Source: Gammaproteobacteria bacterium (lineage in GTDB: Bacteria; Gemmatimonadota; Gemmatimonadetes; Longimicrobiales; Gaopeijiaceae). From it: a stretch of 64,000 nucleotides of DNA. Positions 1 through 64,000 of the stretch are shown one piece after another. Made by a program: the position numbers and the translations under genes. The notes under the pieces were generated by a model. That model was not told the origin of the DNA and ran no database searches. It worked only from the letters and a program-made list of their open reading frames with translations. How positions within the stretch are numbered: the first letter of the stretch is position 1; each line of letters starts with the position of its first letter. Location of the stretch: contig VXMG01000121.1 of the NCBI GenBank assembly GCA_009841185.1, positions 20,271 to 84,270 of the forward strand, written 5' to 3'.

Positions 1-1
1 C

Positions 2-3000
2 CGTGCCGTTCCGGGCAGCAGGGCGGTCACGGCGCGCCGCTTCACTTCCGGAAGTCTCGACCAGCATCCCGAGTGGCACGCGGAGACGCTTTTCATCGAC
101 GGACTGGACGAAGTCCGCGCGGGCCGTCCGGACGCCCTCAGGCCCATGGACCTGATCCTCGATCGACTCGGACACCTCGGGCGCCCCAATCTCAGACTCT
201 CGTGTCGAGCGGCGGACTGGCTGGGTCGGAATGACCTGCAAGATATCGCCTCGACTGCGGGGTACGAGGACGTCCGCGTCCTGCACCTCGAACCGCTCCG
301 GGGCGAGGACATCGTGCGCATCCTCGCCGACCTCGGCGTTCCGGATCCGCGCGGTTTCATACGTGAAGCCGGTGAGCGCGGCCTGGGGGGGCTGCTCGCC
401 AACCCGCACTCGCTCGAGCTGCTGGTCAAGGCCAAGGGGGGTGACGAATGGCCCCGCGACCGCCGCGCTACCTTCGTTCAGGCGTGCCGCAGACTCGCTC
501 GCGAGCCCAATCCGAAGCACCGCGCGGCTCAGCGCTCCGCGCCGATGGTCTCGCTCGACCGTATCATGGCCGCGGCCGGGCATCTCTCGGCACTCCTCCT
601 GCTGTCCGACAAGGAGCACGTCTCCATCGATGGATCGGAAGACCCTGACAGCCTCTGGCTCGAAGACATTCCCGTAGGTGACCACCCCGCGTTGCTGCGG
701 GCCCTGAAGTCCAACCTGTTCAGCGTGGATCCCGACGGCGGCTTCGTACCCCCGCATCGCCAACTGGCCGAGTTCCTCGGCGCGCGCTTCCTGCACACCC
801 GCATCGACTCCGGAGTCCCGGCGAGCCGGGTTCTCGCACTCATGACCGGTGAAGACGGCGTGGTCGTGACCGAGTTGCGCGGACTGTCCGCGTGGCTAGC
901 GGCCTTCGACGGATTGTCGCGACGGTGCCTCATCCGGACGGATCCCGTCGGAATTGCGCTATACGGGGACGTCCAGGGCTTCCGCAGCGACAAAAAGGAG
1001 AGTCTCCTTCGCGCGTTCGCGGAACGGGCCGACGAGATCAGGGCGTGGTCGTGGCCCCCGGTCGCGCTGGCGTCGTTGATCGACAGTCACACGGTCAGGC
1101 TGCTTCACGGCTATCTCGGGGATGAAGACAGAGGAGAGGGCCGGCAGGCCGTCGTCGGCTTACTCCTTAGCGGATTCGCTCATGCGAGCGGAGTCCAGCC
1201 GTCCCGCACCGTGCTGGAGCAGGCGGTCCGGGACGTGACCTGGCAGCCCCGGGTGCGACACTTGGCGCTGCGCGCGCTGCTCCACCACTCCGGAAGCCGG
1301 GAAGACGGGGTGCCAAGCCTGAGGGCGCTGCTCGACGACATCCGCGACGGACGTGTCGAGGATCGTGACGGTGAGCTGGCCGGCACCCTGCTGAGCGCGC
1401 TCTACCCGGATCATGTCGGGCCCGATGAGATCTGGGACTATCTGCTGCCCCGAAGGCCCTCCATGGTCGGAGCCTACATCCTGTTCTGGTCCACTCGCCT
1501 CCTGCGGAAGACACCGGGGAACGATGTCATTGCACTGATCCAGGCTTTGTTGGCGAAAGGGGAGGACTTCCGCCAGCAGCTCTCGGACCAGGGGTTCGGA
1601 GACGTGGTCCTGGCTCTCCTCGCCAACGCGCTGGCTGCCGCCGGTGACGACACTCGAGTCGCGACGCTCTACGACTGGCTCGAGTTGATGGATTTTGAGG
1701 AGTTCGGAGCTGCGCGGATGCGCGCGGCCGGGCATTCGGAAGTAAGCGGATGGCTTGCGCAGCGACCCAATCTGCAGAAGAAGCTTGCATTGGAGGGTTT
1801 GGGCCGACGGCTGCGTCACGACGATTCCGAGGTGAGCGGTGAAGGTCTCTACCGTGCGTGGATGGTCAGATCGACCATCTTCGGCGCCGGTGCCCCGGAA
1901 GACTTCGCCGAATGGTGTCTTACCCGCGCGGTCGAGGTGGCCGAGACTCGTCTCGAGGTCGCTCTTGCTCTCTTGGAGTGGAGCCGCCCCTGGCATGAAG
2001 AGCACGGCGTCTCAGGTGTTTCGATTGAAGATGTTCGGGAGGCGACGAAAGACGTGCCGGCGTTGCACGCCGAAGTCGAGCTGATCCTCGCCCCACCGAG
2101 GGAGCCGAAGAAACTGATGCTACTCCGGGAGGAAGACCGTGCGTACGCCCGCGAACGGAGACGGAAGAAAGCTGGATTCATTGCGCAAGTTCGAGAAAGC
2201 GCGCCGGAGCTAAGACAGGGCCGGTGTGCGCCCGGACTGCTGCACCGCATGGCCCAACCCTACCACGACTTCTTTCTCAGACAGCGGGTGGAATCACCCT
2301 TGATGCGGGTCGCGGACTTGCTCGACGGGGACGTTGACTTGGCCGAGACCGCAATCGAGGGGTTCCGTAAAGTCACCGAGCGCCCGGATCTCCCCACGCT
2401 GCGGGAATTCATACGCTTGGCCGAGCGCGATCGGATGTCCTACTTCGCGCTCCCGCTACTGGCCGGGTTCGCCGAGATGCCTCCCGAGTCCGTGGATTCC
2501 CTCAGTCCTGTCGAAATCGCGCGGGCGGTCGGGCTCTACTATCTCATTCCCCTCAACGTCGAGGGACATCCTGCGTGGTATCGGCGCGCCCTCGAGTCCC
2601 ATCCATCAGCCGTCGCCGAGGCCGCGATCAAGGTGTCGCGTTCACGCATCCGCGCTCGGCGTGATTGTCTGCACCTCTGGGAGTTCGCGCGCGAACCGTC
2701 CCATCGCGTGGTGGCTGGCCTGACGGTGCCATCGTTGCTGAGAGCGTTTCCGACGCGCTGCACCGAGCCTCAGGTCGCGGCGCTGCACGATGTGCTGCTG
2801 GCGGCAGTCCGATGGCAGCCCGACGGGATCGAGGAAGCCATTCGGATTCGTGCTGCCAGACCCGGCATGGACGTCTCGCAGGAAGCACTTTGGCTCGCTG
2901 CCGGGTTGTTCCTTTCGCCGGAGGAATTCCTTCCCGCGCTCGTGGCGTTCGTGGGAGAGGGTGAAGAGGTGCGGCTGAGGCAGATTGTGCGGTTTCTTGC

Positions 3001-3907
3001 TCCGGGCGACATGTCTCCATTGCCCATGCCCTGGGACACCGAAGTTCTGAAGACTCTGATCGAGCTCTTGGGCGGCCAATACACGCCCTGGCGGCCCGGG
3101 TACTCCGGAATGCTCTCCAGGGCCGAAGAGGATCGGCTGAAGGTGGAAGGTCTGGTAGCGCGTTGGGCAACCACTTTGGCGAACCGCACGGACCGCAAGT
3201 CCTGCGAGGCTCTTCAATCACTTGTCGAAAACCCTGCACTCCAGCCATGGCACTCCACGCTTGGCACTGAGCACGCCGAGCAGGTGGTAGCTCGCCGAAA
3301 CGCCACCTTCTCGGTGCCGGATCTGCTCGCGATTCAGAACACTCTGACCAACGATCGACCCGCCAGTCCCGTGGACCTGGCTGCGCTCGTGGCGGACAGG
3401 CTCGAAATCCTCGCTGCGCAGATCCAGCACGGAAATACGGATGACTGGCGTCAGTACTGGAACGAAGGCAGCAGCAGCTCGTTGCCAAGACCAAAGCACG
3501 AAGATGCGTGCCGGGACGCGCTTCTATCCGATCTACGGCAACTTCTGCCGGATGGCGTCGACGCTCAGCCCGAAGGGCAATACGCCAGGGATAAGCGGGC
3601 GGACATCCGCGTCTCCTTCAACGGCTCCGCCATCCCGGTGGAAATCAAGAAGAACTCCCATCGGAACCTCTGGAGTGCCGTCGCCAGCCAGCTTGTGCGG
3701 CAGTACACGATCGATCCCGACTCGTCCGGCTACGGCATCTATCTCGTGCTATGGTTCGGCCTCGGGAAGATGCCCGTTCCCCCCACCGGTCGCAGTCCAA
3801 AGACGCCGGACGCTCTGCGGGAGCGCCTCGAAGAGCAACTCGAGGGGCCCTACCGGCACAAGGTCACGGTGATCGTGATCGACGTGAGTGGATCGTCCGA
3901 CATCTGA
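2..3907 (+). CDS. STAND/NACHT-like NTPase, 5'-truncated by the window edge. Long helical-repeat middle region and a C-terminal PD-(D/E)xK-like nuclease module.
   Basis: The frame of ORF 146..3907 stays open back to nt 2 (RAVPGS...HAETLFIDGLDEVRAGRPDALRPMDL). 'LFIDGLDE' is a NACHT/STAND Walker-B motif. It is followed by 'LRLSCRAADW', 'LHLEPLRGEDIVRIL' and 'LANPHSLELL', typical of the post-Walker-B and winged-helix part. About 800 aa of L/A/R-rich helical repeats follow. The last ~130 aa carry E (KHEDACRD), D (ADIRVSF), ExK (PVEIKK) and Q (QLVRQY) with restriction-endonuclease-fold spacing. Confidence 0.75.
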   Translation, partial: RAVPGSRAVTARRFTSGSLDQHPEWHAETLFIDGLDEVRAGRPDALRPMDLILDRLGHLGRPNLRLSCRAADWLGRNDLQDIASTAGYEDVRVLHLEPLRGEDIVRILADLGVPDPRGFIREAGERGLGGLLANPHSLELLVKAKGGDEWPRDRRATFVQACRRLAREPNPKHRAAQRSAPMVSLDRIMAAAGHLSALLLLSDKEHVSIDGSEDPDSLWLEDIPVGDHPALLRALKSNLFSVDPDGGFVPPHRQLAEFLGARFLHTRIDSGVPASRVLALMTGEDGVVVTELRGLSAWLAAFDGLSRRCLIRTDPVGIALYGDVQGFRSDKKESLLRAFAERADEIRAWSWPPVALASLIDSHTVRLLHGYLGDEDRGEGRQAVVGLLLSGFAHASGVQPSRTVLEQAVRDVTWQPRVRHLALRALLHHSGSREDGVPSLRALLDDIRDGRVEDRDGELAGTLLSALYPDHVGPDEIWDYLLPRRPSMVGAYILFWSTRLLRKTPGNDVIALIQALLAKGEDFRQQLSDQGFGDVVLALLANALAAAGDDTRVATLYDWLELMDFEEFGAARMRAAGHSEVSGWLAQRPNLQKKLALEGLGRRLRHDDSEVSGEGLYRAWMVRSTIFGAGAPEDFAEWCLTRAVEVAETRLEVALALLEWSRPWHEEHGVSGVSIEDVREATKDVPALHAEVELILAPPREPKKLMLLREEDRAYARERRRKKAGFIAQVRESAPELRQGRCAPGLLHRMAQPYHDFFLRQRVESPLMRVADLLDGDVDLAETAIEGFRKVTERPDLPTLREFIRLAERDRMSYFALPLLAGFAEMPPESVDSLSPVEIARAVGLYYLIPLNVEGHPAWYRRALESHPSAVAEAAIKVSRSRIRARRDCLHLWEFAREPSHRVVAGLTVPSLLRAFPTRCTEPQVAALHDVLLAAVRWQPDGIEEAIRIRAARPGMDVSQEALWLAAGLFLSPEEFLPALVAFVGEGEEVRLRQIVRFLAPGDMSPLPMPWDTEVLKTLIELLGGQYTPWRPGYSGMLSRAEEDRLKVEGLVARWATTLANRTDRKSCEALQSLVENPALQPWHSTLGTEHAEQVVARRNATFSVPDLLAIQNTLTNDRPASPVDLAALVADRLEILAAQIQHGNTDDWRQYWNEGSSSSLPRPKHEDACRDALLSDLRQLLPDGVDAQPEGQYARDKRADIRVSFNGSAIPVEIKKNSHRNLWSAVASQLVRQYTIDPDSSGYGIYLVLWFGLGKMPVPPTGRSPKTPDALRERLEEQLEGPYRHKVTVIVIDVSGSSDI

Positions 3908-3910
3908 CGC

Positions 3911-5731
3911 TCACCTCACCTCCACCTCGTCCACCTCGAACGAAAAGGATCCCACCGGCCCCTCCGCCACAAACGCCAGCCCCGCAATGATTTCCGGCGT
4001 GGCCGTCGGGAAATCCTCCAGCCGGATCTCCACCTGCGTCCACTCCCCGGGCGCGATGAACGTCACGGTGGGCGGCGGCCCGGCCGGCTCCGCGCTGCTG
4101 ATCAGCATCACCGAGTACTGCCGCCCATCCCCGCGCGTCCGGAAGCGGATCGCCTCCCGGCCGGAGAAGTCCACGGGCTGCATGGGTTGCGCGCCGGGCA
4201 TCCAGATCACGCCCGCCCACGGGAAGGCGGCTCCCGGAGCGATCTCGCCGGTGACCGTCAGCGCACCGTCCCGCACGGCCACGTCGGCGGTGGAGGAGCC
4301 CCCGGCTAGCTGGTCCGTCGTCACGTCCCATGCGCCGAAGCTCGCCTCGAAGCCGTCCTCGAAGTCCGCGACCAGGGTTTCCGCGGGAGCGGGCTCGATC
4401 TCGGCCTGAGGCCCGGCGCCGGCGGAGCCGACCGCGCGATCCACCAGGTACCCGTCCTTCCAGATCCCGACGATCTCATGGCTGCTCGACGCGTCCTCCT
4501 CGAGGTCGCCGCGCACCAGCACCAGGTCGGCGAGATGGCCCTCGGCGATCCGGCCGCGCTCCTGAACGCCGAACGCGTCCGCCGCCACCGAAGTCGCAGC
4601 CGCCAGCGCCTCCGCGCTCCCCATGCCGGCGCGTGCGAGCAGGCGCAGCTCCCCGTGCATGGAGATTCCCGCCCCGGTTCCCGGGTTCGGGGCGTCCGTG
4701 CCCGCGACCAGCCGCACTCCGGCCGCGCGCAGCCTGCGGACGTTCTCCATCGCCACGTCTCCGCCCTCCGCGAGCCCGCCCGGGAAGCGGCCGTCGAGCG
4801 TCTGCCGCTGGATCGGCGAGAGCATCGCGTCGTCGGTCTCGCGCACCAGTTGCGCCACGGCGGGATCGTCGGCCGAAACCATGACCGAGAGCGTCGGGAC
4901 CACGAAGATGTCCGCCTCCGCGAAGCGCCGGGCATCCTCCTCGGAGACGACCTCGTCGCGCCACACGTGCACCAGCCCGTCGGCACCGAAGGCCATCGCC
5001 TCGAGAGCCGTCTCGAGGGTGCTCACGTGCACCACGGCTGCGAGTCCCTCCGCGTGCGCGGCCGCGATGACCGCGGCGACCGTCTCTCCCTCGAGCGACG
5101 CGATCTCCATGCCGAAGGCGCTGCCGTCCTCGTAGATGATCTTGATCCAGTCGGAGCCCTCGGCCTTGCGCGCCCTCACCCACTGAGCGGCCTCGTCCGG
5201 GCCGGTCAGGGTCTCCACGGGCATCCCGTACTGCGTGCCGTGCCCCTCCGGGGCGGTCGCGGTCATGCCGGCGGAGAAGAGGTCCGCCTGGGCGCCGCGC
5301 GCCACCTCCTCGCGCGCGGGCCGCATCGCCGCGGCGAAGGCCGGGTCCGTGGACTGGTCCAGCACCGTCGTCACCCCGAAGCGGAGCGCGTCTCTCAGCG
5401 AGGAGAGGAAGCTGTGCACGTGGCCGTCGATCAGCCCCGGGATCAGCGTGTGGCCCCGCCCGTCCACGCGCGGGAGGTCCTCGGGCAGGTCCAGCCTCTG
5501 GCCGGCGTGCCGGATCCTTCCGTCCTCGATCCACACGTCCCAGCCCTGCCGGAACGCCTCGCCGTCGAACGCCGTGACGTCCACGATCGCGAACGTTTCC
5601 TCGGGAACGCCCTGGGCCGGGCCCTCCGCGGCCTCCGGCACCGGCAGCGTCGCGAGCACGCCGGTGAAGACCGCGACTCCGACCACGAGCCAGGTCAGGC
5701 TGCGGCCCACGAGATAACGAGCACTCCTCAT
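3911..5731 (-). CDS. Membrane-anchored metal-dependent amidohydrolase with a C-terminal CIA30-like domain
   Basis: This is the internal ATG (MRSARYLVGRSLTWLVVGVAVF..., TM anchor) of the 894-aa track ORF, forming an ATGA overlap with the upstream permease stop. 'GLIDGHVHSF' is the amidohydrolase metal motif. The C-terminal ~150 aa (FRTRGDGRQYSVML...) resemble CIA30. Confidence 0.85.
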   Translation of the reverse strand: MRSARYLVGRSLTWLVVGVAVFTGVLATLPVPEAAEGPAQGVPEETFAIVDVTAFDGEAFRQGWDVWIEDGRIRHAGQRLDLPEDLPRVDGRGHTLIPGLIDGHVHSFLSSLRDALRFGVTTVLDQSTDPAFAAAMRPAREEVARGAQADLFSAGMTATAPEGHGTQYGMPVETLTGPDEAAQWVRARKAEGSDWIKIIYEDGSAFGMEIASLEGETVAAVIAAAHAEGLAAVVHVSTLETALEAMAFGADGLVHVWRDEVVSEEDARRFAEADIFVVPTLSVMVSADDPAVAQLVRETDDAMLSPIQRQTLDGRFPGGLAEGGDVAMENVRRLRAAGVRLVAGTDAPNPGTGAGISMHGELRLLARAGMGSAEALAAATSVAADAFGVQERGRIAEGHLADLVLVRGDLEEDASSSHEIVGIWKDGYLVDRAVGSAGAGPQAEIEPAPAETLVADFEDGFEASFGAWDVTTDQLAGGSSTADVAVRDGALTVTGEIAPGAAFPWAGVIWMPGAQPMQPVDFSGREAIRFRTRGDGRQYSVMLISSAEPAGPPPTVTFIAPGEWTQVEIRLEDFPTATPEIIAGLAFVAEGPVGSFSFEVDEVEVR

Positions 5732-6576
5732 CGGGATCTCCTCATCGAGAAACTGTCCGCGCGGCGGAATCCCAGCGCCGCCACGGCGAGGAAGACGAGC
5801 GTTTCGGCCACCAGAACCGCTAGGTGCATCGGGACCGGCTGCCCGGCGTCCATCGCGATGACCTTGAGCGCGAGCTGCGCGTGGTGATAGGCGGGAAGCG
5901 CCAGCGCGATGTCCTGCATGACATCCGGAAACATGTAGATGGGGAGCCAGAGCCCGGAGAGCATGGCCATGGGCAGGAAGACGAGGTTGACCACGGCGAC
6001 GGCCGAGCGGCCCCTGGCCCACGCGCCGATCGTCAGGCCCAGGGCACAGAACGGGATCACGCCGGCGAGCAGTACTCCGGCCAGCGCGAACCACTGCCAG
6101 CGGTAGAGCGCCACCCCCGCCGCGTGCGCGGCCATCAGGAACAGCGCCGCTACGACGACCGCGCCGAAGATGAGCGCCGCCATGACCTTGGCGAACAGGT
6201 AGGCGCCCGCGGGCATGGGCGTGGTCTGCTTCAGAAGCAGGACGCCGGTGTCGCGTTCGTTCGCGAGCCCGGCTCCGAAGCCGAAGAGCGCCGGACCGAG
6301 GACGCCGAAGACCCCGTAGGTCGCCAGCACGTAGGTCGGCACGGCCAGCGACACCCCGCGCGCGCCCATGATCACGCCGAAGAACAGGTAGAAGATGAGC
6401 GGGAACGCCAGCGTGGGAATGGCGAACATGGGTTCCCGCAACACCTCCACGAACTGGAAGCGCGCTTCGAGGAGGTAGATGTGGAAGCGGCGGGTAGGGG
6501 TCAGGCGATGGGCGTCGCGAGCTTGCATCGAAGCGCCCGCGCTGGGGGATGCCGCCTGTGCCGCCCTGCCGCTCAT
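5728..6576 (-). CDS. ABC-2 type transporter permease
   Basis: Multi-TM hydrophobic protein. ATGA overlaps couple it to the ABC ATPase upstream (6573-6576) and the amidohydrolase downstream (5728-5731). Confidence 0.8.
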   Translation of the reverse strand: MSGRAAQAASPSAGASMQARDAHRLTPTRRFHIYLLEARFQFVEVLREPMFAIPTLAFPLIFYLFFGVIMGARGVSLAVPTYVLATYGVFGVLGPALFGFGAGLANERDTGVLLLKQTTPMPAGAYLFAKVMAALIFGAVVVAALFLMAAHAAGVALYRWQWFALAGVLLAGVIPFCALGLTIGAWARGRSAVAVVNLVFLPMAMLSGLWLPIYMFPDVMQDIALALPAYHHAQLALKVIAMDAGQPVPMHLAVLVAETLVFLAVAALGFRRADSFSMRRSR

Positions 6577-7490
6577 TCCACGCCCTCTTCCCCATCCCGC
6601 GTCAGCTCGAGAAACGCCTCTTCGAGCCCTGCGGCCACGACGGTGAGGTCCGCCAGCGCCTCGTCACGCGCGAGCAGCACCCGCACCAGGGCCTCGGGCT
6701 GCGTCGTCAACGCCTCCAGATGCTGCCCCCGCGTCCGGGCATCGACCACGCCCGGCAGGCTTGCCACCTCATCGGGCGCGATCCGGGTGACGCAACGCAC
6801 CAGCCGCCCCGCCGTGCGCGACTTGATCTCCGCGGGGGTGCCCTCCGCGATCCGCCGCCCGTTGTGGATGACCACCACGCGGTCGGCCAGCGCGTCGGCC
6901 TCGTCCAGGTTGTGCGTGGTGAGAACGGTGGTGCGCCCGGACTCCCTGAGCGCCCGGATCTCGCTCCACAGCCGGTGCCGCGCATCGACGTCAAGCCCGG
7001 TGGTGGGTTCGTCCAGGAACAGCAGCTCCGGATCGCCCGCCAGCGCCAGCGCGAACATCACCCGCTGCTTCTGGCCTCCGGAGAGCTTCCCGTACCGGCG
7101 CCGGGCGAGATCCTCGAGGCCCGCCATGGCGAGCAGGCGCGAAGCCGGGATCGGCGCTGGATAGTAGGCGCGGAAGAGTTCGATGTGCTCGCGCACCGTC
7201 AGATTCGCGGAGATGCCCGAGATCTGGAGCATCGCGCCCCGACGAACCCGAACCTCCGGCGCTCCTGGAGCGAAGCCGAAGACCCTCGCCGCGCCCTCCT
7301 GCACCTGCAGGCTCCCGAGGAGAAGGCTGATGGCGGTGGTCTTTCCGGCGCCGTTGGGACCCAGCACCCCCAGCACCTCGCCCCGCCGGACCTCCAGATC
7401 GAGATCGTCCAGCGCCAGCACCGTTCCGTATCGATGTGTTACGCGCGAGAGGCTGGCGAGGGCAGGGCTATGCGCTGTACCGGCTTGCAT
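6573..7490 (-). CDS. ABC transporter ATP-binding protein
   Basis: Walker A 'GPNGAGKTT', ABC signature 'LSGGQKQR', Walker B 'LLFLDEPTTGLD'. Confidence 0.95.
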   Translation of the reverse strand: MQAGTAHSPALASLSRVTHRYGTVLALDDLDLEVRRGEVLGVLGPNGAGKTTAISLLLGSLQVQEGAARVFGFAPGAPEVRVRRGAMLQISGISANLTVREHIELFRAYYPAPIPASRLLAMAGLEDLARRRYGKLSGGQKQRVMFALALAGDPELLFLDEPTTGLDVDARHRLWSEIRALRESGRTTVLTTHNLDEADALADRVVVIHNGRRIAEGTPAEIKSRTAGRLVRCVTRIAPDEVASLPGVVDARTRGQHLEALTTQPEALVRVLLARDEALADLTVVAAGLEEAFLELTRDGEEGVE

Positions 7491-7587
7491 AGGGCTAGCC
7501 TACGAGCCGGCGGTCGGGGCTGTTTCGGGGGCGTCGGTGTAGCGGCCGTGACCACGCCGCCGACTCCCTGTAGTCTTAGTCACAAGA

Positions 7588-7614
7588 GCCCCGAGGGATG
7601 TCCACCCTCGGGGC
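7588..7614 (-). terminator. GC-rich hairpin directly after the HigA-like sORF
   Basis: GCCCCGAGGG-atgtcca-CCCTCGGGGC, a perfect 10-bp stem. The downstream U-tract is weak (tcttgtg). Confidence 0.3.
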
Positions 7615-7616
7615 CC

Positions 7617-7694
7617 CTACCTCAGCGTCTTGCTGCGCCCGAAGTCGTGCTTCAGCACTTCGCCGGGGTGGACCGGCTCCAGACGAGTCATCAT
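7617..7694 (-). pseudogene. 25-codon ORF resembling the N-terminus of a HigA/VapI-type antitoxin (relic or sORF)
   Basis: Minus-strand translation is MMTRLEPVHPGEVLKHDFGRSKTLR*. 'P(V/I)HPGE(I/V)L' is the characteristic HigA/VapI N-terminal motif. GGAGGGAG lies about 6 nt upstream of the ATG. The HTH part is missing. A 10-bp hairpin follows immediately. Confidence 0.35.
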
Positions 7695-7778
7695 GTAGCT
7701 CCCTCCGCGTACGCCCAACCGGGAAAATCAAAAGCGCAACTTTCGTTTTTCCCGTTTGCAGGTCGTCAATCCCCCCCC

Positions 7779-9455
7779 TCACACCCGCACCGTCGCCTGA
7801 AACGTCGGCGGGCGCCGCACGTTCGTCGCCTGCTCGAAGGCGTACGCCAGCCGGATCAGTGTCGCCTCGCTCCAGGCGCGGCCGCAGAGCGACATCCCGA
7901 CAGGGAGCCCGTGGATGAACCCCATGGGCACCGACATGTTGGGATAGGCCGCCATGGCCGGGGGCGTCGAGCATCCGCCCCCGCCTCCGCCGGACGCGTC
8001 CAGCGGGTCCTGCATGGCGGGGATGCCGGACGTGATTCCGACCAGAGCGTCCAGCTCGTGCTCGTCCATCGCGCGGTCGATCCCCTCGTCGCGCGAGAGC
8101 CGATGGCTCATCGCCAGTGCGTCGATGTAGCGCTGGTCGGTCAGCGGGCCGCGCTCCTGGGAGCGCACATGGAGCTCCTGCCCGTAAAGGGCGAGCTCCA
8201 GATCGGCATTCGCTTCGTTGTACTCGATGAGCTCCGCGAGCGACTTGATCGGCGCGTCGGGACCCAGCGAGGCGAGATAGGCGTTCAGATCCGCCTTGAA
8301 CTCGTGGTACAGCACCTCCATCTCGTATTCGTTGCCGAAGCGCAGCTCCCCGGGGAGCGTGACGGGATCGATCACCGTCGCGCCCTCCGCCCGCATGACG
8401 TCGAGCGCCTCCTCGAACAGGGCGTCGACGCGGCTGTCGAAGCCGGCATACTCGCGCAGCACGCCGACCCGGCCGCCATTCAGGCCGGCCGGGTCCAGCG
8501 CGCCGGTGTAGTCGGTGAGGAAGTTGCCCGCGCTCGCGGCGGTGAGCGGGTCGCGCGGGTCGACGCCGACCATTGTCCCGAGCATGATCGCCGCATCCCG
8601 CACGGTGCGCGCCATCGGGCCGGTGCTGTCCTGGCTGTGGGCGATGGGGATGACGCCGCCCCGGCTGTGAAGGCCGATCGTGGGCTTGATGCCGACCAGG
8701 CAGTTGCGCGAGGACGGGCCGACGATCGAGCCGTCGGTCTCGGAGCCGATCGTCGCGACCGCCAGGTTGGCCGCCGCGCCCGCTCCGGACCCGGAACTCG
8801 ACCCGCCCGGGGTGCGGTCGAGCGCGTAGGGATTCCTGCAGAAGCCGCCCCGGCCGCCGTCCCATCCGCGGCCGCTCCAGCCGGACGCCCCGAACTCGAA
8901 CGACTTCCAGCCCGCCCACTCGCTCATGTTCGCCTTGCCGAGCAGGAGCGCGCCCGCATCCCGCAGCCGCACGGCCACGAAAGCGTCCTGCGGCGCGATC
9001 GATCCGGCCAGCGCCGTCGAGCCGGCGGTGGTCGTCATCCCGTCCGCGGTATCGATGTTGTCCTTCAGCAGAAGGGGGATGCCGTGCAGCGGCCCCCGGG
9101 GCCCCGAGGCCTGGAACTCGCGGTCGAGCTCGTCGGCGATCTCTAGCGCGTCCGGGTTCACCTCGAGCACCGCGAACAGCCGCGGCCCCTGCCGGTTCAG
9201 CGCCTCGATGCGGTCGAGGTACATCTCCGTGATCGAGCGGCAGGTGTACTCGCCCGTCCGCATGCCCTCGTGGACTTCGTCGATCGTGATCTCGTCGAGA
9301 GCGAAGTCCGGCACGTTGCCCGGGGTGCTCTCCTGCCCCGCGCCACCGCGCCCCGAACCAGCGTCGCCGCCCGGAGCATCGCAGCCCCCGAGCGCGACCA
9401 GAGCGCCGGCCGCCGCGCCGGTGCCAATGAACGTGCGTCGATTCATTTCGGACAT
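7779..9455 (-). CDS. Amidase-signature family amidase, Tat/lipoprotein-type signal
   Basis: N-terminus MSEMNRRTFIGTGAAAGALVALGGC (twin-Arg plus lipobox-like Cys). 'GGSSSGSGAG' amidase signature. GAGGTGA Shine-Dalgarno sequence before the ATG at 9455. Confidence 0.9.
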   Translation of the reverse strand: MSEMNRRTFIGTGAAAGALVALGGCDAPGGDAGSGRGGAGQESTPGNVPDFALDEITIDEVHEGMRTGEYTCRSITEMYLDRIEALNRQGPRLFAVLEVNPDALEIADELDREFQASGPRGPLHGIPLLLKDNIDTADGMTTTAGSTALAGSIAPQDAFVAVRLRDAGALLLGKANMSEWAGWKSFEFGASGWSGRGWDGGRGGFCRNPYALDRTPGGSSSGSGAGAAANLAVATIGSETDGSIVGPSSRNCLVGIKPTIGLHSRGGVIPIAHSQDSTGPMARTVRDAAIMLGTMVGVDPRDPLTAASAGNFLTDYTGALDPAGLNGGRVGVLREYAGFDSRVDALFEEALDVMRAEGATVIDPVTLPGELRFGNEYEMEVLYHEFKADLNAYLASLGPDAPIKSLAELIEYNEANADLELALYGQELHVRSQERGPLTDQRYIDALAMSHRLSRDEGIDRAMDEHELDALVGITSGIPAMQDPLDASGGGGGGCSTPPAMAAYPNMSVPMGFIHGLPVGMSLCGRAWSEATLIRLAYAFEQATNVRRPPTFQATVRV

Positions 9456-9706
9456 AGGTCACCTCATACGGTCAAGCCGGTCTCGCCAGCCGCTTCCACA
9501 AGCGAGCAGCCGAACATCCACGGTGAGTGCGCCGTGCCGTTCAGGCAATATCTCCGCGGCTGATCCGGCCGATCATTCGCCAGTAATTAAGAAATCGTCG
9601 CATTTTTTCATCTTTTTGTCGCATACGCATTTGCCAAACCTCGCCCGCGGCGCGACATTTGCAGAGTCCGTAACGGCGGAAGAAAGCAGCAGTTAGCTGG
9701 AGCCAC

Positions 9707-10837
9707 ATGATCCCGAAAGCCAACGGCCGGATCCCGCGCCGCGTCGATCGACTGCCTCCGTTTCCGGAGGGGTGGTACTTCATCGCGACCCGCGACACCC
9801 TGCTGAAGGAAAAGCTCATCGAGAAGGCCTGGATGGGCGAGCAGATCGTCGCGTGGTGCGACGACGATGGCCGCGTCTGCGTGGCGGACGCGTTCTGCCC
9901 GCACCTGGGCTCGCACCTGGGGCCGACGGCTGGCGGCACCATCCGGGACGGCTGCCTCGTTTGTCCCTTCCACGGCTTCACCTTCGATGCCACCGGTCAG
10001 TGCGTCGCGACGCCCAACGCTCCGGCCCCCAGAGCCGCGAAGCTGCAACTCTACGAGACCCGGGAGATCCTGGGCATGGTCTTCGCCTGGTATGGCGCCG
10101 GCGGGCGGGCGCCGCAGTGGGATCTGCCGGAGGAGCCCCCCACGGGCGCGGACTGGAGCGGGCTGCGTTTCGCCACCATGGGCTTCCGGGGCCATCCCCA
10201 GGAGACGACAGAGAACTCGGTGGACGTCGAGCACCTGGAGTACACGCACGGCTACCGGGATGTGGAGCCGACCGCCTTTTCCATCGACGGCGCCTACCTG
10301 AAGAGCTGCTTCGAGTTCACGAACGTCCGCACCGTCGCGGGGCTGATCGACATCGTGTCCGAGGTATCGGCCGTCACCCACGTCCATGGGCTGGGATTCT
10401 CGTTCGTCGAGGTTCACGAGAAGACGATCGGCATGGACTCCAGGCTGTGGGTGCTCTCGACCCCGGTCGACGGCGAGTTGGTCGAGTTGACGCTCGTCAG
10501 CCAGGCGCGCGAAGTCGCCAGGCCCGGGCGCTACATCGCCGGGCTGGGGTTCCTGCCGAAGAAGCTCCGCAACAGGCTGATGAACCGCATCCTGATCTAC
10601 GAGGAGCGGCGGTTCGTCGCACAGGACGTGGTCATCTGGGAGCGGAAACGCTACCAGTCCCCGCCGCGTCTCTGCCGGGCTGACGGGCCCATCGGCAAGT
10701 ACCGGCTGTATTGCCGTCAGTTCTACTCCGACATAGGTATCAGTAAGACCGCCGGTCCAGCTTCGGATCGTGGGCTGCGCCGCGCGTGGGCGGATCGAAT
10801 TGGATCCGGGCATCTGCCGGAGGGGAACGGGACATGA
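9707..10837 (+). CDS. Rieske [2Fe-2S] non-heme-iron oxygenase, Neverland (cholesterol 7-desaturase)/KshA-like
   Basis: Rieske ligands 'CPHLGSHLG' and 'CPFHGFTF'. Mononuclear iron motif 'ENSVDVEHLEYTH' (D-x2-H-x4-H). Size of about 376 aa is typical of KshA/Neverland-type single-component alpha subunits. Confidence 0.9.
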   Translation: MIPKANGRIPRRVDRLPPFPEGWYFIATRDTLLKEKLIEKAWMGEQIVAWCDDDGRVCVADAFCPHLGSHLGPTAGGTIRDGCLVCPFHGFTFDATGQCVATPNAPAPRAAKLQLYETREILGMVFAWYGAGGRAPQWDLPEEPPTGADWSGLRFATMGFRGHPQETTENSVDVEHLEYTHGYRDVEPTAFSIDGAYLKSCFEFTNVRTVAGLIDIVSEVSAVTHVHGLGFSFVEVHEKTIGMDSRLWVLSTPVDGELVELTLVSQAREVARPGRYIAGLGFLPKKLRNRLMNRILIYEERRFVAQDVVIWERKRYQSPPRLCRADGPIGKYRLYCRQFYSDIGISKTAGPASDRGLRRAWADRIGSGHLPEGNGT

Positions 10838-10934
10838 TGGAACCGCAGCGTATGGTGAACGTACTGATGATGGCGCATCACTTTACGCTCGAGATGGCGC
10901 CGAAGAGCTGAGACGGATTCATCCTCGGAAGACG

Positions 10935-12146
10935 ATGATCCGCCAGCCGCCGTTGCGAGCCGGTTCGGGAGAGGATTTGGAAGTTCCCGGTGCCTACGTC
11001 GAGGGGTACGAGGCCGCCCGCCAGCACGATCCGGAGCTCGCGGAGGCCTACGTCCGCAACACGATGATCGGTGATCCGCTGGCGGATGCCGTCGTCCGGG
11101 ATCTTTCGGACCTGGATCCCGGGGAACTGCACCAGACGCTGGCGCAGGCACTGGACAATCCCCACGCACCGCAGACGGGCGCCCCCGATTCCCTCGTCGA
11201 GTTCGTCGATTACTCCACCGCCGTGCCGGACTGGTTCGACGCCGACATCGCCCGCATGGCCTCGCGCGCCTTTCTGCGCAACTCGGACATCGTTCTCGCG
11301 GCCCTGGTGGGCGGCAGCATCGTCGAGGGGTTCTCCACCCTGATCAGCAAGTCGTTCCGGATCCGGGGACGGGTCACCAACTCGGGCGTGCGGCGCCTCA
11401 AGCAGAACGGGATGCAGCTTGTCGAGCAGTACCTGCCGGGTGGAATGGAGCCCGGGGGGGACGGATGGAGGCTCACCCTGCGCGTCCGGCTGGTGCACGC
11501 CCAGTCCCGATACCTGATCAACCAGTCCGATGAATGGGATCACGACCGGCTGGGAGAACCGATCAGCGCCGCGCACGTGCTCCTGGCCGGGGCGGCCTTC
11601 TCGGGCCGGCTGATGCGGCACGTGGCCACGCTGGGGGGTGACTTCAGCAGGGAGGAGCGGGAGGCCTACATTCACGTCTGGCGCTACACCGGGCTGCTCA
11701 TGGGCATCCCGGAGGATATCATCTTCGACGACGAAGCCTCGGCTTGCCGGGCGTTCGAGATCGGCTCCATGTGCGAACCTCCCGCGGACCTGGACGCGAT
11801 CATCATGGCCAACAGCATCGTGAACAGCGCGCCCGTCATCATCGGTGTCACGGACCCCGCAGAGCGCCGGAAGATGGCCCGCGTCGTGACCCAGGCGTCG
11901 CGGGAGCTGATCGGCGAGGAGCTCGCCGATTCATTCATGTTTCCCACCCGCAGGCGGAAGGTGATCCCCTGGATGCGGATTCAGAACCGGTCCCGGGGCG
12001 TCATCCGCAAGGTGCTTCCCCGCCTGGGGGCGAAGCAGGATCGGGCCCGGTTCGACGCCCTCATGGAGTTCGCCGGCTTCGAGAAGCTGAGGTACTCGTA
12101 CCGGTTGCCGACCGCGCTGCACGACGAGCACTCGTCGGACTGGTAG
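10935..12146 (+). CDS. MpaB/DUF2236-family oxygenase (family related to rubber oxygenase Lcp)
   Basis: Internal ATG at 10935 (MIRQPP...), chosen because the track ORF start overlaps the Rieske gene. 'RLVHAQSRYL' and 'HVWRYTGLLMG' are motifs I associate with DUF2236/MpaB. Confidence 0.7.
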   Translation: MIRQPPLRAGSGEDLEVPGAYVEGYEAARQHDPELAEAYVRNTMIGDPLADAVVRDLSDLDPGELHQTLAQALDNPHAPQTGAPDSLVEFVDYSTAVPDWFDADIARMASRAFLRNSDIVLAALVGGSIVEGFSTLISKSFRIRGRVTNSGVRRLKQNGMQLVEQYLPGGMEPGGDGWRLTLRVRLVHAQSRYLINQSDEWDHDRLGEPISAAHVLLAGAAFSGRLMRHVATLGGDFSREEREAYIHVWRYTGLLMGIPEDIIFDDEASACRAFEIGSMCEPPADLDAIIMANSIVNSAPVIIGVTDPAERRKMARVVTQASRELIGEELADSFMFPTRRRKVIPWMRIQNRSRGVIRKVLPRLGAKQDRARFDALMEFAGFEKLRYSYRLPTALHDEHSSDW

Positions 12147-12179
12147 CTCAGGTCCCGGCCAGCGACACCAGGCCTGCGC

Positions 12180-13217
12180 CTAGCCCCCGACTCGCGTGAA
12201 CGTGAACGTTCCGATGGGCGCGTCCGAGAACGGGGTCATGCCGCGGAGGCTGCGGATGGGCCGCTTGGGCGAGGAGTCGGCGTTGGCGGAGGTGTAGGTG
12301 GTTCCGTCGTCGGTGCCCGAGTCGTAGGGATAGAGGGTGACCTGGAGTTCGTCCACCCACTGCCCCAGGTCGTCCATCAGCGACAGCGCGGAAACGCCCA
12401 CGAACCAGTCCGGGCTCGGCGCGATCATGGTGACCAGGGTGACGAGGGGGTAGTTCCCCCGGACGACGACGCGGGAGATGGTCGCGCTGGCCGGGCTGGT
12501 GCCGAGCCCGGGTCCGCTGATGATGGAGAGTGCGTTGGCCGGGAGGTGCGCGCGGATTTCCGACCTGAGCGTGCTGGTCCCGCCCGTTTCGGCCATGCTC
12601 TCGATGCCGGGGGTGGCCGTCTCGCCGCTCGCCCAGAAGCGGACGCCGTCGTCGTGCACCGCCCCGATGAGCGGCGAGAAGTGCGCGCCGCCCGGGTAGT
12701 CGGTCGGGTGGGTGGCGGCGCTCCAGGTGGCGTCGAAGACGACGCTGTAGACGGCCGAGTCCGGCGGGGCGGGGAGCTCCCCCGCGGCCGCACGGATGTC
12801 GGTCGACACTCCCCCGGCCACCGACGCCGTGAGGGTCTGGGCACCGGCCGCATCGCCGAGCGTCCAGGTCGTGGCGGCCAGGCCGGCCGCGTCGGTGGCC
12901 GCGGTCGCGGGGTCGGCGGATCCGTGCCCGGCGGCGGCGGAGAAGGTCACGGTGACGCCCGCGACCGGCGAGCCGCCCGCGTCGTCCACCCGCACCACCA
13001 CGGCCTCGGCGAGCGTGCTGCCCGCCATCCCTTCCTGCCCGCTCCCCGACACGACCACGATGGCCGCGGGGGCGCGTGGCGCCTCTCCGGGCGGTTCGGT
13101 GCCGGAGTCGCCGCCGCAGGCGGCCAGCGCCGCAATGACGGGGATGCTTCCGAGGAGGGCCGGGAGGCCGTGGCTGCGGACGGAGGTCGATGCCCGCCGC
13201 CCGCCCGCATCACCCAA
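12180..13217 (-). CDS. Lipoprotein with a bacterial Ig-like domain and a spondin_N domain
   Basis: Lipobox 'AALAACGG'. Big-like repeat (VVSGSGQ...TVTFSAAAGHGS...TWTLG). C-terminal half 'FDATWSAATHPTDYPGGAHFSPLIGAVH...PSPDWFVGV...YPYDSGTDDG' matches spondin_N. The only in-frame start is TTG, 5 nt after the P450 stop. Confidence 0.75.
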   Translation of the reverse strand: MGDAGGRRASTSVRSHGLPALLGSIPVIAALAACGGDSGTEPPGEAPRAPAAIVVVSGSGQEGMAGSTLAEAVVVRVDDAGGSPVAGVTVTFSAAAGHGSADPATAATDAAGLAATTWTLGDAAGAQTLTASVAGGVSTDIRAAAGELPAPPDSAVYSVVFDATWSAATHPTDYPGGAHFSPLIGAVHDDGVRFWASGETATPGIESMAETGGTSTLRSEIRAHLPANALSIISGPGLGTSPASATISRVVVRGNYPLVTLVTMIAPSPDWFVGVSALSLMDDLGQWVDELQVTLYPYDSGTDDGTTYTSANADSSPKRPIRSLRGMTPFSDAPIGTFTFTRVGG

Positions 13218-13222
13218 CGCGG

Positions 13223-15250
13223 TCAGGACGGCAGCTCACGCACCTGCTCTGCGATGCGGAACTTGAGGTCCTTGCTCGGCTTCATCGACGGAAAGGGGCT
13301 GAATCGAAACTTGTAGTTCGCCGGCGACACCTCGATCGTGAAGTAATGCGCGACCAAAAGGAGGTTGACGCCCAGTTGCAGCTCCATCCACCGGGAGCCG
13401 AGGCACCTGTGTGTGCCCAGGCCATAGGGGGCGTACCCCGGGCTGCGGTGCTCATTGCGGGGATCCTTGTAGCGGTCGATATCGAAGGTGAAGGGGTCCG
13501 GGAAAACATCCTCCATGAAATGCGAGGCCGTCTGGGCGATGGCGACCCGCGTTCCAATCGGTATCTCGTAGTTCTCGACCACCCAGGTGTTCATCACGTT
13601 CCGCATGGACATCGGGACGATCGGGTACAGCCGCAGGCATTCCTTGATGAAACGGCGGGTGACGTCCATCGCGGAAAGGTTGAGGTCGTCGCCACCCGGT
13701 TCTCCGTCTTCGAAGAAGACACCGGCCTCATCCCGGATTCTGGCATAAAGCTCGGGCTGTGACGCCATGGCATAGAGCGCGCAGTTGAATCCATCCCCGA
13801 GATACACGCTGGCAACCAGCGCGGCCGACAGGGCGAACCGCAGATTCGACTCCGGTACGAACTGTGGATCGCTCGCGTGCAGGCTCAGCCAGTCATCGGC
13901 AAGGCTGCGCGGGCAGCCGGCCCGCTGGGCGGGAGTATGGACGCTGTAGACCCGTTCCAGCAACGTCTCCACTGCCTGCGCCCGGCGCTTCATTCCCGGG
14001 GTCTTCAGCATGAACTTGGGAAGGCCGTTCAGGATGTGGACGTTGAGTGCGCGTTCCTTGAACACGATCAGATCGTCGATGATATCCTGCGAATCCACGC
14101 TCAACATGAGAGGAGAGATCTGACTGTTGATCATGCGTCGGCAAAGGCGTCTTGCCGGGTAGGTGTCACCCACCGTCCAATCCGCCATGTATGCACGGGC
14201 CTGACGAAACAACAGGTCTCCCTGTCCTGCCAGCCTCGCGCGCGAGACGCCTGGCGCCATGGACTTGCGAAGCCGGAAGTGGTCTGCGCCATCGAGGGAG
14301 GGCAGGACTCCGGACGCACCATAGACTTTCTCGAAGTCGGCGAAATAGTCCCTGGCTCTCAGATACCTGCGCCCGTGCCGATTAACCCGGCGGTTTGTCC
14401 GCGGTCCGGCGAGGAAGATCATGGGTTGCGAGAACGGCGGCCGGAGCTCGAACACCGGGCCGTACTCCCTGGCCAGATCCGCGACGAGCGCGGGCAGGTT
14501 GCCACTGCGCAGGTGAGGATTCAACAGCAACTTGCGCAGCGGGACACGCGGAATCTGCTTCGCGAGGCGGGACCGCTGAACCACCGGGCCACCGAGGTTG
14601 GTCACCACCGCAGCCGCGATCGAGCGGCCGATCAGGTCCATCCTGCAGATGAGCTCGATGCGCTCGTGAGCCTCGTCGTCCAGTTGGAATATGAAACGAA
14701 AGACATCACACGAGTTCACCAGGCAGATGATGATGATGTCTCTCGGGTCCGGGATTTCCTCGGTGAAGATGACCTTGCCGATGCGCGTCCTGATGAACTG
14801 GCGTGCGGTGCCTTCCTCGGTGTCGCCGTACAGTTCCGTCTGCCAGACCCTGCGAGCCAGGGTCCAGAACTCGCCGTCGTGATGTTGCAGGATCTTGAGT
14901 TCAACCAGGCGGTCCAGCGTCAGATCGATGATCGACTCGGCACGGTGCGCGAGGTGCTCGATCCAGTACTGGGCGTTCCGTTGAACTCGCTCGTCTGCGA
15001 TCTCCTTCAGAATGGGGTCCAGTGCGGGGTCGCCCGTTTCCGTCGCGTCCACCAGGAACAGCGACTCCATGTCCGTGTCGATGCGCGTCAGGAGTGAGAG
15101 TTCCGCGAGCACCGCGCCGATGACGGCGCAATGCAGCCGCCAGCCGGGCACCTGGTGGAAGTAGCCGTTTTCCTCGTTGAGGAGCATCAGGATGAGCTCC
15201 TCGGGCAGCGTCAGCGCCTGGGTGGAGACATTCTCTGTCGCAACAGCCAT
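13223..15250 (-). CDS. GOLPH3/GPP34-like domain fused to a cytochrome P450
   Basis: The N-terminal ~200 aa 'LTLPEELILMLLNEENGYF...' are GPP34-like. The C-terminus has the ExxR motif 'KECLRLYP' and the heme loop 'YGLGTHRCLGSRWME'. Confidence 0.85.
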   Translation of the reverse strand: MAVATENVSTQALTLPEELILMLLNEENGYFHQVPGWRLHCAVIGAVLAELSLLTRIDTDMESLFLVDATETGDPALDPILKEIADERVQRNAQYWIEHLAHRAESIIDLTLDRLVELKILQHHDGEFWTLARRVWQTELYGDTEEGTARQFIRTRIGKVIFTEEIPDPRDIIIICLVNSCDVFRFIFQLDDEAHERIELICRMDLIGRSIAAAVVTNLGGPVVQRSRLAKQIPRVPLRKLLLNPHLRSGNLPALVADLAREYGPVFELRPPFSQPMIFLAGPRTNRRVNRHGRRYLRARDYFADFEKVYGASGVLPSLDGADHFRLRKSMAPGVSRARLAGQGDLLFRQARAYMADWTVGDTYPARRLCRRMINSQISPLMLSVDSQDIIDDLIVFKERALNVHILNGLPKFMLKTPGMKRRAQAVETLLERVYSVHTPAQRAGCPRSLADDWLSLHASDPQFVPESNLRFALSAALVASVYLGDGFNCALYAMASQPELYARIRDEAGVFFEDGEPGGDDLNLSAMDVTRRFIKECLRLYPIVPMSMRNVMNTWVVENYEIPIGTRVAIAQTASHFMEDVFPDPFTFDIDRYKDPRNEHRSPGYAPYGLGTHRCLGSRWMELQLGVNLLLVAHYFTIEVSPANYKFRFSPFPSMKPSKDLKFRIAEQVRELPS

Positions 15251-15627
15251 CAGCGTTGGCCCCTCGTCTCGATACGGGAAGACTGCCTCACCAACCTCGG
15301 CAACCTCATGCTCCGTTTCTCTTCGTCAGACGCCGGGACGGAAGGTTCAGCCCCGTTTCGGCGGTCGCCCAAACCCGAGCTTCCTACAGCTAAGATACAC
15401 CTGAGCATGAGCATAGCTCCACGGGCACGGCTGCGTCAAACGGAATCTGTCGCGAGAAAGCGTCGTTGTGACGCAACACCCGGCGATTCCTCGAGAGCCG
15501 ATCCCTGGATCGCGTTCGCCGGCGGTATCGCGCGCACCGCAGGGTGCCTTGATGGTGCACGGCGAGTACCCAATTAGTATCCTGTCCGTGCGCGTCCCTC
15601 GTCCACACCCAGGCCGATCCAGCACAA

Positions 15628-18600
15628 ATGAGTCGGAACTCAAACAACCACGGCGAACCGGGCGGCCCTATCGCCTATATGGCGAGCAACAGCGTCGCCG
15701 CCAATCTGCTGATGCTCGGGATCATCGCAGCGGGTCTGGTGTCGCTGACCGGTCTCGAGCAGGAGGGATGGCCCGAGGTACCCTTCAACCAGTTCGAGAT
15801 CTCCGTGCCCTTCCCCGGCGCAACCCCCGAGGAGGTGGAGGAGGCCATCGTCGTCAAGATCGAGGACCAGGTCCGGGGACTCGCCGATGTGAAGGCGGTC
15901 AGGTCCATAGCCGCCCCGGGGATGGCGTCCGTCAGGGTTGAAGTCAACTCCGGCACGGACATGGGCGCCAAGAAGGACGAGATCGAGTCGGCGGTCGGGC
16001 GTATTCAGACGTTTCCGGGCGGAGCCGAGCGGCCACAGATACGCGAGATGACCAACGCCCAGAGCATGATTCGCCTGGTCGTCTACGGCGACGTTCCCGA
16101 GCGCTCGCTGAAGGAACTCGCGTACCGGATCGAAGACGAGCTCGCTGCGCTTCCCTCCGTCTCCCAGGTCGCGACCAGCGGAGTGCGCAACTACGAGGTT
16201 TCGATCGAGGTGCCGCTACAGCGTCTCAGGGCTCTCGGCCTGACCCTGACCGATATCGCGAACACGATTCGCCGCAACTCACTGGACCTGTCCGCGGGGA
16301 GCATCGATACGCGGGAGTCCCAGGTGCGGGTGCGCACCCTTGGCCAGAGCTACGACCAGCAGGATTTCGAGGAAATCGTTCTTCTCAGCCGGGACGACGG
16401 CACGGTCGTGCGCCTGGGTGATGTCGCCGAGGTGCGCGACGGTTTCCAGGACTCCGATCTGATCGTGCGGCACCAGGGCCAGCCCGCCGTCTTCGTCGAG
16501 GTATCCCAGGCGGAGGGCGAAAGGGTCATGAGCGTGGCCCGTGCCGTCCAGGAGCATGTGGCGAACGAGGTGGTGCCTTCACTCCCCGGTGGCGTGGGCG
16601 TGACCATCTGGAACGACGATTCCACGGCGTTCTCGGAGCGTGGCGCCCTCCTCCTCAAGAACGGGGCTCTGGGGCTGCTGCTGGTGTTGATCGCGCTGGG
16701 CCTGTTTCTGGAAGTCCGACTGGCCTTCTGGGTAGCCGTCGGCCTTGGCGTTGCGGGGATCGGCGCCCTGGCCGCCATGCTGGTGTTCGACATCCCGATC
16801 CACGCTGTCTCGCTCTTCTCTTTCGTACTCGCCATCGGAATCATCGTGGACGATGCGATCGTCGTGGCCGAACATATTCATCTGGAACGAATGCGAGGGA
16901 CGCCGGGCACCGTCGCCGCAATCCGCGGTGCGCGGCGGATCAAGGTGCCGCTGATCTTCGCGGTGCTCACCACCATCGTTGCGTTCGTCCCCCTGCTCTT
17001 CATTCCCGCAGGGTTCGGAGAAGTCTGGAAGGCGCTGCCCATCATCGTCATCGCCATGCTGGTGATCTCGCTGATCGAATCGCTGCTGGTGCTGCCCAAC
17101 CACCTGTCGCACCATCTGCACGGCCCCGGCTGGGCGCCCCGCACGGGCGCGGAACGGTTCGTCGCGCGCATCCAGGGTCGGGTCGACTCCCTGCTGAACA
17201 GCTTCATACAGGGCCCCCTGGATCACGGGATGCGGTTCGCGACCGATCGACCCGGCGTGACGCTCTCCGCAGCTATCGCTCTCTTCATACTCACCGTCTC
17301 CCTGCTGCCGGCCGGCATCGTGCCGACCACCTTCGCGACCGAGGTCGAGGGAGACTTCGTAACCGCCACCCTTCAGATGCCGGACGGAACCACCGCGCAG
17401 CAGACGGACGCGGTGGCACGGGAACTGGAGGCGGCCGGTCACCGGGTCATCCAGCGTCTTTCCGAGGGCCGGCCCGAAGATGCGGCTCCGCTTCTGTCCG
17501 GCGTTACGGTTGTCGTCGGGCAGCGGTCACGGATCGAGACCGGAGGTCTCAACCCCTCGCCCACGCTGAACCCCGAAGCCAACATCGCCACCATCGAGTT
17601 CAAGCTCCTGCCGGCGCAGCAGCGGCGCATCACTTCGGGAGAAGTCATGCAGGCCTGGCGTGAGGAGGTGGGCATCCTGCCCCATGTGCGCGGGATCACC
17701 TTCATGAGCGAGATCTACACGCTGGGCAACCCGGTGGAAGCCGTGCTGTCCCATCCGGATCCGGAGCGCCTGGTAACGATCGCATCGTCCGTGGTCGATG
17801 AGCTCCGTCGAGTGGGGGGTGTCTTCGACATTCGCTCGGACCACACGCCCGGCATCCCTGAAGTCCAGTTGGGATTGCTGCCCGAAGCACGAACCCTCGG
17901 CCTCACGCTCGACGCGCTTGCCCAGCAGACGAGAGACGCTTTCTTTGGCGCGGAGGCCCTGCGGGTCCAGCGAGGACGCGACGAAGTCCGGGTCTACGTC
18001 CGGCTGCCCGAGGAGCAGCGCAACTCGATCACCGACATCGAGAGCTACCTCGTCCGTACGGCAACCGGCGCCGAGGTGCCGGTGAGCCGTGTGGCTTCAC
18101 TGAGCGCGGCCATGTCGCCGCCGGCCATCCGTCGCCAGGACGGCCAACGCGTTGCCACGGTCACTGCCGATGTAGACGCAAGTGTGATTTCCGCCGGGGA
18201 AGCCAATGGCATTCTGGAGAGCACCATCCTCGCGGGACTGGTCGATACGGACCCTGACCTGACCTACACCTTTGGTGGCGAACAACAGCAGCAGATCGAC
18301 TCTCTGGGTGCGCTCTACCGCGGTTTCGCGATAGCGTTGCTGATTATCTTCGCGCTGCTGGCCATTCCGCTGCGTTCCTATACCAAGCCGTTCATCATCA
18401 TGGCCATCATCCCGTTCGGGTTCGTCGGCGTGATCCTGGGCCACTGGATCCTGGGAGTGGCGGTGAGCGCGGAGTCCTTTGTCGGGATATTCGGCCTGGC
18501 CGGCGTGGTGGTGAACGATTCCCTGGTCATGATGGACTTCATCGATCAGGAACTTGAGGAGGGCCTTCCGGCGCGCGAGGCGATCATCGAGGGGGCCAAG

Positions 18601-18807
18601 GGCCGTTTTCGTCCGATCATGCTGACTTCGCTCACCACCTTCCTCGGCTTTACGCCGCTGATTCTCGAAGACGCAATTCAGGCGCAGTTCTTCGTTCCTT
18701 TCTCCGCCTCGATCGGGTGCGGCATCCTCTTTACCACGGCCATCCTGATGTTCCTGGTGCCCGCGCTTTCCTCGCTGCGCCTGCACTTGACCACCCGGGG
18801 CTCCTAG
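15628..18807 (+). CDS. RND-superfamily efflux permease (AcrB/HAE-like, 12 TM), with no adaptor or OMF gene adjacent
   Basis: 1059 aa. AcrB-like N-terminus 'SNSVAANLLMLGIIAAGL', large periplasmic loops, internally duplicated TM bundles. Confidence 0.95.
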   Translation: MSRNSNNHGEPGGPIAYMASNSVAANLLMLGIIAAGLVSLTGLEQEGWPEVPFNQFEISVPFPGATPEEVEEAIVVKIEDQVRGLADVKAVRSIAAPGMASVRVEVNSGTDMGAKKDEIESAVGRIQTFPGGAERPQIREMTNAQSMIRLVVYGDVPERSLKELAYRIEDELAALPSVSQVATSGVRNYEVSIEVPLQRLRALGLTLTDIANTIRRNSLDLSAGSIDTRESQVRVRTLGQSYDQQDFEEIVLLSRDDGTVVRLGDVAEVRDGFQDSDLIVRHQGQPAVFVEVSQAEGERVMSVARAVQEHVANEVVPSLPGGVGVTIWNDDSTAFSERGALLLKNGALGLLLVLIALGLFLEVRLAFWVAVGLGVAGIGALAAMLVFDIPIHAVSLFSFVLAIGIIVDDAIVVAEHIHLERMRGTPGTVAAIRGARRIKVPLIFAVLTTIVAFVPLLFIPAGFGEVWKALPIIVIAMLVISLIESLLVLPNHLSHHLHGPGWAPRTGAERFVARIQGRVDSLLNSFIQGPLDHGMRFATDRPGVTLSAAIALFILTVSLLPAGIVPTTFATEVEGDFVTATLQMPDGTTAQQTDAVARELEAAGHRVIQRLSEGRPEDAAPLLSGVTVVVGQRSRIETGGLNPSPTLNPEANIATIEFKLLPAQQRRITSGEVMQAWREEVGILPHVRGITFMSEIYTLGNPVEAVLSHPDPERLVTIASSVVDELRRVGGVFDIRSDHTPGIPEVQLGLLPEARTLGLTLDALAQQTRDAFFGAEALRVQRGRDEVRVYVRLPEEQRNSITDIESYLVRTATGAEVPVSRVASLSAAMSPPAIRRQDGQRVATVTADVDASVISAGEANGILESTILAGLVDTDPDLTYTFGGEQQQQIDSLGALYRGFAIALLIIFALLAIPLRSYTKPFIIMAIIPFGFVGVILGHWILGVAVSAESFVGIFGLAGVVVNDSLVMMDFIDQELEEGLPAREAIIEGAKGRFRPIMLTSLTTFLGFTPLILEDAIQAQFFVPFSASIGCGILFTTAILMFLVPALSSLRLHLTTRGS

Positions 18808-19847
18808 CCCTGAAGAGGCTTGCGCGCCAGGAAGCAGTAGAGCGGCGTGAAGATCCCGGTCCTGCCGCCGGCGACATAGGCGTCTGCAGTCCGATCCATA
18901 AGTTCGACAACCTCCGCCGATCCCCTGGGGAACACCCGCAGCAACTCGGCCAGCCTGGATGCCCAGAAAAACATCCTGCGACCCATGGGAGCCTGGACGA
19001 GAGCGCTCCCGAGCCACCCGCGCCGGGCCTCCATGGGCTGATACCACGGCGTGGTCGGACCGGTCTCGTCGACAGCGAGGTCCGTCGCTTCCAGGATTTC
19101 GAATCCGGCGGTTTCGAGGGCCCGGTCTGTCTCCGCGAACGTTGCGATGTCCCGGAGCGCGATGCCGTGCATCAGGTCGCGCTTGATGGCCCGGTGGCGA
19201 TCGTCGTGGGGATTGTACACATCCGTCATGCACATTTCCTGGCCCCAGAAAAGGGCTCCGGGCTTGAGGACACGGTGGATTTCGGCAAACGCGAGTGCCT
19301 TGTCGGGAGCATGGCAGGTCGATTCGATCGCGTAGCCCCGATCGAAGGTCCCGTCCGCGATGGAACTCATATTCATGAAGCTGCAAGCGAGGAAGTCGAT
19401 CATGTGATCGAGCCCCGCCTCGGCATTCAGCGACCTGGCCCTGCTCAACTGGACTTCACTGCTGTTGATTCCCAATACCCGGACGCCGGCCTCGCGGGCG
19501 ACGCGGCGCATTGGACCTCCGATCCCGCAACCGATGTCGGCCACCGTCATGCCCTCGCGCAGTTCCAGCTTGGCGATCATCTGCCGCTGGTGCCGGATCT
19601 TGGAGTCCTTCAGGCTCTCGCCGGGCGACAGCGGCGCAAAATGCAGGGATTCTCCCCAACCGAAGACCATCAATTCGCTACAAAGGTCGTAGTATTCCGT
19701 TGCGGTCCGGGTGTGGTCGTAGTCGGCTGCGCGGCCATCCGCGGCGAACGCTCTGTCCGTCCATCCTTCGAAATTCCGCACGCGGCGGCGGACGTTCGTT
19801 TCGCCGAACGCGGCCTTCAGTCCCCTGGATAGTCGACGCAGATGCAT
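18804..19847 (-). CDS. Sterol C-24 methyltransferase (ERG6/SMT)-type SAM-dependent methyltransferase
   Basis: Collinear with yeast ERG6 as I recall it: 'YYDLCSELMVFGWGESLHFAP' (cf. [20 protein letters not shown]), SAM motif 'DIGCGIGGP', 'YAIESTCHAP' (cf. YAIEATCHAP), and the C-terminal Sterol_MT_C-like 'GIFTPLYCFLARKP' (cf. KLFTPMMLFVARKP). Confidence 0.9.
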   Translation of the reverse strand: MHLRRLSRGLKAAFGETNVRRRVRNFEGWTDRAFAADGRAADYDHTRTATEYYDLCSELMVFGWGESLHFAPLSPGESLKDSKIRHQRQMIAKLELREGMTVADIGCGIGGPMRRVAREAGVRVLGINSSEVQLSRARSLNAEAGLDHMIDFLACSFMNMSSIADGTFDRGYAIESTCHAPDKALAFAEIHRVLKPGALFWGQEMCMTDVYNPHDDRHRAIKRDLMHGIALRDIATFAETDRALETAGFEILEATDLAVDETGPTTPWYQPMEARRGWLGSALVQAPMGRRMFFWASRLAELLRVFPRGSAEVVELMDRTADAYVAGGRTGIFTPLYCFLARKPLQG

Positions 19848-19911
19848 GGCAGGTCTTGGAGAGGCACTGGCGTTAGAGTCGTCCGCAACAGTCGTTGGCG
19901 CGAACTAAGGT

Positions 19912-19930
19912 GAAGGCACACGGTGCCTTC
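19912..19930. promoter_or_regulatory. Perfect inverted repeat GAAGGCAC-N3-GTGCCTTC in the divergent SMT/OMP intergenic region
   Basis: Read directly from the sequence. 8-bp arms with a 3-nt spacer, 65-83 nt upstream of the SMT start codon. Confidence 0.3.
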
Positions 19931-19954
19931 AGGCAAGGGGGACGGCGATGAACG

Positions 19955-20074
19955 ATGGGCAGGCGGCGCAAGGGGCGGCCACAGGAGTCGCCGCTCCATG
20001 TCGGCTATTCCATTCCGCGAGGGGGCGCGTTCCGGTACGTTTCGTGTCCCAACTACCTGGGAGAGCTGCTGGAG
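19955..20074 (+). pseudogene. Relic of a 3-oxo-5-alpha-steroid 4-dehydrogenase (SRD5A/TECR) family gene, C-terminal motif only
   Basis: In-frame upstream extension of the OMP ORF reads RRRKGRPQESPLHVGYSIPRGGAFRYVSCPNYLGELLE. Compare the SRD5A/TECR signature 'LR.LRKPG..GY.IPRGGLFEYVSC(A/P)NY.GE..EW'. An in-frame stop lies immediately upstream, and the motif runs straight into the OMP signal peptide. Confidence 0.4.
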
Positions 20075-20911
20075 ATGACGACTCGACTGGCTCCGGGCGT
20101 TCTGCTGGCCGCCGTGGCGGTTGGCACGATGCTCGGGCGCCCGATGAATGGGTCCGCGCAGGAGCCCGTGAGGGCACCGGCTGCCCCGGCGTCCCGTCCC
20201 CTGACTGCCGATCGCCCCGATTTCACGGAAGCGGCATCCGCCGTGGGCCGGGGCGTCCTCCAGATCGAGTTCGGCTACACGTTCGGCGGAGACTGGTCCG
20301 GCGGCAATTCGGTCCAGACCCATACGCTGGGCGAAATGCTGCTGCGCGCGGGGGTTGCGGCGGACTGGCTGGAACTCCGGGTGGCGGCCAGCCCGGTGAC
20401 CCGCGTGGACACCGAGGGAAGCGGAGCCAGCGACAGTGGGATCGAGGACCTCTACCTGGGCGCCAAGATCGAGTTCACCCGGCAGGCGGGCCGCCTTCCG
20501 GCGCTCGCGGTCCTGCCGCAGATGACGCTGCCCACGGGCAGCACGCTGTTCTCCGGCGGACGCGCGCTGCCGGGCGTGAATCTCGTCTACAGTTGGGATG
20601 CGCCCGGAGGATTCTCCCTGGCGGGCAGCACGCAGGTCAACCTGGCCGTCGCGGATGGCGACGACAGCTACCCCGAGTGGGCCCAGTCGGCGGTCGCGGG
20701 AGCCGGCGTCGGGACGCGCGGAGGCGTGTACGGCGAATGGTATGCGTTTCTGCCCACGGGGGCGGATGCCCCGCAGGAGCATTACTTCAATGCGGGCCTG
20801 ACCTGGCTCACAGCCGACGATTCGCAGTGGGACATCCGGGTCGGCGTCGGGCTGAACGATGCCGCCGAGGACTTCTTCGCGGGCGTGGGGGCGGCCATCA
20901 GGATGCGCTGA
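20075..20911 (+). CDS. Outer-membrane beta-barrel channel, 'MetA-pathway of phenol degradation'-like family
   Basis: Signal peptide MTTRLAPGVLLAAVAVGTMLG...AQE. 'DRPDFTEAASAVGRGVLQIEFGY' matches the N-terminal motif of that family. Alternating beta-strand pattern. Confidence 0.65.
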   Translation: MTTRLAPGVLLAAVAVGTMLGRPMNGSAQEPVRAPAAPASRPLTADRPDFTEAASAVGRGVLQIEFGYTFGGDWSGGNSVQTHTLGEMLLRAGVAADWLELRVAASPVTRVDTEGSGASDSGIEDLYLGAKIEFTRQAGRLPALAVLPQMTLPTGSTLFSGGRALPGVNLVYSWDAPGGFSLAGSTQVNLAVADGDDSYPEWAQSAVAGAGVGTRGGVYGEWYAFLPTGADAPQEHYFNAGLTWLTADDSQWDIRVGVGLNDAAEDFFAGVGAAIRMR

Positions 20912-20970
20912 AACCTCGCCCGGCGTGAGTCCGGCGCGAGCGTTCGGCGGCGCAAGGCCTGAAGCGACGG

Positions 20971-22731
20971 CTACGCCCCGGCCCGGGCCGGAGCGGCGTC
21001 CACCCGCACCGTCACGATGTCGGCATCCTCGTATTTGTGGTGGTGGACCGATGTCGCGAGGTGGCGAAGGAGCCGCAGCGAGATCTCGTGCTCCCCGGGC
21101 TCCTCGGCGGCGCGCCCGCCGAGCACGGCCATGCGGTCCTCGATGTTGCCCTCGCCGCTGGCGGCCAGGAACTCCATCTCGACCCCGCCCGAATCGGTGC
21201 GCGCCGTCAGCCTCAGGCGCCGTTGTCCGGCCGACGGCTCGCCCTCGCCCTGCTCGATGAGCAGCAGCAGCGTTTCCTCGGCGGCGTGCCCCAGCCGGAG
21301 CCCGGTCTCGGCCCCGAGGCGCTTGCGGCTGGCGAAGCTCTCCAGGAACTCCTGAATCTTCGGCAGCGACTGCACATCGAGCGTCGTCTGCATGCGCACC
21401 CGCCTCGGCCCGGTCAGCTCCATGAACGCCGTCAGCACGAGTGCCGTCAGGCCGCCGGACGTCATGCCGTTGCCGAGCAGTTGCTGCAGGAAGGGGTTCA
21501 GCGCCGCCGTCGAGATCTCGCCGCTCTGGAATCCGACCCCGACCCAGAACGAGACGCCCACGATCGTGGCCTTGCGGTAATCCATGCCGTCCTGGAGGAC
21601 GATCCGGGTTCCCAGCACGAACAGCACGGCGATGATCACCATGGCGTACGCGCCGATCACGGGATCGGGGATGATGAGCAGCAGCGCCGTCAGCTTCGGC
21701 AGGAAGGCCAGCGCGCAGAAGATCAGGCCGATGCAGACGCCGACCCGCCGTGCCGCGATCCCGGTGATCTCGACGATGGAGACGCTGCTCGAGTAGGTCG
21801 TGTTGGGGACGGTGGCGAAGAGCCCCGACAGCAGGTTGCCCAGGCCATCGGCGGCAACCGCTCCCTGGACCGCGCGGTAGTCCGTGGCTTGCGGCTCCCG
21901 CCACGACACCCGCTGGATCGCGACCGCGTCGCCCACGGTCTCGATCGCGCCCACGAGCGTGACGAAGGTATAGGCGGGAAGGATCGCCCAGAAGGCGGCG
22001 CTGAAATCGAACCCCAGCCCCGGCCAGCCGGCAGCGGGCACGCCCACCCACGCGGCCTGCGCGAGCGCGGTGGTATCGATCAGATCGAACCAGGCGGCGG
22101 CCCCGCACCCGGCCGCGATGCCGATGATCGGTCCCCACAGGCGCACCGGCCCCGTGAACTTGAGCATCACCGCGAGCGTCACGGCGAGGGTGGACAGCAC
22201 GGTGACGGGCGCCGCCAGGGGCGAGGCGCCGGGCGGGGCGTTGTCCTGAAAATCGAACAGAAAGGGCATCACGTTGACGGCGATCAGCATGATCACGGTC
22301 CCGGCGACCGTCGGCGTGATGATGCGGCGCAGAATGGAGAGGCGCCCGGCGAGGAGGAACTGGAAGAGGGATGAGGCGATCACGAGCGTCGTCAGCAGGG
22401 CAGGGCCCCCCTGCACCAGCGCGGCCACCGAGACGGCGATGAAGGCGCCCGAAGTGCCCATGATGAGGACGTATCCCGACCCCAGGCGTCCCAGCCGGAT
22501 GACCTGGACGATGCTGGTCAGGCCGCTCACCATGAGCGCGCCGAACGCGCCCCAGGCGAGGTACGCGTCACTGCTCTCGGCGCTCCGAAGCACGATGGCG
22601 ACGGTGAGAACGACGCCCCCGAGCGCCAGGATGCTGTACTGGAGCGCCAGTCCGATCGCCAGCGGCCACGGCGGACTCTCGTCGGGCTGGTAGCGAACGG
22701 TGGACCCCGACCCGCCTTCGTGCGATGCCAT
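20971..22731 (-). CDS. NCS2/SLC23-type (xanthine/uracil/vitamin C) permease with an extra ~150-aa cytoplasmic C-terminal domain
   Basis: Start at the ATG preceded by GGAGGAGG (MASHEGG...). 'PPWPLAIGLALQYSILAL' and a 14-TM-like body. The soluble tail begins at 'LDVQSLPKIQEFLESF...'. Confidence 0.8.
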   Translation of the reverse strand: MASHEGGSGSTVRYQPDESPPWPLAIGLALQYSILALGGVVLTVAIVLRSAESSDAYLAWGAFGALMVSGLTSIVQVIRLGRLGSGYVLIMGTSGAFIAVSVAALVQGGPALLTTLVIASSLFQFLLAGRLSILRRIITPTVAGTVIMLIAVNVMPFLFDFQDNAPPGASPLAAPVTVLSTLAVTLAVMLKFTGPVRLWGPIIGIAAGCGAAAWFDLIDTTALAQAAWVGVPAAGWPGLGFDFSAAFWAILPAYTFVTLVGAIETVGDAVAIQRVSWREPQATDYRAVQGAVAADGLGNLLSGLFATVPNTTYSSSVSIVEITGIAARRVGVCIGLIFCALAFLPKLTALLLIIPDPVIGAYAMVIIAVLFVLGTRIVLQDGMDYRKATIVGVSFWVGVGFQSGEISTAALNPFLQQLLGNGMTSGGLTALVLTAFMELTGPRRVRMQTTLDVQSLPKIQEFLESFASRKRLGAETGLRLGHAAEETLLLLIEQGEGEPSAGQRRLRLTARTDSGGVEMEFLAASGEGNIEDRMAVLGGRAAEEPGEHEISLRLLRHLATSVHHHKYEDADIVTVRVDAAPARAGA

Positions 22732-22849
22732 GCGGTATCTCCTCCTCCCCCAAATCCCTGCCGGTTTGTTGGTGGCCGCCGCGGGCGATGCCCGGGCTCG
22801 GGCCGCGGCAGATGGTCCAGCTTCGGCCGCGGTCATGGCCGCGATGTGA

Positions 22850-25387
22850 CTAGCGCGTCGATCCTCCTTCCGACACCGGCCGCGTCTCCGCTCCCTCGCC
22901 TTTCACGTACGTGTCGAACCAGTCGACCCAGCGCGCCCACATATCGAGGTTGTTCTCGATGGCGCGCGGGGTGTGCGACTCGAACGGATACTCGAAGAGC
23001 GCCGCCGTCTTCCCCAGCCCGGTGAGCGCCTGGATCATGCGCCGCGACTGGATGGGATAGGTGCCCGAGTTGTTGTCGTCGGCGCCGTGGTACAGGAGCA
23101 GCGGCGTGTTGATCTGGTCCGCCTTGAAGAAGGGGGACATCTCCATGTAGACATGGGGCGCTTCCCAGATGTCGCGCGGCTCGGCCTGGAAGCCCATCGG
23201 CGTGAGCGAGCGGTTGTACGCGCCGTCGCCGGCGATGCCCGCGCTGAAGAAGGGAGTGTGGGCCAGGAAGTTGGCGGTCGCGAAGGCCCCGTAGCTGTGG
23301 CCGCCGTGCCCGATCCGGTCCATGTCGATCACCCCGAGGCCATCCACCGCGCGCATCGCCGCGTACATCGCGTCTACCATATTTGATATATAGTAGTCAT
23401 TATAGTTCTCGCCTACGATGGGAATATCCGGATATACGAGCGCGTATCCCTGGGTCAGCCATAGGTCGGACCAGCGGAGCCAGGTCAGGCGGGTGTACGC
23501 GTTGTGGTTGCGCGCGCGGATGGTGGCGTTGTTGAAGGCCTCCTCGCTCCTGTACTCGCGGGGATAGGTCCAGAAGATGGCCGGAACCCTGGTGCCTTCG
23601 ACATAGTCGATGGGGAGCGAAACCCGGCCCTGGATCTCGAGGCCGTCGCGGCGCGTGAACTCGAAGTCGATGCGGCGCGCGGCCGTGAGCTGGGGGAAGG
23701 GGTCAACGTTGCGAGTCAGATTCTCCATCTCGCCGCCCCCCGTCCAGAGATAGCTGTCGGGGAAGGTGTTCCTGCCCTCGCGGCTGACGATCATGCGCTC
23801 GAAGTCGCTGTCCAGCGGGACCAGCGGCCGGTCGAAGCTGTCGCGCGAGCCCTCGAAGAGCCGCTCGGTGGATCCGTCGGACAGGGAAACCCGGTCGACG
23901 AAGGGCTGGGGACGGAAGTCCTCCTTCAGGCCGCCGCCGCGCAGGTAGGCGCTCTCACCGTCGGAGGACACCCACGCATGGTCGAGCCCGTTGGCGGTGC
24001 GAGCGGTGAGCAGGTCGCCGGGGAGCGAGACCGCGTCGGCGGGATCGTGGAAGGGCACGATGATGTTGCCCTGCGACCCGTCGCCCAGTGCGAAGTGGGC
24101 GAGCGCGTTCTCCCCGTCCCGGCGGACCGACGCGAACGCGTGGCGGCCGTCCAGCGAGTACGTCACCTCGCTGATCGGGTCGTCGCTCGACGCCACTTCC
24201 TCCTCGTCGCCGTCGCCGAAGGGCGCGCGCAGCAGCATGATGCGGTCGGGACGCGGCGCGTCCGAGCCGGCGGCATCGTCGGGGGCGGCGCGATGCAGGT
24301 ACGCGACGCCGCTCCCGTCCGGGCGCCACTGCCAGTCGCGCGGGCCGTTGCCCGGGCCGCCGCCGCGGCCTTCCCGCAGGTCGCGCTCTTCGAGCGTCGC
24401 CAGCACATCGCCGCTCTCGACGTCCAGCACCTCCGTCACGCGCGGGAAGCCGGTGTAGCTGGCGATGAAGGAGAAGGGCCGCTCGATGCGGGTGGCGATC
24501 AGGTGGCGCCCGTCGGGGCTGAGCGAGACCGATTCGTACATCCCCGCGTCCCCGATGGGGCGGGGAGTCCGGCCGGGCGCCAGCTCGACGATCTGACTGC
24601 GCGTGTAGTACTCGAACAAGTCGGAGTCGTGATCGCCCTCCAGCAGGAACGGCATCGTGCGCGTGGGCGTGGCCGCCGAGCGCGTGTGCCGGATGGTGGG
24701 CCCGTCGGGCAGGGAGGGCGTGGGAGGCGCGGCGCCGCGGTCCGCTGGCTCTGCCAGCGTGATGACCGATCCCGCGGGCGTCCACTGGAGCATCCGGGAC
24801 GGCGCCGATCCCTGACCCCCCGACGAGGTGCCCAGGCTGGCGATGACGCGCGCGTCGCCCGCCGCGGTCACGCTGCCGTCCTCGGCCGACGCGACCCAGA
24901 CCTCGGTCCGCTCCTCAAGGTGCGCGAGGAACGCCAGCCGGTCACCGTCCGGAGACCACATCAGGTCGCTCACGTAGATCCCGTCGGGCAGCTCCACATC
25001 CGTAAACGAGCGCTCGCTCAGCGAATAGAAGCGGAACCCATAAAGTCCGTAGATGTCGAGGTGCCAGGGCCGGTCGGTGGCGGCCCGGAGTTCGAGCATG
25101 GCCAGGCGCAGCGTCTCCTCGCCCACCTCCTCGAGCGTCGACAGCTCGGTCGAGAGCGGAATGACGAAGTGGTCGCCGTCCGGGCTGACGTGATCCAGGG
25201 TGGCGTAGTTGGGATCGGTCGCGAAGAGATCCTGGATGGCCTGGTTGGGGAGGATGTATCCCCGGTCGATGTCGAGCCCGTCGCCGGAATCCTGGGCGAA
25301 CAGCGGCGACACGAGGCAGAACTGCATCAGGAAAAGGCCGATTGCCGGTATCCAGGTCGAAGATCGGGGGCGGCTGTGCGGGTTCAT
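22850..25387 (-). CDS. S9 (prolyl oligopeptidase family) serine peptidase with an N-terminal beta-propeller
   Basis: Signal peptide from the ATG at 25387. TolB-like repeats (SPDG...). Catalytic 'GGHSYG', 'HGADDNN', 'FESHTP'. Confidence 0.9.
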   Translation of the reverse strand: MNPHSRPRSSTWIPAIGLFLMQFCLVSPLFAQDSGDGLDIDRGYILPNQAIQDLFATDPNYATLDHVSPDGDHFVIPLSTELSTLEEVGEETLRLAMLELRAATDRPWHLDIYGLYGFRFYSLSERSFTDVELPDGIYVSDLMWSPDGDRLAFLAHLEERTEVWVASAEDGSVTAAGDARVIASLGTSSGGQGSAPSRMLQWTPAGSVITLAEPADRGAAPPTPSLPDGPTIRHTRSAATPTRTMPFLLEGDHDSDLFEYYTRSQIVELAPGRTPRPIGDAGMYESVSLSPDGRHLIATRIERPFSFIASYTGFPRVTEVLDVESGDVLATLEERDLREGRGGGPGNGPRDWQWRPDGSGVAYLHRAAPDDAAGSDAPRPDRIMLLRAPFGDGDEEEVASSDDPISEVTYSLDGRHAFASVRRDGENALAHFALGDGSQGNIIVPFHDPADAVSLPGDLLTARTANGLDHAWVSSDGESAYLRGGGLKEDFRPQPFVDRVSLSDGSTERLFEGSRDSFDRPLVPLDSDFERMIVSREGRNTFPDSYLWTGGGEMENLTRNVDPFPQLTAARRIDFEFTRRDGLEIQGRVSLPIDYVEGTRVPAIFWTYPREYRSEEAFNNATIRARNHNAYTRLTWLRWSDLWLTQGYALVYPDIPIVGENYNDYYISNMVDAMYAAMRAVDGLGVIDMDRIGHGGHSYGAFATANFLAHTPFFSAGIAGDGAYNRSLTPMGFQAEPRDIWEAPHVYMEMSPFFKADQINTPLLLYHGADDNNSGTYPIQSRRMIQALTGLGKTAALFEYPFESHTPRAIENNLDMWARWVDWFDTYVKGEGAETRPVSEGGSTR

Positions 25388-25534
25388 GGCTGGCTCCTGG
25401 GAACGGGCGCCGGTAAGGCGGGATGGCGGAATCGGCTGAAGGTGGCCCACGCGGCGAGGTCGCCGCAACCCGTTTCAGGAACCCGGAACCCTCCGTGACA
25501 TATCTTCTGTGGCGGTGTCGCGCCGGGCGCCGTG

Positions 25535-26629
25535 ATGCAGGATTCCGACGGCGTCGTTCGCAACAGGGGAGATGGCTTGCCGGAGAACTACGATGTGGTG
25601 GTGGCCGGGGCCGGCTTTGCCGGTCTCGCCTGCGCGCGCCAGGCGGCCCGGCGCGGCCTCTCCGTCCTGGTGCTGGAGCGACAGTCCGCACCCGGCGCCC
25701 GCATCCACACCACCGGCATTCTCGTGCATGAGGCCTGGACCGAGTGGCAGGTGCCGGCCCCGCTGGTGAGGCGAATCAACCGGGTCAGGGTCTACACTCC
25801 CGCGCACGACCATATCGAGCTGGAGCGGAACGGATACTTCTTCATGGCCACCGATACCGCCCGGCTCATGCACCATCTGGCCCGGGAGACCCGGCGCGCG
25901 GGTGTCGAGATCCGGTTCGGACAAGGATACCGCGGCGTGACGCCGGGACCGGGTCCATTGCTGCTCCAGGCTTCCGGGGTCACCTGCCGATTCCTCGTTG
26001 GAGCCGATGGTGCGCGCTCCGCAGTGGCCGGGAGCTTCGGCCTCGACCGCAACCGCCGCCTCCTGAAGGGGGTCGAATGGGAATTCGAGCCCGTGGACGG
26101 CGTCGCCGACTGCCTGCACTGCTTCATCGATCCCGAGTTCGCCCCCGGGTACATCGGATGGGTGGTGCCCGGGGTGGCGACGACGCAGGTCGGGCTGGCG
26201 CTGCACCGCGACCGGCAGGCCGACCTGCCGGGGTTCGTCGCAAAGCTCGACCCGCTCTTCGGGCTGTCGCGGAAGACGGTGGTGGAGAAGCGCGGCGGTG
26301 TGATCCCGTGCGGGGGACTGCTTCGCAACTTCTACGGGGAACGGGTGATGCTCATCGGGGACGCCGCCGGGATGGTGTCCCCGCTGACGGCCGGGGGCAT
26401 CCACCATGCCTGGCGGTTCGGCAAGATCGCCGGAGACGCCCTGGCCGACCATCTCGCGGGTGGAACGCATCCCGGTCCGGTGGTGCGGCGCGCATACCCG
26501 AAACTGGTCTGGAAGCACGCCGCGCGCTGGGGCTACGACCGCCTTCCGGTGGCGCGGGCGCTCGAGGCCGGGCTGCTCACCCGGAGCATGTTCCGAAAGG
26601 TGGCGGCGAAGGTCTTCTTCGGGCTGTAG
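25535..26629 (+). CDS. FAD-dependent oxidoreductase, geranylgeranyl-reductase-like
   Basis: 'YDVVVAGAGFAGLACA' dinucleotide-binding motif and 'GDAAGMVSPLTAGGIHHA'. A GTG at 25532 is an alternative start. Confidence 0.85.
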   Translation: MQDSDGVVRNRGDGLPENYDVVVAGAGFAGLACARQAARRGLSVLVLERQSAPGARIHTTGILVHEAWTEWQVPAPLVRRINRVRVYTPAHDHIELERNGYFFMATDTARLMHHLARETRRAGVEIRFGQGYRGVTPGPGPLLLQASGVTCRFLVGADGARSAVAGSFGLDRNRRLLKGVEWEFEPVDGVADCLHCFIDPEFAPGYIGWVVPGVATTQVGLALHRDRQADLPGFVAKLDPLFGLSRKTVVEKRGGVIPCGGLLRNFYGERVMLIGDAAGMVSPLTAGGIHHAWRFGKIAGDALADHLAGGTHPGPVVRRAYPKLVWKHAARWGYDRLPVARALEAGLLTRSMFRKVAAKVFFGL

Positions 26630-26661
26630 CCGGGCCTCGCCGTGCTGCGGCCCGCGGGACC

Positions 26662-28032
26662 CTACTCCCCGACCCGCCTGGCCTGCGCCCGCCCCATCCC
26701 GATGGAGAGCGCGATCCAGATGCCCGCAAGCGGCACGGTCGAGGCCGCCACCAGCGCCAGCGTCATGCCGAGGGCCGCAAAGGTGGCGTCGATCCCCGCG
26801 CCGGTGGCATCCCCCGCGCGATAGAGGAACACGTCGACCACGGGCTTCGCCTTGTACTTCTCGGAGGGTGTGACGACGCTGAACAGCGTCTCCCGCGAGG
26901 GCCTTGAGATGGCGTAACGGGTGGCCCGGTGCACCGCCTGGAAGATCAGGATGACCCCATACACGGGCCACACCGCCAGCACCGCGAACCCGGCGACCGT
27001 CACCAGCGGCAGGATCGCGAGGGTCCAGCCCACGCCCAGCTTCTTGATGATGCGCGTTGTGATGAAGATCTGGGTCAGGAGCGTCGCGAACTGGGCCAGG
27101 AAGTCGAAGTTGGCGAAGCTCTCCACCCGCTGGCTGAAGGTGTCGGTGGCCTGCTGGATGATGTTGGCCTGGGTGAAGTAGATCATGGTGTTGGAGATGG
27201 CCATGAACACCACCCACAGCCCGACGCCCAGCAGGTACGGGGAGGCCACGACCGCCTTGGCGCCCTCCCAGAAGGTGCCGCCGATCCGGGTGCTGCCGTC
27301 GGGCGCCGCGATGTCGCGGCGACCCTTCGGGAGCGCCTCCAGGCGGGACGCGCGCGACCGGAGGGCCATCCGGTCCAGCCACAGCACCGTCGCGATCGCG
27401 ATGCCGTAGCAGGCGCAGGCGAGCAGCATCAGCCCGGCGGGCAGGTAGGACGACTCCGTCATCCCGCTGATGATGCTGGTGGCCTCCGCCCCGGCCAGCG
27501 CGCCCAGGGTGCCGCCGATGCCGATGAAGGCGAACATCCTCTTCCCCTGGTCCACGTCGAAGATGTCGACCATGAAGGCCCAGAAGAGGCTGGTGGTGAA
27601 GAGGTTGATCACCGTCAGCCACACGAAGAAGGTGTAGCCCACGCCGCGTGCGAGAGCGGTTTCGGCATCGGTGCCGATGAGCCCGCCGCCGGCCCGCACG
27701 TCCTGGATGATCAGCCCCGAGAAGACGAACAGGCACGCGATCACGAAGAGGAAGGCCACCGGGATGAAGCGGCGCCGGTTCATGCGCGCTACCACTCCGC
27801 CGAAGGCCAGCACCGCCGCCAGCGAGATGATCGAGGTGACGACGAAGAGCCAGCGCAGTTCGTCCATTCCGCGGGCCACGCCCATGGCTTCGCGCACCGG
27901 CCGCAGGAAGAAGTACCCGCAGAGCACGAAGAAGAAGAAGATCGCGGAGAGGGCGGCGAGCGGGAGTTCGCCTCGTTCCATGTTGAGGAGGCGCGCCGCT
28001 ATGCCCTGATCCTGCGTCGTCGAGTCTGCCAT
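26662..28032 (-). CDS. MFS-type transporter resembling the ATP:ADP antiporter (TLC/NTT) family
   Basis: Start at MADSTTQDQG. 'LAALSAIFFFFVLCGYFFLRPVREAMGV' is like the TLC N-terminal helix. About 12 TM segments. Confidence 0.6.
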   Translation of the reverse strand: MADSTTQDQGIAARLLNMERGELPLAALSAIFFFFVLCGYFFLRPVREAMGVARGMDELRWLFVVTSIISLAAVLAFGGVVARMNRRRFIPVAFLFVIACLFVFSGLIIQDVRAGGGLIGTDAETALARGVGYTFFVWLTVINLFTTSLFWAFMVDIFDVDQGKRMFAFIGIGGTLGALAGAEATSIISGMTESSYLPAGLMLLACACYGIAIATVLWLDRMALRSRASRLEALPKGRRDIAAPDGSTRIGGTFWEGAKAVVASPYLLGVGLWVVFMAISNTMIYFTQANIIQQATDTFSQRVESFANFDFLAQFATLLTQIFITTRIIKKLGVGWTLAILPLVTVAGFAVLAVWPVYGVILIFQAVHRATRYAISRPSRETLFSVVTPSEKYKAKPVVDVFLYRAGDATGAGIDATFAALGMTLALVAASTVPLAGIWIALSIGMGRAQARRVGE

Positions 28033-28364
28033 GCGCCCCCGATCCTCCGCGACAGTGCCGCCTCGCGCCGTGCCCCATCTGGAAAACGAAGCACGCCGGG
28101 AGGCCTGGATGGCCCTCCCGGAAGGCCCCGGCGGTGATGTGGGTTCGATGTAGGCCGGGCACCGGATCAAGTCAAGCCGATGGGCGTCCTCGCGTGGCGT
28201 GTCGCCCGGTGTCACTGGGGCATCTCCTCGAGGGCTCACACCACCCCGAAAGGGCGCATTCATGTGCCGTCGGGACGACTTTGCCCGGTTCCCTTTGCGC
28301 GCGCGCTGGCTGCGGCTACCATCAGGACTGCGAGCCTTCCATCGATTATCCCGGAGGTCACCGA

Positions 28365-29543
28365 ATGAACCTGTCCGCATCGCGCCTTTCTCATGTCCGG
28401 AGCCCGCGATCGCGCGTCCGCGCCGGATCCACGAGTCCTCTTGCACTCGTCCTTCTGGCCCTTCCGCTCGCGCTCTCGTGCGCGCCGCCGGCCTCCGCAC
28501 AGGCACCGGAACTCGTGTTCCTGTCCAACATCACCGGGACCTCGGACGGCGACCGCGCCCTCACCACCATCGAGGAGCAGACCACGGCCACGCTGGATGC
28601 CTTGGGGATGGAGCTTGCCGGGCACGGGCTCGGATACGAGGATGTCGTCGCCGTCAACGTCTTCCTCCGGGACACCCGTCATTTCCAGGGGATGAACGGC
28701 GTCTATCGCACCTATTTCGCAGAGAATGCGCCCACGCGCGCGACCGTGAGGGCAGACCTGCCCGACGTGGGCGCGCTGATTCAGATCTCGGCGGTGGCCA
28801 CCCCGGACGACACCGAAGTCATTTCTCCGTCGGGGCTGCAGTCTCCGGCGCTTCCCTACTCGTGGGGAATCCGGGCGGGCGACGTCCTCTTCATCGCGGG
28901 CGCCACGAGCCGCGATCCCGACACCTACCAGCCGGTGCGGGGCGACGTGCAGGTGCAGACCCGGCGCGTGTTCGGCAACATCGGGATGATCCTCGGGTCG
29001 GCGGGCATGGACTACGGGGACCTGGTCAGCTGTCAGGTCTTCCTCGACGACGTGCGTCTCTGGGGCGACATGAACGAGGCCTACCGCGAGTTCGTGACCG
29101 CGGACGATCCTCCGGCCCGCGCGGCCGTGCGCGGCGGGCTCATGAACTCCGACTTCCTGGTCGAGATCCAGTGCATCGCGGAGGCTTCCGACGCGCGCGC
29201 GGTGGTCCGTCCCGCCGGACAGGGCCCCGGCCGGGCGCCGCTTTCGCCGGCGATCGATACGGGCGAGCGGCTGTGGCTGTCGGGGATGCTTGCGGCGGGC
29301 GAGGACATTCCCGCGGAGACGCGCAACACGCTGAGCAGGTTGAATGCAACATTGGAAGCTGCCGAGTTGGATTTTTCCAACGTAGCCAACGTCTGGGTGT
29401 ACCTCACGGACGTGCGTGACGCCGAAGCGGTGCTGGAGGTTCTGGGCGAAGTGATGCCCGAGGGAGCCCCGGAGCCGACGGTGGCGGGCCTGCCGCTCGT
29501 GGGGCGCCTCGGCGTGGAGATCCAGATGATGGCGGTCCGCTGA
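28365..29543 (+). CDS. Secreted protein made of three tandem RidA/YjgF/Endoribonuclease L-PSP domains
   Basis: GGAGG Shine-Dalgarno sequence, then MNLSAS... signal peptide (...SCAPPASAQA). There are three ~115-aa repeats. They end 'PTRATVRADLPDVGALIQISAVA', 'PARAAVRGGLMNSDFLVEIQCIA' and 'PTVAGLPLVGRLGVEIQMMAV' (RidA C-terminal signature). Confidence 0.8.
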   Translation: MNLSASRLSHVRSPRSRVRAGSTSPLALVLLALPLALSCAPPASAQAPELVFLSNITGTSDGDRALTTIEEQTTATLDALGMELAGHGLGYEDVVAVNVFLRDTRHFQGMNGVYRTYFAENAPTRATVRADLPDVGALIQISAVATPDDTEVISPSGLQSPALPYSWGIRAGDVLFIAGATSRDPDTYQPVRGDVQVQTRRVFGNIGMILGSAGMDYGDLVSCQVFLDDVRLWGDMNEAYREFVTADDPPARAAVRGGLMNSDFLVEIQCIAEASDARAVVRPAGQGPGRAPLSPAIDTGERLWLSGMLAAGEDIPAETRNTLSRLNATLEAAELDFSNVANVWVYLTDVRDAEAVLEVLGEVMPEGAPEPTVAGLPLVGRLGVEIQMMAVR

Positions 29544-29544
29544 C

Positions 29545-30519
29545 ATGGGCATGAAGCCGAAGCCGCTCAGCGTTGCGTTGCTGGGCACCGGCCGGATCTC
29601 CGAGACCCAGTTGGCCCCGGCCCTGGCTGCGGCCTCCGGGCTTCGTCTGTGGAGCGTGCTGAGCCGTGACCGTGGGCGCGCCGCCGGCTTTGCGCGACGC
29701 CATCGGGCGAGATCGCCGGACCCGGGCTACGCCCGCCTGGATGAAATGCTGGCCGATCCGAAGCTCGACGCCGTGCTGATTGCCACGCCGGACGCGCTGC
29801 ACGCCGAGCAGGCGCTGGCGGCCATCGCGGCGGGCAAGCACGTCTTCGCGGAGAAGCCGATGGTGACCTCCTCGGCCGACGGACGGCGGGTGGTGGAGGC
29901 CGCCGAGGCCGCCGGCGTCACCGTGGGGGTCGCCTACCACCTGCGCTGGCACGGGGGCCACCGCGCCATGGAGCGGCTCATCAGGGGCGGGGCGCTCGGG
30001 GCGCTCAGGCACATGCGGGTGCAGTGGACCTGGCCAGCCCCCGACGACTCCAACTGGCGCGCCGGGTCGGATGTGGGGCGCTGGTGGAGCCTCGCCGGAG
30101 TGGGCACCCACTGCCTCGACATGATCCGCTGGTTCATGGTGCCGGGCTGCGGCGAGGTTGTGGAGGTGCGGTCCGCTACCAGCAACGCGGTGTGGGGCGG
30201 GCCCCGTGACGAGACCGCCCTGGTGGCGCTCACCTTCGAGTCGGGAGCCACCGCGGAGTTCTGCTCCTCGGTGCAGTTCGAGTCGCCCTCGCGGGTGGAG
30301 GTCTACGGCGACCAGGGATACGTCATCGGCAACCACACCCTGGGACCGCGGGGTGCGGGGACGGTCTTCACCAGGGCCGGGATGGTGCCCTACGTGGTCC
30401 AGAACCCCTACGTGGGCGAGCTGGTGGACTTTGCTGCGGCGGTGCGCAGCGGGCGCCCCCCGGCGGTGGACGCGCGCGAGGGCCTCCGAAATGTGGAACT
30501 GCTGGAGGAGATCAACTGA
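29545..30519 (+). CDS. Gfo/Idh/MocA family NAD(P)-dependent oxidoreductase
   Basis: 'LSVALLGTGRISE' Rossmann start and 'HVFAEKPM' motif. One nucleotide separates it from the RidA gene stop. Confidence 0.9.
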   Translation: MGMKPKPLSVALLGTGRISETQLAPALAAASGLRLWSVLSRDRGRAAGFARRHRARSPDPGYARLDEMLADPKLDAVLIATPDALHAEQALAAIAAGKHVFAEKPMVTSSADGRRVVEAAEAAGVTVGVAYHLRWHGGHRAMERLIRGGALGALRHMRVQWTWPAPDDSNWRAGSDVGRWWSLAGVGTHCLDMIRWFMVPGCGEVVEVRSATSNAVWGGPRDETALVALTFESGATAEFCSSVQFESPSRVEVYGDQGYVIGNHTLGPRGAGTVFTRAGMVPYVVQNPYVGELVDFAAAVRSGRPPAVDAREGLRNVELLEEIN

Positions 30520-32162
30520 TGGCAGTGGAGCAACCGATCGCAGGAAAGACACGAGGCGCCCGCCCGCGCGCGAGGGCGAGGGCAGGGCAGGTGAAGGTAC
30601 CCCCTCTCGCACCCTCGGCCGCCGCTCTGGCGGCCGCACTGGCCGCGACTGCCTGCGATGCCCCCGCCCCCGCCCCCATCGACGTGGTGGAAGCCACCAT
30701 CGCGGGGGTGCAGGAGGCCGTCTTCTCGGGCGCGACCACCTGCCGCCTGGTGGTGCAGGCCCACCTCGACCGCATCGAGGCCTATGAGAACCGCATCAAC
30801 GCGATCACGGTGGTGAACCCCGCCGCGCTCGACCGCGCCGACGAACTGGACGCGGCGCTGGCCGCCGGCGAGGAGCCGGGCCCCCTCTTCTGCGTGCCCG
30901 TCCTGGTGAAGGACAACTTCGACACCCACGACATGGTGACCACGGCCGGCTCGATCGGCCTAGCCGAGAGCGTGCCGCCCGACGACGCCTTCATGGTGCG
31001 CCGCATCCGCGAGGAGGGCGCCATCGTGGTGGCCAAGACCAACATGGCGGAGTGGGCCTTCAGCCCGCGCCAGTCGGTGAGTTCGTCGTTCGACACCACC
31101 CGCAACGCCTACGCGCTGGACCGGGTGCCCGCCGGGTCGAGCGGAGGCACCGCCTCGGGAGTCGCGGCCAGCTTCGGCCTGATCGGGCTCGGAAGCGATA
31201 CCGGCAACTCCATCCGCGGCCCCTCTTCGCGCCTGGCGCTGGTGGGCATCCGTTCGACCATCGGCCTCACCAGCCGGGACGGCGTGGTGCCGCTCGCCTT
31301 CGATCGCGACATCGCCGGCCCGATGGGGCGCACCGTGGAGGACGTCGCCCGGCTCTTCAACGTGGTGGCGGGCTACGACCCGGCCGATCCCTACACGGAG
31401 GCGGGGCGCGGGCGCAAGGAGGCCGACTACACGAGCTTCCTCGACCCGAACGGCCTCGAGGGCGCGCGCATCGGGGTCCTGCGGGCCCTGGTCGACACCG
31501 AAGAAGCGGACGAGGAGGTCGTCGCCGTCTTCGGGAACGCGCTGGAGGAACTTGAGGGGCTGGGCGCGGAGATCGTCGATCCCCTCGGCTTCGACCTGCA
31601 GGCGCAACTGGAGCGCGAGGGCATGTCGTGCCGCCGCTTCCGCTACGACATGCATGTCTACCTTCGGTCGCTAGGAGACGCGGCCCCGTTCACCGACGTG
31701 CTGGCCGTGCTCGAGACCGGGGAGTTCGGGGGCGATGCGGAGAGCGGGCTGCGCCGTTCGGAGGGCATGCCGCTGGACGTTCCCCCGGCCCAGTGGGATC
31801 CCCCCTGTCCCGACTATCTCGAAAACGAGCAGCGGCAGGGTTACCTGGCCGACCTGACGGAGGCGATGGATGCCGCCGGGGTGGACGCCGTCGTCTATCC
31901 CACCTGGCTGAGCCAGCCCGCGCACATCGACCGCGGCAACGAGGAGTACAGCGGCGACAACAGCCAGCGGGTCGCGCCCGCCACCGGTATGCCCGCCATC
32001 ACGGTGCCCATGGGGTTCACAGAGGGCACGCACCCCGCGGGACTGCAGATTCTGGCACGCCCGTACGACGAGGGCCTGCTCTTCCGCCTTGCCTACGCGT
32101 ACGAGCAGGGGACGCGCCACCGGCGCCCGCCACCGGGCTTCCCGGAGCTCACGAATCCCTGA
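30519..32162 (+). CDS. Amidase-signature family amidase (lipoprotein-type signal)
   Basis: TGATG overlap with the upstream gene. 'AATACDAP' lipobox-like. 'GSSGGTASGVAA...GSDTGNSIRGPSS' amidase signature. Confidence 0.9.
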   Translation: MAVEQPIAGKTRGARPRARARAGQVKVPPLAPSAAALAAALAATACDAPAPAPIDVVEATIAGVQEAVFSGATTCRLVVQAHLDRIEAYENRINAITVVNPAALDRADELDAALAAGEEPGPLFCVPVLVKDNFDTHDMVTTAGSIGLAESVPPDDAFMVRRIREEGAIVVAKTNMAEWAFSPRQSVSSSFDTTRNAYALDRVPAGSSGGTASGVAASFGLIGLGSDTGNSIRGPSSRLALVGIRSTIGLTSRDGVVPLAFDRDIAGPMGRTVEDVARLFNVVAGYDPADPYTEAGRGRKEADYTSFLDPNGLEGARIGVLRALVDTEEADEEVVAVFGNALEELEGLGAEIVDPLGFDLQAQLEREGMSCRRFRYDMHVYLRSLGDAAPFTDVLAVLETGEFGGDAESGLRRSEGMPLDVPPAQWDPPCPDYLENEQRQGYLADLTEAMDAAGVDAVVYPTWLSQPAHIDRGNEEYSGDNSQRVAPATGMPAITVPMGFTEGTHPAGLQILARPYDEGLLFRLAYAYEQGTRHRRPPPGFPELTNP

Positions 32163-32230
32163 CCCGGGCGGGACCGGCGCATCTGGCAGCAGCGCCCACC
32201 GCAGTGTGGAAGGGTTGAGGTGAGCGCACC

Positions 32231-34045
32231 ATGATCCGCGGCGTCCTCGAGCGCACCTTCGGCTACTCCGGGTTCCGGGGGCAGCAGGAGGAAGTCATCC
32301 GCCACATGGTGGACGGTGGCGACTGCCTGGTGCTCATGCCCACCGGTGGCGGCAAGTCGCTCTGCTACCAGATTCCCGGCATCGTGCGCGAAGGGACCGG
32401 CGTGGTCGTCTCTCCGCTCATCGCCCTGATGCGCGACCAGGTCGAGGCGCTCCGCCAACTGGGGGTGCGCGCCGCCTGCCTGAACTCCTCTCTCTCCTAC
32501 CGGGAGGTGCTGGAGGCCGAGGCCGCCGTGCGCGCGGGGAAGCTGGACCTGCTCTACGTCGCGCCCGAACGCCTGCTCGGCGAGCGCACGCTGAACCTTC
32601 TGGCCGAGGCCCGGGTGTCGCTTTTCGCCATCGACGAGGCGCACTGCGTGTCGCAGTGGGGGCACGATTTTCGCCCCGAATACCTCCAGCTCTCCGCGCT
32701 GCGCGAGCACTTTCCCGACGTGCCCCGCATCGCGCTCACCGCCACCGCCGACGAACTCACGCGGCGCGAGATCGTCGACCGCCTGGGGCTCCGCGGCGCT
32801 CCCGTCTTCGTGAGCGGCTTCGACCGCCCCAACATCCGCTACAGCGTGGTCCCGAAGAACAATGCGCGTGCCCAGTTCCGGGGCTTCCTCGACCGGCATC
32901 ACCGGGGCGACGCGGGCATCGTCTACTGCCTGTCGCGCAAGAAGGTCGACGCCACGGCGGAATGGCTTCAGGGCGAGGGAGTCGACGCCCTCCCCTACCA
33001 CGCCGGGCTCGGGGCCGCCGAGCGCCGGCGCAACCAGGACCGCTTCCAGCGCGACGAGGGCGTGGTCATGGTGGCGACCATCGCCTTCGGCATGGGCATC
33101 GACAAGTCCAACGTCCGCTTCGTGGCCCATCTCGATCTGCCCAAGAGCATCGAGGCCTACTACCAGGAGACGGGACGCGGAGGGCGCGACGGGCTCCCGG
33201 CCAGCGCATGGATGGTGTACGGGTTGCGGGAGGTGGTGACCCTGCGCAACATGGTGGAGGGATCGGACGCGGGCGAGGCGCGCAAGCGGCTGGAGGTGCG
33301 CAAGCTCGATGCGATGCTGGGCTACTGCGAGCTCACCACCTGCCGCCGGCAGACCCTGCTCGCCTATTTCGGCGAGACCCACCCCGAGCCCTGCGGCAAC
33401 TGCGACAACTGCCTCACCCCCGTCGATTCCTGGGATGCGACCGAGGCGTCCCAGAAAGCGATGTCGTGCGTGTATCGCACCGGGCAGCGGTTCGGCGCCG
33501 CGTATCTCATCGATGTCCTGCGGGGCAGGGAAACGGACCGAATCCAGCGCTTCGGGCACGACCGCATTCCGACCCACGGGGTGGGCGCCGATCTGAGCCC
33601 CTACGAGTGGCGTTCGGTGTTCCGCCAACTGGTCGCGCGCGGGCTGCTCTGGGTCGACATGGAGGGGTTCGGATCGATTCGGCTCACGGACGATAGCTGG
33701 CCCGTCCTGAGGGGCGAGACGCCGGTGCACATGCGGCGGGACGTGCGCCCCCCGGCTGCCGCGCGCAAGCGCAAGCCCCGGGCCGAGCAGCCACCCCCGG
33801 ATCCCGCGAGCTGGGACGAGGGGCTGTGGGAGGCGCTGCGCGCGCATCGTCTGGAACTCGCGCGGGCGCAGGGCGTGCCCCCGTACGTCATCTTCCACGA
33901 CGCCACCCTGCGCGAGATGGTCGAGCGCCGTCCGGGAACGCCGGAGGAGCTGGCTGGCATTGCCGGGGTGGGCGAAACCAAGCTGGAGCGTTACGGTGAA
34001 GACTTCCTGGGCGTGATCGCGAAAGCGGAGCGAGGGAGCGAATGA
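32231..34045 (+). CDS. recQ: ATP-dependent DNA helicase RecQ
   Basis: '[14 protein letters not shown]', '[12 protein letters not shown]', '[17 protein letters not shown]', Zn-finger 'CGNCDNC', C-terminal HRDC ('[15 protein letters not shown]'). Confidence 0.95.
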
Positions 34046-35688
34046 GGTACGACTACCACGCGGCGAGGGGCGATTTCTTCGGCGGGGTCACCTCCGCCAT
34101 CGTGGCGCTGCCGGTGGCGCTGGCCTTCGGCGTGGCGTCGGGGCTGGGTGCGGCCGCCGGCCTCTACAGCGCGATCGCGGTGGGCTTCTTCGCGGCGGTG
34201 TTCGGCGGCACGCGCTCTCAGATCTCGGGTCCTACCGCGCCCATGACCGTCGCCATGGCGGCGATCCTCACCACGCACTCGGCCACGCTCGCGGAGGCCA
34301 TGATCGTGGTGATCATGGCCGGGCTGCTGCAGATCGCCATGGGCGCGCTCAGGATCGGCCGCTTCGTCGCATACACGCCGGCGGTGGTCGTGTCCGGCTT
34401 CATGTCCGGGATCGGCATCATCATCATCCTGATCCAGAGCATGCCGTTCCTCGGTCTGCCCCCGGTCGCAGGTGGAGCGATGGGCGCGTTTCGGGCGCTG
34501 CCGGACGCGCTGGCCAACCTCGACCCCGGCGCGGTGGCGGTCGCCGTGATCACGCTGGCGGTCGCGGTGGCCTGGCCGCCCCGGCTGAGGAAGCTGGTGC
34601 CGCCGCCGCTGGTGGCGCTGGTGGTGGGCACGACGGTCGGAGTCCTCTGGATTGGCGGCATCCCGGTCATCGGCGAGATCCCCACGGGGATGCCGACGCT
34701 TCAGTTCACGCTTCCCTCCGCGGCGTTCCTGGTGAGCGCCCTGCAGCCGGCCCTGATCCTCGCGATCCTCGGCTCCGTGGACAGCCTGCTCACGTCCCTG
34801 GTGGCCGACTCGATCACGGGCACCCGCCACAAGGCCAACCGGGAGCTGATCGGGCAGGGCATCGGCAACATCGCCTCGGGGCTCATCGGGGGGCTGCCGG
34901 GCGCCGGGGCGACCATGGGCACGGTGGTCAACATCCGGGCCGGGGGCAGCACTCCGGCTTCCGGGGCCCTGCGAGCGGTGCTGGTCCTGGCGCTACTTCT
35001 GGGGCTCGGCCAGTACGTAGAGCCGATCCCCCACGCGGTCCTCGCCGCCATCCTGGTCAAGGTGGGATGGGACATCATCGACTGGCGCGTCCTCGTCCGC
35101 GTCCATCACCTGCGCCGCGAGCACATGATCGTCATGCTGGTCACGCTCGGGCTGACGGTGTTCGTGGACCTGATGACGGGGGTCGCGATCGGACTGATCG
35201 TCGCGGGGATGGCGCATGCCAGCCAGTTGGAGCACCTGGAGCTGGACAGCGTGGTGTCCGTGCCTCTGCTCGACCAGATGTTCCTCGGCGAACACGAGGA
35301 TCCGGCGTTCCTGGACTGGTACTCGGCCCGGGTCGGGCTGGTCGCCCTCAAGGGGAGCTTCACCGTGGCCTCCGCGCACAAGCTGGTCGCCGTGATCGGG
35401 GGAGACATCAAGGAGCACGAGGTCACCATCTTCGACTTCACCGCCGTGACCTACCTCGACGACAGCGCCGCCATGCTCATACGCCAGCTCCTCGACGTCG
35501 CCGAGCGCGAGGAAACCGACGTGATCGTGATGGGCCTGTCGGGTTCGCCGGCCGAGACCCTGCGAACCCTGGACATCCTGGACGGAGTGCCCCGCAAGCA
35601 GAGGGTGAGGACGCTCGACAGCGCGCGCGATGTCGCGATCGAACTCCTCAAGAAGCGCGATTCGGGAGCCGGGCAACTGATCGGCTGA
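34042..35688 (+). CDS. SulP family anion transporter with a C-terminal STAS domain
   Basis: ATGA overlap with recQ. '[24 protein letters not shown]' SulP N-terminus. STAS tail '[21 protein letters not shown]'. Confidence 0.95.
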
Positions 35689-35695
35689 GAGTGTT

Positions 35696-38600
35696 CTAGC
35701 CCCCCGGCGGCCAGCTCGGCAGGGCGCGCCCTGTGGTCCACGGCACGCCCGCCTCCTCCAGCCGCCCCTCCAGAGCGGGAAGGTCGGTCTCCACCAGCCG
35801 CTGCAGCTCGGGATACATCGCGCTGAACGCCTCGCGCGCGACGCGGTACTGCTCCCGATGGGTGCCCGTTGGTCCGTGGGTGCCGTTCCAGTGTCCTCGC
35901 ACGACCTGGTTGACCCGCCCGGCGATCCCCGGCAAGTCGGGTTCGGCGCGCGAGGTGCGCGTGCGTGAGCCGTCGAGCGCTTCACGCAGGTCGAGCAGGC
36001 GCAGTTCCAGCGCCCGCGCATCGCCCATGAGGGCGGCCGGCGCGGCGGGCCAGCCTTCGAGCGCCTGCTTGACGGCGCCGATCCGCTGGGCGGCTCCCGC
36101 GGCCGCGCGCTGCGAACCGGTGACGGCGCGCAGGAGTTCACCCGTCTCGCGCTGGAAGGCGAGCACGACCGCCCGGTCCTGGGCGGCGATGGCGGGCTTG
36201 GTCAGCGGGGCGATCTCGAAGGGGGCGGGGCCGGCCAGTTCCTTCACCTCGCCGTCCACCCGCTGTGCCAGGGACACCGTGTAGCTGCCCGGAAGCGCCA
36301 TCGGCCCGTTGCCTCCCCCGAAGCCCCCGAAGCCGCCCCCACCTCCGCCGGTGACGGGCGTGTACGCGGGGTAGCGGTAGTTCCAGACGGCACGGTGAAC
36401 GCCCCGCGACGTCGAGCCGTTGACCACGTTCACCACCTGTCCGCCCTCATCGCGGACGGTCAGGTACACGCGCGGCGCCTCCTCGCGGTCCTCCTCGATC
36501 AGCTCTTCCCACGACGGATACGGGGTGTCCTCGCCCCGGCCCGCGGCCCGGCGCTCCTCGGCCTGCCTCTCGGCCCGCCGCGTGCGCAGCGTCTCGCCGA
36601 CCCAGTAGGTGAAGGTCACGCCCAGCTCCGGATTGTCCGCCGCATAGAAGTCGGCGCCGTTTGCCCCGCCCGGATTCCAGGGCACGTACATGTCGCCATC
36701 GGCCACCTCGAACAGGTGACCCGCGGAAGCGAGGATGGGCTCGGGTCCCCGCGCCAGCTCGCGCAGCGGCGTATAGTCGTCGATCACGTAGAAGCTGCGC
36801 CCGAAGGTCGCCGCCACCAGGTCGCCCTCCCGCTGCTGGATCTCCAGGTCGCGCACGGCAATCGTGGGCAGCCCGCTGTCGAACTCCATCCACGACTCGC
36901 CCCCGTCCACCGACACGAAGGCCCCGAATTCCGCCCCCAGGAAGAGCAGGTCGGACTCGATATGGTCCTGAACGATGGAGAAGGACGGGCTGTTGTCCGG
37001 CAGCCCGCCGGTAATCGCGGTCCAGTTGCGTCCGCGGTCCTCGGACTTCAGGACATAGGGCCGGTAGTCGCCGCGCTTGAAGTTGTTGACCACGGCGAAG
37101 ACGGCGTCGGGATCGTGCAGCGAAGCCTCGACGTCGTGCACGAAGCTGGTATCGGGAACGCCCGGAAGGCTCGCGATCTCGCGCCAGGTCTCGCCTCCGT
37201 CCTCGGTGACCTGCACCAGGCCGTCGTCCGTACCGACATAGATCAGTCCCTCGACCAGCGGCGACTCGGAGATGGCCACGATGTGCCCGAACACCGACGT
37301 CGACCGGTTCTTGCCCACCGCGTCGACGCTCCACACGCGCCCCATCACCTCCAGCTGGTTGCGGTCGAGGTTGCGCGACAGGTCCCCGGAAATGGCGCGC
37401 CAGCTCGAGCCCTGATCGTCGCTCCGGAAGAGGATCTGGGCCCCGAAATAGAGCCGGTGATTGTCGTGCGGCGACATGATCAGGCCCGCATCCCAGTACC
37501 AGCGCAGCGGCGGTCCGCCGGGATCGGCCTGGGGCTGAATATCGAGCCGCTCCTTGCTTCCCCGGTCGAAACGCGACAGTACGCCGTGCTGCAACTGCGA
37601 ATAGATGATGTCGGGATTCTCGGGATCGATCACCGGATCGAAGCCGTCGCCCCCCAGCGTCACATACCAGTCCGAGTTGCGGATGCCGCCCCCGAGCGTC
37701 TGCGACGGCCCGCCCATGGTGTTGTTGTCCTGCGTGCCCCCATAGACATAGTAGAAGGGCTCGTCGTTGGAGGTCGCGACTTTGTAGTACTGCGTGAGCG
37801 GAAGATTGGTGAAGTGACTCCAGTTCTCCCCGAAGTCGAAAGTCTCGTACAGTCCGCCGTCGTTCCCCAGTATCAGGTGCTCCGGGTCGTCCGGGTCGAA
37901 CGCGATGGCGTGATGGTCGACATGCACGCTCTGAGTGGGCAGCCGGCTCCAGGTCTCGCCGCCGTCGTCGGACATCTCCAGGAAGGTGTCCATGGCATAG
38001 ATTCGGTCGAAACGATGAGGGTCGGCATAGAGTTCGTGATAGTACATCGGCGCGGTCGACTGGTAGCGCGACGTGCGGCTCCAGTTCTCGCCCATGTTCT
38101 CCGAGCGGAAGGTCCCGCCGTCATTCCCCGACGCCTCGACGATGGCGTAGAGCACATCAGGGTTGATCGGCGAAATCGCCATCCCGATGCGCCCCTTGTC
38201 CCCGGAGGGAAGCCCGCGGTTGATGGCCCGCCAGGTCTCGCCCCCGTCGGTGGACTTGTGGATGCCCGAGCCGGGACCCCCGTCGATCATGGTCCACTGG
38301 TGCCGGCGCCGCTGCCACGAGGACGCGTACATGACGTCCGGGTTGCGCGGATCGAAGTAGACCTCGTTCACGCCCGTGTGCTCGTCGATCTCGAGCACCA
38401 GCTCCCAGCTCTCGCCGCCGTCCCGCGTGCGGTAGAGCCCGCGCTCGCCGCCCGCGTTCCAGAGCGGCCCCTGAGCCGCCACGAACACAGTGCGCGAATC
38501 GTCAGGATGCACCGCGATCATGCCGATGTGCTCGGAGGTCTCGAGTCCCATGTTCGCAAACGAGCGCCCCCCGTCCACCGACTTGTACACGCCGTCGCCG

Positions 38601-39091
38601 TAGCCCACCGAGCGCTGGCCGTTGTTCTCGCCCGTACCCACCCAGAGGGTGAGGTGGTCGTTCGGGTCGAGCGCGATGGCCCCGATGGAATACGAGCCGT
38701 AGTCGTCGAAGATGGGCGTCCAGGTGGTCCCTGCGTTCGTGGTTTTCCAGACGTTCCCGGATGAGGCCGCCACGTACCAGGTGCTGCGATCGGTCGGGTC
38801 GATGGCGATGTCGGCGATGCGGCCCGATGCGACGGCGGGGCCGATGCTCCGCCACCTGAACGACGAGAGCAGGCCGGAGTTGAGTTCCGCCGGGGCGTCC
38901 TCGTCGGACTCCTGGGCATGGAGCCCGCCGGGCAGGCCCCCCGCCGTGGACGCCGGCGGGAGCAGTGCCGCAAGCAGAACCAGAGCCGACGGCGCCGGGA
39001 TGCGGCGGAATAAGACGCAACCGAAGTGCGAGAAGGCCTGACGGCCGGAGTACGAGAACGCATGACGGGTTCGGAGACGGAGGTCGTACAT
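35696..39091 (-). CDS. Secreted BNR/sortilin (VPS10)-repeat beta-propeller protein
   Basis: Internal ATG (MYDLRL...) of the 1602-aa track ORF. Repeated 'S.DGG.TW' BNR motifs (TNAGTTW, VDGGRSF, RDGGESW, TDGGETW, DDGGETW, EDGGETW, VDGGESW). Confidence 0.85.
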   Translation of the reverse strand: MYDLRLRTRHAFSYSGRQAFSHFGCVLFRRIPAPSALVLLAALLPPASTAGGLPGGLHAQESDEDAPAELNSGLLSSFRWRSIGPAVASGRIADIAIDPTDRSTWYVAASSGNVWKTTNAGTTWTPIFDDYGSYSIGAIALDPNDHLTLWVGTGENNGQRSVGYGDGVYKSVDGGRSFANMGLETSEHIGMIAVHPDDSRTVFVAAQGPLWNAGGERGLYRTRDGGESWELVLEIDEHTGVNEVYFDPRNPDVMYASSWQRRRHQWTMIDGGPGSGIHKSTDGGETWRAINRGLPSGDKGRIGMAISPINPDVLYAIVEASGNDGGTFRSENMGENWSRTSRYQSTAPMYYHELYADPHRFDRIYAMDTFLEMSDDGGETWSRLPTQSVHVDHHAIAFDPDDPEHLILGNDGGLYETFDFGENWSHFTNLPLTQYYKVATSNDEPFYYVYGGTQDNNTMGGPSQTLGGGIRNSDWYVTLGGDGFDPVIDPENPDIIYSQLQHGVLSRFDRGSKERLDIQPQADPGGPPLRWYWDAGLIMSPHDNHRLYFGAQILFRSDDQGSSWRAISGDLSRNLDRNQLEVMGRVWSVDAVGKNRSTSVFGHIVAISESPLVEGLIYVGTDDGLVQVTEDGGETWREIASLPGVPDTSFVHDVEASLHDPDAVFAVVNNFKRGDYRPYVLKSEDRGRNWTAITGGLPDNSPSFSIVQDHIESDLLFLGAEFGAFVSVDGGESWMEFDSGLPTIAVRDLEIQQREGDLVAATFGRSFYVIDDYTPLRELARGPEPILASAGHLFEVADGDMYVPWNPGGANGADFYAADNPELGVTFTYWVGETLRTRRAERQAEERRAAGRGEDTPYPSWEELIEEDREEAPRVYLTVRDEGGQVVNVVNGSTSRGVHRAVWNYRYPAYTPVTGGGGGGFGGFGGGNGPMALPGSYTVSLAQRVDGEVKELAGPAPFEIAPLTKPAIAAQDRAVVLAFQRETGELLRAVTGSQRAAAGAAQRIGAVKQALEGWPAAPAALMGDARALELRLLDLREALDGSRTRTSRAEPDLPGIAGRVNQVVRGHWNGTHGPTGTHREQYRVAREAFSAMYPELQRLVETDLPALEGRLEEAGVPWTTGRALPSWPPGG

Positions 39092-39202
39092 CGTGTGTTC
39101 CTCGGGGCGGTAGTGTGCAGGGACGGAAAGAGTGTAGACGGGGGACGCCTCGACCGCCAAGTTGCCGGAACAGCATCCGTCTTCGACCAGGGATCGTGAA
39201 TC

Positions 39203-40621
39203 ATGTCGGCCAGAGTGTTCCGCCGCGGCGTCATCGTGCTCATTCTCGCATCTGCGAGCCCCGGCCCGTCCCTTGTCATGAGTCCCGGCGGGAGCATCGC
39301 GGCGCCGGCGGCGCCCCTGGCCGCCCAGACCCCCGAACAGCGCTACACCGACTGGACCCGGCTGGAATTCCGGGCCCAGGAGTACGCGTACCGCCGCGCG
39401 CGCATACTGGACGGACTGCGCGCCAGCGGGGGCGGGCTCCTGCTCACGCCCTCCTCCGACGGGCTCACCCGCGGCGAGACCTTCCGTCAGTTGGAGGACT
39501 TCTGGTATCTGACCGGCCTCGAAGTCGTTCATTCGATGCTGGTTCTGGACGCCCAGCGGGACCGTTCCATCCTCTTCATGCCCCGGCGGGATCCGCGCTT
39601 CGACAATCCGGGGCGGCCCAACGACTTCCCCGGGCGCCCGCTGCTCGACGACTATCAATTGCGCAGCATCGCGGGCATCGACGAGTACCGCGACATCGCC
39701 GAGATCGACGACTTCCTCCGGCTTCGGGTGCGCGGCGGAGCGACCCTGCGGGTGAACGCCGGCTCGACCGGGGAGATCACGCCCCCGGCCGTCCCCCTGA
39801 TCGGAAGCCTGGACCCGACCGCGTCGCTGATCCTCCGGCTCAGCACCGACCATCCGAATGCGGAGATCGTCAACGCCTTCGACGTCGTCGCCCGCCTGCG
39901 CATGATCAAGACCCCAGCCGAGATCGATCACATGCGCGTCGCCGCCGATGCCACCATGGCGGGGATTCAGTCGGCCGCCTGGCGCATCCGTCCCGGGGTC
40001 GACGAGCGAACGCTGCAGGGCGAGTTCGAGAACACCTGCCGCACCTTCGGGTCCCAGGCGCTGCCCTTTACACCCATCATCAAATCGGGTCCCAACAGCC
40101 TCTGGCCCTGGCGCGTGCTGGCTGCCCACTACGACCGCCGCAACCGCAGAATGGAGGACGGCGACCTGGTCATCTTCGATGTCGGATGCGAGGTGGACGG
40201 CTACATCAGCGATGTCGGCCGCACCTTCCCGGTAAACGGGACGTTCACGGACATTCAGCGGGAGAAGCTGCTGGTCAGCACGCGGGCCGCCGATGCGATC
40301 ATCGAAGCCGTCCGGCCGGGCGTCACCCTGCGCGACCTCACCAGCGTGGCCTATGCGGCCATCCCCGACGAGGAGGAGGCCCACATGCAGACCGGTTCGT
40401 TCTTCGGCCACCACATCGGCCTCTCCGCGGGTGATCCCGCGCTGATGGACGAGCCCCTCGCGCCCGGCATGGTGTTCACGGTCGAGCCGTGGTACTACAA
40501 CCACGACATCGGCATCGCGGTCTTCGTGGAGGACGTGATCCTGGTGACCGAGGACGGCGCCGAAGTGCTGACCGCCACGCTGCCGCGATCTCCCGAAGAA
40601 CTGGAAGCGCTGATGCGATGA
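39203..40621 (+). CDS. M24 family Xaa-Pro aminopeptidase (aminopeptidase P-like), secreted
   Basis: Signal peptide. AMP_N 'FRQLEDFWYLTGLE'. M24 metal ligands around 'DGDLVIFDVGCEVDGYISDVGRTF', 'HHIGL' and 'FTVEPWYY'. Confidence 0.9.
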   Translation: MSARVFRRGVIVLILASASPGPSLVMSPGGSIAAPAAPLAAQTPEQRYTDWTRLEFRAQEYAYRRARILDGLRASGGGLLLTPSSDGLTRGETFRQLEDFWYLTGLEVVHSMLVLDAQRDRSILFMPRRDPRFDNPGRPNDFPGRPLLDDYQLRSIAGIDEYRDIAEIDDFLRLRVRGGATLRVNAGSTGEITPPAVPLIGSLDPTASLILRLSTDHPNAEIVNAFDVVARLRMIKTPAEIDHMRVAADATMAGIQSAAWRIRPGVDERTLQGEFENTCRTFGSQALPFTPIIKSGPNSLWPWRVLAAHYDRRNRRMEDGDLVIFDVGCEVDGYISDVGRTFPVNGTFTDIQREKLLVSTRAADAIIEAVRPGVTLRDLTSVAYAAIPDEEEAHMQTGSFFGHHIGLSAGDPALMDEPLAPGMVFTVEPWYYNHDIGIAVFVEDVILVTEDGAEVLTATLPRSPEELEALMR

Positions 40622-40637
40622 CCGGCGCGCGACCCGC

Positions 40638-41108
40638 CTACGCTTCGCTGGCGGAGACCACCAGGAGAAGCATCAGTAGGAGTGCGGCGGGCATCCACGC
40701 GATCGCGAGGGGCCCGGGGGACGCGAGACTCGGGAGTTCCCACCCCGCGATGCCTGCGCTTGCCAGCCACTCGCGAAGCGACCTCCAGGCATTCCCGGGA
40801 AGGGGTGCGACGATCATCCCCAATCCGATGGCCGACGCCCCGCAGGCAATCAATATCGGGAGCAGTGTGCGCCATGACGCCCCGGACCGCCTGCGAATCC
40901 GGGCCTTGAGCCAGATCAGGTGGGGGTCCGGCAGAGAAGCCGGTCCCGAGTCTACCGTTTGCCCGAGCTCGATCATCCATCGAATCGCAGTGCTGGCTTC
41001 CCTGCACGAGTCGCATCGCGCCACATGAGGCGCCAACTCGTCGCTCCATCCTCCCGCCCGTGCCGCCTTAAGCACGGCTTCCTCCCTGGGACATGGATCC
41101 GCGATCAT
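40638..41108 (-). CDS. Anti-sigma factor (zf-HC2 type), membrane-anchored
   Basis: ATGA overlap with the sigma gene stop (start MIADPCPREE...). 'HVARCDSCREAS' putative zinc-finger motif. C-terminal TM segments. Confidence 0.7.
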   Translation of the reverse strand: MIADPCPREEAVLKAARAGGWSDELAPHVARCDSCREASTAIRWMIELGQTVDSGPASLPDPHLIWLKARIRRRSGASWRTLLPILIACGASAIGLGMIVAPLPGNAWRSLREWLASAGIAGWELPSLASPGPLAIAWMPAALLLMLLLVVSASEA

Positions 41109-41608
41109 GCCACCTCCTCCGGGCCCCACCCGTGGCCCTCCAGAATCCCCGCCAACCTCTTGCGCGCCCGGTACAGCAAGACACGGACGCTGTTCGCCCC
41201 GATGCCCAGCGAAGCAGCGATCTCGCGGTGGCTGGCGCCCTCCACATACGCGAGCCAGAGAAGCGTCTGCTCCTTCTCCGAGAGCAGGGCGAAGAGCCGC
41301 TGCATGTCGAGCGTCAGGTCATGTCTCGGGCTCTCCGAAACCGACGAGTTCCATCTCCGTTGCCGCCTGCGCTCGCGGCCCGCTCTCCGCCCGTGGTCCG
41401 CGACCAGGGTCCGGACCGTCTTGTACAGGTAGGACCGTACCTGACCGATTGCTGCTTCTCTCATGTCCGCGCGAAGCAGGCGGTAGTACGCTTCCTGCAG
41501 AACGTCGTCCGCCAGCGCCGCATCCTTCACCGCCAGGTGCAGGTACGCTCGAAGCCGCGGCGCCGTACACTCGTAGACCCGGCGGAACGCGGCCTCGTCC
41601 TCATGCAT
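41105..41608 (-). CDS. ECF-type RNA polymerase sigma-70 factor
   Basis: Region 2 'DDVLQEAYYRLL' and region 4 'EIAASLGIGANSVRVLLYRARKRL'. Confidence 0.9.
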   Translation of the reverse strand: MHEDEAAFRRVYECTAPRLRAYLHLAVKDAALADDVLQEAYYRLLRADMREAAIGQVRSYLYKTVRTLVADHGRRAGRERRRQRRWNSSVSESPRHDLTLDMQRLFALLSEKEQTLLWLAYVEGASHREIAASLGIGANSVRVLLYRARKRLAGILEGHGWGPEEVA

Positions 41609-41611
41609 TCG

Positions 41612-42019
41612 TTACTGACGCCACTGGTCCGACAGCTTCTTCGAGATGATGGCCGCAGCGATGAGACCGACGCCGAGCGCCGTCGTCCCGATGCCGGGGA
41701 AGAGAAAGCCGTCCTCCCATATCATGAGCACGAGGAAGCCGAGCCCCAGAACGGACGAGACGATTCCTGCGCCCAGAACGACCAGCATCATGCGATGCGG
41801 GTCGGACTCGAACTGACCCAGGAACTGCTTGCCGTCGTCCGTTTCGATGAACTCCGCGAGTTCGCGGCCCGACTGGAACTTGGCCAGCAACTGCTGCTGG
41901 GTCTCGGCCTGCCTGGCCAGCCGAGCCTGATTCACCCTGGCCCTCAGCCAGACGATCCCCACGACGGCTGCGAACAGCCCCAGCGTCATCACTATGTCCT
42001 CGAACGCGCTCCAGTTCAC
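41612..42019 (-). CDS. Small integral membrane protein co-oriented with the ECF sigma module
   Basis: 135 aa. One TM helix at the N-terminus and two or three at the C-terminus. 3-nt gap to the sigma gene. Confidence 0.6.
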   Translation of the reverse strand: MNWSAFEDIVMTLGLFAAVVGIVWLRARVNQARLARQAETQQQLLAKFQSGRELAEFIETDDGKQFLGQFESDPHRMMLVVLGAGIVSSVLGLGFLVLMIWEDGFLFPGIGTTALGVGLIAAAIISKKLSDQWRQ

Positions 42020-42252
42020 CTGTCACCTCTCTTCCAGGGGCCATCCTCCGAACCGATCCTGCCGGAGCGGCGGGACTCTGTCTCTCCACCGCCGGGGATC
42101 CTCTTACTCACCAGGTAGAACGTTCGGTGGACGCAACCGGTTAACAGCCGCGCCAGAACAGGCGGCTGGCGAGACTGCCGGATCCTGTCGGCCGTCGCGC
42201 GAGGTCAAGCCCCTGTCAGGACCGACTCGCGGACGCCACGTTCTCCATCCGA

Positions 42253-42585
42253 TCAATCAGCGTCCCAGGGCTGCTCTGCATCGTCATCGGCTGGTCCGAT
42301 CCGATGTTGCCGGGAGGTGCCCGACAGGATTCGCTTCTGTTGCGGGACGATGGCGACCGACAGGACCGCCATGGCGACCGCCGCCGCGACCACCTCCAGC
42401 ATGCCTCCGAACTCCGTTCCCAGGAATCCCCCGAAGAACCCGCCCACGCCCTGCGCCGCGCGGACCCATCCTCGGGACGGGCGGCTCTCGGGGTGGCTCG
42501 GCGGCCTGCCCGATTCCACACGGTGACGTGCGACCAGCAGCAGCCAGAGCCAGACGGCCCCCGCAAATGTCGTCACTCCGAGCAT
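42253..42585 (-). CDS. Hypothetical small membrane protein (weak call)
   Basis: Internal ATG (MLGVTTFAGAVWLWLLLV...) of track ORF 42253..42903. Two hydrophobic segments. No recognisable family. Confidence 0.3.
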   Translation of the reverse strand: MLGVTTFAGAVWLWLLLVARHRVESGRPPSHPESRPSRGWVRAAQGVGGFFGGFLGTEFGGMLEVVAAAVAMAVLSVAIVPQQKRILSGTSRQHRIGPADDDAEQPWDAD

Positions 42586-42757
42586 CGGCGTCCGCCCTAA
42601 AAGTGCCTTTGATGTCCAGTCGAGAGGGATTACCAACTCGCTCAGCCGGCCCTGCGTCCGACTCGCGATGACACCCCCAACCCCTTTACTATGCCCATCC
42701 GAGACAGCCGGGCCAACCGGCACCCGAGCATCGACCCGTTTTTTTAGGAGGAGTGGC

Positions 42758-44179
42758 ATGCTCAAGCGATCCTTGCTCTTTGGCGGAGCGATCACCCTGT
42801 TCGCTCTCGCTGGCCCCACCGAGGCCACCGCCCAGGACCCGTCCGGAAGCCTTTCCGCCGACGGCATGTTCACCGTGGCGCTCACGGGAGACGCCATCAT
42901 CACGCGGCGGCTCTCGCCCTACAAGGAGCGCGAGTACCTCGACATGATCGAGCTCGTGCGGAGCGCGGACGCCTCGTTCGTCAACCTGGAGGTGCTCTTC
43001 CACGACTACGAGCCGTATCCGGCCGCCCGCAGCGGCGGGACCTGGATGCGCGCGGACCCGAACCTGGCCAACGAACTCGTCTGGGCCGGATTCGACATGG
43101 TGTCGATGGCGAACAACCACACGGGTGACTACGCGGCGGACGGGCATCGGATCACGCGCCGGCATTCGGAAGCGGCGGGACTGCTGACCGCGGGAACCGG
43201 GGAGAACCTGGCCGAGGCCCGCGAGGCCCGCTTTCTCGAGACGCACGATGGCCGTGTCGCGCTGATCTCGGTGTCATCGGCATTCCCCGAACACTCGGTC
43301 GCCGGTCCGGCCAAGGGCGGGGTGCGCGGACGTCCCGGCCTCAACCCGCTGCACGTGCTCACCACGCACTACGTGGAGCGGGGCCAGTTGGAGCAGTTGC
43401 GCCAGTCGCTTCGGGGGATGGACCTGGAGGCTATCGGACAGCAGGGTGATCTGGGCGCTCCCGGCGAGCCCCTGAACGTGTTCGGCACGACGCTCCATCC
43501 GGCGGACGAGTCGGGCATCGACAGCGACCCCGATCCCGTAGACATGGCGGAGATCGCGGCGGTCGTAAACAACGCATCCCGGCTGGCCGAATACGTGGTG
43601 GTGACCATCCACGCCCACAACCAGGGCCCGTATCTCAAGAAGTTCGCGCACGCGATGATCGATGCCGGAGCGGACGTATTCGTGGGACACGGACCCCACT
43701 ATCTCACCGGAATCGACATCTACCAGGGCAAGCCCATCCTCTACTCGCTGGGCGACTTCATCTTCCAGAACGAGACCCTGCTGCGGCTTCCCTACGACAA
43801 CTACGCCGGCCTGGGGCTCGAGGGCGAAGCCAATGCCTGGGTCGCGGACTTCAACGCGACCCGCTACCAGAACGAGACCACCGGCTTCCCCGCGCGGGCC
43901 GAAATCTGGGAGTCGGTCGTCGCCATGCCCACGTTCCGGGGCGAGGAGCTGGTGAGCCTCGAGCTGCACCCCATCTCGCTGGGGTTCGGGCAGCCCACCA
44001 CCGTGCGCGGCCGGCCGATGTTCGCGGACCGCGAGCTGGGCAGGAAGATCATCCAGGACCTGATCGACGCCTCCGAGCCGCACGGCACCGTGGTCGAGTG
44101 GGACGACGCGCGCGGCATCGGCTTCGTGCGTCTGCCGGCGGTAGCGACGGACGGGAGCAGGTCGGGCCCGGGCGGCTGA
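42758..44179 (+). CDS. CapA/PGA-biosynthesis family metallophosphatase-like protein, secreted
   Basis: AGGAGG Shine-Dalgarno sequence, then MLKRSLLFGG... signal peptide. 'FVNLEVLF' and 'DMVSMANNHTGDY' CapA motifs. Confidence 0.85.
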   Translation: MLKRSLLFGGAITLFALAGPTEATAQDPSGSLSADGMFTVALTGDAIITRRLSPYKEREYLDMIELVRSADASFVNLEVLFHDYEPYPAARSGGTWMRADPNLANELVWAGFDMVSMANNHTGDYAADGHRITRRHSEAAGLLTAGTGENLAEAREARFLETHDGRVALISVSSAFPEHSVAGPAKGGVRGRPGLNPLHVLTTHYVERGQLEQLRQSLRGMDLEAIGQQGDLGAPGEPLNVFGTTLHPADESGIDSDPDPVDMAEIAAVVNNASRLAEYVVVTIHAHNQGPYLKKFAHAMIDAGADVFVGHGPHYLTGIDIYQGKPILYSLGDFIFQNETLLRLPYDNYAGLGLEGEANAWVADFNATRYQNETTGFPARAEIWESVVAMPTFRGEELVSLELHPISLGFGQPTTVRGRPMFADRELGRKIIQDLIDASEPHGTVVEWDDARGIGFVRLPAVATDGSRSGPGG

Positions 44180-44230
44180 TCCTTCCGGTCCGGGCAGCTG
44201 ATCCGGCAGGCCCGAGCCGCTGACATCCTT

Positions 44231-44277
44231 CGGCCCCGGGTGGGAGGTCCTTCCCGACCTTCCCCCGGGGCCGTTTT
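44231..44277 (+). terminator. Rho-independent terminator after the CapA-family gene
   Basis: CGGCCCCGGG (44231-44240) pairs perfectly with CCCGGGGCCG (44264-44273). An inner GGGAGG/CCTTCC extension is present. TTTT follows immediately. Confidence 0.65.
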
Positions 44278-44305
44278 GACAAACCGACCGCGTCCGCCGT
44301 ACTCT
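44276..44305 (+). promoter_or_regulatory. Sigma-70-like promoter candidate for the small OMP gene
   Basis: TTGACA (44276-44281), N18, TACTCT (44300-44305), about 30 nt upstream of the ATG at 44338. Confidence 0.25.
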
Positions 44306-44337
44306 GCCCGTTGGCACATTCTGGTATGGAGGGCGAT

Positions 44338-44973
44338 ATGAAGCGCTTTGTGTTGGTCACCTTCCTCTCATTCCTCGCCCTTCCCGCCAACGACCTCTCC
44401 GCCCAGATGTTCGGCTCGCTGGGCGGCGCCGAACCCGGCGAAGATGTCGTGTCCGTGGGCGTGATCTTCGGGCAGATGAACCCGACGACCCGGTTCCGGG
44501 ACGGCGGAGGCTTCGACACCGCCACGTTGCTCGGAGGCACCGTCAGCTTCTGGTTCCACCGCCACATGGGCGTGCAGGTCAACGCCCTGTCGACCGAACA
44601 CGGAACGCTGGGGGCTTCCGACGGGCGGTCATCGATCGTATCGGGGCGGGATCCGCGCATCTGGACCATTCAGAGCGATCTGGTGGTCCGTCTTCCTCTC
44701 GCGGCGGGGGCGATGACGGTTTCGCCCTACGGAGCCGTCGGTGCGGGATGGAAGTCGTACCAGTGGGTCTTCGACCCCCAGGGCGGACCGGATGCGCGCG
44801 GATTCGACGGCGCGTGGAGCTTTGCGGGCGGGGTCGAGGCCCGCTTCGGAGCGGACAGCCGCATCGGGCTCCGCGGTGAGTTCCGCCAGCTCCACACATC
44901 GTTTACCCGCTTCGGCGAAGACCTCACGCACAAGGATCGGGTCCTGACCGGGGCGCTGCTGATCAACTTCTGA
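44338..44973 (+). CDS. Small outer-membrane beta-barrel protein (OmpW/OmpA-barrel-like)
   Basis: Signal peptide MKRFVLVTFLSFLALPANDLSAQ. Alternating amphipathic strands. C-terminal '...LLINF' aromatic terminus. Confidence 0.7.
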   Translation: MKRFVLVTFLSFLALPANDLSAQMFGSLGGAEPGEDVVSVGVIFGQMNPTTRFRDGGGFDTATLLGGTVSFWFHRHMGVQVNALSTEHGTLGASDGRSSIVSGRDPRIWTIQSDLVVRLPLAAGAMTVSPYGAVGAGWKSYQWVFDPQGGPDARGFDGAWSFAGGVEARFGADSRIGLRGEFRQLHTSFTRFGEDLTHKDRVLTGALLINF

Positions 44974-44974
44974 G

Positions 44975-45928
44975 GTGCTGCGGGACATGGGCCCGCTCCT
45001 CGCGGGTCTCGCGCTCTTCGTGCTGCTTCCGAGCGGGGTATCCGCGCAGGCCCCCGGAAGCATCAACGGGCAGGTGGTCTACAGTGGTGGTCCGGTCGTG
45101 CCCGGCGTCCAGGTCCTCTTCCCCGAGTTGGGGCTGCGCGCGGATACCGACGCCGAGGGGCGATTCGAACTGGCCGTCGTGCGTCCGGGCGAGCACCGGC
45201 TGTCGGTCTACGCGCTGGGCTGCGAACTCGCGAACCGCACGGTCGAGGTCGAACCCGGAGAGACCGCCAAGGTCACCGTGCAGGTGGGCTTGCGCGCCTT
45301 TGCCCTCGATGAACTCGTGGTTACGGGCACGCCCGCGGAGCGTTCGCGCGCCGAGCTCCCGTTCTCCGTGGAGGAGCTGAGTGGTGACCGGTTGCGGACG
45401 GCGACCGCTGGCGGAAGCGTAGCGAATCTGCTCCGCGGAATTGCCGGCGGGAGAGTGATCCGCGGCAACGGCCTTCCGGGTCAGGAATCCGACATTCTCC
45501 TGCGGGGTCCCGCCACTTTGGGCGGGGCTGAGCAGCAGCCGCTGGTCGTCGTGGACGGGATCATCGCGGGCCACAGCACGGCCGGAATCGATCCCATGGA
45601 CGTCGAGCGCATCGAAGTGCTGAAGGGCGCTGCTGCCGCGGCGCACTACGGATCGCGAGCCCAGGGCGGGGTGATCGAGATCACCACCAAGCGTCGCCCG
45701 CGGGATCCGGAGCCGGTGGAAGCGCAGCCGCTGCTGGTCGTTGACGGGTACGTTTCGGACGGGGATCTGGGAGACATCGATACCCGCGAAATCGTCGACA
45801 TCCGCGTGCTCCGCGGTCCCGCCGCGACGCTGGTGGCCGGTCCCCGGGGGGGCGCGGGCATCATCCGCGTAACCACCGCCCGCGATTTCAGGAACATCGC
45901 TCAGTGCCCCGCGGATCTGCGCCGCTGA
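44975..45928 (+). CDS. CarboxypepD_reg plus TonB-plug protein lacking a beta-barrel, with a duplicated plug core
   Basis: Signal peptide. 'INGQVV...GVQVLF...TDAEGRFEL' CarboxypepD_reg. Plug core 'PLVVVDGIIAG...IDPMDVERIEVLKGAAAAAHYGSRAQGGVIEITTK', then a second degenerate copy 'PLLVVDGYVSDG...IDTREIVDIRVLRGPAATLVAGPRGGAGIIRVTT'. Alternative ATG start at 44987. Confidence 0.75.
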   Translation: MLRDMGPLLAGLALFVLLPSGVSAQAPGSINGQVVYSGGPVVPGVQVLFPELGLRADTDAEGRFELAVVRPGEHRLSVYALGCELANRTVEVEPGETAKVTVQVGLRAFALDELVVTGTPAERSRAELPFSVEELSGDRLRTATAGGSVANLLRGIAGGRVIRGNGLPGQESDILLRGPATLGGAEQQPLVVVDGIIAGHSTAGIDPMDVERIEVLKGAAAAAHYGSRAQGGVIEITTKRRPRDPEPVEAQPLLVVDGYVSDGDLGDIDTREIVDIRVLRGPAATLVAGPRGGAGIIRVTTARDFRNIAQCPADLRR

Positions 45929-45953
45929 TGGCTCTCCTGCGGGCGGGCTCTGC

Positions 45954-45983
45954 TTGACAACGGTTCGCAGCGCGGCGTAGTCT
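45954..45983 (+). promoter_or_regulatory. Sigma-70-like promoter candidate upstream of SusC
   Basis: TTGACA (45954-45959), N18, TAGTCT (45978-45983). Confidence 0.25.
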
Positions 45984-46035
45984 GGCGGTATGTAGTACAT
46001 CTGAAGAAGGATGCAGGAGCATGGCGGTACTGTAC

Positions 46036-46091
46036 GCCGCGTCGGCCCGGGGTAGGTCTACCTGCTCGGAGGGGCCTGCGCGGCTTTTTTT
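46036..46091 (+). terminator. Terminator/attenuator-like GC-rich stem-loop followed by T7
   Basis: GCCGCG (46036-46041) pairs with CGCGGC (46079-46084), and inner GGCCC pairs with GGGCC. TTTTTTT (46085-46091) is a very rare run in this GC-rich DNA. Confidence 0.5.
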
Positions 46092-46162
46092 GTTTGTCCG
46101 AGCGCCACAGGGCGCGTCCGGACCTCGCGGGTTGTCTGAAAGTTTGAACGTGGGGGCTCATC

Positions 46163-49100
46163 ATGGATGGAGCGCGCGTTAGGAAGGTTTGGTCATCGGC
46201 GGTCGTTCTGGCGGCCGCCCTGGCGATGGCCGCGAGCAGCCTCGCGGCGCAGGTGGGGACGGTGACCGGAACGGTGACGGACGCGAATACCGGCGAGCCC
46301 ATCGCCACCGTTCAGGTCCACATCCCCGACCTGCAGCTCGGCATGCTGACGAACGCCGATGGGGCCTACGCGCTCCCGAACGTGCCCGTCGGCCAGTACG
46401 AGATCCGCGCGGAACTCATCGGTCGCCAGACCGACGCCCAGGTCATCGACGTCACTTCCGGGGCCCCCGTGGTTGCGAACTTCATGCTGGAGTCGCGGGT
46501 GCTGGCGATGGACGCCGTGGTGGTGACCGGGGTCGCGGGTGCAACCCCCGAGACCGAACTGGCGTTCACCGTCGAGCAGGTCGAGGTGGAGACCGCGCAG
46601 ATCGCTTCGGCGCTCAACGTGGCGAGCTTGCTGCAGGGCCGCACGGCCGGAACCCGGGTGATCCAGGGCACGGGCCAGCCCGGGGACGAGCCCTCCGTCC
46701 AGTTCCGGGGTCCGACGAGCATCATGCAGAGCCAGGCGCCGCTCCTGATCGTCGATGGCGTGATCTCCACGGGATCCCTCGCGGACATCGACCCGAACGA
46801 CATCGAAAACATCGAAATCGTGCGCGGAGCGGCGGCGGCATCGCTGTACGGCTCGCGGGCGCAAGCCGGAGTCATGGAGGTGACCACCCGCCGGGGCGCC
46901 GCGCTCCGGGAGGGCACCCACGAGTTTACGATCCGCAGCCAGTACCAGTTCAACGACATCGAGTACGTCATGGGGCTGACCGAGTCCCACGAGTACCGCA
47001 TGAACGCCGCGGGCACGGCCATCCTCGACCGTAACGGCAACGAACTCGACCTCCATAACCGCAACCAGCAGCTCAGCACCGGGTCGTACGCGCTCAACGA
47101 CAACTTCGGTCGGCCCGGTGGTGCCGGCCGCGACCAGTGGACGACGTTCCAGGACCAGCCGATTCCGCCCAACCTCTACGGGGGTTCCGTCTGGGACCAC
47201 ATGCTGTCGTCCGGCAACTCCTACAACACCTACGTGTCCGCGTCCGGGAACGAGGGAAGCACGCAGTACCGCGCCTCGGCCGCGTACCAGCGCGACGAGG
47301 GCGTCATGCAGTTCCACAATGGCGCGGAGCAGACCAACGTTCGGCTCAACCTCGATCAGTCGGTCGGTGATCAGCTCCAGTTCTCCCTGAGTTCCTATGT
47401 CACGCTGCGGGAGCAGGACGTGATCTTCCAGCAGGAGCGGATCGGACTGAGCAACCTCACCGATCTGGTGGGCTACGAGCCGCGGGATCCCACCGCCTCC
47501 GGGGGCACGGCCAGGCGCGGGCTCTTTCTCGGCAGCGACCACTACCGCGCCGGCACCGACCTCTTTTCCCGCGACGAGGACGGCGACCTCCATGTGATCG
47601 GCGACCTGATCAGCAGGAGGACCAACCCGTTCTATCAGCTGGAGAACCAGGACTGGACCCGTGACCGGCTGCGCGTCATGGGCGCCATGGATGCACAGTA
47701 CTCCCCGTTCTCGTGGCTGTCGTTCCAGGGGAACCTGTCCTACGACCGCACCAACCTGAAGGAAGTCAACATCACGCCGAGCCCGTGGAAGCGGGCCTAC
47801 CCCCGGCCTCCCCTGGACGGCGCGATGTTCCGGCTCGAGGATCTGCGGGAGGAGCTCAACGGCAACCTCACGGCGTCGATCCAGCACAGCTTCGGAGACC
47901 TCACGATGCGGACCCGATTCCGCTGGCTGGCGGAGCAGACGTCTTCCGACAACTTCGTGGCCGGCGGCTCCACCTTCTCGGTTGTCGGAGTGCCGCAGAT
48001 GGGGCTCCTCACAACCGGCCTGTACACGCGCTCGCACGCCGAGACGGTTCGTTCGCAGGGGCTGTTCGCCATTACCGCCCTGACGTACAAGAGCAAGTAC
48101 ATCCTCGACCTCCTCGCCCGCCGCGACGGAAGCTCGCTCTTCGGTCCCGACGAGCGCTGGCAGAACTACTACCGCGTCTCCGCCGCGTGGCGCATGGCGG
48201 AGGAGGAGTGGTTCCCGCTCGACTTCTTCACCGAGTTCAGGCCCCGGTACTCGAGGGGCACCGCGGGTGGACGTCCCGGCTTCTCCTACCAGTACCAGAC
48301 CTACGCCGTCGACCGCGGGCGCATCATCCCCAAGCTGCTCGGCAATAGCGGCCTCAAGCCGGAGCTCGCGACGGAGCAGGAATACGGGATCGACATGATG
48401 CTCGTCGATCGGTATCGCGTGCAGTTGAACTACGTCGACCTCGAGGTGAGGGACCAGCTCCTGCTGGTGCCGCTCAGCTCCGCCCTCGGCTTCGAGTCGC
48501 AGTGGCGGAACGCCGGCACCGTTGCTTCCACCACCTGGGAAGCTTCGATCGAGGCGGCCTTCGTCGAGCGTCCGGACCTCGTCTGGACGGCTCGCCTCAA
48601 CCTCGACCGGACCCGTCAGGAGATCACTGAACTCAACGTTCCCCCGTTCGAGTTCCGCGATCTGCGGGCGCGCATGATGGTGCGGGAAGGCGAAGAGCTG
48701 GGCGCGTTCTACGGCTCCAACTGGCTGAGGAGCTGCAGCGAGCTTCCCGGCGGAATGGACTGCAACCTGTTCGACGTCAACGACGACGGGCTGCTCGTCT
48801 ACGTCGGTGCGGGCAACGACTACAGGGACGGGGCCGCGAAATCCCTCTGGGGCACCACGGGGAATGTCGACGGCACGACCCTCGACTGGGGCATGCCCAT
48901 CAAGCACAACCGGTTCGACAACACGCCCCGCCCGCTGGGCTCGTCCCAGCCGGATCTGAACGTTTCCTTCCTGCAGGACTTCCAGTTCCGGAACATGGGG
49001 GTCACGCTCCTGTTCGAGGGCGAGTTCGGGGCCCAGATCATGAACCAGACCCGCCAATGGGGTTCACGGAGCGGCGTCGGGGCCATCGATCAGCGCGGCA

Positions 49101-49453
49101 AGCCCGAGGAACTCAAGAAACCGCTGCCGTACTACGGGGCCGCCTTCCTCTACGACCGCAACAACCGGAACGACTGGTACGTGGAGGACGGGGACTTCAT
49201 CAAGCTGAGGGAGCTGTCGGTGCGCTACACCTTCGACCAGAGCAACCTGCCGGGGCTATTGGCGCAAATCGGGTTCGAGCGTGCCACGGTCAACCTGGCC
49301 GGCCGCAACCTGGTCACCTTCACCGGCTACCAGGGACACGATCCGGAAGTGGGCAAGACGACCTTCGGAGGCTCCGCCGCCATCGGGCGGATCGACGAGT
49401 ACTTCTACCCGAACTACCGGCAGATCGGCCTCGACGTCGAGCTCGTGTTCTGA
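46163..49453 (+). CDS. SusC/RagA-family TonB-linked outer-membrane protein
   Basis: Signal peptide, CarboxypepD_reg, plug 'PLLIVDGVISTGSLADIDPNDIENIEIVRGAAAASLYGSRAQAGVMEVTTRRG', ~1100 aa barrel, C-terminal '...DVELVF'. Confidence 0.95.
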   Translation: MDGARVRKVWSSAVVLAAALAMAASSLAAQVGTVTGTVTDANTGEPIATVQVHIPDLQLGMLTNADGAYALPNVPVGQYEIRAELIGRQTDAQVIDVTSGAPVVANFMLESRVLAMDAVVVTGVAGATPETELAFTVEQVEVETAQIASALNVASLLQGRTAGTRVIQGTGQPGDEPSVQFRGPTSIMQSQAPLLIVDGVISTGSLADIDPNDIENIEIVRGAAAASLYGSRAQAGVMEVTTRRGAALREGTHEFTIRSQYQFNDIEYVMGLTESHEYRMNAAGTAILDRNGNELDLHNRNQQLSTGSYALNDNFGRPGGAGRDQWTTFQDQPIPPNLYGGSVWDHMLSSGNSYNTYVSASGNEGSTQYRASAAYQRDEGVMQFHNGAEQTNVRLNLDQSVGDQLQFSLSSYVTLREQDVIFQQERIGLSNLTDLVGYEPRDPTASGGTARRGLFLGSDHYRAGTDLFSRDEDGDLHVIGDLISRRTNPFYQLENQDWTRDRLRVMGAMDAQYSPFSWLSFQGNLSYDRTNLKEVNITPSPWKRAYPRPPLDGAMFRLEDLREELNGNLTASIQHSFGDLTMRTRFRWLAEQTSSDNFVAGGSTFSVVGVPQMGLLTTGLYTRSHAETVRSQGLFAITALTYKSKYILDLLARRDGSSLFGPDERWQNYYRVSAAWRMAEEEWFPLDFFTEFRPRYSRGTAGGRPGFSYQYQTYAVDRGRIIPKLLGNSGLKPELATEQEYGIDMMLVDRYRVQLNYVDLEVRDQLLLVPLSSALGFESQWRNAGTVASTTWEASIEAAFVERPDLVWTARLNLDRTRQEITELNVPPFEFRDLRARMMVREGEELGAFYGSNWLRSCSELPGGMDCNLFDVNDDGLLVYVGAGNDYRDGAAKSLWGTTGNVDGTTLDWGMPIKHNRFDNTPRPLGSSQPDLNVSFLQDFQFRNMGVTLLFEGEFGAQIMNQTRQWGSRSGVGAIDQRGKPEELKKPLPYYGAAFLYDRNNRNDWYVEDGDFIKLRELSVRYTFDQSNLPGLLAQIGFERATVNLAGRNLVTFTGYQGHDPEVGKTTFGGSAAIGRIDEYFYPNYRQIGLDVELVF

Positions 49454-49526
49454 TGCGGCACCCGAGCAACGGAGCCGCCACGGAAGCGCGTGCGACACAC
49501 GGACTCGTAGGGCAGGAGGGTGAGAC

Positions 49527-51074
49527 GTGAGATTCCTACCGTCAAAACTGCAGACCCTGGCGGTTGCCGGGGCCGTGAGTCTGGTCGGGGTTTCGGCCTG
49601 CGACCTGGAAGTGGTGAACCCTAACGAGCCCGATCGCGACCGGGCGCTTTCCGAGCCCGGAGACATCGAGTCCCTCATTGCGGGCACCTACTCGACCTGG
49701 TGGGACCAGGTGCACGGGGCCGGCGACGAGCTCGCCATGGTCCGGGCCCTCAGCAGCGCCTCCGAGGTCCTCGCGTCCGCGGCCGCGAACCATTTCGCCT
49801 CCGACAACAACCAGCAGCCCCGGATCAACCTGACGAACGCCATCGGTTACCAGTGGGGCCGTTCGCTGCGGGCTCCCTGGATGGAGCTGAACCAGGCGCT
49901 CGCCGCGATCCGCGACGGGGTTCTGGTCATTGAGGGGAGCAACCTCGAGATCGGGGCGGGCGGTCAGGACACTCCACGTACCCTGGCATTCGCGAAGCTC
50001 ATGCAGGGGCTGATCCACGCGTACATCGCGAACGTCTTCAATCAGGGGTTCATCATCGACGAAACCGTGGACACGGAGGCGGCGGTGGAGAGCGCCGACC
50101 TGCGTTCCTATGGCGAGGTCGCGCAGGCCGCGAGGGGCTATCTGCAAGCGGCCCGGCAGATCGCGGGATCGAACTCGTTCACGATCCCGGCGGGCTGGAT
50201 GGGCACCAGCGTCTCGAGCGACGACCTGGTCCGGATGATCAACTCCTGGGAGGCCCGTCTGATGACGACGGTGGCGCGGACTCCCGAGGAGCGCGCCAGC
50301 GTGAACTGGAGCGAGGTGATGAGTCTTGCTCAAGCTGGAGTTACGTCCGACTACGGCATCAACACCGTGCCGGGAGACGTCTGGGACGACGCCTACAACC
50401 TGCCCCATAACCTCGCCATACGCTTCCTCGGCCCCTCGGATCAGTCCGGCGGCTGGCAGGCCTACGAGGCGGCGGGTCCGAGGGACAGGTTCCCCTTCCA
50501 CGTGGAGACGGACGACCAGCGGGTCCACGCGCCCGGCGACCCCCATGCCTCCGGAACGCTCGTCGAGATTCCGGGCACGCTCTTCGGGGACGCCCAGCGC
50601 GGGATCTGGTTCGTCACCCCCTACCGCACCTGGAAGTGGCGGGACAAGGCGGACACCGGCTTCGGGTTCATCAACGAGCTGACGGTGCGGGAGATGGAGT
50701 TCCTGATTGCGGAGGCCCACATCAGGATGGGCAACCCGGCGATGGCGCTCCCCTACATCAATTCGAGCCGTGAAGCTGCAGGGCTTCCGCCTGCCACGGT
50801 CGACGGGGTATCCGGCGACCGCTGCGTGCCCCGGACCATCACGGGCGAGTGCGGCAGCGTGCTCTTCGCCATGTGGTACGAAAAGGGAATGGAGCTCCTC
50901 TTCGACTCGGGCGGCGTCGACTACTTCGACCAGCGCGGCTTCGGCACATTGCGGGAGGGGACCCCGCTGCACATGCCCGTGATCGCCGAGGAGCTCGAGG
51001 CGCTCAAGCTGGACGTGTACTCGTTCGGCGGCCCGGGGAGTCCCGGCACCGCTTCCGGGTGGAGCCTCAGGTAG
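49527..51074 (+). CDS. SusD/RagB-family outer-membrane lipoprotein
   Basis: GTG start. Lipobox 'VGVSAC'. Lies immediately downstream of SusC. Helical TPR-like composition. Confidence 0.85.
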   Translation: MRFLPSKLQTLAVAGAVSLVGVSACDLEVVNPNEPDRDRALSEPGDIESLIAGTYSTWWDQVHGAGDELAMVRALSSASEVLASAAANHFASDNNQQPRINLTNAIGYQWGRSLRAPWMELNQALAAIRDGVLVIEGSNLEIGAGGQDTPRTLAFAKLMQGLIHAYIANVFNQGFIIDETVDTEAAVESADLRSYGEVAQAARGYLQAARQIAGSNSFTIPAGWMGTSVSSDDLVRMINSWEARLMTTVARTPEERASVNWSEVMSLAQAGVTSDYGINTVPGDVWDDAYNLPHNLAIRFLGPSDQSGGWQAYEAAGPRDRFPFHVETDDQRVHAPGDPHASGTLVEIPGTLFGDAQRGIWFVTPYRTWKWRDKADTGFGFINELTVREMEFLIAEAHIRMGNPAMALPYINSSREAAGLPPATVDGVSGDRCVPRTITGECGSVLFAMWYEKGMELLFDSGGVDYFDQRGFGTLREGTPLHMPVIAEELEALKLDVYSFGGPGSPGTASGWSLR

Positions 51075-51552
51075 GCTGGATCGGTCCGCGAATTCGCACG
51101 CCCGCGTTGATGTTCATCATGAGTTCGTCGGAGACGCTTCTCATGTGATCCTCGAAATCGGGGGTGGCGAGCGGTGACCAGTCTCCGCTGGGGAGGATGC
51201 CGCGGACCGCGTTCTCGACCCGGATCTCGACGTCATAGAAGTCCGAGCCCCCTCTGCGTCCCTGCACGATGAACCGGGTGCGCACCTCCTGCACGCCGCG
51301 GTCGATCTCGTCGGCGAACGGAGCCCGATAGAGCCAGCGCGTCTCGTAGTAGATGCGCGTGCGCGTCTCCCTGCGCTGATTGATCGTGTAGCCGTGATCG
51401 GCCAGAACCTCGGGAACGTGCAACTGGATGTCGCGGAGCGTCGCACGACCGATGTCGGCCCGGTTCTGGCGACCGAGGGATGCTCCGCACCCGGTGACGA
51501 GGATGGCCAGGGCCAGGACGGCCCATACTCGCCCTGCGCCTGCGATCGACAT
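51067..51552 (-). CDS. Small lipoprotein, unknown function
   Basis: AGGAGG Shine-Dalgarno sequence, then MSIAGAGRVWAVLALAILVTGC (lipobox). The 3' end overlaps SusD by 8 nt (convergent). Confidence 0.65.
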   Translation of the reverse strand: MSIAGAGRVWAVLALAILVTGCGASLGRQNRADIGRATLRDIQLHVPEVLADHGYTINQRRETRTRIYYETRWLYRAPFADEIDRGVQEVRTRFIVQGRRGGSDFYDVEIRVENAVRGILPSGDWSPLATPDFEDHMRSVSDELMMNINAGVRIRGPIQPT

Positions 51553-51685
51553 CGACACCTCCTGATCTGCAGGGGAAGGTAGGGATATACCCCGATCGCA
51601 GCGAGCAGAGCCCTTCCGTTCTCGCCGACATCGCTCGCTGTTCGTATCATGAAGACGCCAGTTTCCCCTCCCACACGAGGTCCAG

Positions 51686-53926
51686 ATGCGCTTCCTCTCC
51701 GCCGCCCTCACTGTCTCCGTCGTCGCCCTCGCGGCGTTCGCCTCGCCCCTGGCCGCTCAGCAGCGCCCCTTCACGTTCATGGATGTCCAGGAGCTGAAGC
51801 GCGCCGGCTCGTGGACGCCGAGCCCGGATGGAGCGTGGATGCTCTACACCGTCACGACCCCGGACTGGGAGGCGGCCGATTCCCAGACCGACATCCACCT
51901 GGTGTCGCTCGACGAGGGCGTCCCGTCGAGCCGGCAACTCACCTACACGGACGACAGGAACGAGACCAGCCCGGCCTGGGCCCCGGACGGCTCGTTCTTC
52001 GTCTTTTCGTCGAACCGCGACGGAGACGACAACCAGCTCTACATGATGCGCCACGACGGCGGCGAGGCCCGCAAGGTCACCGACGCCGGGGAAGGGGTGT
52101 CGGGGTTTGCGTTCAGCCCGGACGGGCAGTGGCTGGTGTACCGTTCCGGCGAGAGCGACCGGGAGCAACTGTACCGTCTTCCGGCCGGCGACCTGGTCGG
52201 AGGCGAGTCCGAGCAGCTCACCGACGGCGACGCCGGGGTCGACCAGTGGGACTTCTCCCCCGACGGAAGCCGCATCTACTTCGCGCGCCCCGACTCCTTC
52301 GACGAGGACGAGGTGAAGCGGCGCGAGCAGGGCTTCACGGTCGACATCCGCAACGCCGTCACCCCGCTCTCGAGCCTGTGGAGCGTGGACGTCGCGTCGG
52401 CCGCCGAGCGGCGCGAGACGAGCGACGCATCCTACAGCGTCAACAGCTTCACGCTCTCCGACGATGGCCGCTGGATCGGCATCACGGGCGGCTCGCCCGA
52501 GCGCTACGAGCGCAACATCACCGCGCAGCGGCTCTATGCGGATCTCTATCTGAAGGAGATCGCGACGGGTGAGATCGAACGGCTGACCGACAACTACGAG
52601 ATCGGCGAGGGCGGGATGAGTTTCTCGCCCGACGGGCGCTGGATCGCCTTCTCGGCACCGGACGACATGGAGCGCTACTCGATGACCGAGAACCGCGTCT
52701 ACATCCGCGAAGTGGATGACCGCGGGGGCGCGTTCCGGAAGCTGGGCGCGGACTTCGATCAGAGCTCGAGCGTCGGGTTCTGGTCCGATGACTCGGAGAC
52801 CATCTATTTCAACGCCGGCGTGACGGTGACCACGCAATTGCACGCGCTCGACGTGGGGAGCGGCGAAGTTCGGCAGCTCACCGAGGAGCGGGCCGCGCTC
52901 TCGGTGTCCCGCGACGACGACACGGGCACCCTCCTCATCGGCTACAGCGACCCGAAAACGCCCCCCACCGTGTTCACCGTGGCTAGCGTGGACGACGTGC
53001 CCGACCGCTCGGCCTGGACCCGGCTCGTGGACGTGAACCCGCAGATCCGCGACATCGCTCTCGGCGAGGAAGTCGAGGTGAACTGGCGCTCCTCGGACGG
53101 CAAGATGGTCGGGGGCGTGCTGGTTTATCCGGTGGGCTACGAGGAGGGGACGCGCTATCCGCTCATCGTCGCGATCCACGGGGGACCGGCGTCGGCGGAT
53201 GTGCTTCGCTTCAACGGCGGCTACAACGCGCAGGTGTACGCGGGCGCGGGCTACGCCGTCCTCAAGCCCAACTACCGCGGCTCGCGCAACTACGGAAACG
53301 CGCACCGCACCGACATCGTGGGCGACTACTTCACGATGGGCTACGAGGACATCATCACCGGCGTGGACCATCTCATCGCCGAGGGCATCGTGGACGGCGA
53401 CCGCATGGGCGCGCTGGGCTGGAGCGCGGGCGGGCATTGGTCCAACTGGATCCTCACCCAGACCGACCGCTTCAAGGCGATCAGCTCCGGCGCCGGGACG
53501 ATGAACTGGATCAGCATGTACGCGCAGAGCGACGTGCAGCGGAACCGCCAGTTCTACGTCGGCGACGGCTTCCTGTACGAGGACTTCGACACCTATTTCG
53601 ACCAGTCGCCGCTCAAGTACATCACGAACGCCGTCACCCCGACCATGATCCATGTGGTGGAAGGCGATCCGCGCGTGCCGAGCCCGCAGTCGGTCGAACT
53701 GCACATGGCGCTCAAGAAGCTGGACGTGGCGACCGAGCTGTTCATGTATCCCGGACGCAGCCACGGCATCCCGGACCCGCGCAACCGCCTGGTCAAGGCC
53801 GTAAGCGAGATGGCCTGGATGGACTACTACGTGCGCGGCATCGGCGAGAAGTTCGAGTGGCGGCAGGTGCTGGAGACGCTCGAGGGGGAGGACGGGCCGG
53901 TGGTGGTGTCGGATCCGCAACGGTAG
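51686..53926 (+). CDS. S9 family serine peptidase with a TolB-like propeller (paralog class of 22850..25387)
   Basis: Signal peptide. Repeated 'SPDG' propeller motifs. Catalytic 'GWSAGGHW', 'VEGDPRVP', 'GRSHGI'. Confidence 0.9.
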   Translation: MRFLSAALTVSVVALAAFASPLAAQQRPFTFMDVQELKRAGSWTPSPDGAWMLYTVTTPDWEAADSQTDIHLVSLDEGVPSSRQLTYTDDRNETSPAWAPDGSFFVFSSNRDGDDNQLYMMRHDGGEARKVTDAGEGVSGFAFSPDGQWLVYRSGESDREQLYRLPAGDLVGGESEQLTDGDAGVDQWDFSPDGSRIYFARPDSFDEDEVKRREQGFTVDIRNAVTPLSSLWSVDVASAAERRETSDASYSVNSFTLSDDGRWIGITGGSPERYERNITAQRLYADLYLKEIATGEIERLTDNYEIGEGGMSFSPDGRWIAFSAPDDMERYSMTENRVYIREVDDRGGAFRKLGADFDQSSSVGFWSDDSETIYFNAGVTVTTQLHALDVGSGEVRQLTEERAALSVSRDDDTGTLLIGYSDPKTPPTVFTVASVDDVPDRSAWTRLVDVNPQIRDIALGEEVEVNWRSSDGKMVGGVLVYPVGYEEGTRYPLIVAIHGGPASADVLRFNGGYNAQVYAGAGYAVLKPNYRGSRNYGNAHRTDIVGDYFTMGYEDIITGVDHLIAEGIVDGDRMGALGWSAGGHWSNWILTQTDRFKAISSGAGTMNWISMYAQSDVQRNRQFYVGDGFLYEDFDTYFDQSPLKYITNAVTPTMIHVVEGDPRVPSPQSVELHMALKKLDVATELFMYPGRSHGIPDPRNRLVKAVSEMAWMDYYVRGIGEKFEWRQVLETLEGEDGPVVVSDPQR

Positions 53927-53963
53927 TGCCGGCGGCGGGCCGCATGAACCAAGGCAGGTCGAC

Positions 53964-55052
53964 ATGATCCCGTTGGTCTGGCTGGCGGTGCGGATCGCGG
54001 CCGCCATCGGAGTCGTTGTCGCAACCTTCGGCTACGCCCTAACCGGGGTCCATACCGACGTTCTGCTTGGGGCGGGATTCGGGGTTGCCGTGGGAGTCGG
54101 CGTCGGTCTCCGCGGGGGATCGGGCAGCCATCCCTGGACCGGCATCCTGATCGGCTCGGCGGTCGGCGTCGTCGCGGCGTACCTGAGCGGAGCGATGAGT
54201 GTTGGCTGGGGCGTCATCCTGCCGCCTCTTCTGCCCCTGGCGGTCGGCCTGATCGACGGGCTCGGCCCGTCCCCTCTCTCCGGGTATCGGGATGTGATCC
54301 GGGAGACCTTCATCCTCGCCGTCCTGCTGGGCCTGGGGTTCATCCCCGCGCTGGTCGCGGGCGATTTCGATCTGGAACCACTCCTGGCGGTATTCCCTCT
54401 CCTCGCCATGCCCTGGACCGCGCTGCTGGTCGGCCTCGTCAGCCGGCGCCGTGAGGGATGGGACGGCGCAACGCCTCCGCGCCTGCTGGTCCTCGGCGCG
54501 GTTGCGCTTCCCGTCCTGATGGGTCTGGCGTTTGGTTTCGGGGTGATCCGTGAGGACGATGGACTTACAGGCGCCATGGCGGTCCTGGGGGTCGTCCTGA
54601 CCATCATCCTCTCCATCCTGGTGATTCCGCTGGTCGCGTTTCTCGGGGGGCGCGCCGCCGCCAACTGGCTCCGCCCGCGGCTTGAGGTATACGGCCAGCT
54701 CGCGGCCTACCTCCGGGTCATGTGGGTTCCGATCGGTGGGTTCGCGGTGGGCTATCTGACCATCATCTTTCTCTTTGCGGGCTTCTACGGGACGCTGGAG
54801 CGCGTTACCCCGGGCTCGTTTGCCGGGGCGGGCACGGCGATCACCGACTGGCTGTCCTTCGCGTTCTTCACCGCGCTGGGGCAGGACTTCACGGCGCTCT
54901 CTCCGGTTTCGCTCGGCGCACGGATGCTGGTCGGCGCACACCTCATCCTCTCGGCGGGATGGGCGCTGGTGCTGTTCGCGGCGGTGATGTCTTCCATCGG
55001 CCCGAAGCTGGACCGCATCGCACGACACCTCGCGGACGACGGCCGCGACTGA
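53964..55052 (+). CDS. Polytopic membrane protein with an ion-channel-pore-like C-terminus (copy 1)
   Basis: About 8 hydrophobic segments. The C-terminal helix-loop-helix 'GYLTIIFLFAGFYG...DWLSFAFFTALGQDF...LVGAHLILSAGWALVLFAAV' resembles a 2-TM pore domain with a non-canonical filter. Confidence 0.7.
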   Translation: MIPLVWLAVRIAAAIGVVVATFGYALTGVHTDVLLGAGFGVAVGVGVGLRGGSGSHPWTGILIGSAVGVVAAYLSGAMSVGWGVILPPLLPLAVGLIDGLGPSPLSGYRDVIRETFILAVLLGLGFIPALVAGDFDLEPLLAVFPLLAMPWTALLVGLVSRRREGWDGATPPRLLVLGAVALPVLMGLAFGFGVIREDDGLTGAMAVLGVVLTIILSILVIPLVAFLGGRAAANWLRPRLEVYGQLAAYLRVMWVPIGGFAVGYLTIIFLFAGFYGTLERVTPGSFAGAGTAITDWLSFAFFTALGQDFTALSPVSLGARMLVGAHLILSAGWALVLFAAVMSSIGPKLDRIARHLADDGRD

Positions 55053-55063
55053 GGAGAAGGGGA

Positions 55064-56185
55064 TTGCGCACTACGATCTTGCGTGGGTTCCGTATTGCGG
55101 CTGCCATCGCTCTCGTCGTCGTGCCCTTCGGGTACTCGATCACGGGGATCCACCCCGATGTTCTGATGGGAGCGGGATGCGGGCTCGCGGTCGGGGTAGG
55201 CGTCGGTCTTCGCGGAGGCGCGAGGGGCGGGGCGTGGACCGGCATCCTGATCGGCTCGGTGGTCGGGATCACCGTTGCGCTGATCGCCGGCTCGATTCCC
55301 GGCACCCAATGGGGACTGCTCGGTCCGCCGGCCCTTGCGCTGGCAGTCGGCATGATCGACGGTCTGGGCGGGGCAGCGCTTGCCGGCTATCGGGATGTGT
55401 GCCGCGAGACGTTCATCATGGCAGTCCTGCTGACCCTGGGGTTTTTCCCGGCCCTGGGTGCGCTGGGCATTTTGTCCGCCGTACGTGCTGAGGGAATCTT
55501 GTCCGTTGCCGGGGCAATCCTGGTCGTACCCGTCTTTGCGATGCCCTGGGTTGCGCTCCTGGCAGGCCTCCTGAGCCACCGCGGTGAGGGGTGGCGCGAC
55601 ACCCGTCCTCCTTGGCTGCTGGTGCTGGGGGCTGCGTTGCCGGTTGCCTTGCTGGTCTACCTGTTTGCAACCGGTGTATTTGAAGAGTTCCGCGGGTTCT
55701 CGGGCATCCGATTGATCGGCCGGATCGCCTCGCAGCTGTTCTGGGGAGCGTTGGTGTATCCAGGGGCCGCATTTCTTCTGGGACGCGCCGTCACCCGCTG
55801 GCTCCAGCCGCGCCTGCGCGTGTACGCCCGGCTTGCCGACTACCTGCGCGTCATGTGGGTGCCCATCGGCGGATTCGCGGTCGGCTATCTCACCATCATC
55901 GTTCTGTTCGCCGGATTCTACGGCATGCTGGAGCGCTTCCAGCCCGGGGCGTTCTCAAGCGCCGGAACCGGGGTCATCGACTGGCTCTCGTTCGCGTTCT
56001 TCAACGCCCTCGCTCAGGACTATGCGGCCATAGTCCCGGTATCGGTCGCTGCCCGGGCGCTTGTCGGCGCGCACCTGATCCTGTCGGTGGGCTGGGCGCT
56101 GGTCCTGTTCGCGGCCGTGATGTCCTCCATCCAGCCCAGACTGGACCGGATCGCGCGGAGCCACGCGGAGGAAGCCGAGGACTGA
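55064..56185 (+). CDS. Tandem paralog of 53964..55052 (copy 2)
   Basis: Probable TTG start after GAGGAG (track ORF 54722.. is a read-through artefact). Collinear with copy 1, and near-identical over 'YLRVMWVPIGGFAVGYLTII...LVGAHLILS.GWALVLFAAVMSSI'. Confidence 0.7.
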   Translation: MRTTILRGFRIAAAIALVVVPFGYSITGIHPDVLMGAGCGLAVGVGVGLRGGARGGAWTGILIGSVVGITVALIAGSIPGTQWGLLGPPALALAVGMIDGLGGAALAGYRDVCRETFIMAVLLTLGFFPALGALGILSAVRAEGILSVAGAILVVPVFAMPWVALLAGLLSHRGEGWRDTRPPWLLVLGAALPVALLVYLFATGVFEEFRGFSGIRLIGRIASQLFWGALVYPGAAFLLGRAVTRWLQPRLRVYARLADYLRVMWVPIGGFAVGYLTIIVLFAGFYGMLERFQPGAFSSAGTGVIDWLSFAFFNALAQDYAAIVPVSVAARALVGAHLILSVGWALVLFAAVMSSIQPRLDRIARSHAEEAED

Positions 56186-56406
56186 TTTGCTTCGTCTCGC
56201 TCTCGGAGGATGAAAGCATAAAGAGCGCCACGCGAGGAGGCTGCGCGTGACCCCGCCCTGTGCTGCGGGGGTCTCATTGATAGTGACAATAACGCAGTAC
56301 TGATTGCGCGTTTTTGTCGGTCGCGCGAATACCCTGAAGCGGGTGCCCGCCCTGTCGGTTGCGGAATATAAAAACAGCGAGTACGCTGGAGGCAGGGCAG
56401 TGGGGG

Positions 56407-57861
56407 ATGGGTCCCAGGGCGACACATATGAGCCCGTACCGGACAGACCAACGAGCGGCATCTCGCATGATTCGGCGGCGGGACAAGAGTGTGACTGTGG
56501 CCCGATCGGGCGAGGACACCGATACCCCCGTCTCCAGCGGAACCCCGCGTAGTTCGCACCCTCTGACCCGCCGATCCCTCCTGCGATCCGGGTTCGCCGC
56601 GCTGGCCGCCGCCCCCTTCGCGAAGCCGCTGGCCGCCTCCGCTTCGTCCATTCGCCGGAGCCGCCGCAACGTCGTCAAGCAGGCCGATGACATCGTACTC
56701 GGCGTGTCGGCTGCGTTCTCGGGCCCGTCTCGCGGTCTGGGCACCGAGCTGTATCGTGGCGCGATGGCTTGGTTCAGCTACGTCAATGACAATGGAGGAG
56801 TGAACGGCCGCCGGATCGTCCTCAAGCTCTACGACGACGGATACCAGCCCGATACGTGCGTCGCGAACACGCTCCGCCTCATGCAGGAGGACGACGTCTT
56901 CCTGCTCTTCGGGTACGTCGGCACGCCGACCGTCACCCGGGTGCTGCCGCTGCTGAAGAGATTCAGCGACCGGCAGGTTTACCTCTTCTTTCCCTTCACG
57001 GGCGCGGAGCCGCAGCGCGAACCTCCCTACGGGGAGTTCGCCTTCAACCTGCGTGCCTCGTACCGGCAGGAGACGGCCGGGCTGGTCGACAATTTCGTCC
57101 GCATCGGACGCCGGCGCGTAGCGGTCTTCTATCAGATCGACGCGTACGGGCGAAGCGGCTGGGCAGGAGTGCGAGAGGCGCTGGCACGGCACGGAGAGAC
57201 GATCGCGGGCGAGGCCACCTACACGCGCGGCACCCCGTTCGGCGCGAGCATGAGGCGACAGGTGGAGATCCTGAGGGCCGGGTCGCCGGACGCCGTGATC
57301 TGTATCGGCGCCTACGCCGCGTGCGCCGCCTTCGCGCGCGACGCCGTCGATCTGGGGCTGCACGTGCCGGTGGCCAACCTGTCGTTCGTGGGGAGCGAGA
57401 ACCTGCAGCGGGTCCTGCGCGAGAGACGCTCCGACCCGGATTCGTACACCCGGTTCCTGGTCAACTCACAGGTCGTGCCCGCCTTCGACGACGCTACGTT
57501 CCCGTCCGTGAACGAATACCATCGGCTGATGTTCCAGTACGACCCTCAACTGCCCGAGGATCTCGAGAAACTCGCCGAGGGTGAATCGTATCAACCCCTT
57601 GCCCGCGGATTCGTCAGCCTCGAGGGGTTTCTCAACGCGAAGCTGATGACGGAAATCCTGCGGCGCCTGGGCGGGCGTCCGGACAGGTCCCAATTGCAGC
57701 AGGCGGTCTTCACCGTCCGCGACTTCCCCCTGGGAATCGGCGAATCCGTGTCGTTCGGACCCGACCGCCGGCAGGGGATGCAGAGAGTCTACTATACCGT
57801 TGCCGAGGGCGACCACTTCGCGCTTCTCGACAACTGGGAAGCGAAGTTCGGCGTGTCGTGA
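56407..57861 (+). CDS. Type-I periplasmic substrate-binding protein (LivJ/Peripla_BP_6-like) with a Tat signal
   Basis: 'TRRSLLRSGFAALAAAPFA' twin-arginine signal. 'IVLGVSAAFSGPSRGLG...VNDNGGVNGRRIVLKLYDDGYQPD'. The start is uncertain (ATGs at 56407, 56428 and 56467). Confidence 0.8.
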   Translation: MGPRATHMSPYRTDQRAASRMIRRRDKSVTVARSGEDTDTPVSSGTPRSSHPLTRRSLLRSGFAALAAAPFAKPLAASASSIRRSRRNVVKQADDIVLGVSAAFSGPSRGLGTELYRGAMAWFSYVNDNGGVNGRRIVLKLYDDGYQPDTCVANTLRLMQEDDVFLLFGYVGTPTVTRVLPLLKRFSDRQVYLFFPFTGAEPQREPPYGEFAFNLRASYRQETAGLVDNFVRIGRRRVAVFYQIDAYGRSGWAGVREALARHGETIAGEATYTRGTPFGASMRRQVEILRAGSPDAVICIGAYAACAAFARDAVDLGLHVPVANLSFVGSENLQRVLRERRSDPDSYTRFLVNSQVVPAFDDATFPSVNEYHRLMFQYDPQLPEDLEKLAEGESYQPLARGFVSLEGFLNAKLMTEILRRLGGRPDRSQLQQAVFTVRDFPLGIGESVSFGPDRRQGMQRVYYTVAEGDHFALLDNWEAKFGVS

Positions 57862-57914
57862 CCAGGACGGCATTGTTGCGAAGCCACCGAAGGGCAGGAA
57901 GGGGGTGGGGTTCA

Positions 57915-60797
57915 ATGATGAGATCAGCAGCAGCCATCGCCGTGTTCTTCGCCCTCGCGCACGCGGGTCCGGCCGCCGCGCAGGGGACTTTGCGGGGAAC
58001 GGTCACTCTGGCCGGCTCGGGCAGTGCCATAGCGGGAGCCCAGGTCAGCCTGGCAGGCCTGAACATCGGGACCATAACCGGTGCCGACGGCACCTACCAG
58101 GTCGAGCCCATCCCGGCGGGAATCCACGAAGTGGTGATCGTGCTGATCGGCTACGAAACGGAACGGCGGCAGGTGACCATCGCGGATGGCCAGCCGACCA
58201 CACTGAACGTCGTGCTCAGCGAGACGGTGCTCGAACTCGAGGGCGTGGTCGCCGTCGGGAGCCGCGCGCGGCCCCGCACCGTCACGGAGTCGCCCGTCCC
58301 CGTCGACGTGATTCCGGCCCCGGAGATTCTGCAGCAGGGCGACACCGACTTCGCCAACCTGCTGCGCAACGTGGTTCCGTCGTTCAACGTCAATATTCAG
58401 CCCATCAGCGATGCGGCCACCTTCGTGCGGCCCGCGAACCTCCGCGGCCTCGCCCCGGACCACACCCTCGTCCTCGTCAACGGGAAACGGCGCCATCGCG
58501 GGGCGGTCATCACCTGGTACGGCAACGGCCTCTCCGACGGCTCGCAGGGCCCCGACATCGCGCTCATCCCGGGGCTGGTGCTGCAGCAGGCCGAGGTCCT
58601 GCGCGACGGCGCCTCCGCCCAGTACGGCTCCGACGCGATCGCAGGCGTCGTGAACTTCGTCCTCAGGAACGACCGCTCCGGCGGCTCCATCGACTTCAAG
58701 ACCGGCGGGTACGCCCTGGGGGAGACCAGCGAGCCGTTCGAGGAAGGCACGTTCCCCGGGGATGGCGAGGTGTACACGCTGTCCGGCAACGTGGGACTGC
58801 CGCTGGGGGAAACCGGCTTCCTCAACCTGACCGGCGAGTACGGCAACGCCAATCCCACGGACCGCAGCACGCAGCGCAACGATGCCCTGGCGCTGCTGGC
58901 GTCGGGCAACTCGAGCGTCCGGGCGCCGGCGCAGGTCTGGGGCGCTCCCCAAGTGTCCAACGAGCTCAAGCTGTGGGCGAACATGGGGTATCTGTTCAAC
59001 GACAACCTGCAGCTCTATTCCCACGGCAACTACGTGAGCAAGCAGGTCGAGGGCGGCTTCTACTTCCGCAACCCGGGCACGCGCAGCGGGGTGTTCGGGA
59101 CGAGGAACGCCGATGGCGAGCGGATCCTCCTCATCGGCGACATGCTCGACGCGCGCGACGGCGTGCTGGACGGATCGGCGGGCTGCCCCGAGGTGCGGGT
59201 CGACGATGACGGTGTCGTGCTCGACCAGGGGGCGCTCGACCAGGTCCTCGCCGACCCCGACTGCTTCACCTTCCAGAAGCTCTTCCCCGGGGGATTCACC
59301 CCGCAGTTCGGCTCATACCTTCTCGACGCATCCGCGGTGGCCGGGCTGAAAGGCGCCAGCGGCGATCTGAGCTGGGACGCGAGCGCGTCCTGGGGCCGGT
59401 CCAACCTCGACTTCTACATGTACAACACGGTGAACGCCTCGCTTGGACCCGACCAGCCCTGTGCCGACGCGAGCCGGGACATCTCCTTCGTCGTGCCGGA
59501 TCAACCCTGCACGCCCTGGTTCAACCCGGGGATCTACGATCAGCAGGAGACCAACTTCAACGCGGACCTCTCCTACGCCCTCAATGAGCGGACCAACCTC
59601 GCGGGCGGCGCCGAGTGGCGCAACGAGCGCTTCGAGATCATCCGGGGCAGCACGGAATCGTGGACCGAGGGCCCGCTCGCGACGCAGGGATTCACCCCCG
59701 GCTCCAACGGGTTCACCGGATTCGGCCCCCTTACCGAGGGAGCCTGGAACCGGAACAACTTCGCCGCCTACGGCGACCTGGAGGTCCGTGAACCCGAGGG
59801 CGCATGGACGTTCGGTGCGGCGGGCCGCGTCGAGCGGTTTTCGGACTTCGGGACGACGGTCAACGGGAAGCTCGCAGGACGCGTGAGTGCGTCGGAGAAC
59901 CTGGGGCTCCGAGCCAGCGTCAGCACCGGCTTCCGCGCCCCCTCGCCGGGACAGCAGAACGCGTTCAACATCTCGACGATCTACGATCCCGCCATCATGG
60001 ACCTGACCAACAACGGCACGATCCCGTCGACGTCACCGCTGGCGCGGGAGTTCGGCGGCGAGCCGCTCAAGCCGGAGACATCCGTCAACCTGGCCCTGGG
60101 GACGGTGTACGACGATGGCCCGTTCAGCCTTTCGCTGGACTTCTTCCAGATCAGGGTTTCGGACCGCCTGACGACCAGCGCCGACCGGGAGCTGACCCCG
60201 GCGGAGATCGAGCAGCTCATCGCCCAGGACATCATCCGGCCGGGCGGCGTGCTCGCGCGCTTCCGCTTCTTCATCAACGACTTCGCGACCCGGACGGACG
60301 GCATCGACCTGGTGGGCGCGTACGATGTTCGGGGAGCGGGCGGTTCCACGACAACCTTCAGCAGCGCGTGGAACTGGACCCGGACCACGGTGACCGACTT
60401 CAACCCGAATACGCTCACCTCACACCGGATCCGCATACTCGAGCAAGGACTCCCCGGCGTGCGCGGCAACCTCGCCATGAATCACGCCTTCACGGGCGGA
60501 TCCCGCCTCCTGGTGCGCGCCAGCTACTGGGGCGGCTACTTCGACGGCGAGCAGCCCTACTACGAGTCGAACCCGGAAAACACCATGGACTACCCGGCCC
60601 GCATCCTCTTCGATGTGGAGGCGTCCCGAAAGCTCGCCGAGCGCTGGACGCTCACGGCCGGCGCCCAGAACCTGCTCAACACCTATCCCGAGGAGTATCC
60701 GGGCGCCGCGGCCGGCGTCGGCAACCGCTTCGGCCAGTTCACCCCCTTCGGCTTCAACGGCGGCTTCTACTACACTCGACTCGGCTACAGCTGGTAG
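57915..60797 (+). CDS. TonB-dependent receptor with a CarboxypepD_reg N-terminal domain
   Basis: Signal peptide MMRSAAAIAVFFALAHAGPAAAQ. Plug 'LVLVNGKRRH' and 'AEVLRDGASAQYGSDAIAGVVNFVLR'. C-terminal '...YTRLGYSW'. Confidence 0.95.
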   Translation: MMRSAAAIAVFFALAHAGPAAAQGTLRGTVTLAGSGSAIAGAQVSLAGLNIGTITGADGTYQVEPIPAGIHEVVIVLIGYETERRQVTIADGQPTTLNVVLSETVLELEGVVAVGSRARPRTVTESPVPVDVIPAPEILQQGDTDFANLLRNVVPSFNVNIQPISDAATFVRPANLRGLAPDHTLVLVNGKRRHRGAVITWYGNGLSDGSQGPDIALIPGLVLQQAEVLRDGASAQYGSDAIAGVVNFVLRNDRSGGSIDFKTGGYALGETSEPFEEGTFPGDGEVYTLSGNVGLPLGETGFLNLTGEYGNANPTDRSTQRNDALALLASGNSSVRAPAQVWGAPQVSNELKLWANMGYLFNDNLQLYSHGNYVSKQVEGGFYFRNPGTRSGVFGTRNADGERILLIGDMLDARDGVLDGSAGCPEVRVDDDGVVLDQGALDQVLADPDCFTFQKLFPGGFTPQFGSYLLDASAVAGLKGASGDLSWDASASWGRSNLDFYMYNTVNASLGPDQPCADASRDISFVVPDQPCTPWFNPGIYDQQETNFNADLSYALNERTNLAGGAEWRNERFEIIRGSTESWTEGPLATQGFTPGSNGFTGFGPLTEGAWNRNNFAAYGDLEVREPEGAWTFGAAGRVERFSDFGTTVNGKLAGRVSASENLGLRASVSTGFRAPSPGQQNAFNISTIYDPAIMDLTNNGTIPSTSPLAREFGGEPLKPETSVNLALGTVYDDGPFSLSLDFFQIRVSDRLTTSADRELTPAEIEQLIAQDIIRPGGVLARFRFFINDFATRTDGIDLVGAYDVRGAGGSTTTFSSAWNWTRTTVTDFNPNTLTSHRIRILEQGLPGVRGNLAMNHAFTGGSRLLVRASYWGGYFDGEQPYYESNPENTMDYPARILFDVEASRKLAERWTLTAGAQNLLNTYPEEYPGAAAGVGNRFGQFTPFGFNGGFYYTRLGYSW

Positions 60798-60873
60798 GCT
60801 GAGGCGGCGGGCTGTTCTGCCCGCGTGATCCAGCCCCTCGCGCTATCCGGCGCCCGCGCGTTTTGCCGCCCCG

Positions 60874-60909
60874 CCGCGTCTTCCAATACCGGCGCGTCTT
60901 CCAGTTCCG
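60874..60909. repeat. 18-bp tandem repeat x2
   Basis: cgcgtcttccaataccgg / cgcgtcttccagttccgt, 15 of 18 identical. Read directly. Confidence 0.8.
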
Positions 60910-60934
60910 TCGCGCGGCGGAGGGCGGGAACCAG

Positions 60935-60988
60935 AACTCACTCCAGCGACTCCTCCATCGCAACTCACCCCAGGGACTCTTCCATCGC
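60935..60988. repeat. 27-bp tandem repeat x2 spanning the HNH gene stop codon
   Basis: aactcactccagcgactcctccatcgc / aactcaccccagggactcttccatcgc, 24 of 27 identical. The second copy encodes the C-terminal residues of the HNH protein. Confidence 0.8.
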
Positions 60989-62593
60989 TTCGCGCGCCGC
61001 AGCCTCGATTCTCCAGGGGATGGCGGAATCACGATAGAGCGCCGCTCCGTTGGAGAGCCTGGGATCCTCGCCCACTCGCGGGGCGCCGTGATGCGCTGAT
61101 GGGACCGGTGGCAAGCCCGGACTCTCGCCACCACGAGCCGCTTTGGGCCTTCGCGGCGCGTCCACCAGCACCCTCCCCTTGGGCGTGAAGAACAGCACCG
61201 TCCCGTCACCGTTCACGGATACCTTGACCCGCCCCTCATGAACGGCGCGATGATGCCGCCGGCAGAGGAGCAGCGTGTTCCGGAGGCTGGTCTCGCCCCC
61301 GTCGGCCCAGTGCTTCACGTGATGCGCCTCGGTGAACGTGCAGCCACACCCTTGAAAGCGGCATCCCCGGTCCCGGTCCTCCAGCGCCCGGCGGATGTGC
61401 GGCGGAATCGTGCGCGTCCGTCGCCCAACGTTCAGCATCGAGCCGTCCTTCGCGTGGACCATCGCGACCACCGCCGCGTCGCACGCCATGCGCCGCGACG
61501 TTTCCGCGGAAATGCGAATCCCGTCCAGATCCGAGCGTCCGGGCTCATCCTCGGCCGCGAGCGTCGCGGCATCGCAATGGACCATGACCTGGTAGCGCTC
61601 GGCCCGAGTGCCGGACCCGACTCGGGCTGACGTGTTCGCCCCATTCTCCGCTTTGCCTCCCGGCGTTTCCGCGGGCGCTCCCCGCAGGGCTGCATTGGAT
61701 TCGGTGGTCTGAGCACCATCAAGTTCATCGAGGTCGCGACCCACTTCGTCCGCATCGCCCTCCGATTCGAGGCGCTCGCCACCTCCGAACCCGGCCGCCA
61801 GCGCCCGCTCGGCCAAGAGCCCCACGGCATCCGCGCGGCGCTGCTTCGGCTCCGGACGCGCATCGGCCGCCTCGCAACCGACGCCCCTTCCACTTCCCGC
61901 CGCGTCTTGGGCATCGCCCTCGTGACTGCCGGAACCGGGTCCCTCCTCGCGTCGGAACAGCGCATCCGACGCCGCCTCCACCGCCCGCATCAGCACGGCC
62001 CCGACCTCCGGCTCGAGCCGGCCCTTCACCACGTACATCCCGTCGCCGTCCACGAAGACCGAGAAGGTGCGGCTTCGGCGCCGGGCCTGCTCGGCCGTCA
62101 ATTCCGCGTCGCGCGACAGCTTCTTCCACATGCGCACCGTCCGCTCCAGCTTCGCCGCCGAGCCCGCGCGCGCGAACTCGAGCAGCTCCGCCTCGCGCTC
62201 CGGGGTCGCAACCCGGGTCAGCGCCCGCACCTTGGCGTAGGAGATGGTCCCGTGCTTAAGAGCGTCTGCCGTCTGCGGCAGTCGCTCGAGCGCGCGGGCG
62301 GTCCGCACCCGTTCGCGGGCCGTGCCGATCTTCGTGCCGATCCTCCAGGCCAGCCATTCGGCGCAGGAGGAGTAGCCGCCGTCCTTCCACCCGCCCCGGC
62401 GGTCGAACTCGGCGATCAGTGTCATCATGCGCGCTTCGGCGGAGTTGATGCGGGCCGCCAGCTCCGCGATGCGCTCGCCCAGTCTGCGGAGTTCGTCGTC
62501 GTCACCATCGCCCGCGGCGCGATTCGGGGCGTTCTCGGGACCGGAGGGCGCGGGGTTGGCGGCGAGTCGGAGACCGGTCGGTTCCCGCACCAT
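60965..62593 (-). CDS. DUF222-domain HNH endonuclease (13E12-repeat-family type)
   Basis: The N-terminal helical DUF222-like region includes 'ARMMTLIAEFDRRGGWKDGGYSSCAEWLAWR'. C-terminal HNH 'CRFQGCGCTFTEAHHVKHWADGGETSLRNTLLLCRRHHRAVHEG'. Confidence 0.9.
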   Translation of the reverse strand: MVREPTGLRLAANPAPSGPENAPNRAAGDGDDDELRRLGERIAELAARINSAEARMMTLIAEFDRRGGWKDGGYSSCAEWLAWRIGTKIGTARERVRTARALERLPQTADALKHGTISYAKVRALTRVATPEREAELLEFARAGSAAKLERTVRMWKKLSRDAELTAEQARRRSRTFSVFVDGDGMYVVKGRLEPEVGAVLMRAVEAASDALFRREEGPGSGSHEGDAQDAAGSGRGVGCEAADARPEPKQRRADAVGLLAERALAAGFGGGERLESEGDADEVGRDLDELDGAQTTESNAALRGAPAETPGGKAENGANTSARVGSGTRAERYQVMVHCDAATLAAEDEPGRSDLDGIRISAETSRRMACDAAVVAMVHAKDGSMLNVGRRTRTIPPHIRRALEDRDRGCRFQGCGCTFTEAHHVKHWADGGETSLRNTLLLCRRHHRAVHEGRVKVSVNGDGTVLFFTPKGRVLVDAPRRPKAARGGESPGLPPVPSAHHGAPRVGEDPRLSNGAALYRDSAIPWRIEAAAREAMEESLG

Positions 62594-62865
62594 CGCGGGC
62601 CACGAGGAGAGCTTCCGGCGAGTGTCTTAGAGAATGTCCGCAGGTGCGATCATGGATTCTCCCAACGCAAGATTGTACAATGACTTACGTATAAATATAA
62701 CGCCACTGGAATCGGCCTCTCAGGATGCCCTGTAGTGGCCGAAACGCGGTTGGGAGACCTTCGGAGCAGGAAGCCGCCTGCGAATGGCGTCAGCAAGCGC
62801 GCCAGCGCCTCTGACGGGCCGGAGAAGATGGGGTCTCGGAGTTCGCCAGATCATGGCACCCAGAT

Positions 62866-62900
62866 CCGTCAATGGCAGAATGGGACACACGCATGTGAAT
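62866..62900. repeat. 35-bp direct repeat, copy 1
   Basis: ccgtcaatggcagaatgggacacacgcatgtgaat. 32 of 35 identical to copy 2. Confidence 0.85.
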
Positions 62901-62968
62901 CTGGGACGCGGCGCGCGGGTGTCGCCGACCTCTTGACTGGACTACTGTCCAGTGGCCGACGCGACCGC

Positions 62969-63003
62969 CCGTCAATGGCAGAATGGGCCACGCACATGTG
63001 AAT
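62969..63003. repeat. 35-bp direct repeat, copy 2
   Basis: ccgtcaatggcagaatgggccacgcacatgtgaat. A 7-bp perfect hairpin/palindrome ACTGGAC-tact-GTCCAGT (62936-62953) lies between the copies. Confidence 0.85.
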
Positions 63004-63410
63004 TGAGAACGGCGCCGGGAACCGCGAGTCCATCGGCAATTCGGTGCTGTACGCTGGTCGGGATCGCGCGGGCCGCGAACTGCTGGCACCAGCCCGCCTG
63101 CGCCGCGAACGGTCGACGCCGAGGAAGACGGGAACCGTCAGGATCCTGGTGGGCGGGGGCGAGTCGTTCCCGGTCCAGGTTTCCGCGGAAACGCTCGCCG
63201 GTGCATGACCATGAGCCCGCATTCGGCGTGGCTTTGCGTGAGTGCGCTCCCGATTGCCGAACCGATGCCGCAGGCCCGTGCGCGACGCAGCCTGGTCCCG
63301 ATAGATTCCCCGAGACCGTCATCGCGGGTGAGCCGCGGCAGGCACGGTCCGGGCAGCCACTTGGCGCCCGAACGCACCACCTTCATCACACGATTTGCGG
63401 AGGACTTCCA

Positions 63411-64000
63411 ATGACCACACGAAAGCAGGCGAGCGATTTCCCCCAGGAGGTGCTGGCTCTCTTCGATGGCTACGTGCACGGGTTCATTCAGCGCCGGGAC
63501 TTCCTGGAGGGAGCCGGCAAGGTGCTGGGCGGTGGCGCGGCCGCCCTCGCGGTCCTCGAGGCGCTTCGTCCCAACTACGCCTGGGCGCGGCAGGTGGAGC
63601 TCGAGGACGCCCGAATCCAGCAGGAATACGTCACCTATCCGTCGCCGAGCGGCTCGGGGACGATGCGCGGCTACATGGCCACGCCCGCGGGCGCGACGGA
63701 AGCCAGACCCGCGGTTCTGGTCATCCACGAGAATCGCGGACTCAACCCCTACATCGAAGACGTGGTGCGCAGGTTCGCCGCGGCGGATTTCGTGGCGCTG
63801 GGGCCGGATGCGCTCACGCCCCTGGGCGGCTATCCCGGCAACGACGACGAAGGCCGGGAGATGCAGCGGCAACTCGACAGGGACGTGATGATGGAGGACT
63901 GGGTGGCCGCGTTCCGGTTCCTGCGGGATCACGATGCGACCACCGGGCGCGTCGGGGCGGTCGGGTTCTGCTACGGCGGCGGGGTCGTGAATCAGCTCGC
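63411..64000 (+). CDS. Dienelactone hydrolase family protein, 3'-truncated by the window edge
   Basis: Not in the ORF track because it runs off the end. GGAGG Shine-Dalgarno sequence, then ATG at 63411. My own translation is MTTRKQASDFPQEVLALFDGYVHG...MRGYMATPAGATEARPAVLVIHENRGLNPYIEDVVRRFAAADFVALGPD...GAVGFCYGGG, which carries DLH motifs. Confidence 0.85.
   Translation, partial: MTTRKQASDFPQEVLALFDGYVHGFIQRRDFLEGAGKVLGGGAAALAVLEALRPNYAWARQVELEDARIQQEYVTYPSPSGSGTMRGYMATPAGATEARPAVLVIHENRGLNPYIEDVVRRFAAADFVALGPDALTPLGGYPGNDDEGREMQRQLDRDVMMEDWVAAFRFLRDHDATTGRVGAVGFCYGGGVVNQL

Follow-up and report, generated by a model that had tools for sequence, protein, structure and literature searches.

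Among the closest described systems are the Avs and bNACHT proteins (Gao 2022; Kibby 2023; Lee 2026, PMC13581612), in which a STAND/NACHT NTPase is joined to a large variable helical region. Both features are shared by the protein described here, P0001. A restriction-endonuclease-fold domain is the likely effector in both, bNACHT25 for example carrying an REase domain (Kibby et al.), and the same logic would be expected, namely ligand-induced oligomerisation leading to activation of the nuclease. P0001 differs from Avs and bNACHT proteins in having its nuclease-like domain behind the helical region, at the very C-terminus, and no N-terminal effector, and in the tight coupling of its gene to a second one, which encodes an ATPase-nuclease.

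Among curated families, EruA (NCBIfam NF058535, 'NACHT domain-containing antiphage protein EruA') matches P0001 in length and is likewise built as NACHT, long helical region and C-terminal domain, in that order. The alignment of P0001 with the related HyoA (NF058534) also runs through the C-terminal region. The original prediction took a STAND protein with a nuclease at its C-terminus for an unrecognised architecture. The reasoning that this layout is unusual was sound, but the layout is already catalogued: NCBIfam names it as EruA and HyoA, and the tail is in Pfam as DUF8371.

For the neighbouring gene the nearest described system is PDC-S01, which has the same ATPase plus PD-(D/E)xK architecture (PMC12988326). 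PDC-S01 (AAA_14 + DUF4143 / COG1373) is catalogued as an unvalidated single-gene candidate, whereas here one sub-family of it is almost always in an operon with an NLR-like gene. We think it fairly likely that the NACHT gene comes second in a two-gene, horizontally mobile antiphage module of Eru type, in which an AAA_14-DUF4143 ATPase is combined with a NACHT-nuclease protein.

The NACHT protein and its family

The window is the whole stretch of DNA that was analysed, 64,000 nucleotides in length. The frame was correctly described as open to the window edge; it runs for 1301 codons from window position 2 to a stop codon at 3905-3907, and codons 1-49 of the gene are upstream of the window. The product of the window ORF is 100% identical to the protein cluster P0001 (1350 aa), for which a homolog search gave 2654 homologs at E<=1e-5. 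Given this match and these homologs, the ORF is a real gene. Clustering at 50% identity divides the family into at least 1300 clusters, from many phyla. The gene product, a bacterial NLR-like (NACHT) protein ending in a nuclease-like tail, is a divergent member of the EruA family. Its N-terminal NACHT NTPase is followed by a variable helical region of ~850 aa and then by a C-terminal PD-(D/E)xK nuclease-like domain; the first two of these three parts are placed in the window as follows.

2..3907, + strand: CDS, residues 50-1350 of the 1350-aa Eru-like NACHT protein P0001, stop codon included
2..930, + strand: remainder of the NACHT NTPase with helical and winged-helix part, aa 50 to ~360 (AF2 model, Foldseek; 3' boundary approximate)
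89..112, + strand: Walker B motif LFIDGLDE, fitting the NACHT-specific D[GAS]hDE (alignment conservation)
932..3490, + strand: Leu/Ala/Arg-rich region, presumed alpha-helical, aa ~360-1212, presumed sensor

The assignment of the N-terminal part as a NACHT-type STAND NTPase agrees with both alignment and modelling. Conservation was counted in 76 diverse homologs, 30-73% identical, and the form D[GA]hDE was present in 76/76, with D82, D85 and E86 conserved throughout and position 83 being G or A. The definition of D[GAS]hDE as the NACHT signature is that of the Kibby et al. preprint. An AF2 model of P0001 aa 1-500 had a mean pLDDT of 67, the NTPase part being mostly 75-90. The top 10 Foldseek matches to this model were all NLRs, with NOD2 best (E=1.2e-6) followed by NLRC4, NAIP5-NLRC4 and NLRP3, and generic AAA+ proteins ranked lower. 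The Pfam NACHT family (PF05729) did not match P0001, and a homolog got no further than E=0.063 and 13.5 bits, below the gathering score. Scanning the NACHT protein against a copy of Pfam lacking PF28130/DUF8371 returned nothing, and comparison of P0001 with the PADLOC 2023 models (PADLOC-DB v2) found no family at E<=1, Avs and bNACHT included.

Recovery of the upstream sequence located the P-loop among the missing residues just outside the window. The Walker A motif (GxxxxGK[ST]) is GDPGAGKT at aa 35-42 of P0001, with K41 conserved in 76/76 homologs. An N-terminal effector is absent; ahead of the strand leading into the P-loop there are only ~26 residues, which form two short strands in the AF2 model.

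Within the family the central region varies most, with conservation minima at aa 650-800 and 1050-1100. It had been called a helical-repeat region. Helices were indeed present in the aa 300-500 model and the composition is rich in Leu, Ala and Arg, helical structure beyond aa 500 being presumed, whereas the repeats were not found: hhalign comparison between four blocks of the central region gave no internal repeats (P>=0.02).

The EruA model NF058535 aligns over positions 1-1318 of its 1318 with residues 7-1345 of P0001, collinear and in one stretch (E=6.6e-250). The score of 832.9 bits (793 bits for the window fragment) is under the 1000-bit equivalog cutoff, and thus P0001 belongs to a divergent clade that NCBI would not automatically name EruA. 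A homolog from Thauera (L046), which belongs to the same alignment family, scores 1028.3 bits and passes the cutoff. Compared with EruA proper, the P0001 clade is drawn mostly from MAGs of Longimicrobiales/Gemmatimonadota, Gammaproteobacteria and other phyla. A distant blastn search with the Pantoea gene as query gave no match to an annotated E. coli EruA.

The upstream DUF4143 ATPase gene

A single-gene system had been proposed, and this proposal does not fit the gene order. The NACHT gene follows another gene in a conserved operon of two, and that first gene is just outside the window. By tblastn, 78/81 loci have a partner gene of ~420 aa, encoding a DUF4143 ATPase, directly upstream and in the same orientation; most commonly the two genes overlap by 4 nt. 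A count of ORFs had given 74/81; real loss of the partner from the other 7/81 was considered and was partly rejected on the tblastn result. At the present locus the start/stop overlap is GTGA, with GGAGGGGG before it. Start and stop codons that overlap by 4 nt are typical of translationally coupled genes, and from the sequence the partner and NACHT genes appear to be coupled in this way.

The partner matches DUF4143 (E=9e-30) and AAA_14 (E=2e-17) in Pfam, and in PADLOC it matches the PDC-S01 sub-model PDLC04791 with E=9.4e-131, the alignment covering positions 2-394 of 395. Published catalogues place DUF4143 in the PD-(D/E)xK group (PMC3424549; PMC12988326). Alignment of the partner showed GKT, DE, E329, D357 and E370-x-K372 to be invariant or nearly so.

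The NACHT-nuclease protein might nevertheless be sufficient alone, the upstream ATPase being an independent PDC-S01-type defence gene or a travelling accessory. Plasmid homologs of Pantoea ananatis and Vibrio campbellii, scoring 772 and 777 bits against EruA, have no partner gene and keep the tail, suggesting that the partner may not be essential. The partner is also absent from 3/81 genomic loci, PDC-S01 is a single-gene candidate in PADLOC, and NCBIfam has no model for the partner, naming the 'A' component only. Against these points, the partner stays adjacent across more than 12 phyla while every other neighbour differs, and the overlap of the two genes is of the kind expected for coupled translation. 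The partner also falls within a single dedicated PDC-S01 sub-model, and between distant hosts it is 50% identical: the Thauera homolog has the same upstream partner, with that identity to the one at the window locus. Self-sufficiency of the NACHT protein is therefore considered unlikely, and a module of two genes is preferred.

The C-terminal nuclease-like domain

The third part of P0001 and its conserved residues are located as follows.

3491..3889, + strand: C-terminal PD-(D/E)xK-like domain (Pfam DUF8371), aa 1213-1345 (AF2, Foldseek, precomputed PF28130)
3500..3502, + strand: E1216, at a helix start, putative active-site glutamate, conserved in 76/76
3602..3604, + strand: D1250, in 'RADIRV' just before strand 2, conserved in 76/76
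3641..3649, + strand: E1263-I-K1265, the ExK in 'PVEIKK' on strand 3, E in 76/76, K in 74/76 and R in the other 2
3689..3691, + strand: Q1279, in the helix after the ExK strand, conserved in 75/76

A restriction-endonuclease-like fold had been suggested for the tail from the motifs 'ADIRVSF', 'PVEIKK' and 'QLVRQY', which are found at nt 3599-3700. The suggestion stands on a modelled core and on the invariant E...D...ExK...Q, with structural matches of weak E-value; the three acidic residues E1216, D1250 and E1263 were checked in the homologs and none of them varies. The AF2 model of the tail has an alpha-beta-beta-beta-alpha-beta core (pLDDT 84.7, pTM 0.81) with elements H86-100, E106-109, E121-125, E128-136, H142-154 and E164-170, numbered within the modelled 220-residue C-terminal fragment. 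Nearly all of the top 50 Foldseek matches were PD-(D/E)xK enzymes, although the best, Can2, had E=2.8e-3, none had E<1e-3 and TM-scores were low. Besides Can2 the PDB matches included SfsA, Cdn1, Hjc (probability 0.97, rmsd 3.6 A over 89 columns), R.BspD6I, McrC, Bax1, NucS and cap-snatching endonucleases. Foldseek matches in BFVD, where such nucleases again dominated, included restriction endonucleases, RecU and Hjc. The tail has the core fold and the E...D...ExK in common with Can2/Card1, Cap4, McrC and Hjc, which are PD-(D/E)xK nucleases activated by oligomerising partners, but differs from them in its ~85-aa helical lead-in, in its fusion partner and in that a sequence-profile relationship is undetectable.

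Precomputed PF28130 (DUF8371) annotation is present on C-terminal fragments. When the tails of 58 members were searched singly against Pfam (E<=10) no consistent family emerged, SfsA (E=0.17) and pPIWI_RE_REase (E=0.013) each appearing in 1-2/58, and profile searches against PDB sequences gave only noise with either the tail alignment or the full-length alignment. The hhalign comparison of the tail with the DUF4143 of the partner was not significant (P=0.01, probability 4%), the D and ExK being in register. A homolog search with the tail alone yielded nothing beyond fragments of this family, and no new architecture. Among the best 150 matches of a profile search the domain was always C-terminal in a ~1350-aa protein or else on a fragment.

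In the alignment of 76 homologs the tail is conserved to the level of the NTPase and is among the best-conserved segments of the protein. The model and the alignment together suggest that the DUF8371 tail is probably an active PD-(D/E)xK domain. It could instead be a nucleic-acid-binding sensor or tether and not an effector, in which case the NACHT protein would activate the DUF4143 nuclease of the partner and the latter would be the killer. The tail is at the usual sensor site of STAND proteins, the 'hybrid' bNACHTs of Kibby et al. have a small extra C-terminal domain proposed to be a tether, and the partner has a complete ATPase together with an intact E...D...ExK. We regard this as quite improbable, since invariance of the catalytic-type residues in such diverse homologs and high conservation of the whole tail form the pattern expected of an enzyme and not of a degenerate binding module, and since the homologs lacking the partner retain the tail.

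Proposed mechanism and genomic context

If the NACHT protein acts as a nuclease within a two-gene module, then by analogy with Avs and bNACHT the variable helical region would recognise a phage-derived cue. Nucleotide-dependent oligomerisation of the NACHT part would then gather the C-terminal nuclease domains into active units, and these would cut DNA, either aborting the infection or degrading phage DNA. The NACHT protein probably has the partner ATPase-nuclease as its co-effector or regulator. The domain identities, the invariant ATPase and nuclease motifs of both proteins, the operon linkage and the genomic context come directly from the analysis, and the trigger, the oligomerisation, the nuclease activity and the need for the partner we infer. 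A stronger form of the proposal, which we advance tentatively and place somewhat short of probable, is that EruA-type proteins and the dedicated PDC-S01 sub-family make up an obligate machine of two proteins that has two NTPases and a pair of PD-(D/E)xK nucleases, in which a STAND sensor with its own C-terminal nuclease also recruits or licenses a second ATPase-nuclease.

What is new here is the structural and conservation evidence for a probable PD-(D/E)xK activity in DUF8371, as judged from the model and the alignment, the lack of an N-terminal effector in P0001, the near-constant coupling to a DUF4143 ATPase-nuclease that PADLOC treats as a stand-alone candidate, and the extent of the family, which is large, spans many phyla and has no solved structure similar in sequence. 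If the two proteins cooperate, they would be a tractable case of an NLR-like nuclease system with two components and would help to explain PDC-S01, one of the commonest uncharacterised defence candidates. Were they an obligate machine, this would be a STAND effector logic unlike the N-terminal-effector paradigm of Avs and bNACHT, and a first functional context for part of the very abundant PDC-S01.

Literature searches found no antiphage paper or experiment on EruA, HyoA, Eru or Hyo, and neither these names nor DUF4143 occur in the DefensePredictor paper, the metagenomic-selection preprint or the Lee et al. STAND paper. Because no Eru paper was found, the antiphage label derives solely from the curated family name at NCBI. 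The genomic context is patchy, mobile and partly that of defence islands. Homologs are distributed patchily over more than 12 phyla and 29 plasmids, with several paralogs in some genomes. Their flanks include type I, II and III RM, DpdF, RT, PD-Lambda-5_B, mad2 and transposases, and many of the flanking genes are housekeeping genes. A non-immune gene, serving as a STAND regulator or in DNA maintenance or a mobile element and lying beside RM genes by chance, would accord with these housekeeping flanks, with the missing experimental literature and with the many STAND clades that are not defensive (PMC13581612), but is very improbable in view of the NCBI curation of the family as antiphage, the patchy spread that includes plasmids, the paralogs, the recurrence of defence genes and transposases alongside and the lower-GC island.

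The antiphage module is the preferred reading of the locus, and the locus is a defence context, with RM genes and a Z1 protein (Dcm, Vsr, EcoRII-C and Z1) upstream of the NACHT gene. The other side of the NACHT gene is occupied by a convergent gene outside the system.

3911..5731, - strand: amidohydrolase, 606 aa, convergent downstream, right border of the lower-GC island (gene calls, Pfam families, GC profiles)

The island has a GC content of 56-67% as against 69-71%. The pair of partner and NACHT genes is the last of it, the end of the island coinciding with the stop codon of the NACHT gene.

The NACHT protein and its C-terminal domain

At window 2..3907 (+), the NACHT gene reads as one uninterrupted frame of 1301 codons with a TGA stop, and it runs off the left edge of the window. 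This frame and all of the motifs quoted in the original prediction were found in the translation:

nt 89-112 (+): 'LFIDGLDE', Walker B
~nt 3602 (+): 'RADIRVSF'
nt 3635-3652 (+): 'PVEIKK'
~nt 3689 (+): 'SQLVRQY'

The translation matched protein cluster P0001 (1350 aa) with 100% identity, and only 49 N-terminal residues of P0001, MRLIVPRSVTVVDGDRSRSAPLAEFRSERAYVLLGDPGAGKTEAFRVES, lie outside the window, the P-loop among them. Two further sequences carry the gene, the ENA metagenome scaffold L001 and the Logan contig L002, and both give upstream DNA outside the window. The window starts at position 10147 of L001; the first 6009 shared bases are identical and the two sequences diverge from window ~6010 onward. 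The original prediction had looked to the upstream sequence for the P-loop and any N-terminal effector. In the recovered sequence the P-loop, GDPGAGKT, lies at aa 35-42 of P0001; this leaves no space for an N-terminal effector, and none is present.

The Walker B motif, D-G-L-D-E, matches the signature D[GAS]hDE, which was defined as NACHT-specific in the preprint of Kibby et al. An alignment of the family was made with 76 homolog sequences (80 genomes, >12 phyla, 30-73% identical), in which K41, D82, D85 and E86 were invariant and position 83 was G or A. An AlphaFold2 model of aa 1-500 had a mean pLDDT of 67; most residues of the NTPase part scored 75-90. The ten best PDB matches of this model were all rabbit NOD2 (E=1.2e-6), NLRC4, NAIP5-NLRC4 and NLRP3, generic AAA+ ATPases ranking below. 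The Pfam NACHT model scored below significance against P0001. The signature, the invariant motifs and the NLR structural matches bear out the assignment as a NACHT-type STAND NTPase.

The region following the NTPase, aa ~360-1212, is rich in Leu, Ala and Arg and is helical in the modelled part. Nowhere in the 76-sequence alignment is the family less conserved: mean column identity is 0.32-0.38 at aa 650-800 and 1050-1100 versus 0.6-0.7 in the NTPase and tail. Internal sequence repeats were looked for in this region and none were found. Of the 'helical-repeat region' proposed originally, 'helical' is therefore plausible and 'repeat' is unproven.

The tail corresponds to Pfam DUF8371 (PF28130) in precomputed annotation, which is carried by C-terminal fragments. 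Its AlphaFold2 model, built from 58 sequences (pLDDT 84.7, pTM 0.81), shows a helical lead-in and then a canonical alpha-beta-beta-beta-alpha-beta core. The domain and its conserved residues are:

aa 1213-1345, window 3491-3889 (+): C-terminal domain, DUF8371
E1216: start of first core helix, conserved in 76/76
D1250: directly before strand 2, conserved in 76/76
E1263-x-K1265: strand 3, E in 76/76, K in 74/76 and R in 2
Q1279: helix after the ExK strand, conserved in 75/76

A Foldseek search of the PDB with the tail gave a best E of 2.8e-3, and the top 50 matches were almost all PD-(D/E)xK enzymes. These included Can2, SfsA, Cdn1, Hjc (probability 0.97, rmsd 3.6 A over 89 columns), R.BspD6I, PspGI, McrC, Bax1, NucS/EndoMS and RecU, and also arenavirus and bunyavirus cap-snatching endonucleases. 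Named matches in BFVD were mostly restriction endonucleases, RecU, Hjc and 'PD-(D/E)XK nuclease superfamily' proteins. No sequence-profile link to a named PD-(D/E)xK family was found in the Pfam and PDB searches. The predicted PD-(D/E)xK-like module was thus upheld by core topology and by the E/D/ExK/Q conservation, with all three acidic residues present in every homolog aligned. On the basis of fold, motif and conservation, we accept the tail as a predicted restriction-endonuclease fold with putative nuclease activity.

The family of this protein already has an entry in NCBIfam: NF058535, 'NACHT domain-containing antiphage protein EruA', an equivalog model with a cutoff of 1000 bits. Residues 7-1345 of P0001 matched positions 1-1318 of 1318 (E=6.6e-250) with 832.9 bits, which is below the cutoff; the window fragment scored 793 bits and a Thauera linaloolentis homolog scored 1028 bits, above the cutoff. 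NF058534 (HyoA) gave a weaker match that included the C-terminal region. From the end-to-end match below the cutoff we infer that the window protein is a divergent full-length member of a family labelled antiphage by NCBI curators. The suggestion of a different, new architecture must therefore be dropped, as EruA spans P0001 end to end and DUF8371 covers the tail. In the paper collection searched, no publication on the EruA or HyoA antiphage families was found, and a PDB search gave no solved structure with sequence similarity to the family. Run as a profile against the full library, the tail matched 3913 cluster representatives (50% identity) at E<=1e-3 (1327 at E<=1e-30); among the best 150 of the 3913, the domain always formed the very C-terminal end of ~1350-aa proteins or of fragments of them.

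The upstream partner gene

All ORFs within 7 kb of a homolog were clustered for 81 loci. Exactly one neighbour was conserved, a gene of ~420 aa directly upstream on the same strand, found in 74/81 loci by ORF calling and 78/81 by tblastn. The commonest spacing is a 4-nt overlap and, at this locus, the partner TGA overlaps the GTG start of the NACHT gene as GTGA, with GGAGGGGG directly upstream. Together the two genes span L001 8736-14053. The original idea of a 'single-gene' system is not borne out by this arrangement.

The partner contains Pfam AAA_14 and DUF4143 and matches a sub-model (PDLC04791) of the PADLOC candidate PDC-S01 end to end (E=9e-131). DUF4143/COG1373 is group 100 in the PD-(D/E)xK catalogue of Steczkiewicz et al. 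(PMC3424549), and PDC-S01 is described as an ATPase fused with a PD-(D/E)xK domain (PMC12988326). In 70 partner sequences G34-K35-T36, D110-E111, E329 and D357 were invariant, E370 was kept in 69 and K372 in 67. On these domains and motifs, the module comprises a pair of NTPases and a pair of nuclease domains, both of the latter putatively active.

The pairing of the NACHT gene with a PDC-S01-type ATPase-nuclease is near-obligate. The Thauera gene that reaches the EruA cutoff also comes with this partner, at 50% identity to the one here. Plasmid homologs of Pantoea ananatis (772 bits) and Vibrio campbellii (777 bits) are without it, thus the partner may be dispensable in some lineages. These two homologs are what would be expected if the NACHT protein alone were enough; given the frequency of the pairing, we consider this unlikely. 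It is less probable still that the tail is a sensor or tether and the partner the effector. The partner does have the conserved motifs of an ATPase-nuclease, but the catalytic-type residues of the tail are themselves invariant or nearly so. On the conjugative Pantoea plasmid NZ_CP054910.1 (L083 2915-5623) a 'TrlF family AAA-like ATPase' gene lies ~350 nt upstream of the homolog and might be an alternative partner.

Genomic setting and distribution

The genes upstream of the pair on the metagenome scaffold are:

L001 1-8691: class I methyltransferase; HTH + C5 DNA methylase; Vsr; EcoRII-C; Z1-domain protein
L001 1-8691: ORFs of 415, 198, 75, 64 and 50 aa, no Pfam match

The GC content rises from 56-65% in this upstream stretch and 63-67% in the partner and NACHT gene pair to 69-72% in the genes on the far side, an amidohydrolase and ABC-transporter genes, which start 3 nt past the NACHT stop codon. 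The island border coincides with that stop codon at 3907, the NACHT gene being the last in the island. From the GC step and the upstream gene content, the NACHT gene therefore lies at the right-hand end of an island that was acquired horizontally and is rich in defence genes. The defence setting proposed originally is thus found at the locus itself, with EcoRII-C, Vsr, C5 DNA methylase and the Z1 protein upstream.

The flanks are unconserved across 80 other genomes. Many of 122 immediate neighbours of homologs are housekeeping genes, and some plainly belong to defence (RM components of types I, II and III, DpdF, reverse transcriptase, PD-Lambda-5_B, PDC-S11 and mad2) or to mobile elements (DDE and IS21 transposases). 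Homologs occur in Gemmatimonadota/Longimicrobiales, Chloroflexota, Latescibacterota, Acidobacteriota, Nitrospinota, Verrucomicrobiota (Opitutales), Bacteroidota (Rhodothermales) and Alpha-, Beta- and Gammaproteobacteria, and on 29 plasmids. This patchy, mobile distribution fits a defence module. A phage-collection match, MT835554.1 30136-33324 (H26), lies at the end of a 'Bacteriophage sp.' contig that comes from human faeces and has no annotation; it encodes a partial homolog (aa 284-1346) with ~30% identity, thus the family may travel on phages or prophages too. The many housekeeping neighbours would suit a function of the NACHT gene outside defence, which the island and the mobility of the family make very improbable.

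Some genomes or MAGs carry two partner and NACHT modules, 30-70 kb apart or on different contigs:

OZ242219.1: loci L020 and L079
OX639991.1: loci L036 and L071
CBDCQQ01 (Arenicellales): loci L044 and L063

Such two-copy MAGs suggest paralog diversification, as is typical for immune receptors.

Possible mode of action and other genes of the window

Domain identities, motif invariance in both proteins, operon linkage and genomic context are established, and the mechanism is inferred. By analogy with Avs and bNACHT, the variable helical region of the NACHT protein would bind a phage-derived cue. NACHT-driven oligomerisation would then bring the C-terminal PD-(D/E)xK domains into active nuclease units, with the partner ATPase-nuclease probably serving as a co-effector or regulator.

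No tRNA genes or Rfam families were found across the whole window. Three further genes were noted:

51686-53926 (+): 746-aa ORF with a signal-peptide-like N-terminus, a beta-propeller-like region and a 'GWSAGG' serine-hydrolase motif
53964-55052 (+): polytopic membrane protein
~55100-56185 (+): polytopic membrane protein, tandem paralog of the preceding gene

By eye, the 746-aa ORF looks like a secreted S9 prolyl oligopeptidase or dipeptidyl peptidase. The paralogs share long conserved blocks and explain why AT skew is strongly negative across 54000-56100 (-0.35 to -0.48); their C-terminal part resembles, again by eye, an ion-channel pore module.

Follow-up and report, generated by a model that had tools for sequence, protein, structure and literature searches.

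The locus considered here raises the question of whether eight neighbouring elements lying within 11 kb of bacterial DNA act together on a sterol-type lipid, as was proposed in an initial annotation. The window, by which we mean the whole 64-kb stretch of DNA that was analysed, belongs to a MAG whose source was Ircinia ramosa. Each of the eight elements was recovered at its coordinates in the Pfam search, and the locus consists of five transcription units on alternating strands, as follows.

9707-10837, plus strand: Rieske non-heme-iron oxygenase with a KshA-type C-terminal catalytic domain (Rieske + KshA_C); core
10935-12146 (ORF opens at 10770), plus strand: MpaB/Lcp-family haem oxygenase (MPAB_Lcp_cat); accessory
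12180-13217, minus strand: Big_1 + spondin_N lipoprotein (Spond_N, lipobox); accessory
13223-15250, minus strand: fusion of GPP34 (GOLPH3-like) and cytochrome P450, "GPP34_L" (GPP34 + p450); core
15251-15627, no strand: divergent intergenic region between the P450 and RND genes, with presumed promoters (377 bp, GC 0.62)
15628-18807, plus strand: AcrB-type RND permease (ACR_tran); core
18804-19847, minus strand: SMT-family SAM methyltransferase of a divergent clade (Methyltransf_11 + Sterol_MT_C); core
19991-20074, plus strand: relic of a steroid 5-alpha-reductase-family gene, approximately 28 codons (Steroid_dh)
20075-20911 (ORF opens at 19955), plus strand: Phenol_MetA_deg-family outer-membrane beta-barrel; accessory

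The core of this locus is, in our judgement, probably a horizontally mobile module of sponge-associated bacteria that serves in the late-stage tailoring and membrane trafficking of sterols. Squalene epoxidase and oxidosqualene cyclase had been noted as absent from the window, and the gene calls agree with this, with OSC, SQMO, SdmA/B, and ERG4/24 all missing among the called genes of the 64 kb.

Gene order was compared in 80 genome loci that were retrieved with SMT homologs as anchors (81 with locus L001), 60 of the 81 being from Chloroflexota and the loci being phylogenetically non-independent. The fused P450 was located within 10 kb of the SMT in 58 of the 80 loci and the Rieske gene in 51, while an RND-superfamily transporter adjoined the SMT in 61, representing nine of 11 lineages. 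The core recurred in sponge-associated MAGs labelled Gammaproteobacteria, Gemmatimonadota, Chloroflexota, Acidobacteriota, Binatia, Rhodospirillaceae, Acidimicrobiales, and others, and its genes were adjacent across at least nine lineages, the flanking genes of which differed completely. The SMT and fused P450 were found together in the window lineage (4/5 loci), Gemmatimonadota (8/8), and Chloroflexota (42/60), as well as in loci from Acidimicrobiales, Rhodospirillaceae, Bryobacterales, and Binatia. The Rieske, P450, and RND genes of the Gemmatimonadota loci L004, L008, and L014 are co-directional with gaps of 11-14 nt and look like an operon. The SMT stood alone in approximately 18 Chloroflexota loci, and a reverse check anchored on the P450 in metagenome contigs placed the SMT next to it in five of the eight informative loci and not in the other three; FAD-AO, Rieske, or MMPL genes were present in other P450-anchored metagenome loci. 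The gene order is kept in relatives for the Rieske, GPP34-P450, RND, and SMT genes and not for the MpaB, spondin_N, and MetA genes or the relic, and the grouping goes beyond chance for these four of the eight elements. The GC content of the core genes is 0.62-0.65 versus approximately 0.70 in the flanks. Copies of the RND gene in MAGs labelled Gammaproteobacteria and Gemmatimonadota share 94% identity, and identity to the Acidobacteriota and Rhodothermales copies is 82-84%. The shift in GC content and the high identity of the RND gene between differently labelled MAGs suggest horizontal transfer of the core.

Regarding the substrate, the most informative locus is L059 from a Binatia MAG, in which the module and sterol-synthesis genes share one 20-kb cluster. 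Present in this cluster are an SMO-OSC fusion, a genuine CYP51 with the motif AGQHTS, ERG4/24, and genes resembling SdmA (408 bits) and SdmB (301 bits). Alongside these are a KshA_C-type Rieske gene (68% identical to that of the window), two GPP34-P450s, one FAD amine-oxidase-like gene, and two SMTs, a canonical copy that is 44% identical to the window SMT and a window-type copy that is 72% identical to it. ERG4/ERG24 reductases also flank the module in six Chloroflexota loci. A sterol substrate is further favored by the Steroid_dh relic next to the SMT of the window. Since the module is found elsewhere inside genuine sterol-synthesis clusters, it likely modifies and moves sterols. The proposal of a sterol-type tailoring and trafficking locus is supported by this linkage and by the presence of the module across phyla, but narrows to the four elements, out of eight, that are conserved.

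The SMT, which has 463 relatives in the genome collection, contains Sterol_MT_C (56 bits) alongside Methyltransf_11 and retains 22 of the 25 residues conserved in active SMTs, and these features uphold the SMT-family part of its earlier description as an ERG6-type C-24 methyltransferase. Judging from its sequence, the enzyme is a member of a divergent clade in which the sterol-binding Region I is altered, reading MVFGWGESLHF (M81-V82-F83...L89), and position 249 is Ile (I249). At residues that never vary among the experimentally active SMTs, the clade carries T78S, F89L, and often L341M, and M81/V82 take the place of the canonical Y/F81-E82; the authors of the residue analysis of active SMTs took such deviations to predict a lack of activity on desmosterol and 24-methylenecholesterol. 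Because of this departure from the conserved residues, the C-24 specificity in that description is unsupported.

An alternative, which we regard as unlikely, is that the substrate is a non-sterol isoprenoid or some other lipid. Candidates would include squalene, hopanoid-like triterpenoids, compounds of the carotenoid/retinoid type, and polyprenyl lipids. The SMT-like enzyme would then methylate a terminal isopropylidene group, the oxygenases would decorate the molecule, and the pump would export it. In addition to the changes at the sterol-contacting positions 81, 82, and 89, this possibility is favored by a precedent in Botryococcus, in which SMT-family enzymes methylate squalene and botryococcene, by the nearest cultured relatives of the P450 bearing the name of the retinoid-associated CYP120, by the cleavage of isoprenoid double bonds by MpaB/Lcp enzymes, and by the lack of a cyclase in the window. 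However, the module is surrounded in Binatia by SMO-OSC, CYP51, SdmA/B-like, and ERG24 genes and has ERG4/24 as a neighbour in Chloroflexota, its KshA_C-type Rieske domain is that of steroid-acting families, the MMPL transporters that replace its pump match the sterol-sensing domain, and Sterol_MT_C and most of the SMT-invariant residues have been kept.

The Rieske protein consists of a Rieske domain (58 bits) and a full-length KshA_C domain (82 bits) with intact metal motifs for the Fe-S and mononuclear-iron ligands (CPH...CPFH and DVEHLEYTH), and its homologs, with identities of 54-76%, adjoin the SMT in 51 of the 81 loci. The earlier label of a Neverland/KshA-like enzyme is sound in its KshA-like part, as indicated by both domains and by KshA being the best match in the PDB; the KshA_C domain is also carried by Neverland. 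SdmA was rejected as its identity, the score against the NCBIfam model being 34 bits at a cutoff of 600. The closest solved relatives being KshA enzymes, the locus may instead be viewed as a starter of steroid uptake and catabolism, in which a KshA-like 9-alpha-hydroxylase and a CYP125-like side-chain oxidase would begin the breakdown of host sterols as a carbon source. P450 and KshA form the classic oxygenase pair in bacterial cholesterol degradation, and a hydrophobic-compound porin and a pump are close by. We nevertheless consider this to be improbable: the match to KshA (78 bits) extends over only the first 165 residues, the gene with the tightest linkage encodes an anabolic SAM methyltransferase, the same genes accompany OSC, CYP51, and SdmAB in the biosynthetic cluster of L059, and KshB, KstD, Hsa, FadD/FadE, and other catabolic genes were detected neither in the window nor among the conserved neighbours.

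The fusion of a P450 to a GOLPH3/GPP34-type domain was confirmed, with Pfam detecting both domains in one ORF (GPP34, 101 bits, aa 15-215; p450, 118 bits), and the AF2 model of the protein had a pLDDT of 89 and pTM of 0.83. The protein has the haem Cys motif YGLGTHRCLG as well as ExxR, and its I-helix reads ASVYLGDG instead of AGxDT/AGQHTS. An assignment as CYP51 was rejected because the CYP51 signature is missing, as is the usual acid-alcohol pair. Within the GPP34-P450 family, a canonical AGxDT type can be distinguished from a Thr-less type, and linkage to the SMT is found only in the latter. Among cultured organisms, the P450 domain has its nearest relatives in Herpetosiphon P450s, which were automatically named "P450 120"; retinoids are substrates of the CYP120 family. 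No conserved ferredoxin or reductase partner was observed in the neighbourhood of the module. In the GPP34 domain, the residues that bind PI4P are replaced (R90 by V/I/A, R171 by E/D, and R174 by I/V), while W81 is retained (HHalign probability 95.8%), and the three basic residues of the PI4P pocket have become hydrophobic or acidic in 55-57 of the 57 fused proteins.

Eukaryotic GOLPH3 binds PI4P, and the GPP34-P450 may be a secreted PI4P-binding effector against phagosome maturation in sponge cells, as was proposed in Microbiome (2025); the proximity of the SMT, Rieske, and RND genes would then be incidental. The reported restriction of GPP34_L to sponge symbionts from approximately 16-20 phyla (PMC11706023) is in line with this view, but that study did not examine PI4P residues, secretion signals, or SMT neighbours. 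We consider it to be highly improbable in light of the loss of the basic pocket residues and the synteny with lipid enzymes and transporters that is kept across phyla; furthermore, a signal peptide or transmembrane segment was not predicted in the GPP34-P450, and a haem enzyme that depends on redox partners or a co-substrate is unlikely to be a secreted effector.

The RND permease (ACR_tran, 518 bits) scored 406 bits against the NCBIfam model RND_permease_2, under its cutoff of 1250, and approximately 235 bits against multidrug pumps in the PDB. As had been noted, it lacks an adaptor or outer-membrane factor gene, with none of the HlyD/OEP type among the called genes of the 64-kb window; a generic AcrB-type pump could pair with adaptors encoded elsewhere. 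The accompanying comparison with hopanoid and sterol RND transporters failed: the score against the HpnN model was 18 bits (cutoff 1100), BstA gave no match to the window pump, BstB/BstC homologs were not seen, and an HpnN/BstA-type assignment was rejected because the pump is of the AcrB type (PF00873) and not of the MMPL type (PF03176). The copies that adjoin the SMT are 82-98% identical to the window pump in loci labelled Gemmatimonadota, Rhodothermales, Bryobacterales, and Terriglobia, the transporter being of the AcrB type in the diderm lineages of the module, while Chloroflexota (43/60), Acidimicrobiales, Rhodospirillaceae, and Thermodesulfobacteriota have an MMPL/HAE3 transporter with sterol-sensing-domain matches at the equivalent position. 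The RND and SMT genes of the window converge, with their stop codons sharing one CTAG, and this overlap was found in 16 of the 16 loci with an AcrB-type pump.

The MpaB, spondin_N, and MetA genes and the 5-alpha-reductase relic are confined to the window's lineage (L001-L003, L009, and L012) and are lineage-specific additions or remnants. MpaB (MPAB_Lcp_cat, 62 bits), which was found elsewhere only in L002, L009, and L012, has the rubber oxygenase Lcp as its best PDB match (48 bits) and a conserved proximal His context, RLVHAQSRY; its homologs span only 90% of the ORF opening at 10770, and its true start is probably the ATG near 10935. The spondin lipoprotein (Spond_N, 164 bits, with Big_1; lipobox LAAC) begins at a TTG 5 nt past the P450 stop codon, and this gap indicates that the two genes are operonic; the translational coupling that had been proposed is only plausible. 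An outer-membrane channel of a hydrophobic-compound family was correctly recognized, as shown by Phenol_MetA_deg (93 bits) and the signal peptide MTTRLAPGVLLAAVAVG following the ATG at 20075 (MTTRL), a start confirmed by the L002 frame, which opens only 6 codons upstream. The steroid 5-alpha-reductase-family relic also stood, with a Steroid_dh match at aa 13-40 of the MetA ORF (30.7 bits, E=3.7e-7, profile positions 69-96 of 150) and a graded decay among relatives: its motif GGAFRYVSCPNYLGELLE, in frame and upstream of the true MetA start, is retained in L009 and L012, decayed in L003, and missing in L002. Although five transcription units on alternating strands and four elements not conserved beyond the lineage may suggest a chance juxtaposition of functionally unrelated genes, this is exceedingly improbable considering the adjacency of the core in at least nine lineages with wholly different flanks, its operon arrangement in Gemmatimonadota, and the invariable RND/SMT stop-codon overlap in AcrB-type loci.

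Returning to a module for sterol tailoring and trafficking, we infer the following roles from the domains and neighbours of its genes. The side chain of a sterol in the cytoplasmic membrane would be alkylated by the divergent SMT, the KshA/Neverland-type Rieske enzyme would oxidise or desaturate the ring system, and the P450 would oxidise or desaturate the sterol at a second position. The N-terminal GPP34, rather than binding PI4P, may be a peripheral membrane domain or a neutral-lipid-handling domain that tethers the soluble P450 to the bilayer and presents its substrate. Published proteins in which GPP34 is fused to a Rieske domain or an ABC ATPase (PMC11706023) fit such an accessory role for membrane-lipid enzymes. 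The RND-superfamily transporter may shuttle the substrate or product between the inner membrane and outer envelope, and the sterol may be supplied either by the sponge host or by a separate SMO-OSC/CYP51/ERG24 cluster at another site in the genome.

Among known systems, KshA, Neverland, and SdmA share the Rieske + KshA_C architecture and intact iron ligands with the window protein, whereas its match to KshA is weak and limited to the N-terminal half, a KshB-type reductase gene is not found beside it, and its score is far under the SdmA cutoff. BstABC of Methylococcus capsulatus and HpnN (PMC10942540) resemble the window in having an inner-membrane RND-superfamily transporter beside sterol or hopanoid enzymes and no adaptor or outer-membrane factor; their MMPL family is that of the Chloroflexota, Rhodospirillaceae, and Thermodesulfobacteriota versions of the module and differs from the AcrB-type pump of the window.

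A de novo sterol cluster has been described in a sponge gammaproteobacterium (PMC7074536), and of 537 Ircinia MAGs, 115 have been reported to carry ERG24-CYP51-LSS clusters (CSGs), Gammaproteobacteria and Gemmatimonadetes among them, the SMTs being "scattered" (Kelly et al., 2022; PMC9531527). The host genus, phylum spread, and signature of horizontal transfer are shared with the present locus, and SMTs are enriched there and sometimes flank the CSG; however, the window has no CSG genes, and the tailoring and transport module was not described in that study. The SMTs of Brown et al. (2023; PMC10070321) and the preprint of Brown and Welander (2025) have the same Methyltransf_11 + Sterol_MT_C architecture and spread horizontally in uncultured sponge-associated bacteria, as here, and L059 pairs a window-type SMT with their canonical SMT and SMO-OSC/CYP51/SdmAB set. 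In contrast, their published clusters comprise SMO-OSC, ERG11, ERG24, sdmA, sdmB, and ERG6, their text and supplements do not include P450 fusions, a KshA-type Rieske enzyme, or RND/MMPL transporters, and the window SMT forms a separate clade (MVFGWGESLHF, I249) on contigs outside their tested set.

The window protein is itself a member of GPP34_L, with identical domain architecture and ecological distribution (Microbiome, 2025; PMC11706023). The family was interpreted there as a PI4P-binding phagocytosis effector, with sterols and methyltransferases never being mentioned, whereas it is tied here to SMT, Rieske, and RND genes and to OSC clusters and has lost the basic PI4P residues. In our literature search, no paper linked bacterial SMTs, symbiont steroid clusters, and the GPP34-P450. 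The earlier view that this was not a described system does not hold for the sponge-symbiont SMTs, the steroid clusters, and the GPP34-P450, each of which has been published, but it does hold for their linkage.

The core of the locus, which comprises a Rieske/KshA_C oxygenase, a GPP34-P450 fusion, an AcrB-type RND permease, and a divergent sterol methyltransferase (SMT), most likely represents a mobile module for late-stage sterol tailoring coupled to envelope trafficking. One alkylation and two oxygenase steps would constitute the tailoring, with envelope trafficking following; which reaction each enzyme catalyzes, which way the transport runs, and where the sterol originates are inferred. Codon-position GC and Pfam were used to call genes and gave the following arrangement in the window, the GC content of which is approximately 68%.

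Genes of the locus (coordinates, strand, Pfam assignment)
9707-10837 (+), Rieske and KshA_C oxygenase
10770/10935-12146 (+), MPAB_Lcp_cat protein
12180-13217 (-), Big_1 and Spond_N lipoprotein, lipobox LAAC
13223-15250 (-), GPP34 and P450 fusion
15628-18807 (+), AcrB-type RND permease
18804-19847 (-), Methyltransf_11 and Sterol_MT_C protein (SMT)
19955-20911 (+), Phenol_MetA_deg ORF

These calls confirmed the eight elements listed by the initial annotation, among them a gene relic within the last ORF. Its proposal of a locus for the tailoring and trafficking of sterol- or steroid-type lipids holds for the core, but half of the eight elements are accessory, and a number of the family analogies break down on detail. 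The locus is organized into five transcription units whose strands alternate. RND and SMT are convergent and their stop codons overlap in one palindromic CTAG (18804-18807), and this tail-to-tail overlap is also present in L002, a locus of the window's own lineage, and in the other loci with an AcrB-type pump. The first 40 codons of the 19955-20911 ORF lie outside the porin and carry GGAFRYVSCPNYLGELLE, with a Steroid_dh match of 30.7 bits; the real start of the porin is the ATG at 20075, followed by a signal peptide, and the frame in L002 opens just six codons upstream. Since L009 and L012 retain the relic intact, whereas it has decayed in L003 and disappeared from L002, it is a genuine gene remnant. 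Among solved structures, the rubber oxygenase Lcp is nearest to the MpaB protein, which retains the context of the proximal histidine. As had been noted for the squalene epoxidase and the cyclase, no other sterol-synthesis gene was found elsewhere in the 64-kb window, nor was an RND adaptor or outer-membrane factor.

Regarding the link to sterols, a Binatia locus (L059) is decisive, because a single 20-kb stretch holds the module together with sterol-synthesis genes.

Genes of the Binatia locus L059
KshA_C-type Rieske protein, 68% identical to that of the window
GPP34-P450, 44% identical to that of the window, and a second GPP34-P450
FAD oxidase
SdmB-like SDR, 301 bits
SdmA-like Rieske/VanA_C protein, 408 bits
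canonical SMT and window-type SMT, the latter 72% identical to that of the window
SMO-OSC fusion
P450 with full CYP51 signatures (AGQHTS, PIFGRGVAYD)
ERG4/24 fragment
13139-13966 (+) and 14118-15281 (+), two ORFs without a Pfam match between a fused P450 and the SMO-OSC fusion

The former of the last two ORFs encodes a polytopic membrane protein, and both are candidates for sterol-pathway functions. What Kelly et al. (PMC9531527) termed a "cluster of steroid genes" is thereby present in L059, extended by the present module. Of 537 Ircinia MAGs, 115 were reported to have such clusters, Gammaproteobacteria and Gemmatimonadetes among them, and the SMT is often located elsewhere on the chromosome (PMC9531527). 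A de novo sterol cluster is also on record for a sponge gammaproteobacterium (PMC7074536). These published clusters make a cyclase elsewhere in the genome, an option raised by the initial annotation, plausible. When the L059 SMO-OSC protein was used as a query, none of the best 120 of 787 matches (72-89% identity) was located on contigs of the window lineage, including an ENA contig of 4,009,809 bp, on which the same P450, RND, and SulP genes are found, and one of 212,014 bp.

The SMT shows the architecture of a class I SAM-dependent methyltransferase with a Sterol_MT_C domain (Pfam; Methyltransf_11, 62 bits; Sterol_MT_C, 56 bits; cutoff 21.7). Its residues were read by alignment to yeast ERG6, and the sequence that we take to be ERG6 matched every position named in the Brown and Welander preprint. 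While the architecture agrees with the earlier assignment as an ERG6-type C-24 SMT, the protein matches 22 of the 25 positions that are conserved throughout the SMTs with experimentally shown activity (Brown and Welander, 2025), with the substitutions T78S, F89L, and L341M, the second of which falls in Region I (84-GWGxxFHF-91). Further changes are Y/F81 to M and E82 to V, giving M81-V82-F83 in Region I, and I at position 249. This divergent pattern is present in 75 of the 80 SMTs of the genome loci that we fetched around SMT homologs (80 loci, out of 463 relatives), and the few canonical ones are second copies. Such deviations have been proposed to predict inactivity on desmosterol and 24-methylenecholesterol, or a different substrate (Brown and Welander, 2025). 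The contigs of two loci with window-type SMTs, L083 and L091, are absent from the tested-contig list of Brown 2023 (PMC10070321; compared by contig list). A non-sterol isoprenoid as the substrate, with which the altered Region I may be reconciled, is a weaker reading than a sterol given the gene content of L059.

The Rieske protein possesses a KshA-type domain, with matches to Rieske [2Fe-2S] (58 bits) and KshA_C (82 bits) in Pfam and intact CPH..CPFH and DxxHxxxxH ligand motifs; KshA structures matched its N-terminal half at 78 bits. Steroid catabolism is the role that this domain would favor, and it is also the weaker explanation, neither a KshB reductase nor a catabolic gene context having been found in the window or among the conserved neighbor families. 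SdmA was rejected as an identity (34 bits against a cutoff of 600 for the NCBIfam equivalog NF052579); it is a separate Rieske/VanA_C protein in L059 that reaches 408 bits against the SdmA model. All 120 of the listed homologs are unnamed "Rieske 2Fe-2S" proteins.

The P450 part of the fusion is closest to CYP51 among solved families by sequence (81 bits), and a Foldseek search with the AF2 model placed CYP51 first (TM 0.83), nearly tied with BM3, so that the fold does not discriminate between the two. Assignment as a CYP51 was rejected because the I-helix AGQHT/sS and B'-helix PxFGxxVxF/YD signatures are not present, ASVYLGDG of the window aligning to AGHHTSSG of the M. capsulatus CYP51, and because L059 has a true CYP51 in addition to its two fused P450s. 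An exhaustive search for relatives yielded 266 clusters at E<1e-30, and the nearest non-fused P450s are unnamed or Herpetosiphon proteins auto-named "P450 120". Two I-helix types were distinguished in the GPP34-P450 family: the canonical AG(L/I)(D/E)T of most clusters, and a Thr-less A(S/G)xY(L/V)-G type with a one-residue deletion, which in the window corresponds to aa 480-487 of the 13223-15250 product. The acid-alcohol pair is missing from all SMT-linked fusions, both L059 copies included, every one of which is of the Thr-less type, and AGLDT is found in most of the other GPP34-P450 clusters. Since ExxR and the haem-thiolate motif, which reads YGLGTHRCLG here and FxxGxxxCxG in P450s generally, are invariant, GPP34-P450 is predicted from its sequence to function as a haem-thiolate protein whose oxygen chemistry would be unusual.

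The GPP34 domain was recognized by Pfam (101 bits, profile positions 1-198 of 201) and by HHalign against human GOLPH3 (probability 95.8%), with no match in the PDB by phmmer. The sequence that we take to be human GOLPH3 agreed with the numbering of W81, R90, R171, and R174. In the PI4P pocket, W81 is kept in 55 of 57 proteins, and the three arginines are replaced (R90 by V/I/A, R171 by E/D, R174 by I/V); on these residues, a role as a PI4P binder was rejected. No signal peptide was detected in GPP34-P450. The AF2 model of the whole protein, for which proteins from the representative search served as input homologs, is confident (pLDDT 89, pTM 0.83) and has a short and poorly ordered linker, which suggests that the two domains form a fixed assembly. 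Probably, GPP34 either anchors the P450 at the membrane or passes a neutral lipid to it, an accessory role that fits the published fusions of GPP34 to a Rieske domain and an ABC ATPase (PMC11706023). The published view of GPP34-P450 as a phagocytosis effector, which accords with its description as a sponge-symbiont-specific protein (PMC11706023), is weaker in the light of the altered pocket and the adjoining sterol genes.

The genomic neighborhood was compared among the 80 loci by tblastn and all-against-all ORF clustering. The GPP34-P450 fusion lies beside the SMT in 55-58 loci, the Rieske/KshA_C gene in 39-51, an FAD amine-oxidase-like protein in 30-34, the AcrB-type RND gene in 15-16, and ERG4_ERG24 reductases in 6-7. 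By taxon label, SMT and the fused P450 occur together in the window lineage, in 8 of 8 Gemmatimonadota loci, in 42 of 60 from Chloroflexota, and also in Acidimicrobiales, Rhodospirillaceae, Bryobacterales, and Binatia. The Rieske, P450, and RND genes are co-directional with gaps of 11-14 nt in three Gemmatimonadota loci (L004, L008, L014). A reverse check with the P450 as a single-protein query in an independent metagenome collection returned ten loci; SMT adjoined the P450 in five of the eight with sufficient flanking DNA, and most of the other P450 loci had the FAD oxidase, a Rieske gene, or an MMPL transporter. The four core genes recur across lineages; outside the window's own lineage, no locus has MpaB, the spondin lipoprotein, the MetA porin, or the relic. 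The window is missing the FAD amine-oxidase/phytoene-desaturase-like protein of 460 aa that belongs to the module in many lineages (L005, L006, L010, L026, L040 at 14358-15743, L059, and others). A grouping by chance, which these four lineage-specific elements alone might allow, is weaker considering the recurrence of the core.

The initial annotation had likened the pump to hopanoid and sterol RND transporters, and this likeness is not sustained. The window permease is a distant AcrB-type protein (approximately 235 bits to multidrug pumps) of ACR_tran PF00873, not of the MMPL PF03176/HAE3 type, and scored 18 bits against HpnN, so that an HpnN/BstA-like identity was rejected. In Chloroflexota, a Rhodospirillaceae locus (L055), and a Thermodesulfobacteriota locus (L049), by contrast, the equivalent position is occupied by transporters of the MMPL family: an MMPL/HAE3 transporter with sterol-sensing-domain matches is present in 40-43 loci, all from Chloroflexota or Acidimicrobiales, and L055 and L049 additionally have a more divergent MMPL protein. 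Regarding a tripartite AcrAB-TolC-type pump, no adjacent HlyD or OEP genes were found in the 64-kb window, and the 16 loci with an AcrB-type pump leave no room for them. Since the position remains constant while the family switches between the AcrB type in diderm lineages and the MMPL type in Chloroflexota and others, transport is argued to be integral to the module. Near the module, 12 Chloroflexota loci also have an MFS transporter and LppX/LprAFG-like lipoprotein pair (e.g., L034, 16771-19094; L075, 3853-6299; L057, 3793-6269), which resembles the mycobacterial LprG-Rv1410 lipid-export pair.

Several findings concern horizontal transfer. The GC content of the P450, RND, and SMT genes is 0.62-0.65 versus approximately 0.70 in the flanks. 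Between MAGs labeled as Gammaproteobacteria and Gemmatimonadota, RND is 94% and SMT 85-93% identical, and the flanking genes are entirely different; RND is also 82-84% identical to copies from Acidobacteriota and Rhodothermales, and the FAD oxidase is approximately 81% identical across Chloroflexota, Gemmatimonadota, and Binatia. The exact proteins are registered in NCBI as MYD00164-MYD00179 (MYD00164, Rieske; MYD00166, spondin; MYD00167, P450; MYD00168, RND), encoded on a 212-kb contig of a MAG with the label "Gammaproteobacteria bacterium", and the SMT is also encoded on the ENA scaffold ENGE20-1_SAMN12347671. The nearest genome loci derive from the sponge MAG series SB06xx, RHO, COS, and APA bins and from long-read sponge metagenomes. 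NCBI labels conflict within the window lineage, at least ten MAGs being named Gammaproteobacteria, one Gemmatimonadetes, and one 1.8-kb contig Latescibacterota; because a close relative is labeled Gemmatimonadetes, the taxonomic label is not secure. A 90%-identity RND cluster likewise mixes Gammaproteobacteria and Gemmatimonadota labels, and this mixing reflects either very recent inter-phylum transfer or errors in binning or labeling.

Other features of the window were also noted. The gene at 26662-28506 (-) shows a weak match (32 bits) to the TLC ATP/ADP translocase, and the public gene call of L001, of the same lineage, has PF03219; bacteria that depend on a host typically possess nucleotide translocases. 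A protein of 1602 aa with Sortilin-Vps10 and BNR/Asp-box repeats is encoded at 35696-40504 (-); like the Big_1/spondin_N lipoprotein, it is one of the eukaryote-like proteins in which sponge symbionts are enriched. The two polytopic membrane proteins encoded in tandem at 53964-55052 (+) and approximately 55060-56185 (+) are paralogs without a Pfam match, and their hydrophobic codon usage accounts for the strongly negative AT skew (approximately -0.4) at 54-56 kb, where no tandem repeats were found. A DUF222 and HNH endonuclease gene, of a family often associated with mobile DNA, lies at 60965-62593 (-), and an ORF of 1253 aa with coding-type codon bias has no Pfam match (146-3907, +).

Beyond the sterol-tailoring module itself, a more far-reaching reading, which we consider rather improbable, is that GPP34 is an unrecognized sterol- or membrane-handling domain of bacteria and that the module remodels host or self-made sterols into unconventional sponge sterols in at least nine lineages. 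The candidate module would comprise the divergent SMT, the Thr-less GPP34-P450, the KshA-like Rieske protein, and an RND or MMPL transporter. Candidate chemistries are non-C-24 or higher side-chain alkylation, such as the 26-methyl type, delta-5,7 or delta-22 unsaturation, and a sterol-peroxide rearrangement by the P450 without oxygen activation. The dating of the first animals makes use of sponge-type steranes (24-isopropyl- and 26-methyl-cholestanes), and a bacterial contribution to them is in active dispute. If this remodeling occurs, bacteria would account for some of the "sponge" sterane biomarker signal, and it would be sterol metabolism, not phagosome evasion, that underlies the enrichment of GPP34 in the symbionts of sponges. 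To our knowledge, the list of lipid-handling domains in bacteria is very short, and GPP34 would be a new one if it handles sterols or membranes. For direct assays, the locus points to symbiont genes that are widespread and shared horizontally, namely, the divergent SMT clade, two oxygenases, and a transporter, as candidates whose part in unconventional sponge-sterol chemistry can be tested.

Bacterial SMTs and de novo clusters (PMC10070321; 2025 preprint), steroid gene clusters in Ircinia symbionts (PMC9531527), and GPP34-P450 (PMC11706023) have each been published, and thus the view of the initial annotation that the combination is not a described system applies to the linkage, but not to these components. 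No publication joining "GPP34" and "sterol methyltransferase" was found in a literature search, and none describing the module in a broader one. P450 fusions, KshA-type Rieske proteins, and transporters go unmentioned in the SMT papers (PMC10070321; 2025 preprint). The GPP34 paper (PMC11706023) is silent on sterols and methyltransferases and leaves the PI4P residues unexamined. The present results join two separately published findings, in that GPP34-P450, so far regarded as an effector, adjoins sterol genes and is devoid of the PI4P-binding residues; this challenges the current explanation for GPP34 in sponge symbionts and provides a different, concrete hypothesis to explain a gene that is a hallmark of sponge symbiosis. 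As a kind, bacterial sterol-modification clusters are already known; what appears to be new is the linkage, together with the residue-level arguments.

Follow-up and report, generated by a model that had tools for sequence, protein, structure and literature searches.

The GPP34–cytochrome P450 fusion GPP34_L as a candidate sterol-tailoring enzyme of sponge-associated bacteria

We found that a 64-kb stretch of bacterial DNA (the window, meaning the whole stretch analyzed here) encodes a GOLPH3-fold GPP34 domain joined in frame to a complete cytochrome P450, and that orthologues of this gene recur beside sterol-related genes. On balance, we lean toward the reading that the fusion is a cytoplasmic sterol-tailoring (or related cyclic-triterpenoid-tailoring) P450 within a mobile cassette of sponge- and coral-associated bacteria. 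The positions of the features discussed below are collected in Table 1.

Architecture of the fusion and its family

The fusion gene starts with an ATG, has a GAGG-type ribosome-binding site on its 5′ side and contains zero internal stops across its 675 aa. The preliminary description of this DNA had proposed an in-frame fusion of GPP34 to a complete P450, and both Pfam domains indeed scored far above their curated cut-offs: PF05719 matched the N-terminal region at residues 15–215 (profile positions 1–198 of 201, E = 1e-28), and PF00067 (p450) matched at E = 7e-34 in Pfam-A. The AlphaFold model of the whole chain had a pTM of 0.84, with low pLDDT at residues 225–227 and confident domains on either side, and the phmmer alignment of the fusion to CYP51 began at residue 247. 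Neither the sequence nor the model displayed a signal-peptide-like segment, as the N-terminus leads directly into the first GPP34 helix. Upstream of the gene, a sigma-70-like match at 15439–15410 on the minus strand is a predicted promoter site, identified by consensus match only.

Table 1. Positions and strands of the features discussed in the text, with the basis for each assignment.
Feature	Position	Strand	Basis
KshA-type Rieske oxygenase (Rieske + KshA_C)	9707..10837	+	Pfam; PDB relatives
MpaB/Lcp-family oxygenase, 403 aa, probable ATG at 10935	10935..12146	+	Pfam PF09995
Spondin_N + Big_1 lipoprotein, lipobox LAAC	12180..13217	-	Pfam; N-terminus
GPP34–P450 fusion gene, almost certainly a GPP34_L member	13223..15250	-	One ORF, 675 aa + stop; Pfam PF05719 + PF00067
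Complete P450 domain, residues 247–675; putative diverged CYP51-like paralogue	13226..14512	-	PDB sequence and Foldseek matches
Heme-binding loop YGLGTHRCLG, residues 609–618	13397..13426	-	C616 and G610 invariant in 47 fusions
K-helix ExxR, E537-C-L-R540	13631..13642	-	Invariant in 47 diverse fusions
I-helix centre ALVASVYLGDGF, residues 477–488	13787..13822	-	Alignment to CYP51 motif AGHHTS
Inter-domain linker, residues 216–246, into Pro-rich P450 start	14513..14605	-	pLDDT; phmmer
GPP34 (GOLPH3/Vps74-fold) domain, residues 15–215	14606..15208	-	Pfam; profile; AF2 model
Divergent intergenic region, fusion (-) / RND pump (+)	15251..15627	.	One sigma-70-like promoter match
RND (AcrB-family) inner-membrane transporter	15628..18807	+	Pfam ACR_tran 4e-155
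Sterol C-24 methyltransferase (SMT) homologue (class I methyltransferase + Sterol_MT_C)	18804..19847	-	PF08498, 56 bits vs 21.7-bit cut-off
Steroid_dh (PF02544) gene remnant, 23 codons	20006..20074	+	Intact in 98%-identical relative L001

A frameshift or assembly error that joins two separate genes had been raised in the preliminary description as a possible flaw, and we consider the chance of such an artefact negligible. Stand-alone GPP34 proteins and unfused P450 relatives do occur elsewhere, but we found no evidence supporting an artefact: more than 120 independent clusters (90% identity) share both Pfam domains, nearly all at 672–690 aa, and relatives are encoded in at least 526 stretches of GTDB species-representative genomes, many on multi-megabase chromosome-level contigs. 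The uninterrupted ORF of about 675 aa thus recurs family-wide and across different assemblers, including long-read chromosome-level assemblies; the linker region is also conserved, and the pTM given above holds over the whole chain. Because the architecture recurs across the family, the artefact reading is refuted.

The window protein was 98% identical to the protein P0001, shared 69–76% identity with orthologues from about 10 lineages, and was 98% and 97% identical to copies in the Gammaproteobacteria MAGs SB0675_bin_31 and SB0662_bin_11, respectively. Since the SB06xx bins are Ircinia ramosa symbionts (PMC11706023), these identities led us to infer that the window fusion comes from a sponge-associated bacterium. 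The architecture had been described as unusual, but it proved to be very widespread and already published, and the fusion itself is not new, a publication of January 2025 having described it. Ferreira et al. (2025, Microbiome; PMC11706023) reported GPP34_L, that is, GPP34 plus cytochrome P450, as exclusive to sponge symbionts, counting 656 such proteins across 14 of the 16 sponge-symbiont phyla that bear GPP34; in many phyla, 50–100% of the symbiont genomes had it, and none of the free-living relatives analyzed did. The authors suggested that it acts as a secreted effector that binds PI4P. The window protein almost certainly belongs to this set: the architecture is identical (PF05719 then PF00067, about 675 aa), the ecological source is the same (sponge MAGs, SB06xx), and only the interpretation differs, sterols being nowhere mentioned in that paper. 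The authors left the PI4P-pocket residues, the P450 family and the I-helix unexamined, and studied flanking genes for the short GPP34_S only (PMC11706023). In A. aerophoba, transcription of GPP34_L genes has been observed.

Properties of the GPP34 and P450 domains

The GPP34 profile matched only GOLPH3/Vps74 in the PDB. With the AF2 model of the domain (pLDDT 83), Foldseek returned 9qpq (E = 2.8e-9, TM 0.69), and its significant matches were GOLPH3 and Vps74 only, at TM of about 0.65–0.69. The domain shares with GOLPH3/Vps74 (3kn1, 9qpq, 2zih) the fold, the beta-hairpin (E121–124/E128–131) and the pocket Trp, but differs from them in being bacterial and joined to an enzyme; a 10-residue segment that precedes R171 in GOLPH3 is also deleted. 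The PI4P pocket of GOLPH3 comprises W81, R90, R171 and R174, and the arginines were proposed to contact the phosphates (Wood et al., 2009; PMC2806290). We mapped these residues through a profile alignment that takes the LVE...F motif as its anchor, so the correspondences are alignment-based and not drawn from coordinates. The Trp is kept as W37 and is present in 43/43 orthologues, while I44, E105 and I108 replace the pocket arginines in the window fusion. Among the 43 orthologues, the R90 position is V, I, A, M or T in every case, the R171 position carries E in 40 and D in 3, and the R174 position carries I in 42 and V in 1; in this alignment, none of the three positions is ever basic. The net charge of the domain, about -18 (-13 to -26 in the orthologues) compared with +2 for GOLPH3, likewise argues against binding to PI4P-containing membranes. 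With three of the four pocket residues non-basic in all 43 orthologues and a domain this acidic, the phosphoinositide- and membrane-sensing role that had been suggested for it was not borne out. We propose that the domain would no longer recognize PI4P and that it most likely binds or presents the lipid substrate, or docks the enzyme to partner proteins or a transporter at the membrane.

For the P450, the earlier claim of a complete domain with ExxR motif and heme loop held, except that the first residue of the loop is Y and not F as had been quoted. Cys616 (the proximal Cys, codon at nt 13403–13405), E537/R540 and R593 (the PERF-region Arg) are shared by all of 47 diverse family members, and the domain is complete and apparently heme-competent. 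The best five PDB sequence matches were all CYP51 (6mi0 first, E = 5e-22, residues 247–650), the best non-CYP51 match being at E = 3e-14. The best Foldseek match was 6mcw, with a TM(target) of 0.82, and the BM3, CYP184A1 and CYP11B folds superposed nearly as well; in NCBIfam the best matches were weak and corresponded to terpenoid oxygenases. By both sequence and fold, the best match was the Methylococcus capsulatus CYP51–ferredoxin fusion (6mcw, 6mi0, 7snm), which is alike in the B'–C region (Y/F-G...V) and is also found in bacterial sterol gene clusters, but has a C-terminal ferredoxin as its partner domain where the present fusion has an N-terminal GPP34.

Under the P450 nomenclature rule, membership of a family such as CYP51 requires at least 40% identity. 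At 21–22% identity to Methylococcus CYP51, and at E = 5e-22 compared with 8e-100 to 6mcw for a genuine CYP51 (a 499-aa P450 encoded alongside the fusion at locus L003), the fusion P450 was rejected as CYP51 proper. The CYP51 signature AG(Q/H)HTS was rejected as well, the aligned residues being ASVYLG, as was the possibility that the fusion is the sole 14-demethylase, given that a separate true CYP51 lies beside OSC and ERG24 in 7 of 80 orthologue loci. By these comparisons, the fusion P450 is a diverged CYP51-like paralogue coexisting with true CYP51, and because a bona fide CYP51 is present in the same clusters, its function would differ from that of CYP51. Given that the domain shares only about 22% identity with CYP51 and superposes nearly equally on other P450 folds, our assignment of a sterol substrate comes from gene context and not from the active site.

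The I-helix had been noted to lack the usual acid–Thr pair, and we observed ASVYLGD in all orthogroup members examined, with no [DE][TS] pair anywhere in the I-helix centre of the fusion in the family alignment columns. In the AlphaFold model, ALVASVYLGDGF lies midway in a 31-residue I-helix (H467–497). The phmmer alignment to Methylococcus CYP51 pairs the motif A-G-H-H-T-S with A480-S481-V482-Y483-L484-G485, so that the acid–Thr positions are held by Y483-L484, with D486 three residues downstream; Y483, L484, G485 and D486 do not vary among 43 orthologues. Most paralogous GPP34–P450 subfamilies retain AG(L/I)(D/E)T, the sister cluster has AGHYTG, near the AGHHTS of CYP51, and the loss is confined to the clade found in sterol-gene cassettes. 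Because it is specific to this clade, while most paralogous subfamilies keep the pair, we interpret the loss as functional specialization. The (A/G)Gx(D/E)T(T/S) pair is typical of P450s but not universal: CYP74 allene oxide synthase, CYP8A1/CYP5A1, CYP152 peroxygenases, EryF and the CYP710/CYP61 C-22 desaturases are likewise without the conserved Thr and acid, and are related to the fusion only at the superfamily level. We know of no described I-helix variant with the Tyr-Leu(-Gly-Asp) arrangement. The Tyr-Leu replacement, with Asp486 one turn on, may alter proton delivery or oxygen activation in a way that fits the step carried out by the fusion.

Gene neighbourhood across lineages

We surveyed the neighbours within 10 kb at 80 orthologue loci, which represent about 10 lineages at the phylum or class level. 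In 76 of these loci the neighbours included Rieske, SMT, OSC, CYP51 or ERG24, singly or together, and in a replication with sponge-metagenome loci, cassette partners lay beside the fusion in 17/17. The most constant partner was the KshA-type Rieske oxygenase (65/80 loci, median 59% identity), whose best PDB relatives are KshA (4qdf at 5e-21). We rejected its identification as SdmA, as it scored 34 bits against the 600-bit cut-off of NF052579 and combines Rieske with KshA_C, whereas the true SdmA at locus L063 combines Rieske with VanA_C. An SMT was found in 58/80 loci, separated from the fusion by a median of 48.5 bp (≤1.5 kb in 49) and with a median identity of 71%, and 57 of the 58 orthologues extend through the Sterol_MT_C region. 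An amine-oxidase flavoprotein, whose closest solved relative is the polyketide amide oxidase LkcE, occurred in 42/80 loci, and an MMPL protein with Sterol-sensing/Patched-SSD matches in 39/80; for the latter, the HAE3 and HpnN hopanoid-transporter models outscored the BstA sterol transporter. The RND partner was found in Gram-negative lineages (27/80 loci, median 74% identity), while Chloroflexota carry MMPL instead of RND. Less frequent were an ERG4/ERG24 reductase (13/80), the true CYP51 (7/80) and a squalene epoxidase–oxidosqualene cyclase fusion, SE-OSC (6/80). The whole 64-kb window contains no oxidosqualene cyclase, and most of the 80 loci are also without a cyclase within 10 kb; in Nitrospirales, Binatia, Opitutia and Thermodesulfobacteriota, the block is contiguous with an OSC/CYP51/ERG24/SdmAB core. 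Neighbour clustering identified no ferredoxin or reductase for either oxygenase among the cassette genes.

Two genes of the window were lineage-specific, each in 1/80 loci: the MpaB/Lcp oxygenase (403 aa as called in L001) and the Spondin_N lipoprotein gene. The latter lies 6 bp downstream of the fusion with no terminator-like site in between, and the two are probably co-transcribed. Other GPP34–P450 subfamilies do not sit in sterol contexts, some lying next to genes for sulfotransferases and acyltransferases or in unrelated surroundings, and for this reason we limit the sterol assignment to the window orthogroup and its sister.

The cassette partners are full-length orthologues with median identities of 59–83% across phyla. 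For the fusion, the median between-lineage identity (71.8%) was about equal to the within-lineage identity, and the nearest neighbour came from another lineage in 16/79 cases, at up to 91.7% identity, all of which indicates that the cassette is horizontally mobile. In Kelly et al. (2022; PMC9531527) and Brown et al. (2023; PMC10070321), sponge-symbiont steroid gene clusters including SMTs are described as horizontally transferred and under purifying selection. These clusters are from the same organisms and partly from the same contigs as ours: our L063 matches Brown's "Nitrospira sp., coral reef" contig, and its Pfam-verified gene order agrees with the published gene IDs one for one (PMC10070321). 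In the spectra of that paper, SMT "1 of 2" of this contig (gene ...274) methylates desmosterol (PMC10070321). By this correspondence, the fusion falls at gene ...269 and adjoins SMT ...270, of type "2 of 2". The two papers annotate ERG24-CYP51-OSC, SMT and SdmA/B, and the fusion, the KshA-type Rieske, an OMP and the amine oxidase (...269, ...271–273) carry no label (PMC9531527; PMC10070321). The fusion cassette is far commoner than the cyclase core of those clusters.

Possible functions and their implications

The preliminary description had suggested sterols and terpenoids as substrates, and this is what the genomic context supports, through the SMT, the KshA-type Rieske and the sterol core neighbours. 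The fusion could instead tailor a hopanoid, another terpenoid or a polyketide, its sterol neighbours reflecting a broader "membrane lipid island" and not a shared substrate. The preference of the MMPL partner for the HAE3 and HpnN models, the likeness of the flavoprotein to LkcE, the weak terpenoid-oxygenase matches of the P450 and the non-sterol contexts of paralogous fusions are all consistent with this, but we judge it unlikely, as the adjacent methyltransferase carries Sterol_MT_C, a sterol-specific domain (members of the SMT group being experimentally active on desmosterol), the block is contiguous with the sterol core in four lineages, and the best sequence relatives of the P450 are CYP51. 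Sponges are rich in sterols, and a KshA-like Rieske, a CYP125/CYP142-like P450 and RND/MMPL transporters might import host sterols and start their degradation as a carbon source. The best solved relatives of the Rieske partner, which are 3-ketosteroid 9-alpha-hydroxylases, the nearly constant adjacency of RND-superfamily transporters and the scarcity of cyclases would fit such catabolism. We nevertheless regard it as quite unlikely, given that the closest-spaced partner is a biosynthetic SMT, that the larger clusters, where found, are biosynthetic (SE-OSC, CYP51, ERG24, SdmA/B), that unbiased neighbour clustering yielded no KstD, Hsa-type ring-cleavage or beta-oxidation families, and that the P450 resembles CYP51 and not CYP125/142.

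Least convincing of these functional alternatives, and in our view distinctly improbable, is the published proposal that the GPP34 domain of a secreted effector binds PI4P on the host phagosome and halts its maturation, so that the symbiont avoids digestion, with the P450 as an accessory (Ferreira et al., 2025; PMC11706023). It accords with the confirmed GPP34 fold and the retained pocket Trp, with the reported limitation of the family to sponge (and coral) symbionts and its absence from free-living relatives (PMC11706023), with expression of the genes in situ, and with the eukaryote-like Spondin_N lipoprotein directly downstream in the window lineage. Against it are the replaced arginines in every orthologue, an acidic surface unfavourable for an anionic lipid, the lack of a signal-peptide-like N-terminus, and the placement of the gene among the metabolism and transport genes of the cassette (SMT, Rieske, flavoprotein, RND/MMPL) and not at secretion-system loci; moreover, the model gives a 450-residue heme enzyme no role.

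As the sterol-tailoring P450 that we favour, the fusion would carry out an oxidative sterol step other than that of CYP51. Our preferred guess is that it desaturates or hydroxylates the side chain or a ring, and in this way readies or processes the substrate of the methyltransferase next to it; the sterols may be either bacterially made or host-derived. A wider proposal, which we put forward tentatively and with considerable doubt, is that the fusion is the signature enzyme of an exchanged sterol-tailoring cassette (fusion, dedicated SMT, KshA-type Rieske, flavoprotein and SSD-like/RND transporter) with which phylogenetically diverse symbionts of sponges would take sterols from the host or make their own, introduce oxidations or double bonds, add alkyl groups at C-24, and use or export the products, the GOLPH3 fold having been repurposed from phosphoinositides to sterol handling. 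On this wider reading, no bacterial gene family known would be more sponge-specific than this sterol enzyme, and symbionts would help to make the unconventional sponge sterols (24-isopropyl, 26-methyl) on which the oldest animal biomarkers are based.

GPP34_L is among the most striking sponge-symbiont-specific gene families, and its sole published functional hypothesis, that of a secreted PI4P effector, conflicts with the loss of the phosphate-binding arginines and with the acidic domain; the context points to sterol chemistry rather than to the published hijacking of host membranes. This joins two separate literatures, on GPP34 as a symbiosis factor and on bacterial sterol synthesis in sponges, and offers a testable alternative. 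If it is correct, the fusion would represent a new family of P450s, marked by an unusual Tyr-Leu I-helix, and would place a bacterial GOLPH3-fold domain in an enzymatic context for the first time. The finding would also bear on who makes sponge-type alkylated sterols, a question central to the debate over 24-isopropylcholestane as the "oldest animal" biomarker.

The fusion gene and its distribution

The preliminary description had claimed an in-frame fusion of a GPP34 (GOLPH3/Vps74-fold) domain to a cytochrome P450, and both domains indeed proved to lie within a single ORF, which begins behind a GAGG-type ribosome-binding site. Pfam matched PF05719 (GPP34) to residues 15–215 over 198 of 201 profile positions (E = 1e-28) and PF00067 (p450) to the same ORF (E = 7e-34), with both scores far over the curated thresholds, and an AlphaFold2 model of the whole fusion, built on an alignment of 47 diverse family members, was confident (mean pLDDT 88.5, pTM 0.84). 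The protein as first described was confirmed in all particulars save one letter: the ExxR motif and the I-helix string were as quoted, but the heme loop begins with Y, not F.

The supposed rarity of the architecture did not hold. Among 5.8 billion proteins searched, more than 120 clusters share both Pfam domains, nearly all of 672–690 aa and at 71–98% identity. Representatives at 50% identity, searched exhaustively, yielded dozens of further full-length fusion clusters at 25–40% identity, which make up several paralogous subfamilies, together with unfused P450 relatives. With each GTDB species represented by a single genome, at least 526 stretches proved to encode a relative. The closest relatives were in the Gammaproteobacteria MAGs SB0675_bin_31 (98%) and SB0662_bin_11 (97%), and orthologues of 69–76% identity, many on chromosome-scale contigs, were found in Latescibacterota, Gemmatimonadota, Rhodothermaceae, Nitrospirales, Opitutia, Binatia, Chloroflexota, Thermodesulfobacteriota, and Alpha- and Gammaproteobacteria. 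Recurrence in hundreds of genomes rules out an assembly artefact or a frameshift joining two genes, a scenario that had been raised at the outset. Three sponge metagenome contigs (L104, L105 and L106) each carry two tandem fusion-type matches, 60–65% identical to the window protein and suggestive of a local gene duplication, and an orthologue on a Dehalococcoidia chromosome (L048) has an in-frame stop inside its first 235 codons that may reflect a pseudogene or a sequencing error.

The fusion is a real feature, but its architecture is already known: it was described as "GPP34_L" by Ferreira et al. (Microbiome 2025; PMC11706023), who counted 656 GPP34+P450 proteins, in sponge symbionts only and in 14 of the 16 GPP34-bearing phyla, found them monophyletic and reported expression in situ. 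These authors proposed that GPP34 proteins are secreted, bind PI4P and act as effectors that keep phagosomes from maturing. Sterols are nowhere mentioned in their paper, flanking genes were analyzed for the short GPP34 form only, and the P450 family, I-helix and PI4P-pocket residues lie outside their analysis (PMC11706023).

A sterol gene cassette at the fusion loci

The linkage of the fusion to a sterol cassette is unpublished and is our main new finding. The first six homologue contexts held the same partners as the window, and a Nitrospira context adds a complete sterol cluster with a squalene epoxidase-oxidosqualene cyclase (SE-OSC) fusion, CYP51, ERG24 and two sterol C-24 methyltransferases (SMTs); no cyclase, CYP51 or ERG24 was found across the 64 kb of the window. 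Partners were surveyed at 80 orthologue loci (tblastn E ≤ 1e-8, coverage ≥40%, ≤10 kb from the fusion). A Rieske/KshA gene was present at 65 of these (≤1.5 kb away in 39) and an SMT at 58 (≤1.5 kb in 49; median gap 48.5 bp), followed by an amine-oxidase flavoprotein (42/80), an RND pump (27/80, with an adaptor in 17), ERG24 (8/80), a true CYP51 (7/80) and SE-OSC (6/80); 76 of the 80 loci carried one or more of Rieske, SMT, OSC, CYP51 and ERG24. Unbiased ORF clustering placed ERG4/ERG24 in 13 loci, an LppX/LprAFG lipid-carrier lipoprotein in 14, and, in 39, mainly Chloroflexota, an MMPL transporter that matches the Sterol-sensing-domain and Patched-SSD families of Pfam. In these loci, of which L088 is one, this MMPL/HAE3 protein of ~826 aa stands in for the RND pump.

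The partners are full-length orthologues across loci. SMTs had a median identity of 71%, with 57 of 58 extending through Sterol_MT_C; the corresponding figures for the Rieske proteins were 59% and 63 of 66 (through KshA_C), and RND orthologues were 74% identical. The flavoprotein, present at L034 and 41 other loci, is unusually conserved (75–88% identity across phyla), and its closest solved relative is LkcE, the lankacidin amide oxidase/cyclase. All 17 independent sponge-metagenome loci carried the same partners. Fusion identity between lineages (median 71.8%) was about that within lineages (e.g., 73.2% in Chloroflexota), and the nearest neighbour lay in another phylum-level lineage for 16 of 79 fusion sequences, at up to 91.7% identity, a count in which a few cases are perhaps due to MAG binning and NCBI taxon labels. 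This pattern agrees with the horizontal transfer reported, along with purifying selection, for sponge-symbiont steroid clusters (Kelly et al., 2022).

A sterol context is not common to all GPP34-P450 fusions: the paralogous clusters P0139, P0126 and P0152 sit in other contexts, one of the three adjoining a Sulfotransfer_1 gene, and among the fusion relatives examined, only the sister cluster P0125 shares RND and Rieske neighbours. At L090, in the sample that also yielded the window's 98% relative, a paralogous fusion with a canonical AGIDT motif is followed 9 bp on by Sulfotransfer_1 and then by Acyl_transf_3, and because of these neighbours, other fusion subfamilies may help to modify lipids in different ways, for example by sulfation. 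The closest unfused P450 relative (40% identity) lies 3.4 kb from an SMT.

Features of the fusion locus and of homologue loci
Feature	Location	Strand	Remark
KshA-type Rieske oxygenase	window 9707-10837		flanks fusion
MpaB/Lcp-family (rubber-oxygenase-type) heme oxygenase	window 10935-12146	+	between Rieske and Spondin genes
Spondin_N + Big_1 lipoprotein	window 12180-13217	-	lipobox LAAC; start 6 bp past fusion stop codon
GPP34-P450 fusion	window 13223-15250	-	675 aa; start ATG
I-helix centre ALVASVYLGDGF	residues 477-488	-	coordinates verified
ExxR motif	E537/R540	-	coordinates verified
Heme loop YGLGTHRCLG	Cys616	-	coordinates verified
Sigma-70-like promoter match	window 15439-15410	-	~160 nt upstream of fusion start codon
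RND pump	window 15628-18807		flanks fusion
Methyltransferase with Sterol_MT_C domain	window 18804-19847
Steroid_dh remnant	window 20006-20074	+	23 codons
Intact Steroid_dh (PF02544, 5-alpha-reductase-type)	L001 4484-5245		beside SMT
Sortilin-Vps10 + BNR/Asp-box protein	window 35696-40504	-	1602 aa
ORF without Pfam match	window 146-3907	+	1253 aa
ORF without Pfam match	window 6549-9146	+	865 aa
ORF without Pfam match	window 51647-54007	-	786 aa
Amine-oxidase flavoprotein	L034 19148-20533	-
Orthologue with in-frame stop	L048 10001-10705
Rieske pair	L063 13277-14302 and 19663-20790	- and +
MMPL/HAE3 transporter	L088 13150-15627	-
Paralogous fusion locus	L090 8360-11589

Part of the cassette is particular to the window's lineage. 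The MpaB/Lcp oxygenase is confined to that lineage's version, and the Spondin_N + Big_1 gene occurred in that lineage (L011) alone among the 80 loci; no terminator-like site was found in the gap between the fusion and this gene, which encodes a eukaryote-like extracellular-matrix domain and is apparently co-transcribed with the fusion. The Steroid_dh remnant, compared with the intact gene in L001 (the window's 98%-identical relative), points to recent gene loss in the cassette. Elsewhere in the window, the eukaryote-like Sortilin-Vps10 protein fits a sponge-symbiont genome, and some of the three long ORFs without a Pfam match may be spurious, the sequence being 65% GC. No tRNA genes or Rfam families at gathering threshold were found across window 1–64000.

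Homologue locus L063 could be set against the clusters of Brown et al. (2023; PMC10070321), who assayed SMTs from sponge and coral symbionts. Their "Nitrospira sp., coral reef" genes are ...270 (SMT), ...274 (SMT, "1 of 2"), ...275 (sdmB), ...276 (sdmA), ...277 (ERG24), ...278 (ERG11) and ...279 (SMO/OSC), with ...274 shown to make (epi)codisterol from desmosterol. The Pfam-verified order in L063 (fusion, SMT, Rieske+KshA_C, OMP, amine oxidase, SMT, 3-beta-HSD-type epimerase, Rieske+VanA_C, ERG24) corresponds one for one to these identifiers, and therefore the fusion is gene ...269. Genes ...269 and ...271–273 carry no label there, and P450, Rieske and GPP34 go unmentioned in the paper and its supplements (PMC10070321). 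Two different Rieske oxygenases thus occur in L063, a KshA_C type beside the fusion and the VanA_C type that is Brown's sdmA; by this mapping the fusion-adjacent Rieske is not SdmA, as the published cluster descriptions might have led one to expect, and in keeping with this it reaches just 34 bits with the SdmA model, whose cut-off is 600 bits. The contig of Brown's candidate propylating SMT, Ga0209021_1000146, was not among the matches listed in a pattern scan of sponge metagenomes.

The P450 domain and its I-helix

The five best PDB sequence relatives of the P450 domain were all CYP51 sterol 14-alpha-demethylases, headed by Methylococcus CYP51 (E = 5e-22, residues 247–650; best non-CYP51, 3e-14). 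This enzyme was also the top Foldseek match (TM 0.82 on target, 22% identity), but BM3, CYP184A1 and CYP11B scored almost as well, so fold alone does not discriminate the P450 subfamily. The fusion P450 is not the CYP51 of its cluster: it is ~22% identical to CYP51, and at the Nitrospira locus L003 the cluster holds, besides the fusion, a 499-aa P450 that is a genuine CYP51 (E = 8e-100), from which we infer that the fusion P450 is a diverged CYP51-like paralogue that serves another purpose.

The lack of an acid-Thr pair in the I-helix, also suspected initially, was borne out. The long I-helix spans residues 467–497 of the AlphaFold2 model, and CYP51 AGHHTS aligns to A480-S481-V482-Y483-L484-G485. 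ASVYLGD is invariant across the window's orthogroup, whereas most subfamilies among the 47 diverse fusions keep the canonical AG(L/I)(D/E)T; sister-cluster helices read AAIYLG, AGHYTG, ASIYIG and KSIYVG. The loss is thus real, conserved and clade-specific. Because the heme-ligation, ExxR and PERF residues are invariant in the 47 fusions, the enzyme is very probably active. Neither unbiased clustering of ORFs ≥100 aa nor a scan of small ORFs for ferredoxin Cys motifs found a dedicated redox partner at fusion loci, and the 56-aa ORF predicted in L001 is not preserved as a reading frame in the window.

The GPP34 pocket and the function of the fusion

A model of the GPP34 domain alone (pLDDT 83) matched only GOLPH3 (9qpq, 3kn1) and Vps74 (9qpq, E = 2.8e-9, TM 0.69; next match beyond these, E = 0.06), and on this predicted structure the fold assignment is secure. 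The PI4P pocket of GOLPH3 is defined by R90, R171 and R174, proposed to contact the phosphates, and by W81, and W81A/R90A and R171A/R174A variants were built as tests of pocket function (Wood et al., 2009; PMC2806290). We mapped the pocket by profile alignment, with a gapless anchor on the same helix ("RLVELKIL...F128" versus GOLPH3 "NLVEKGVL...F194"), which gave W37 for W81, I44 for R90, E105 for R171 and I108 for R174. In 43 orthologues the tryptophan is invariant and the arginine equivalents are never basic (V/I/A/M/T, E or D, and I or V, respectively). The domain has a net charge of -18 (range -26 to -13), compared with +2 for GOLPH3 over the aligned portion, and the P450 domain +11; no signal-peptide-like segment was found at the fusion N-terminus. 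Together, the pocket substitutions, charge and N-terminus argue against canonical PI4P recognition, and we regard the published PI4P-effector model as improbable for the fusion, the least likely of the readings considered. One may speculate that the remodelled pocket, with a Trp, aliphatics and one carboxylate, is compatible with the hydroxyl end of a sterol.

Tailoring of a lipid other than a sterol seems unlikely for the window's orthogroup, and use of the cassette in sterol catabolism seems more doubtful still. We lean instead, with some confidence, towards a putative sterol-tailoring P450 in a mobile cassette, the best supported of the readings considered, in which the P450 would tailor a sterol and the GPP34 domain would handle substrate or dock partners rather than sense PI4P. 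Three points keep this family of interest: the sterol-cassette linkage, as yet unpublished; the clade-specific, non-canonical I-helix; and the lost PI4P pocket, in contradiction to the sole published functional hypothesis, that of a PI4P effector.
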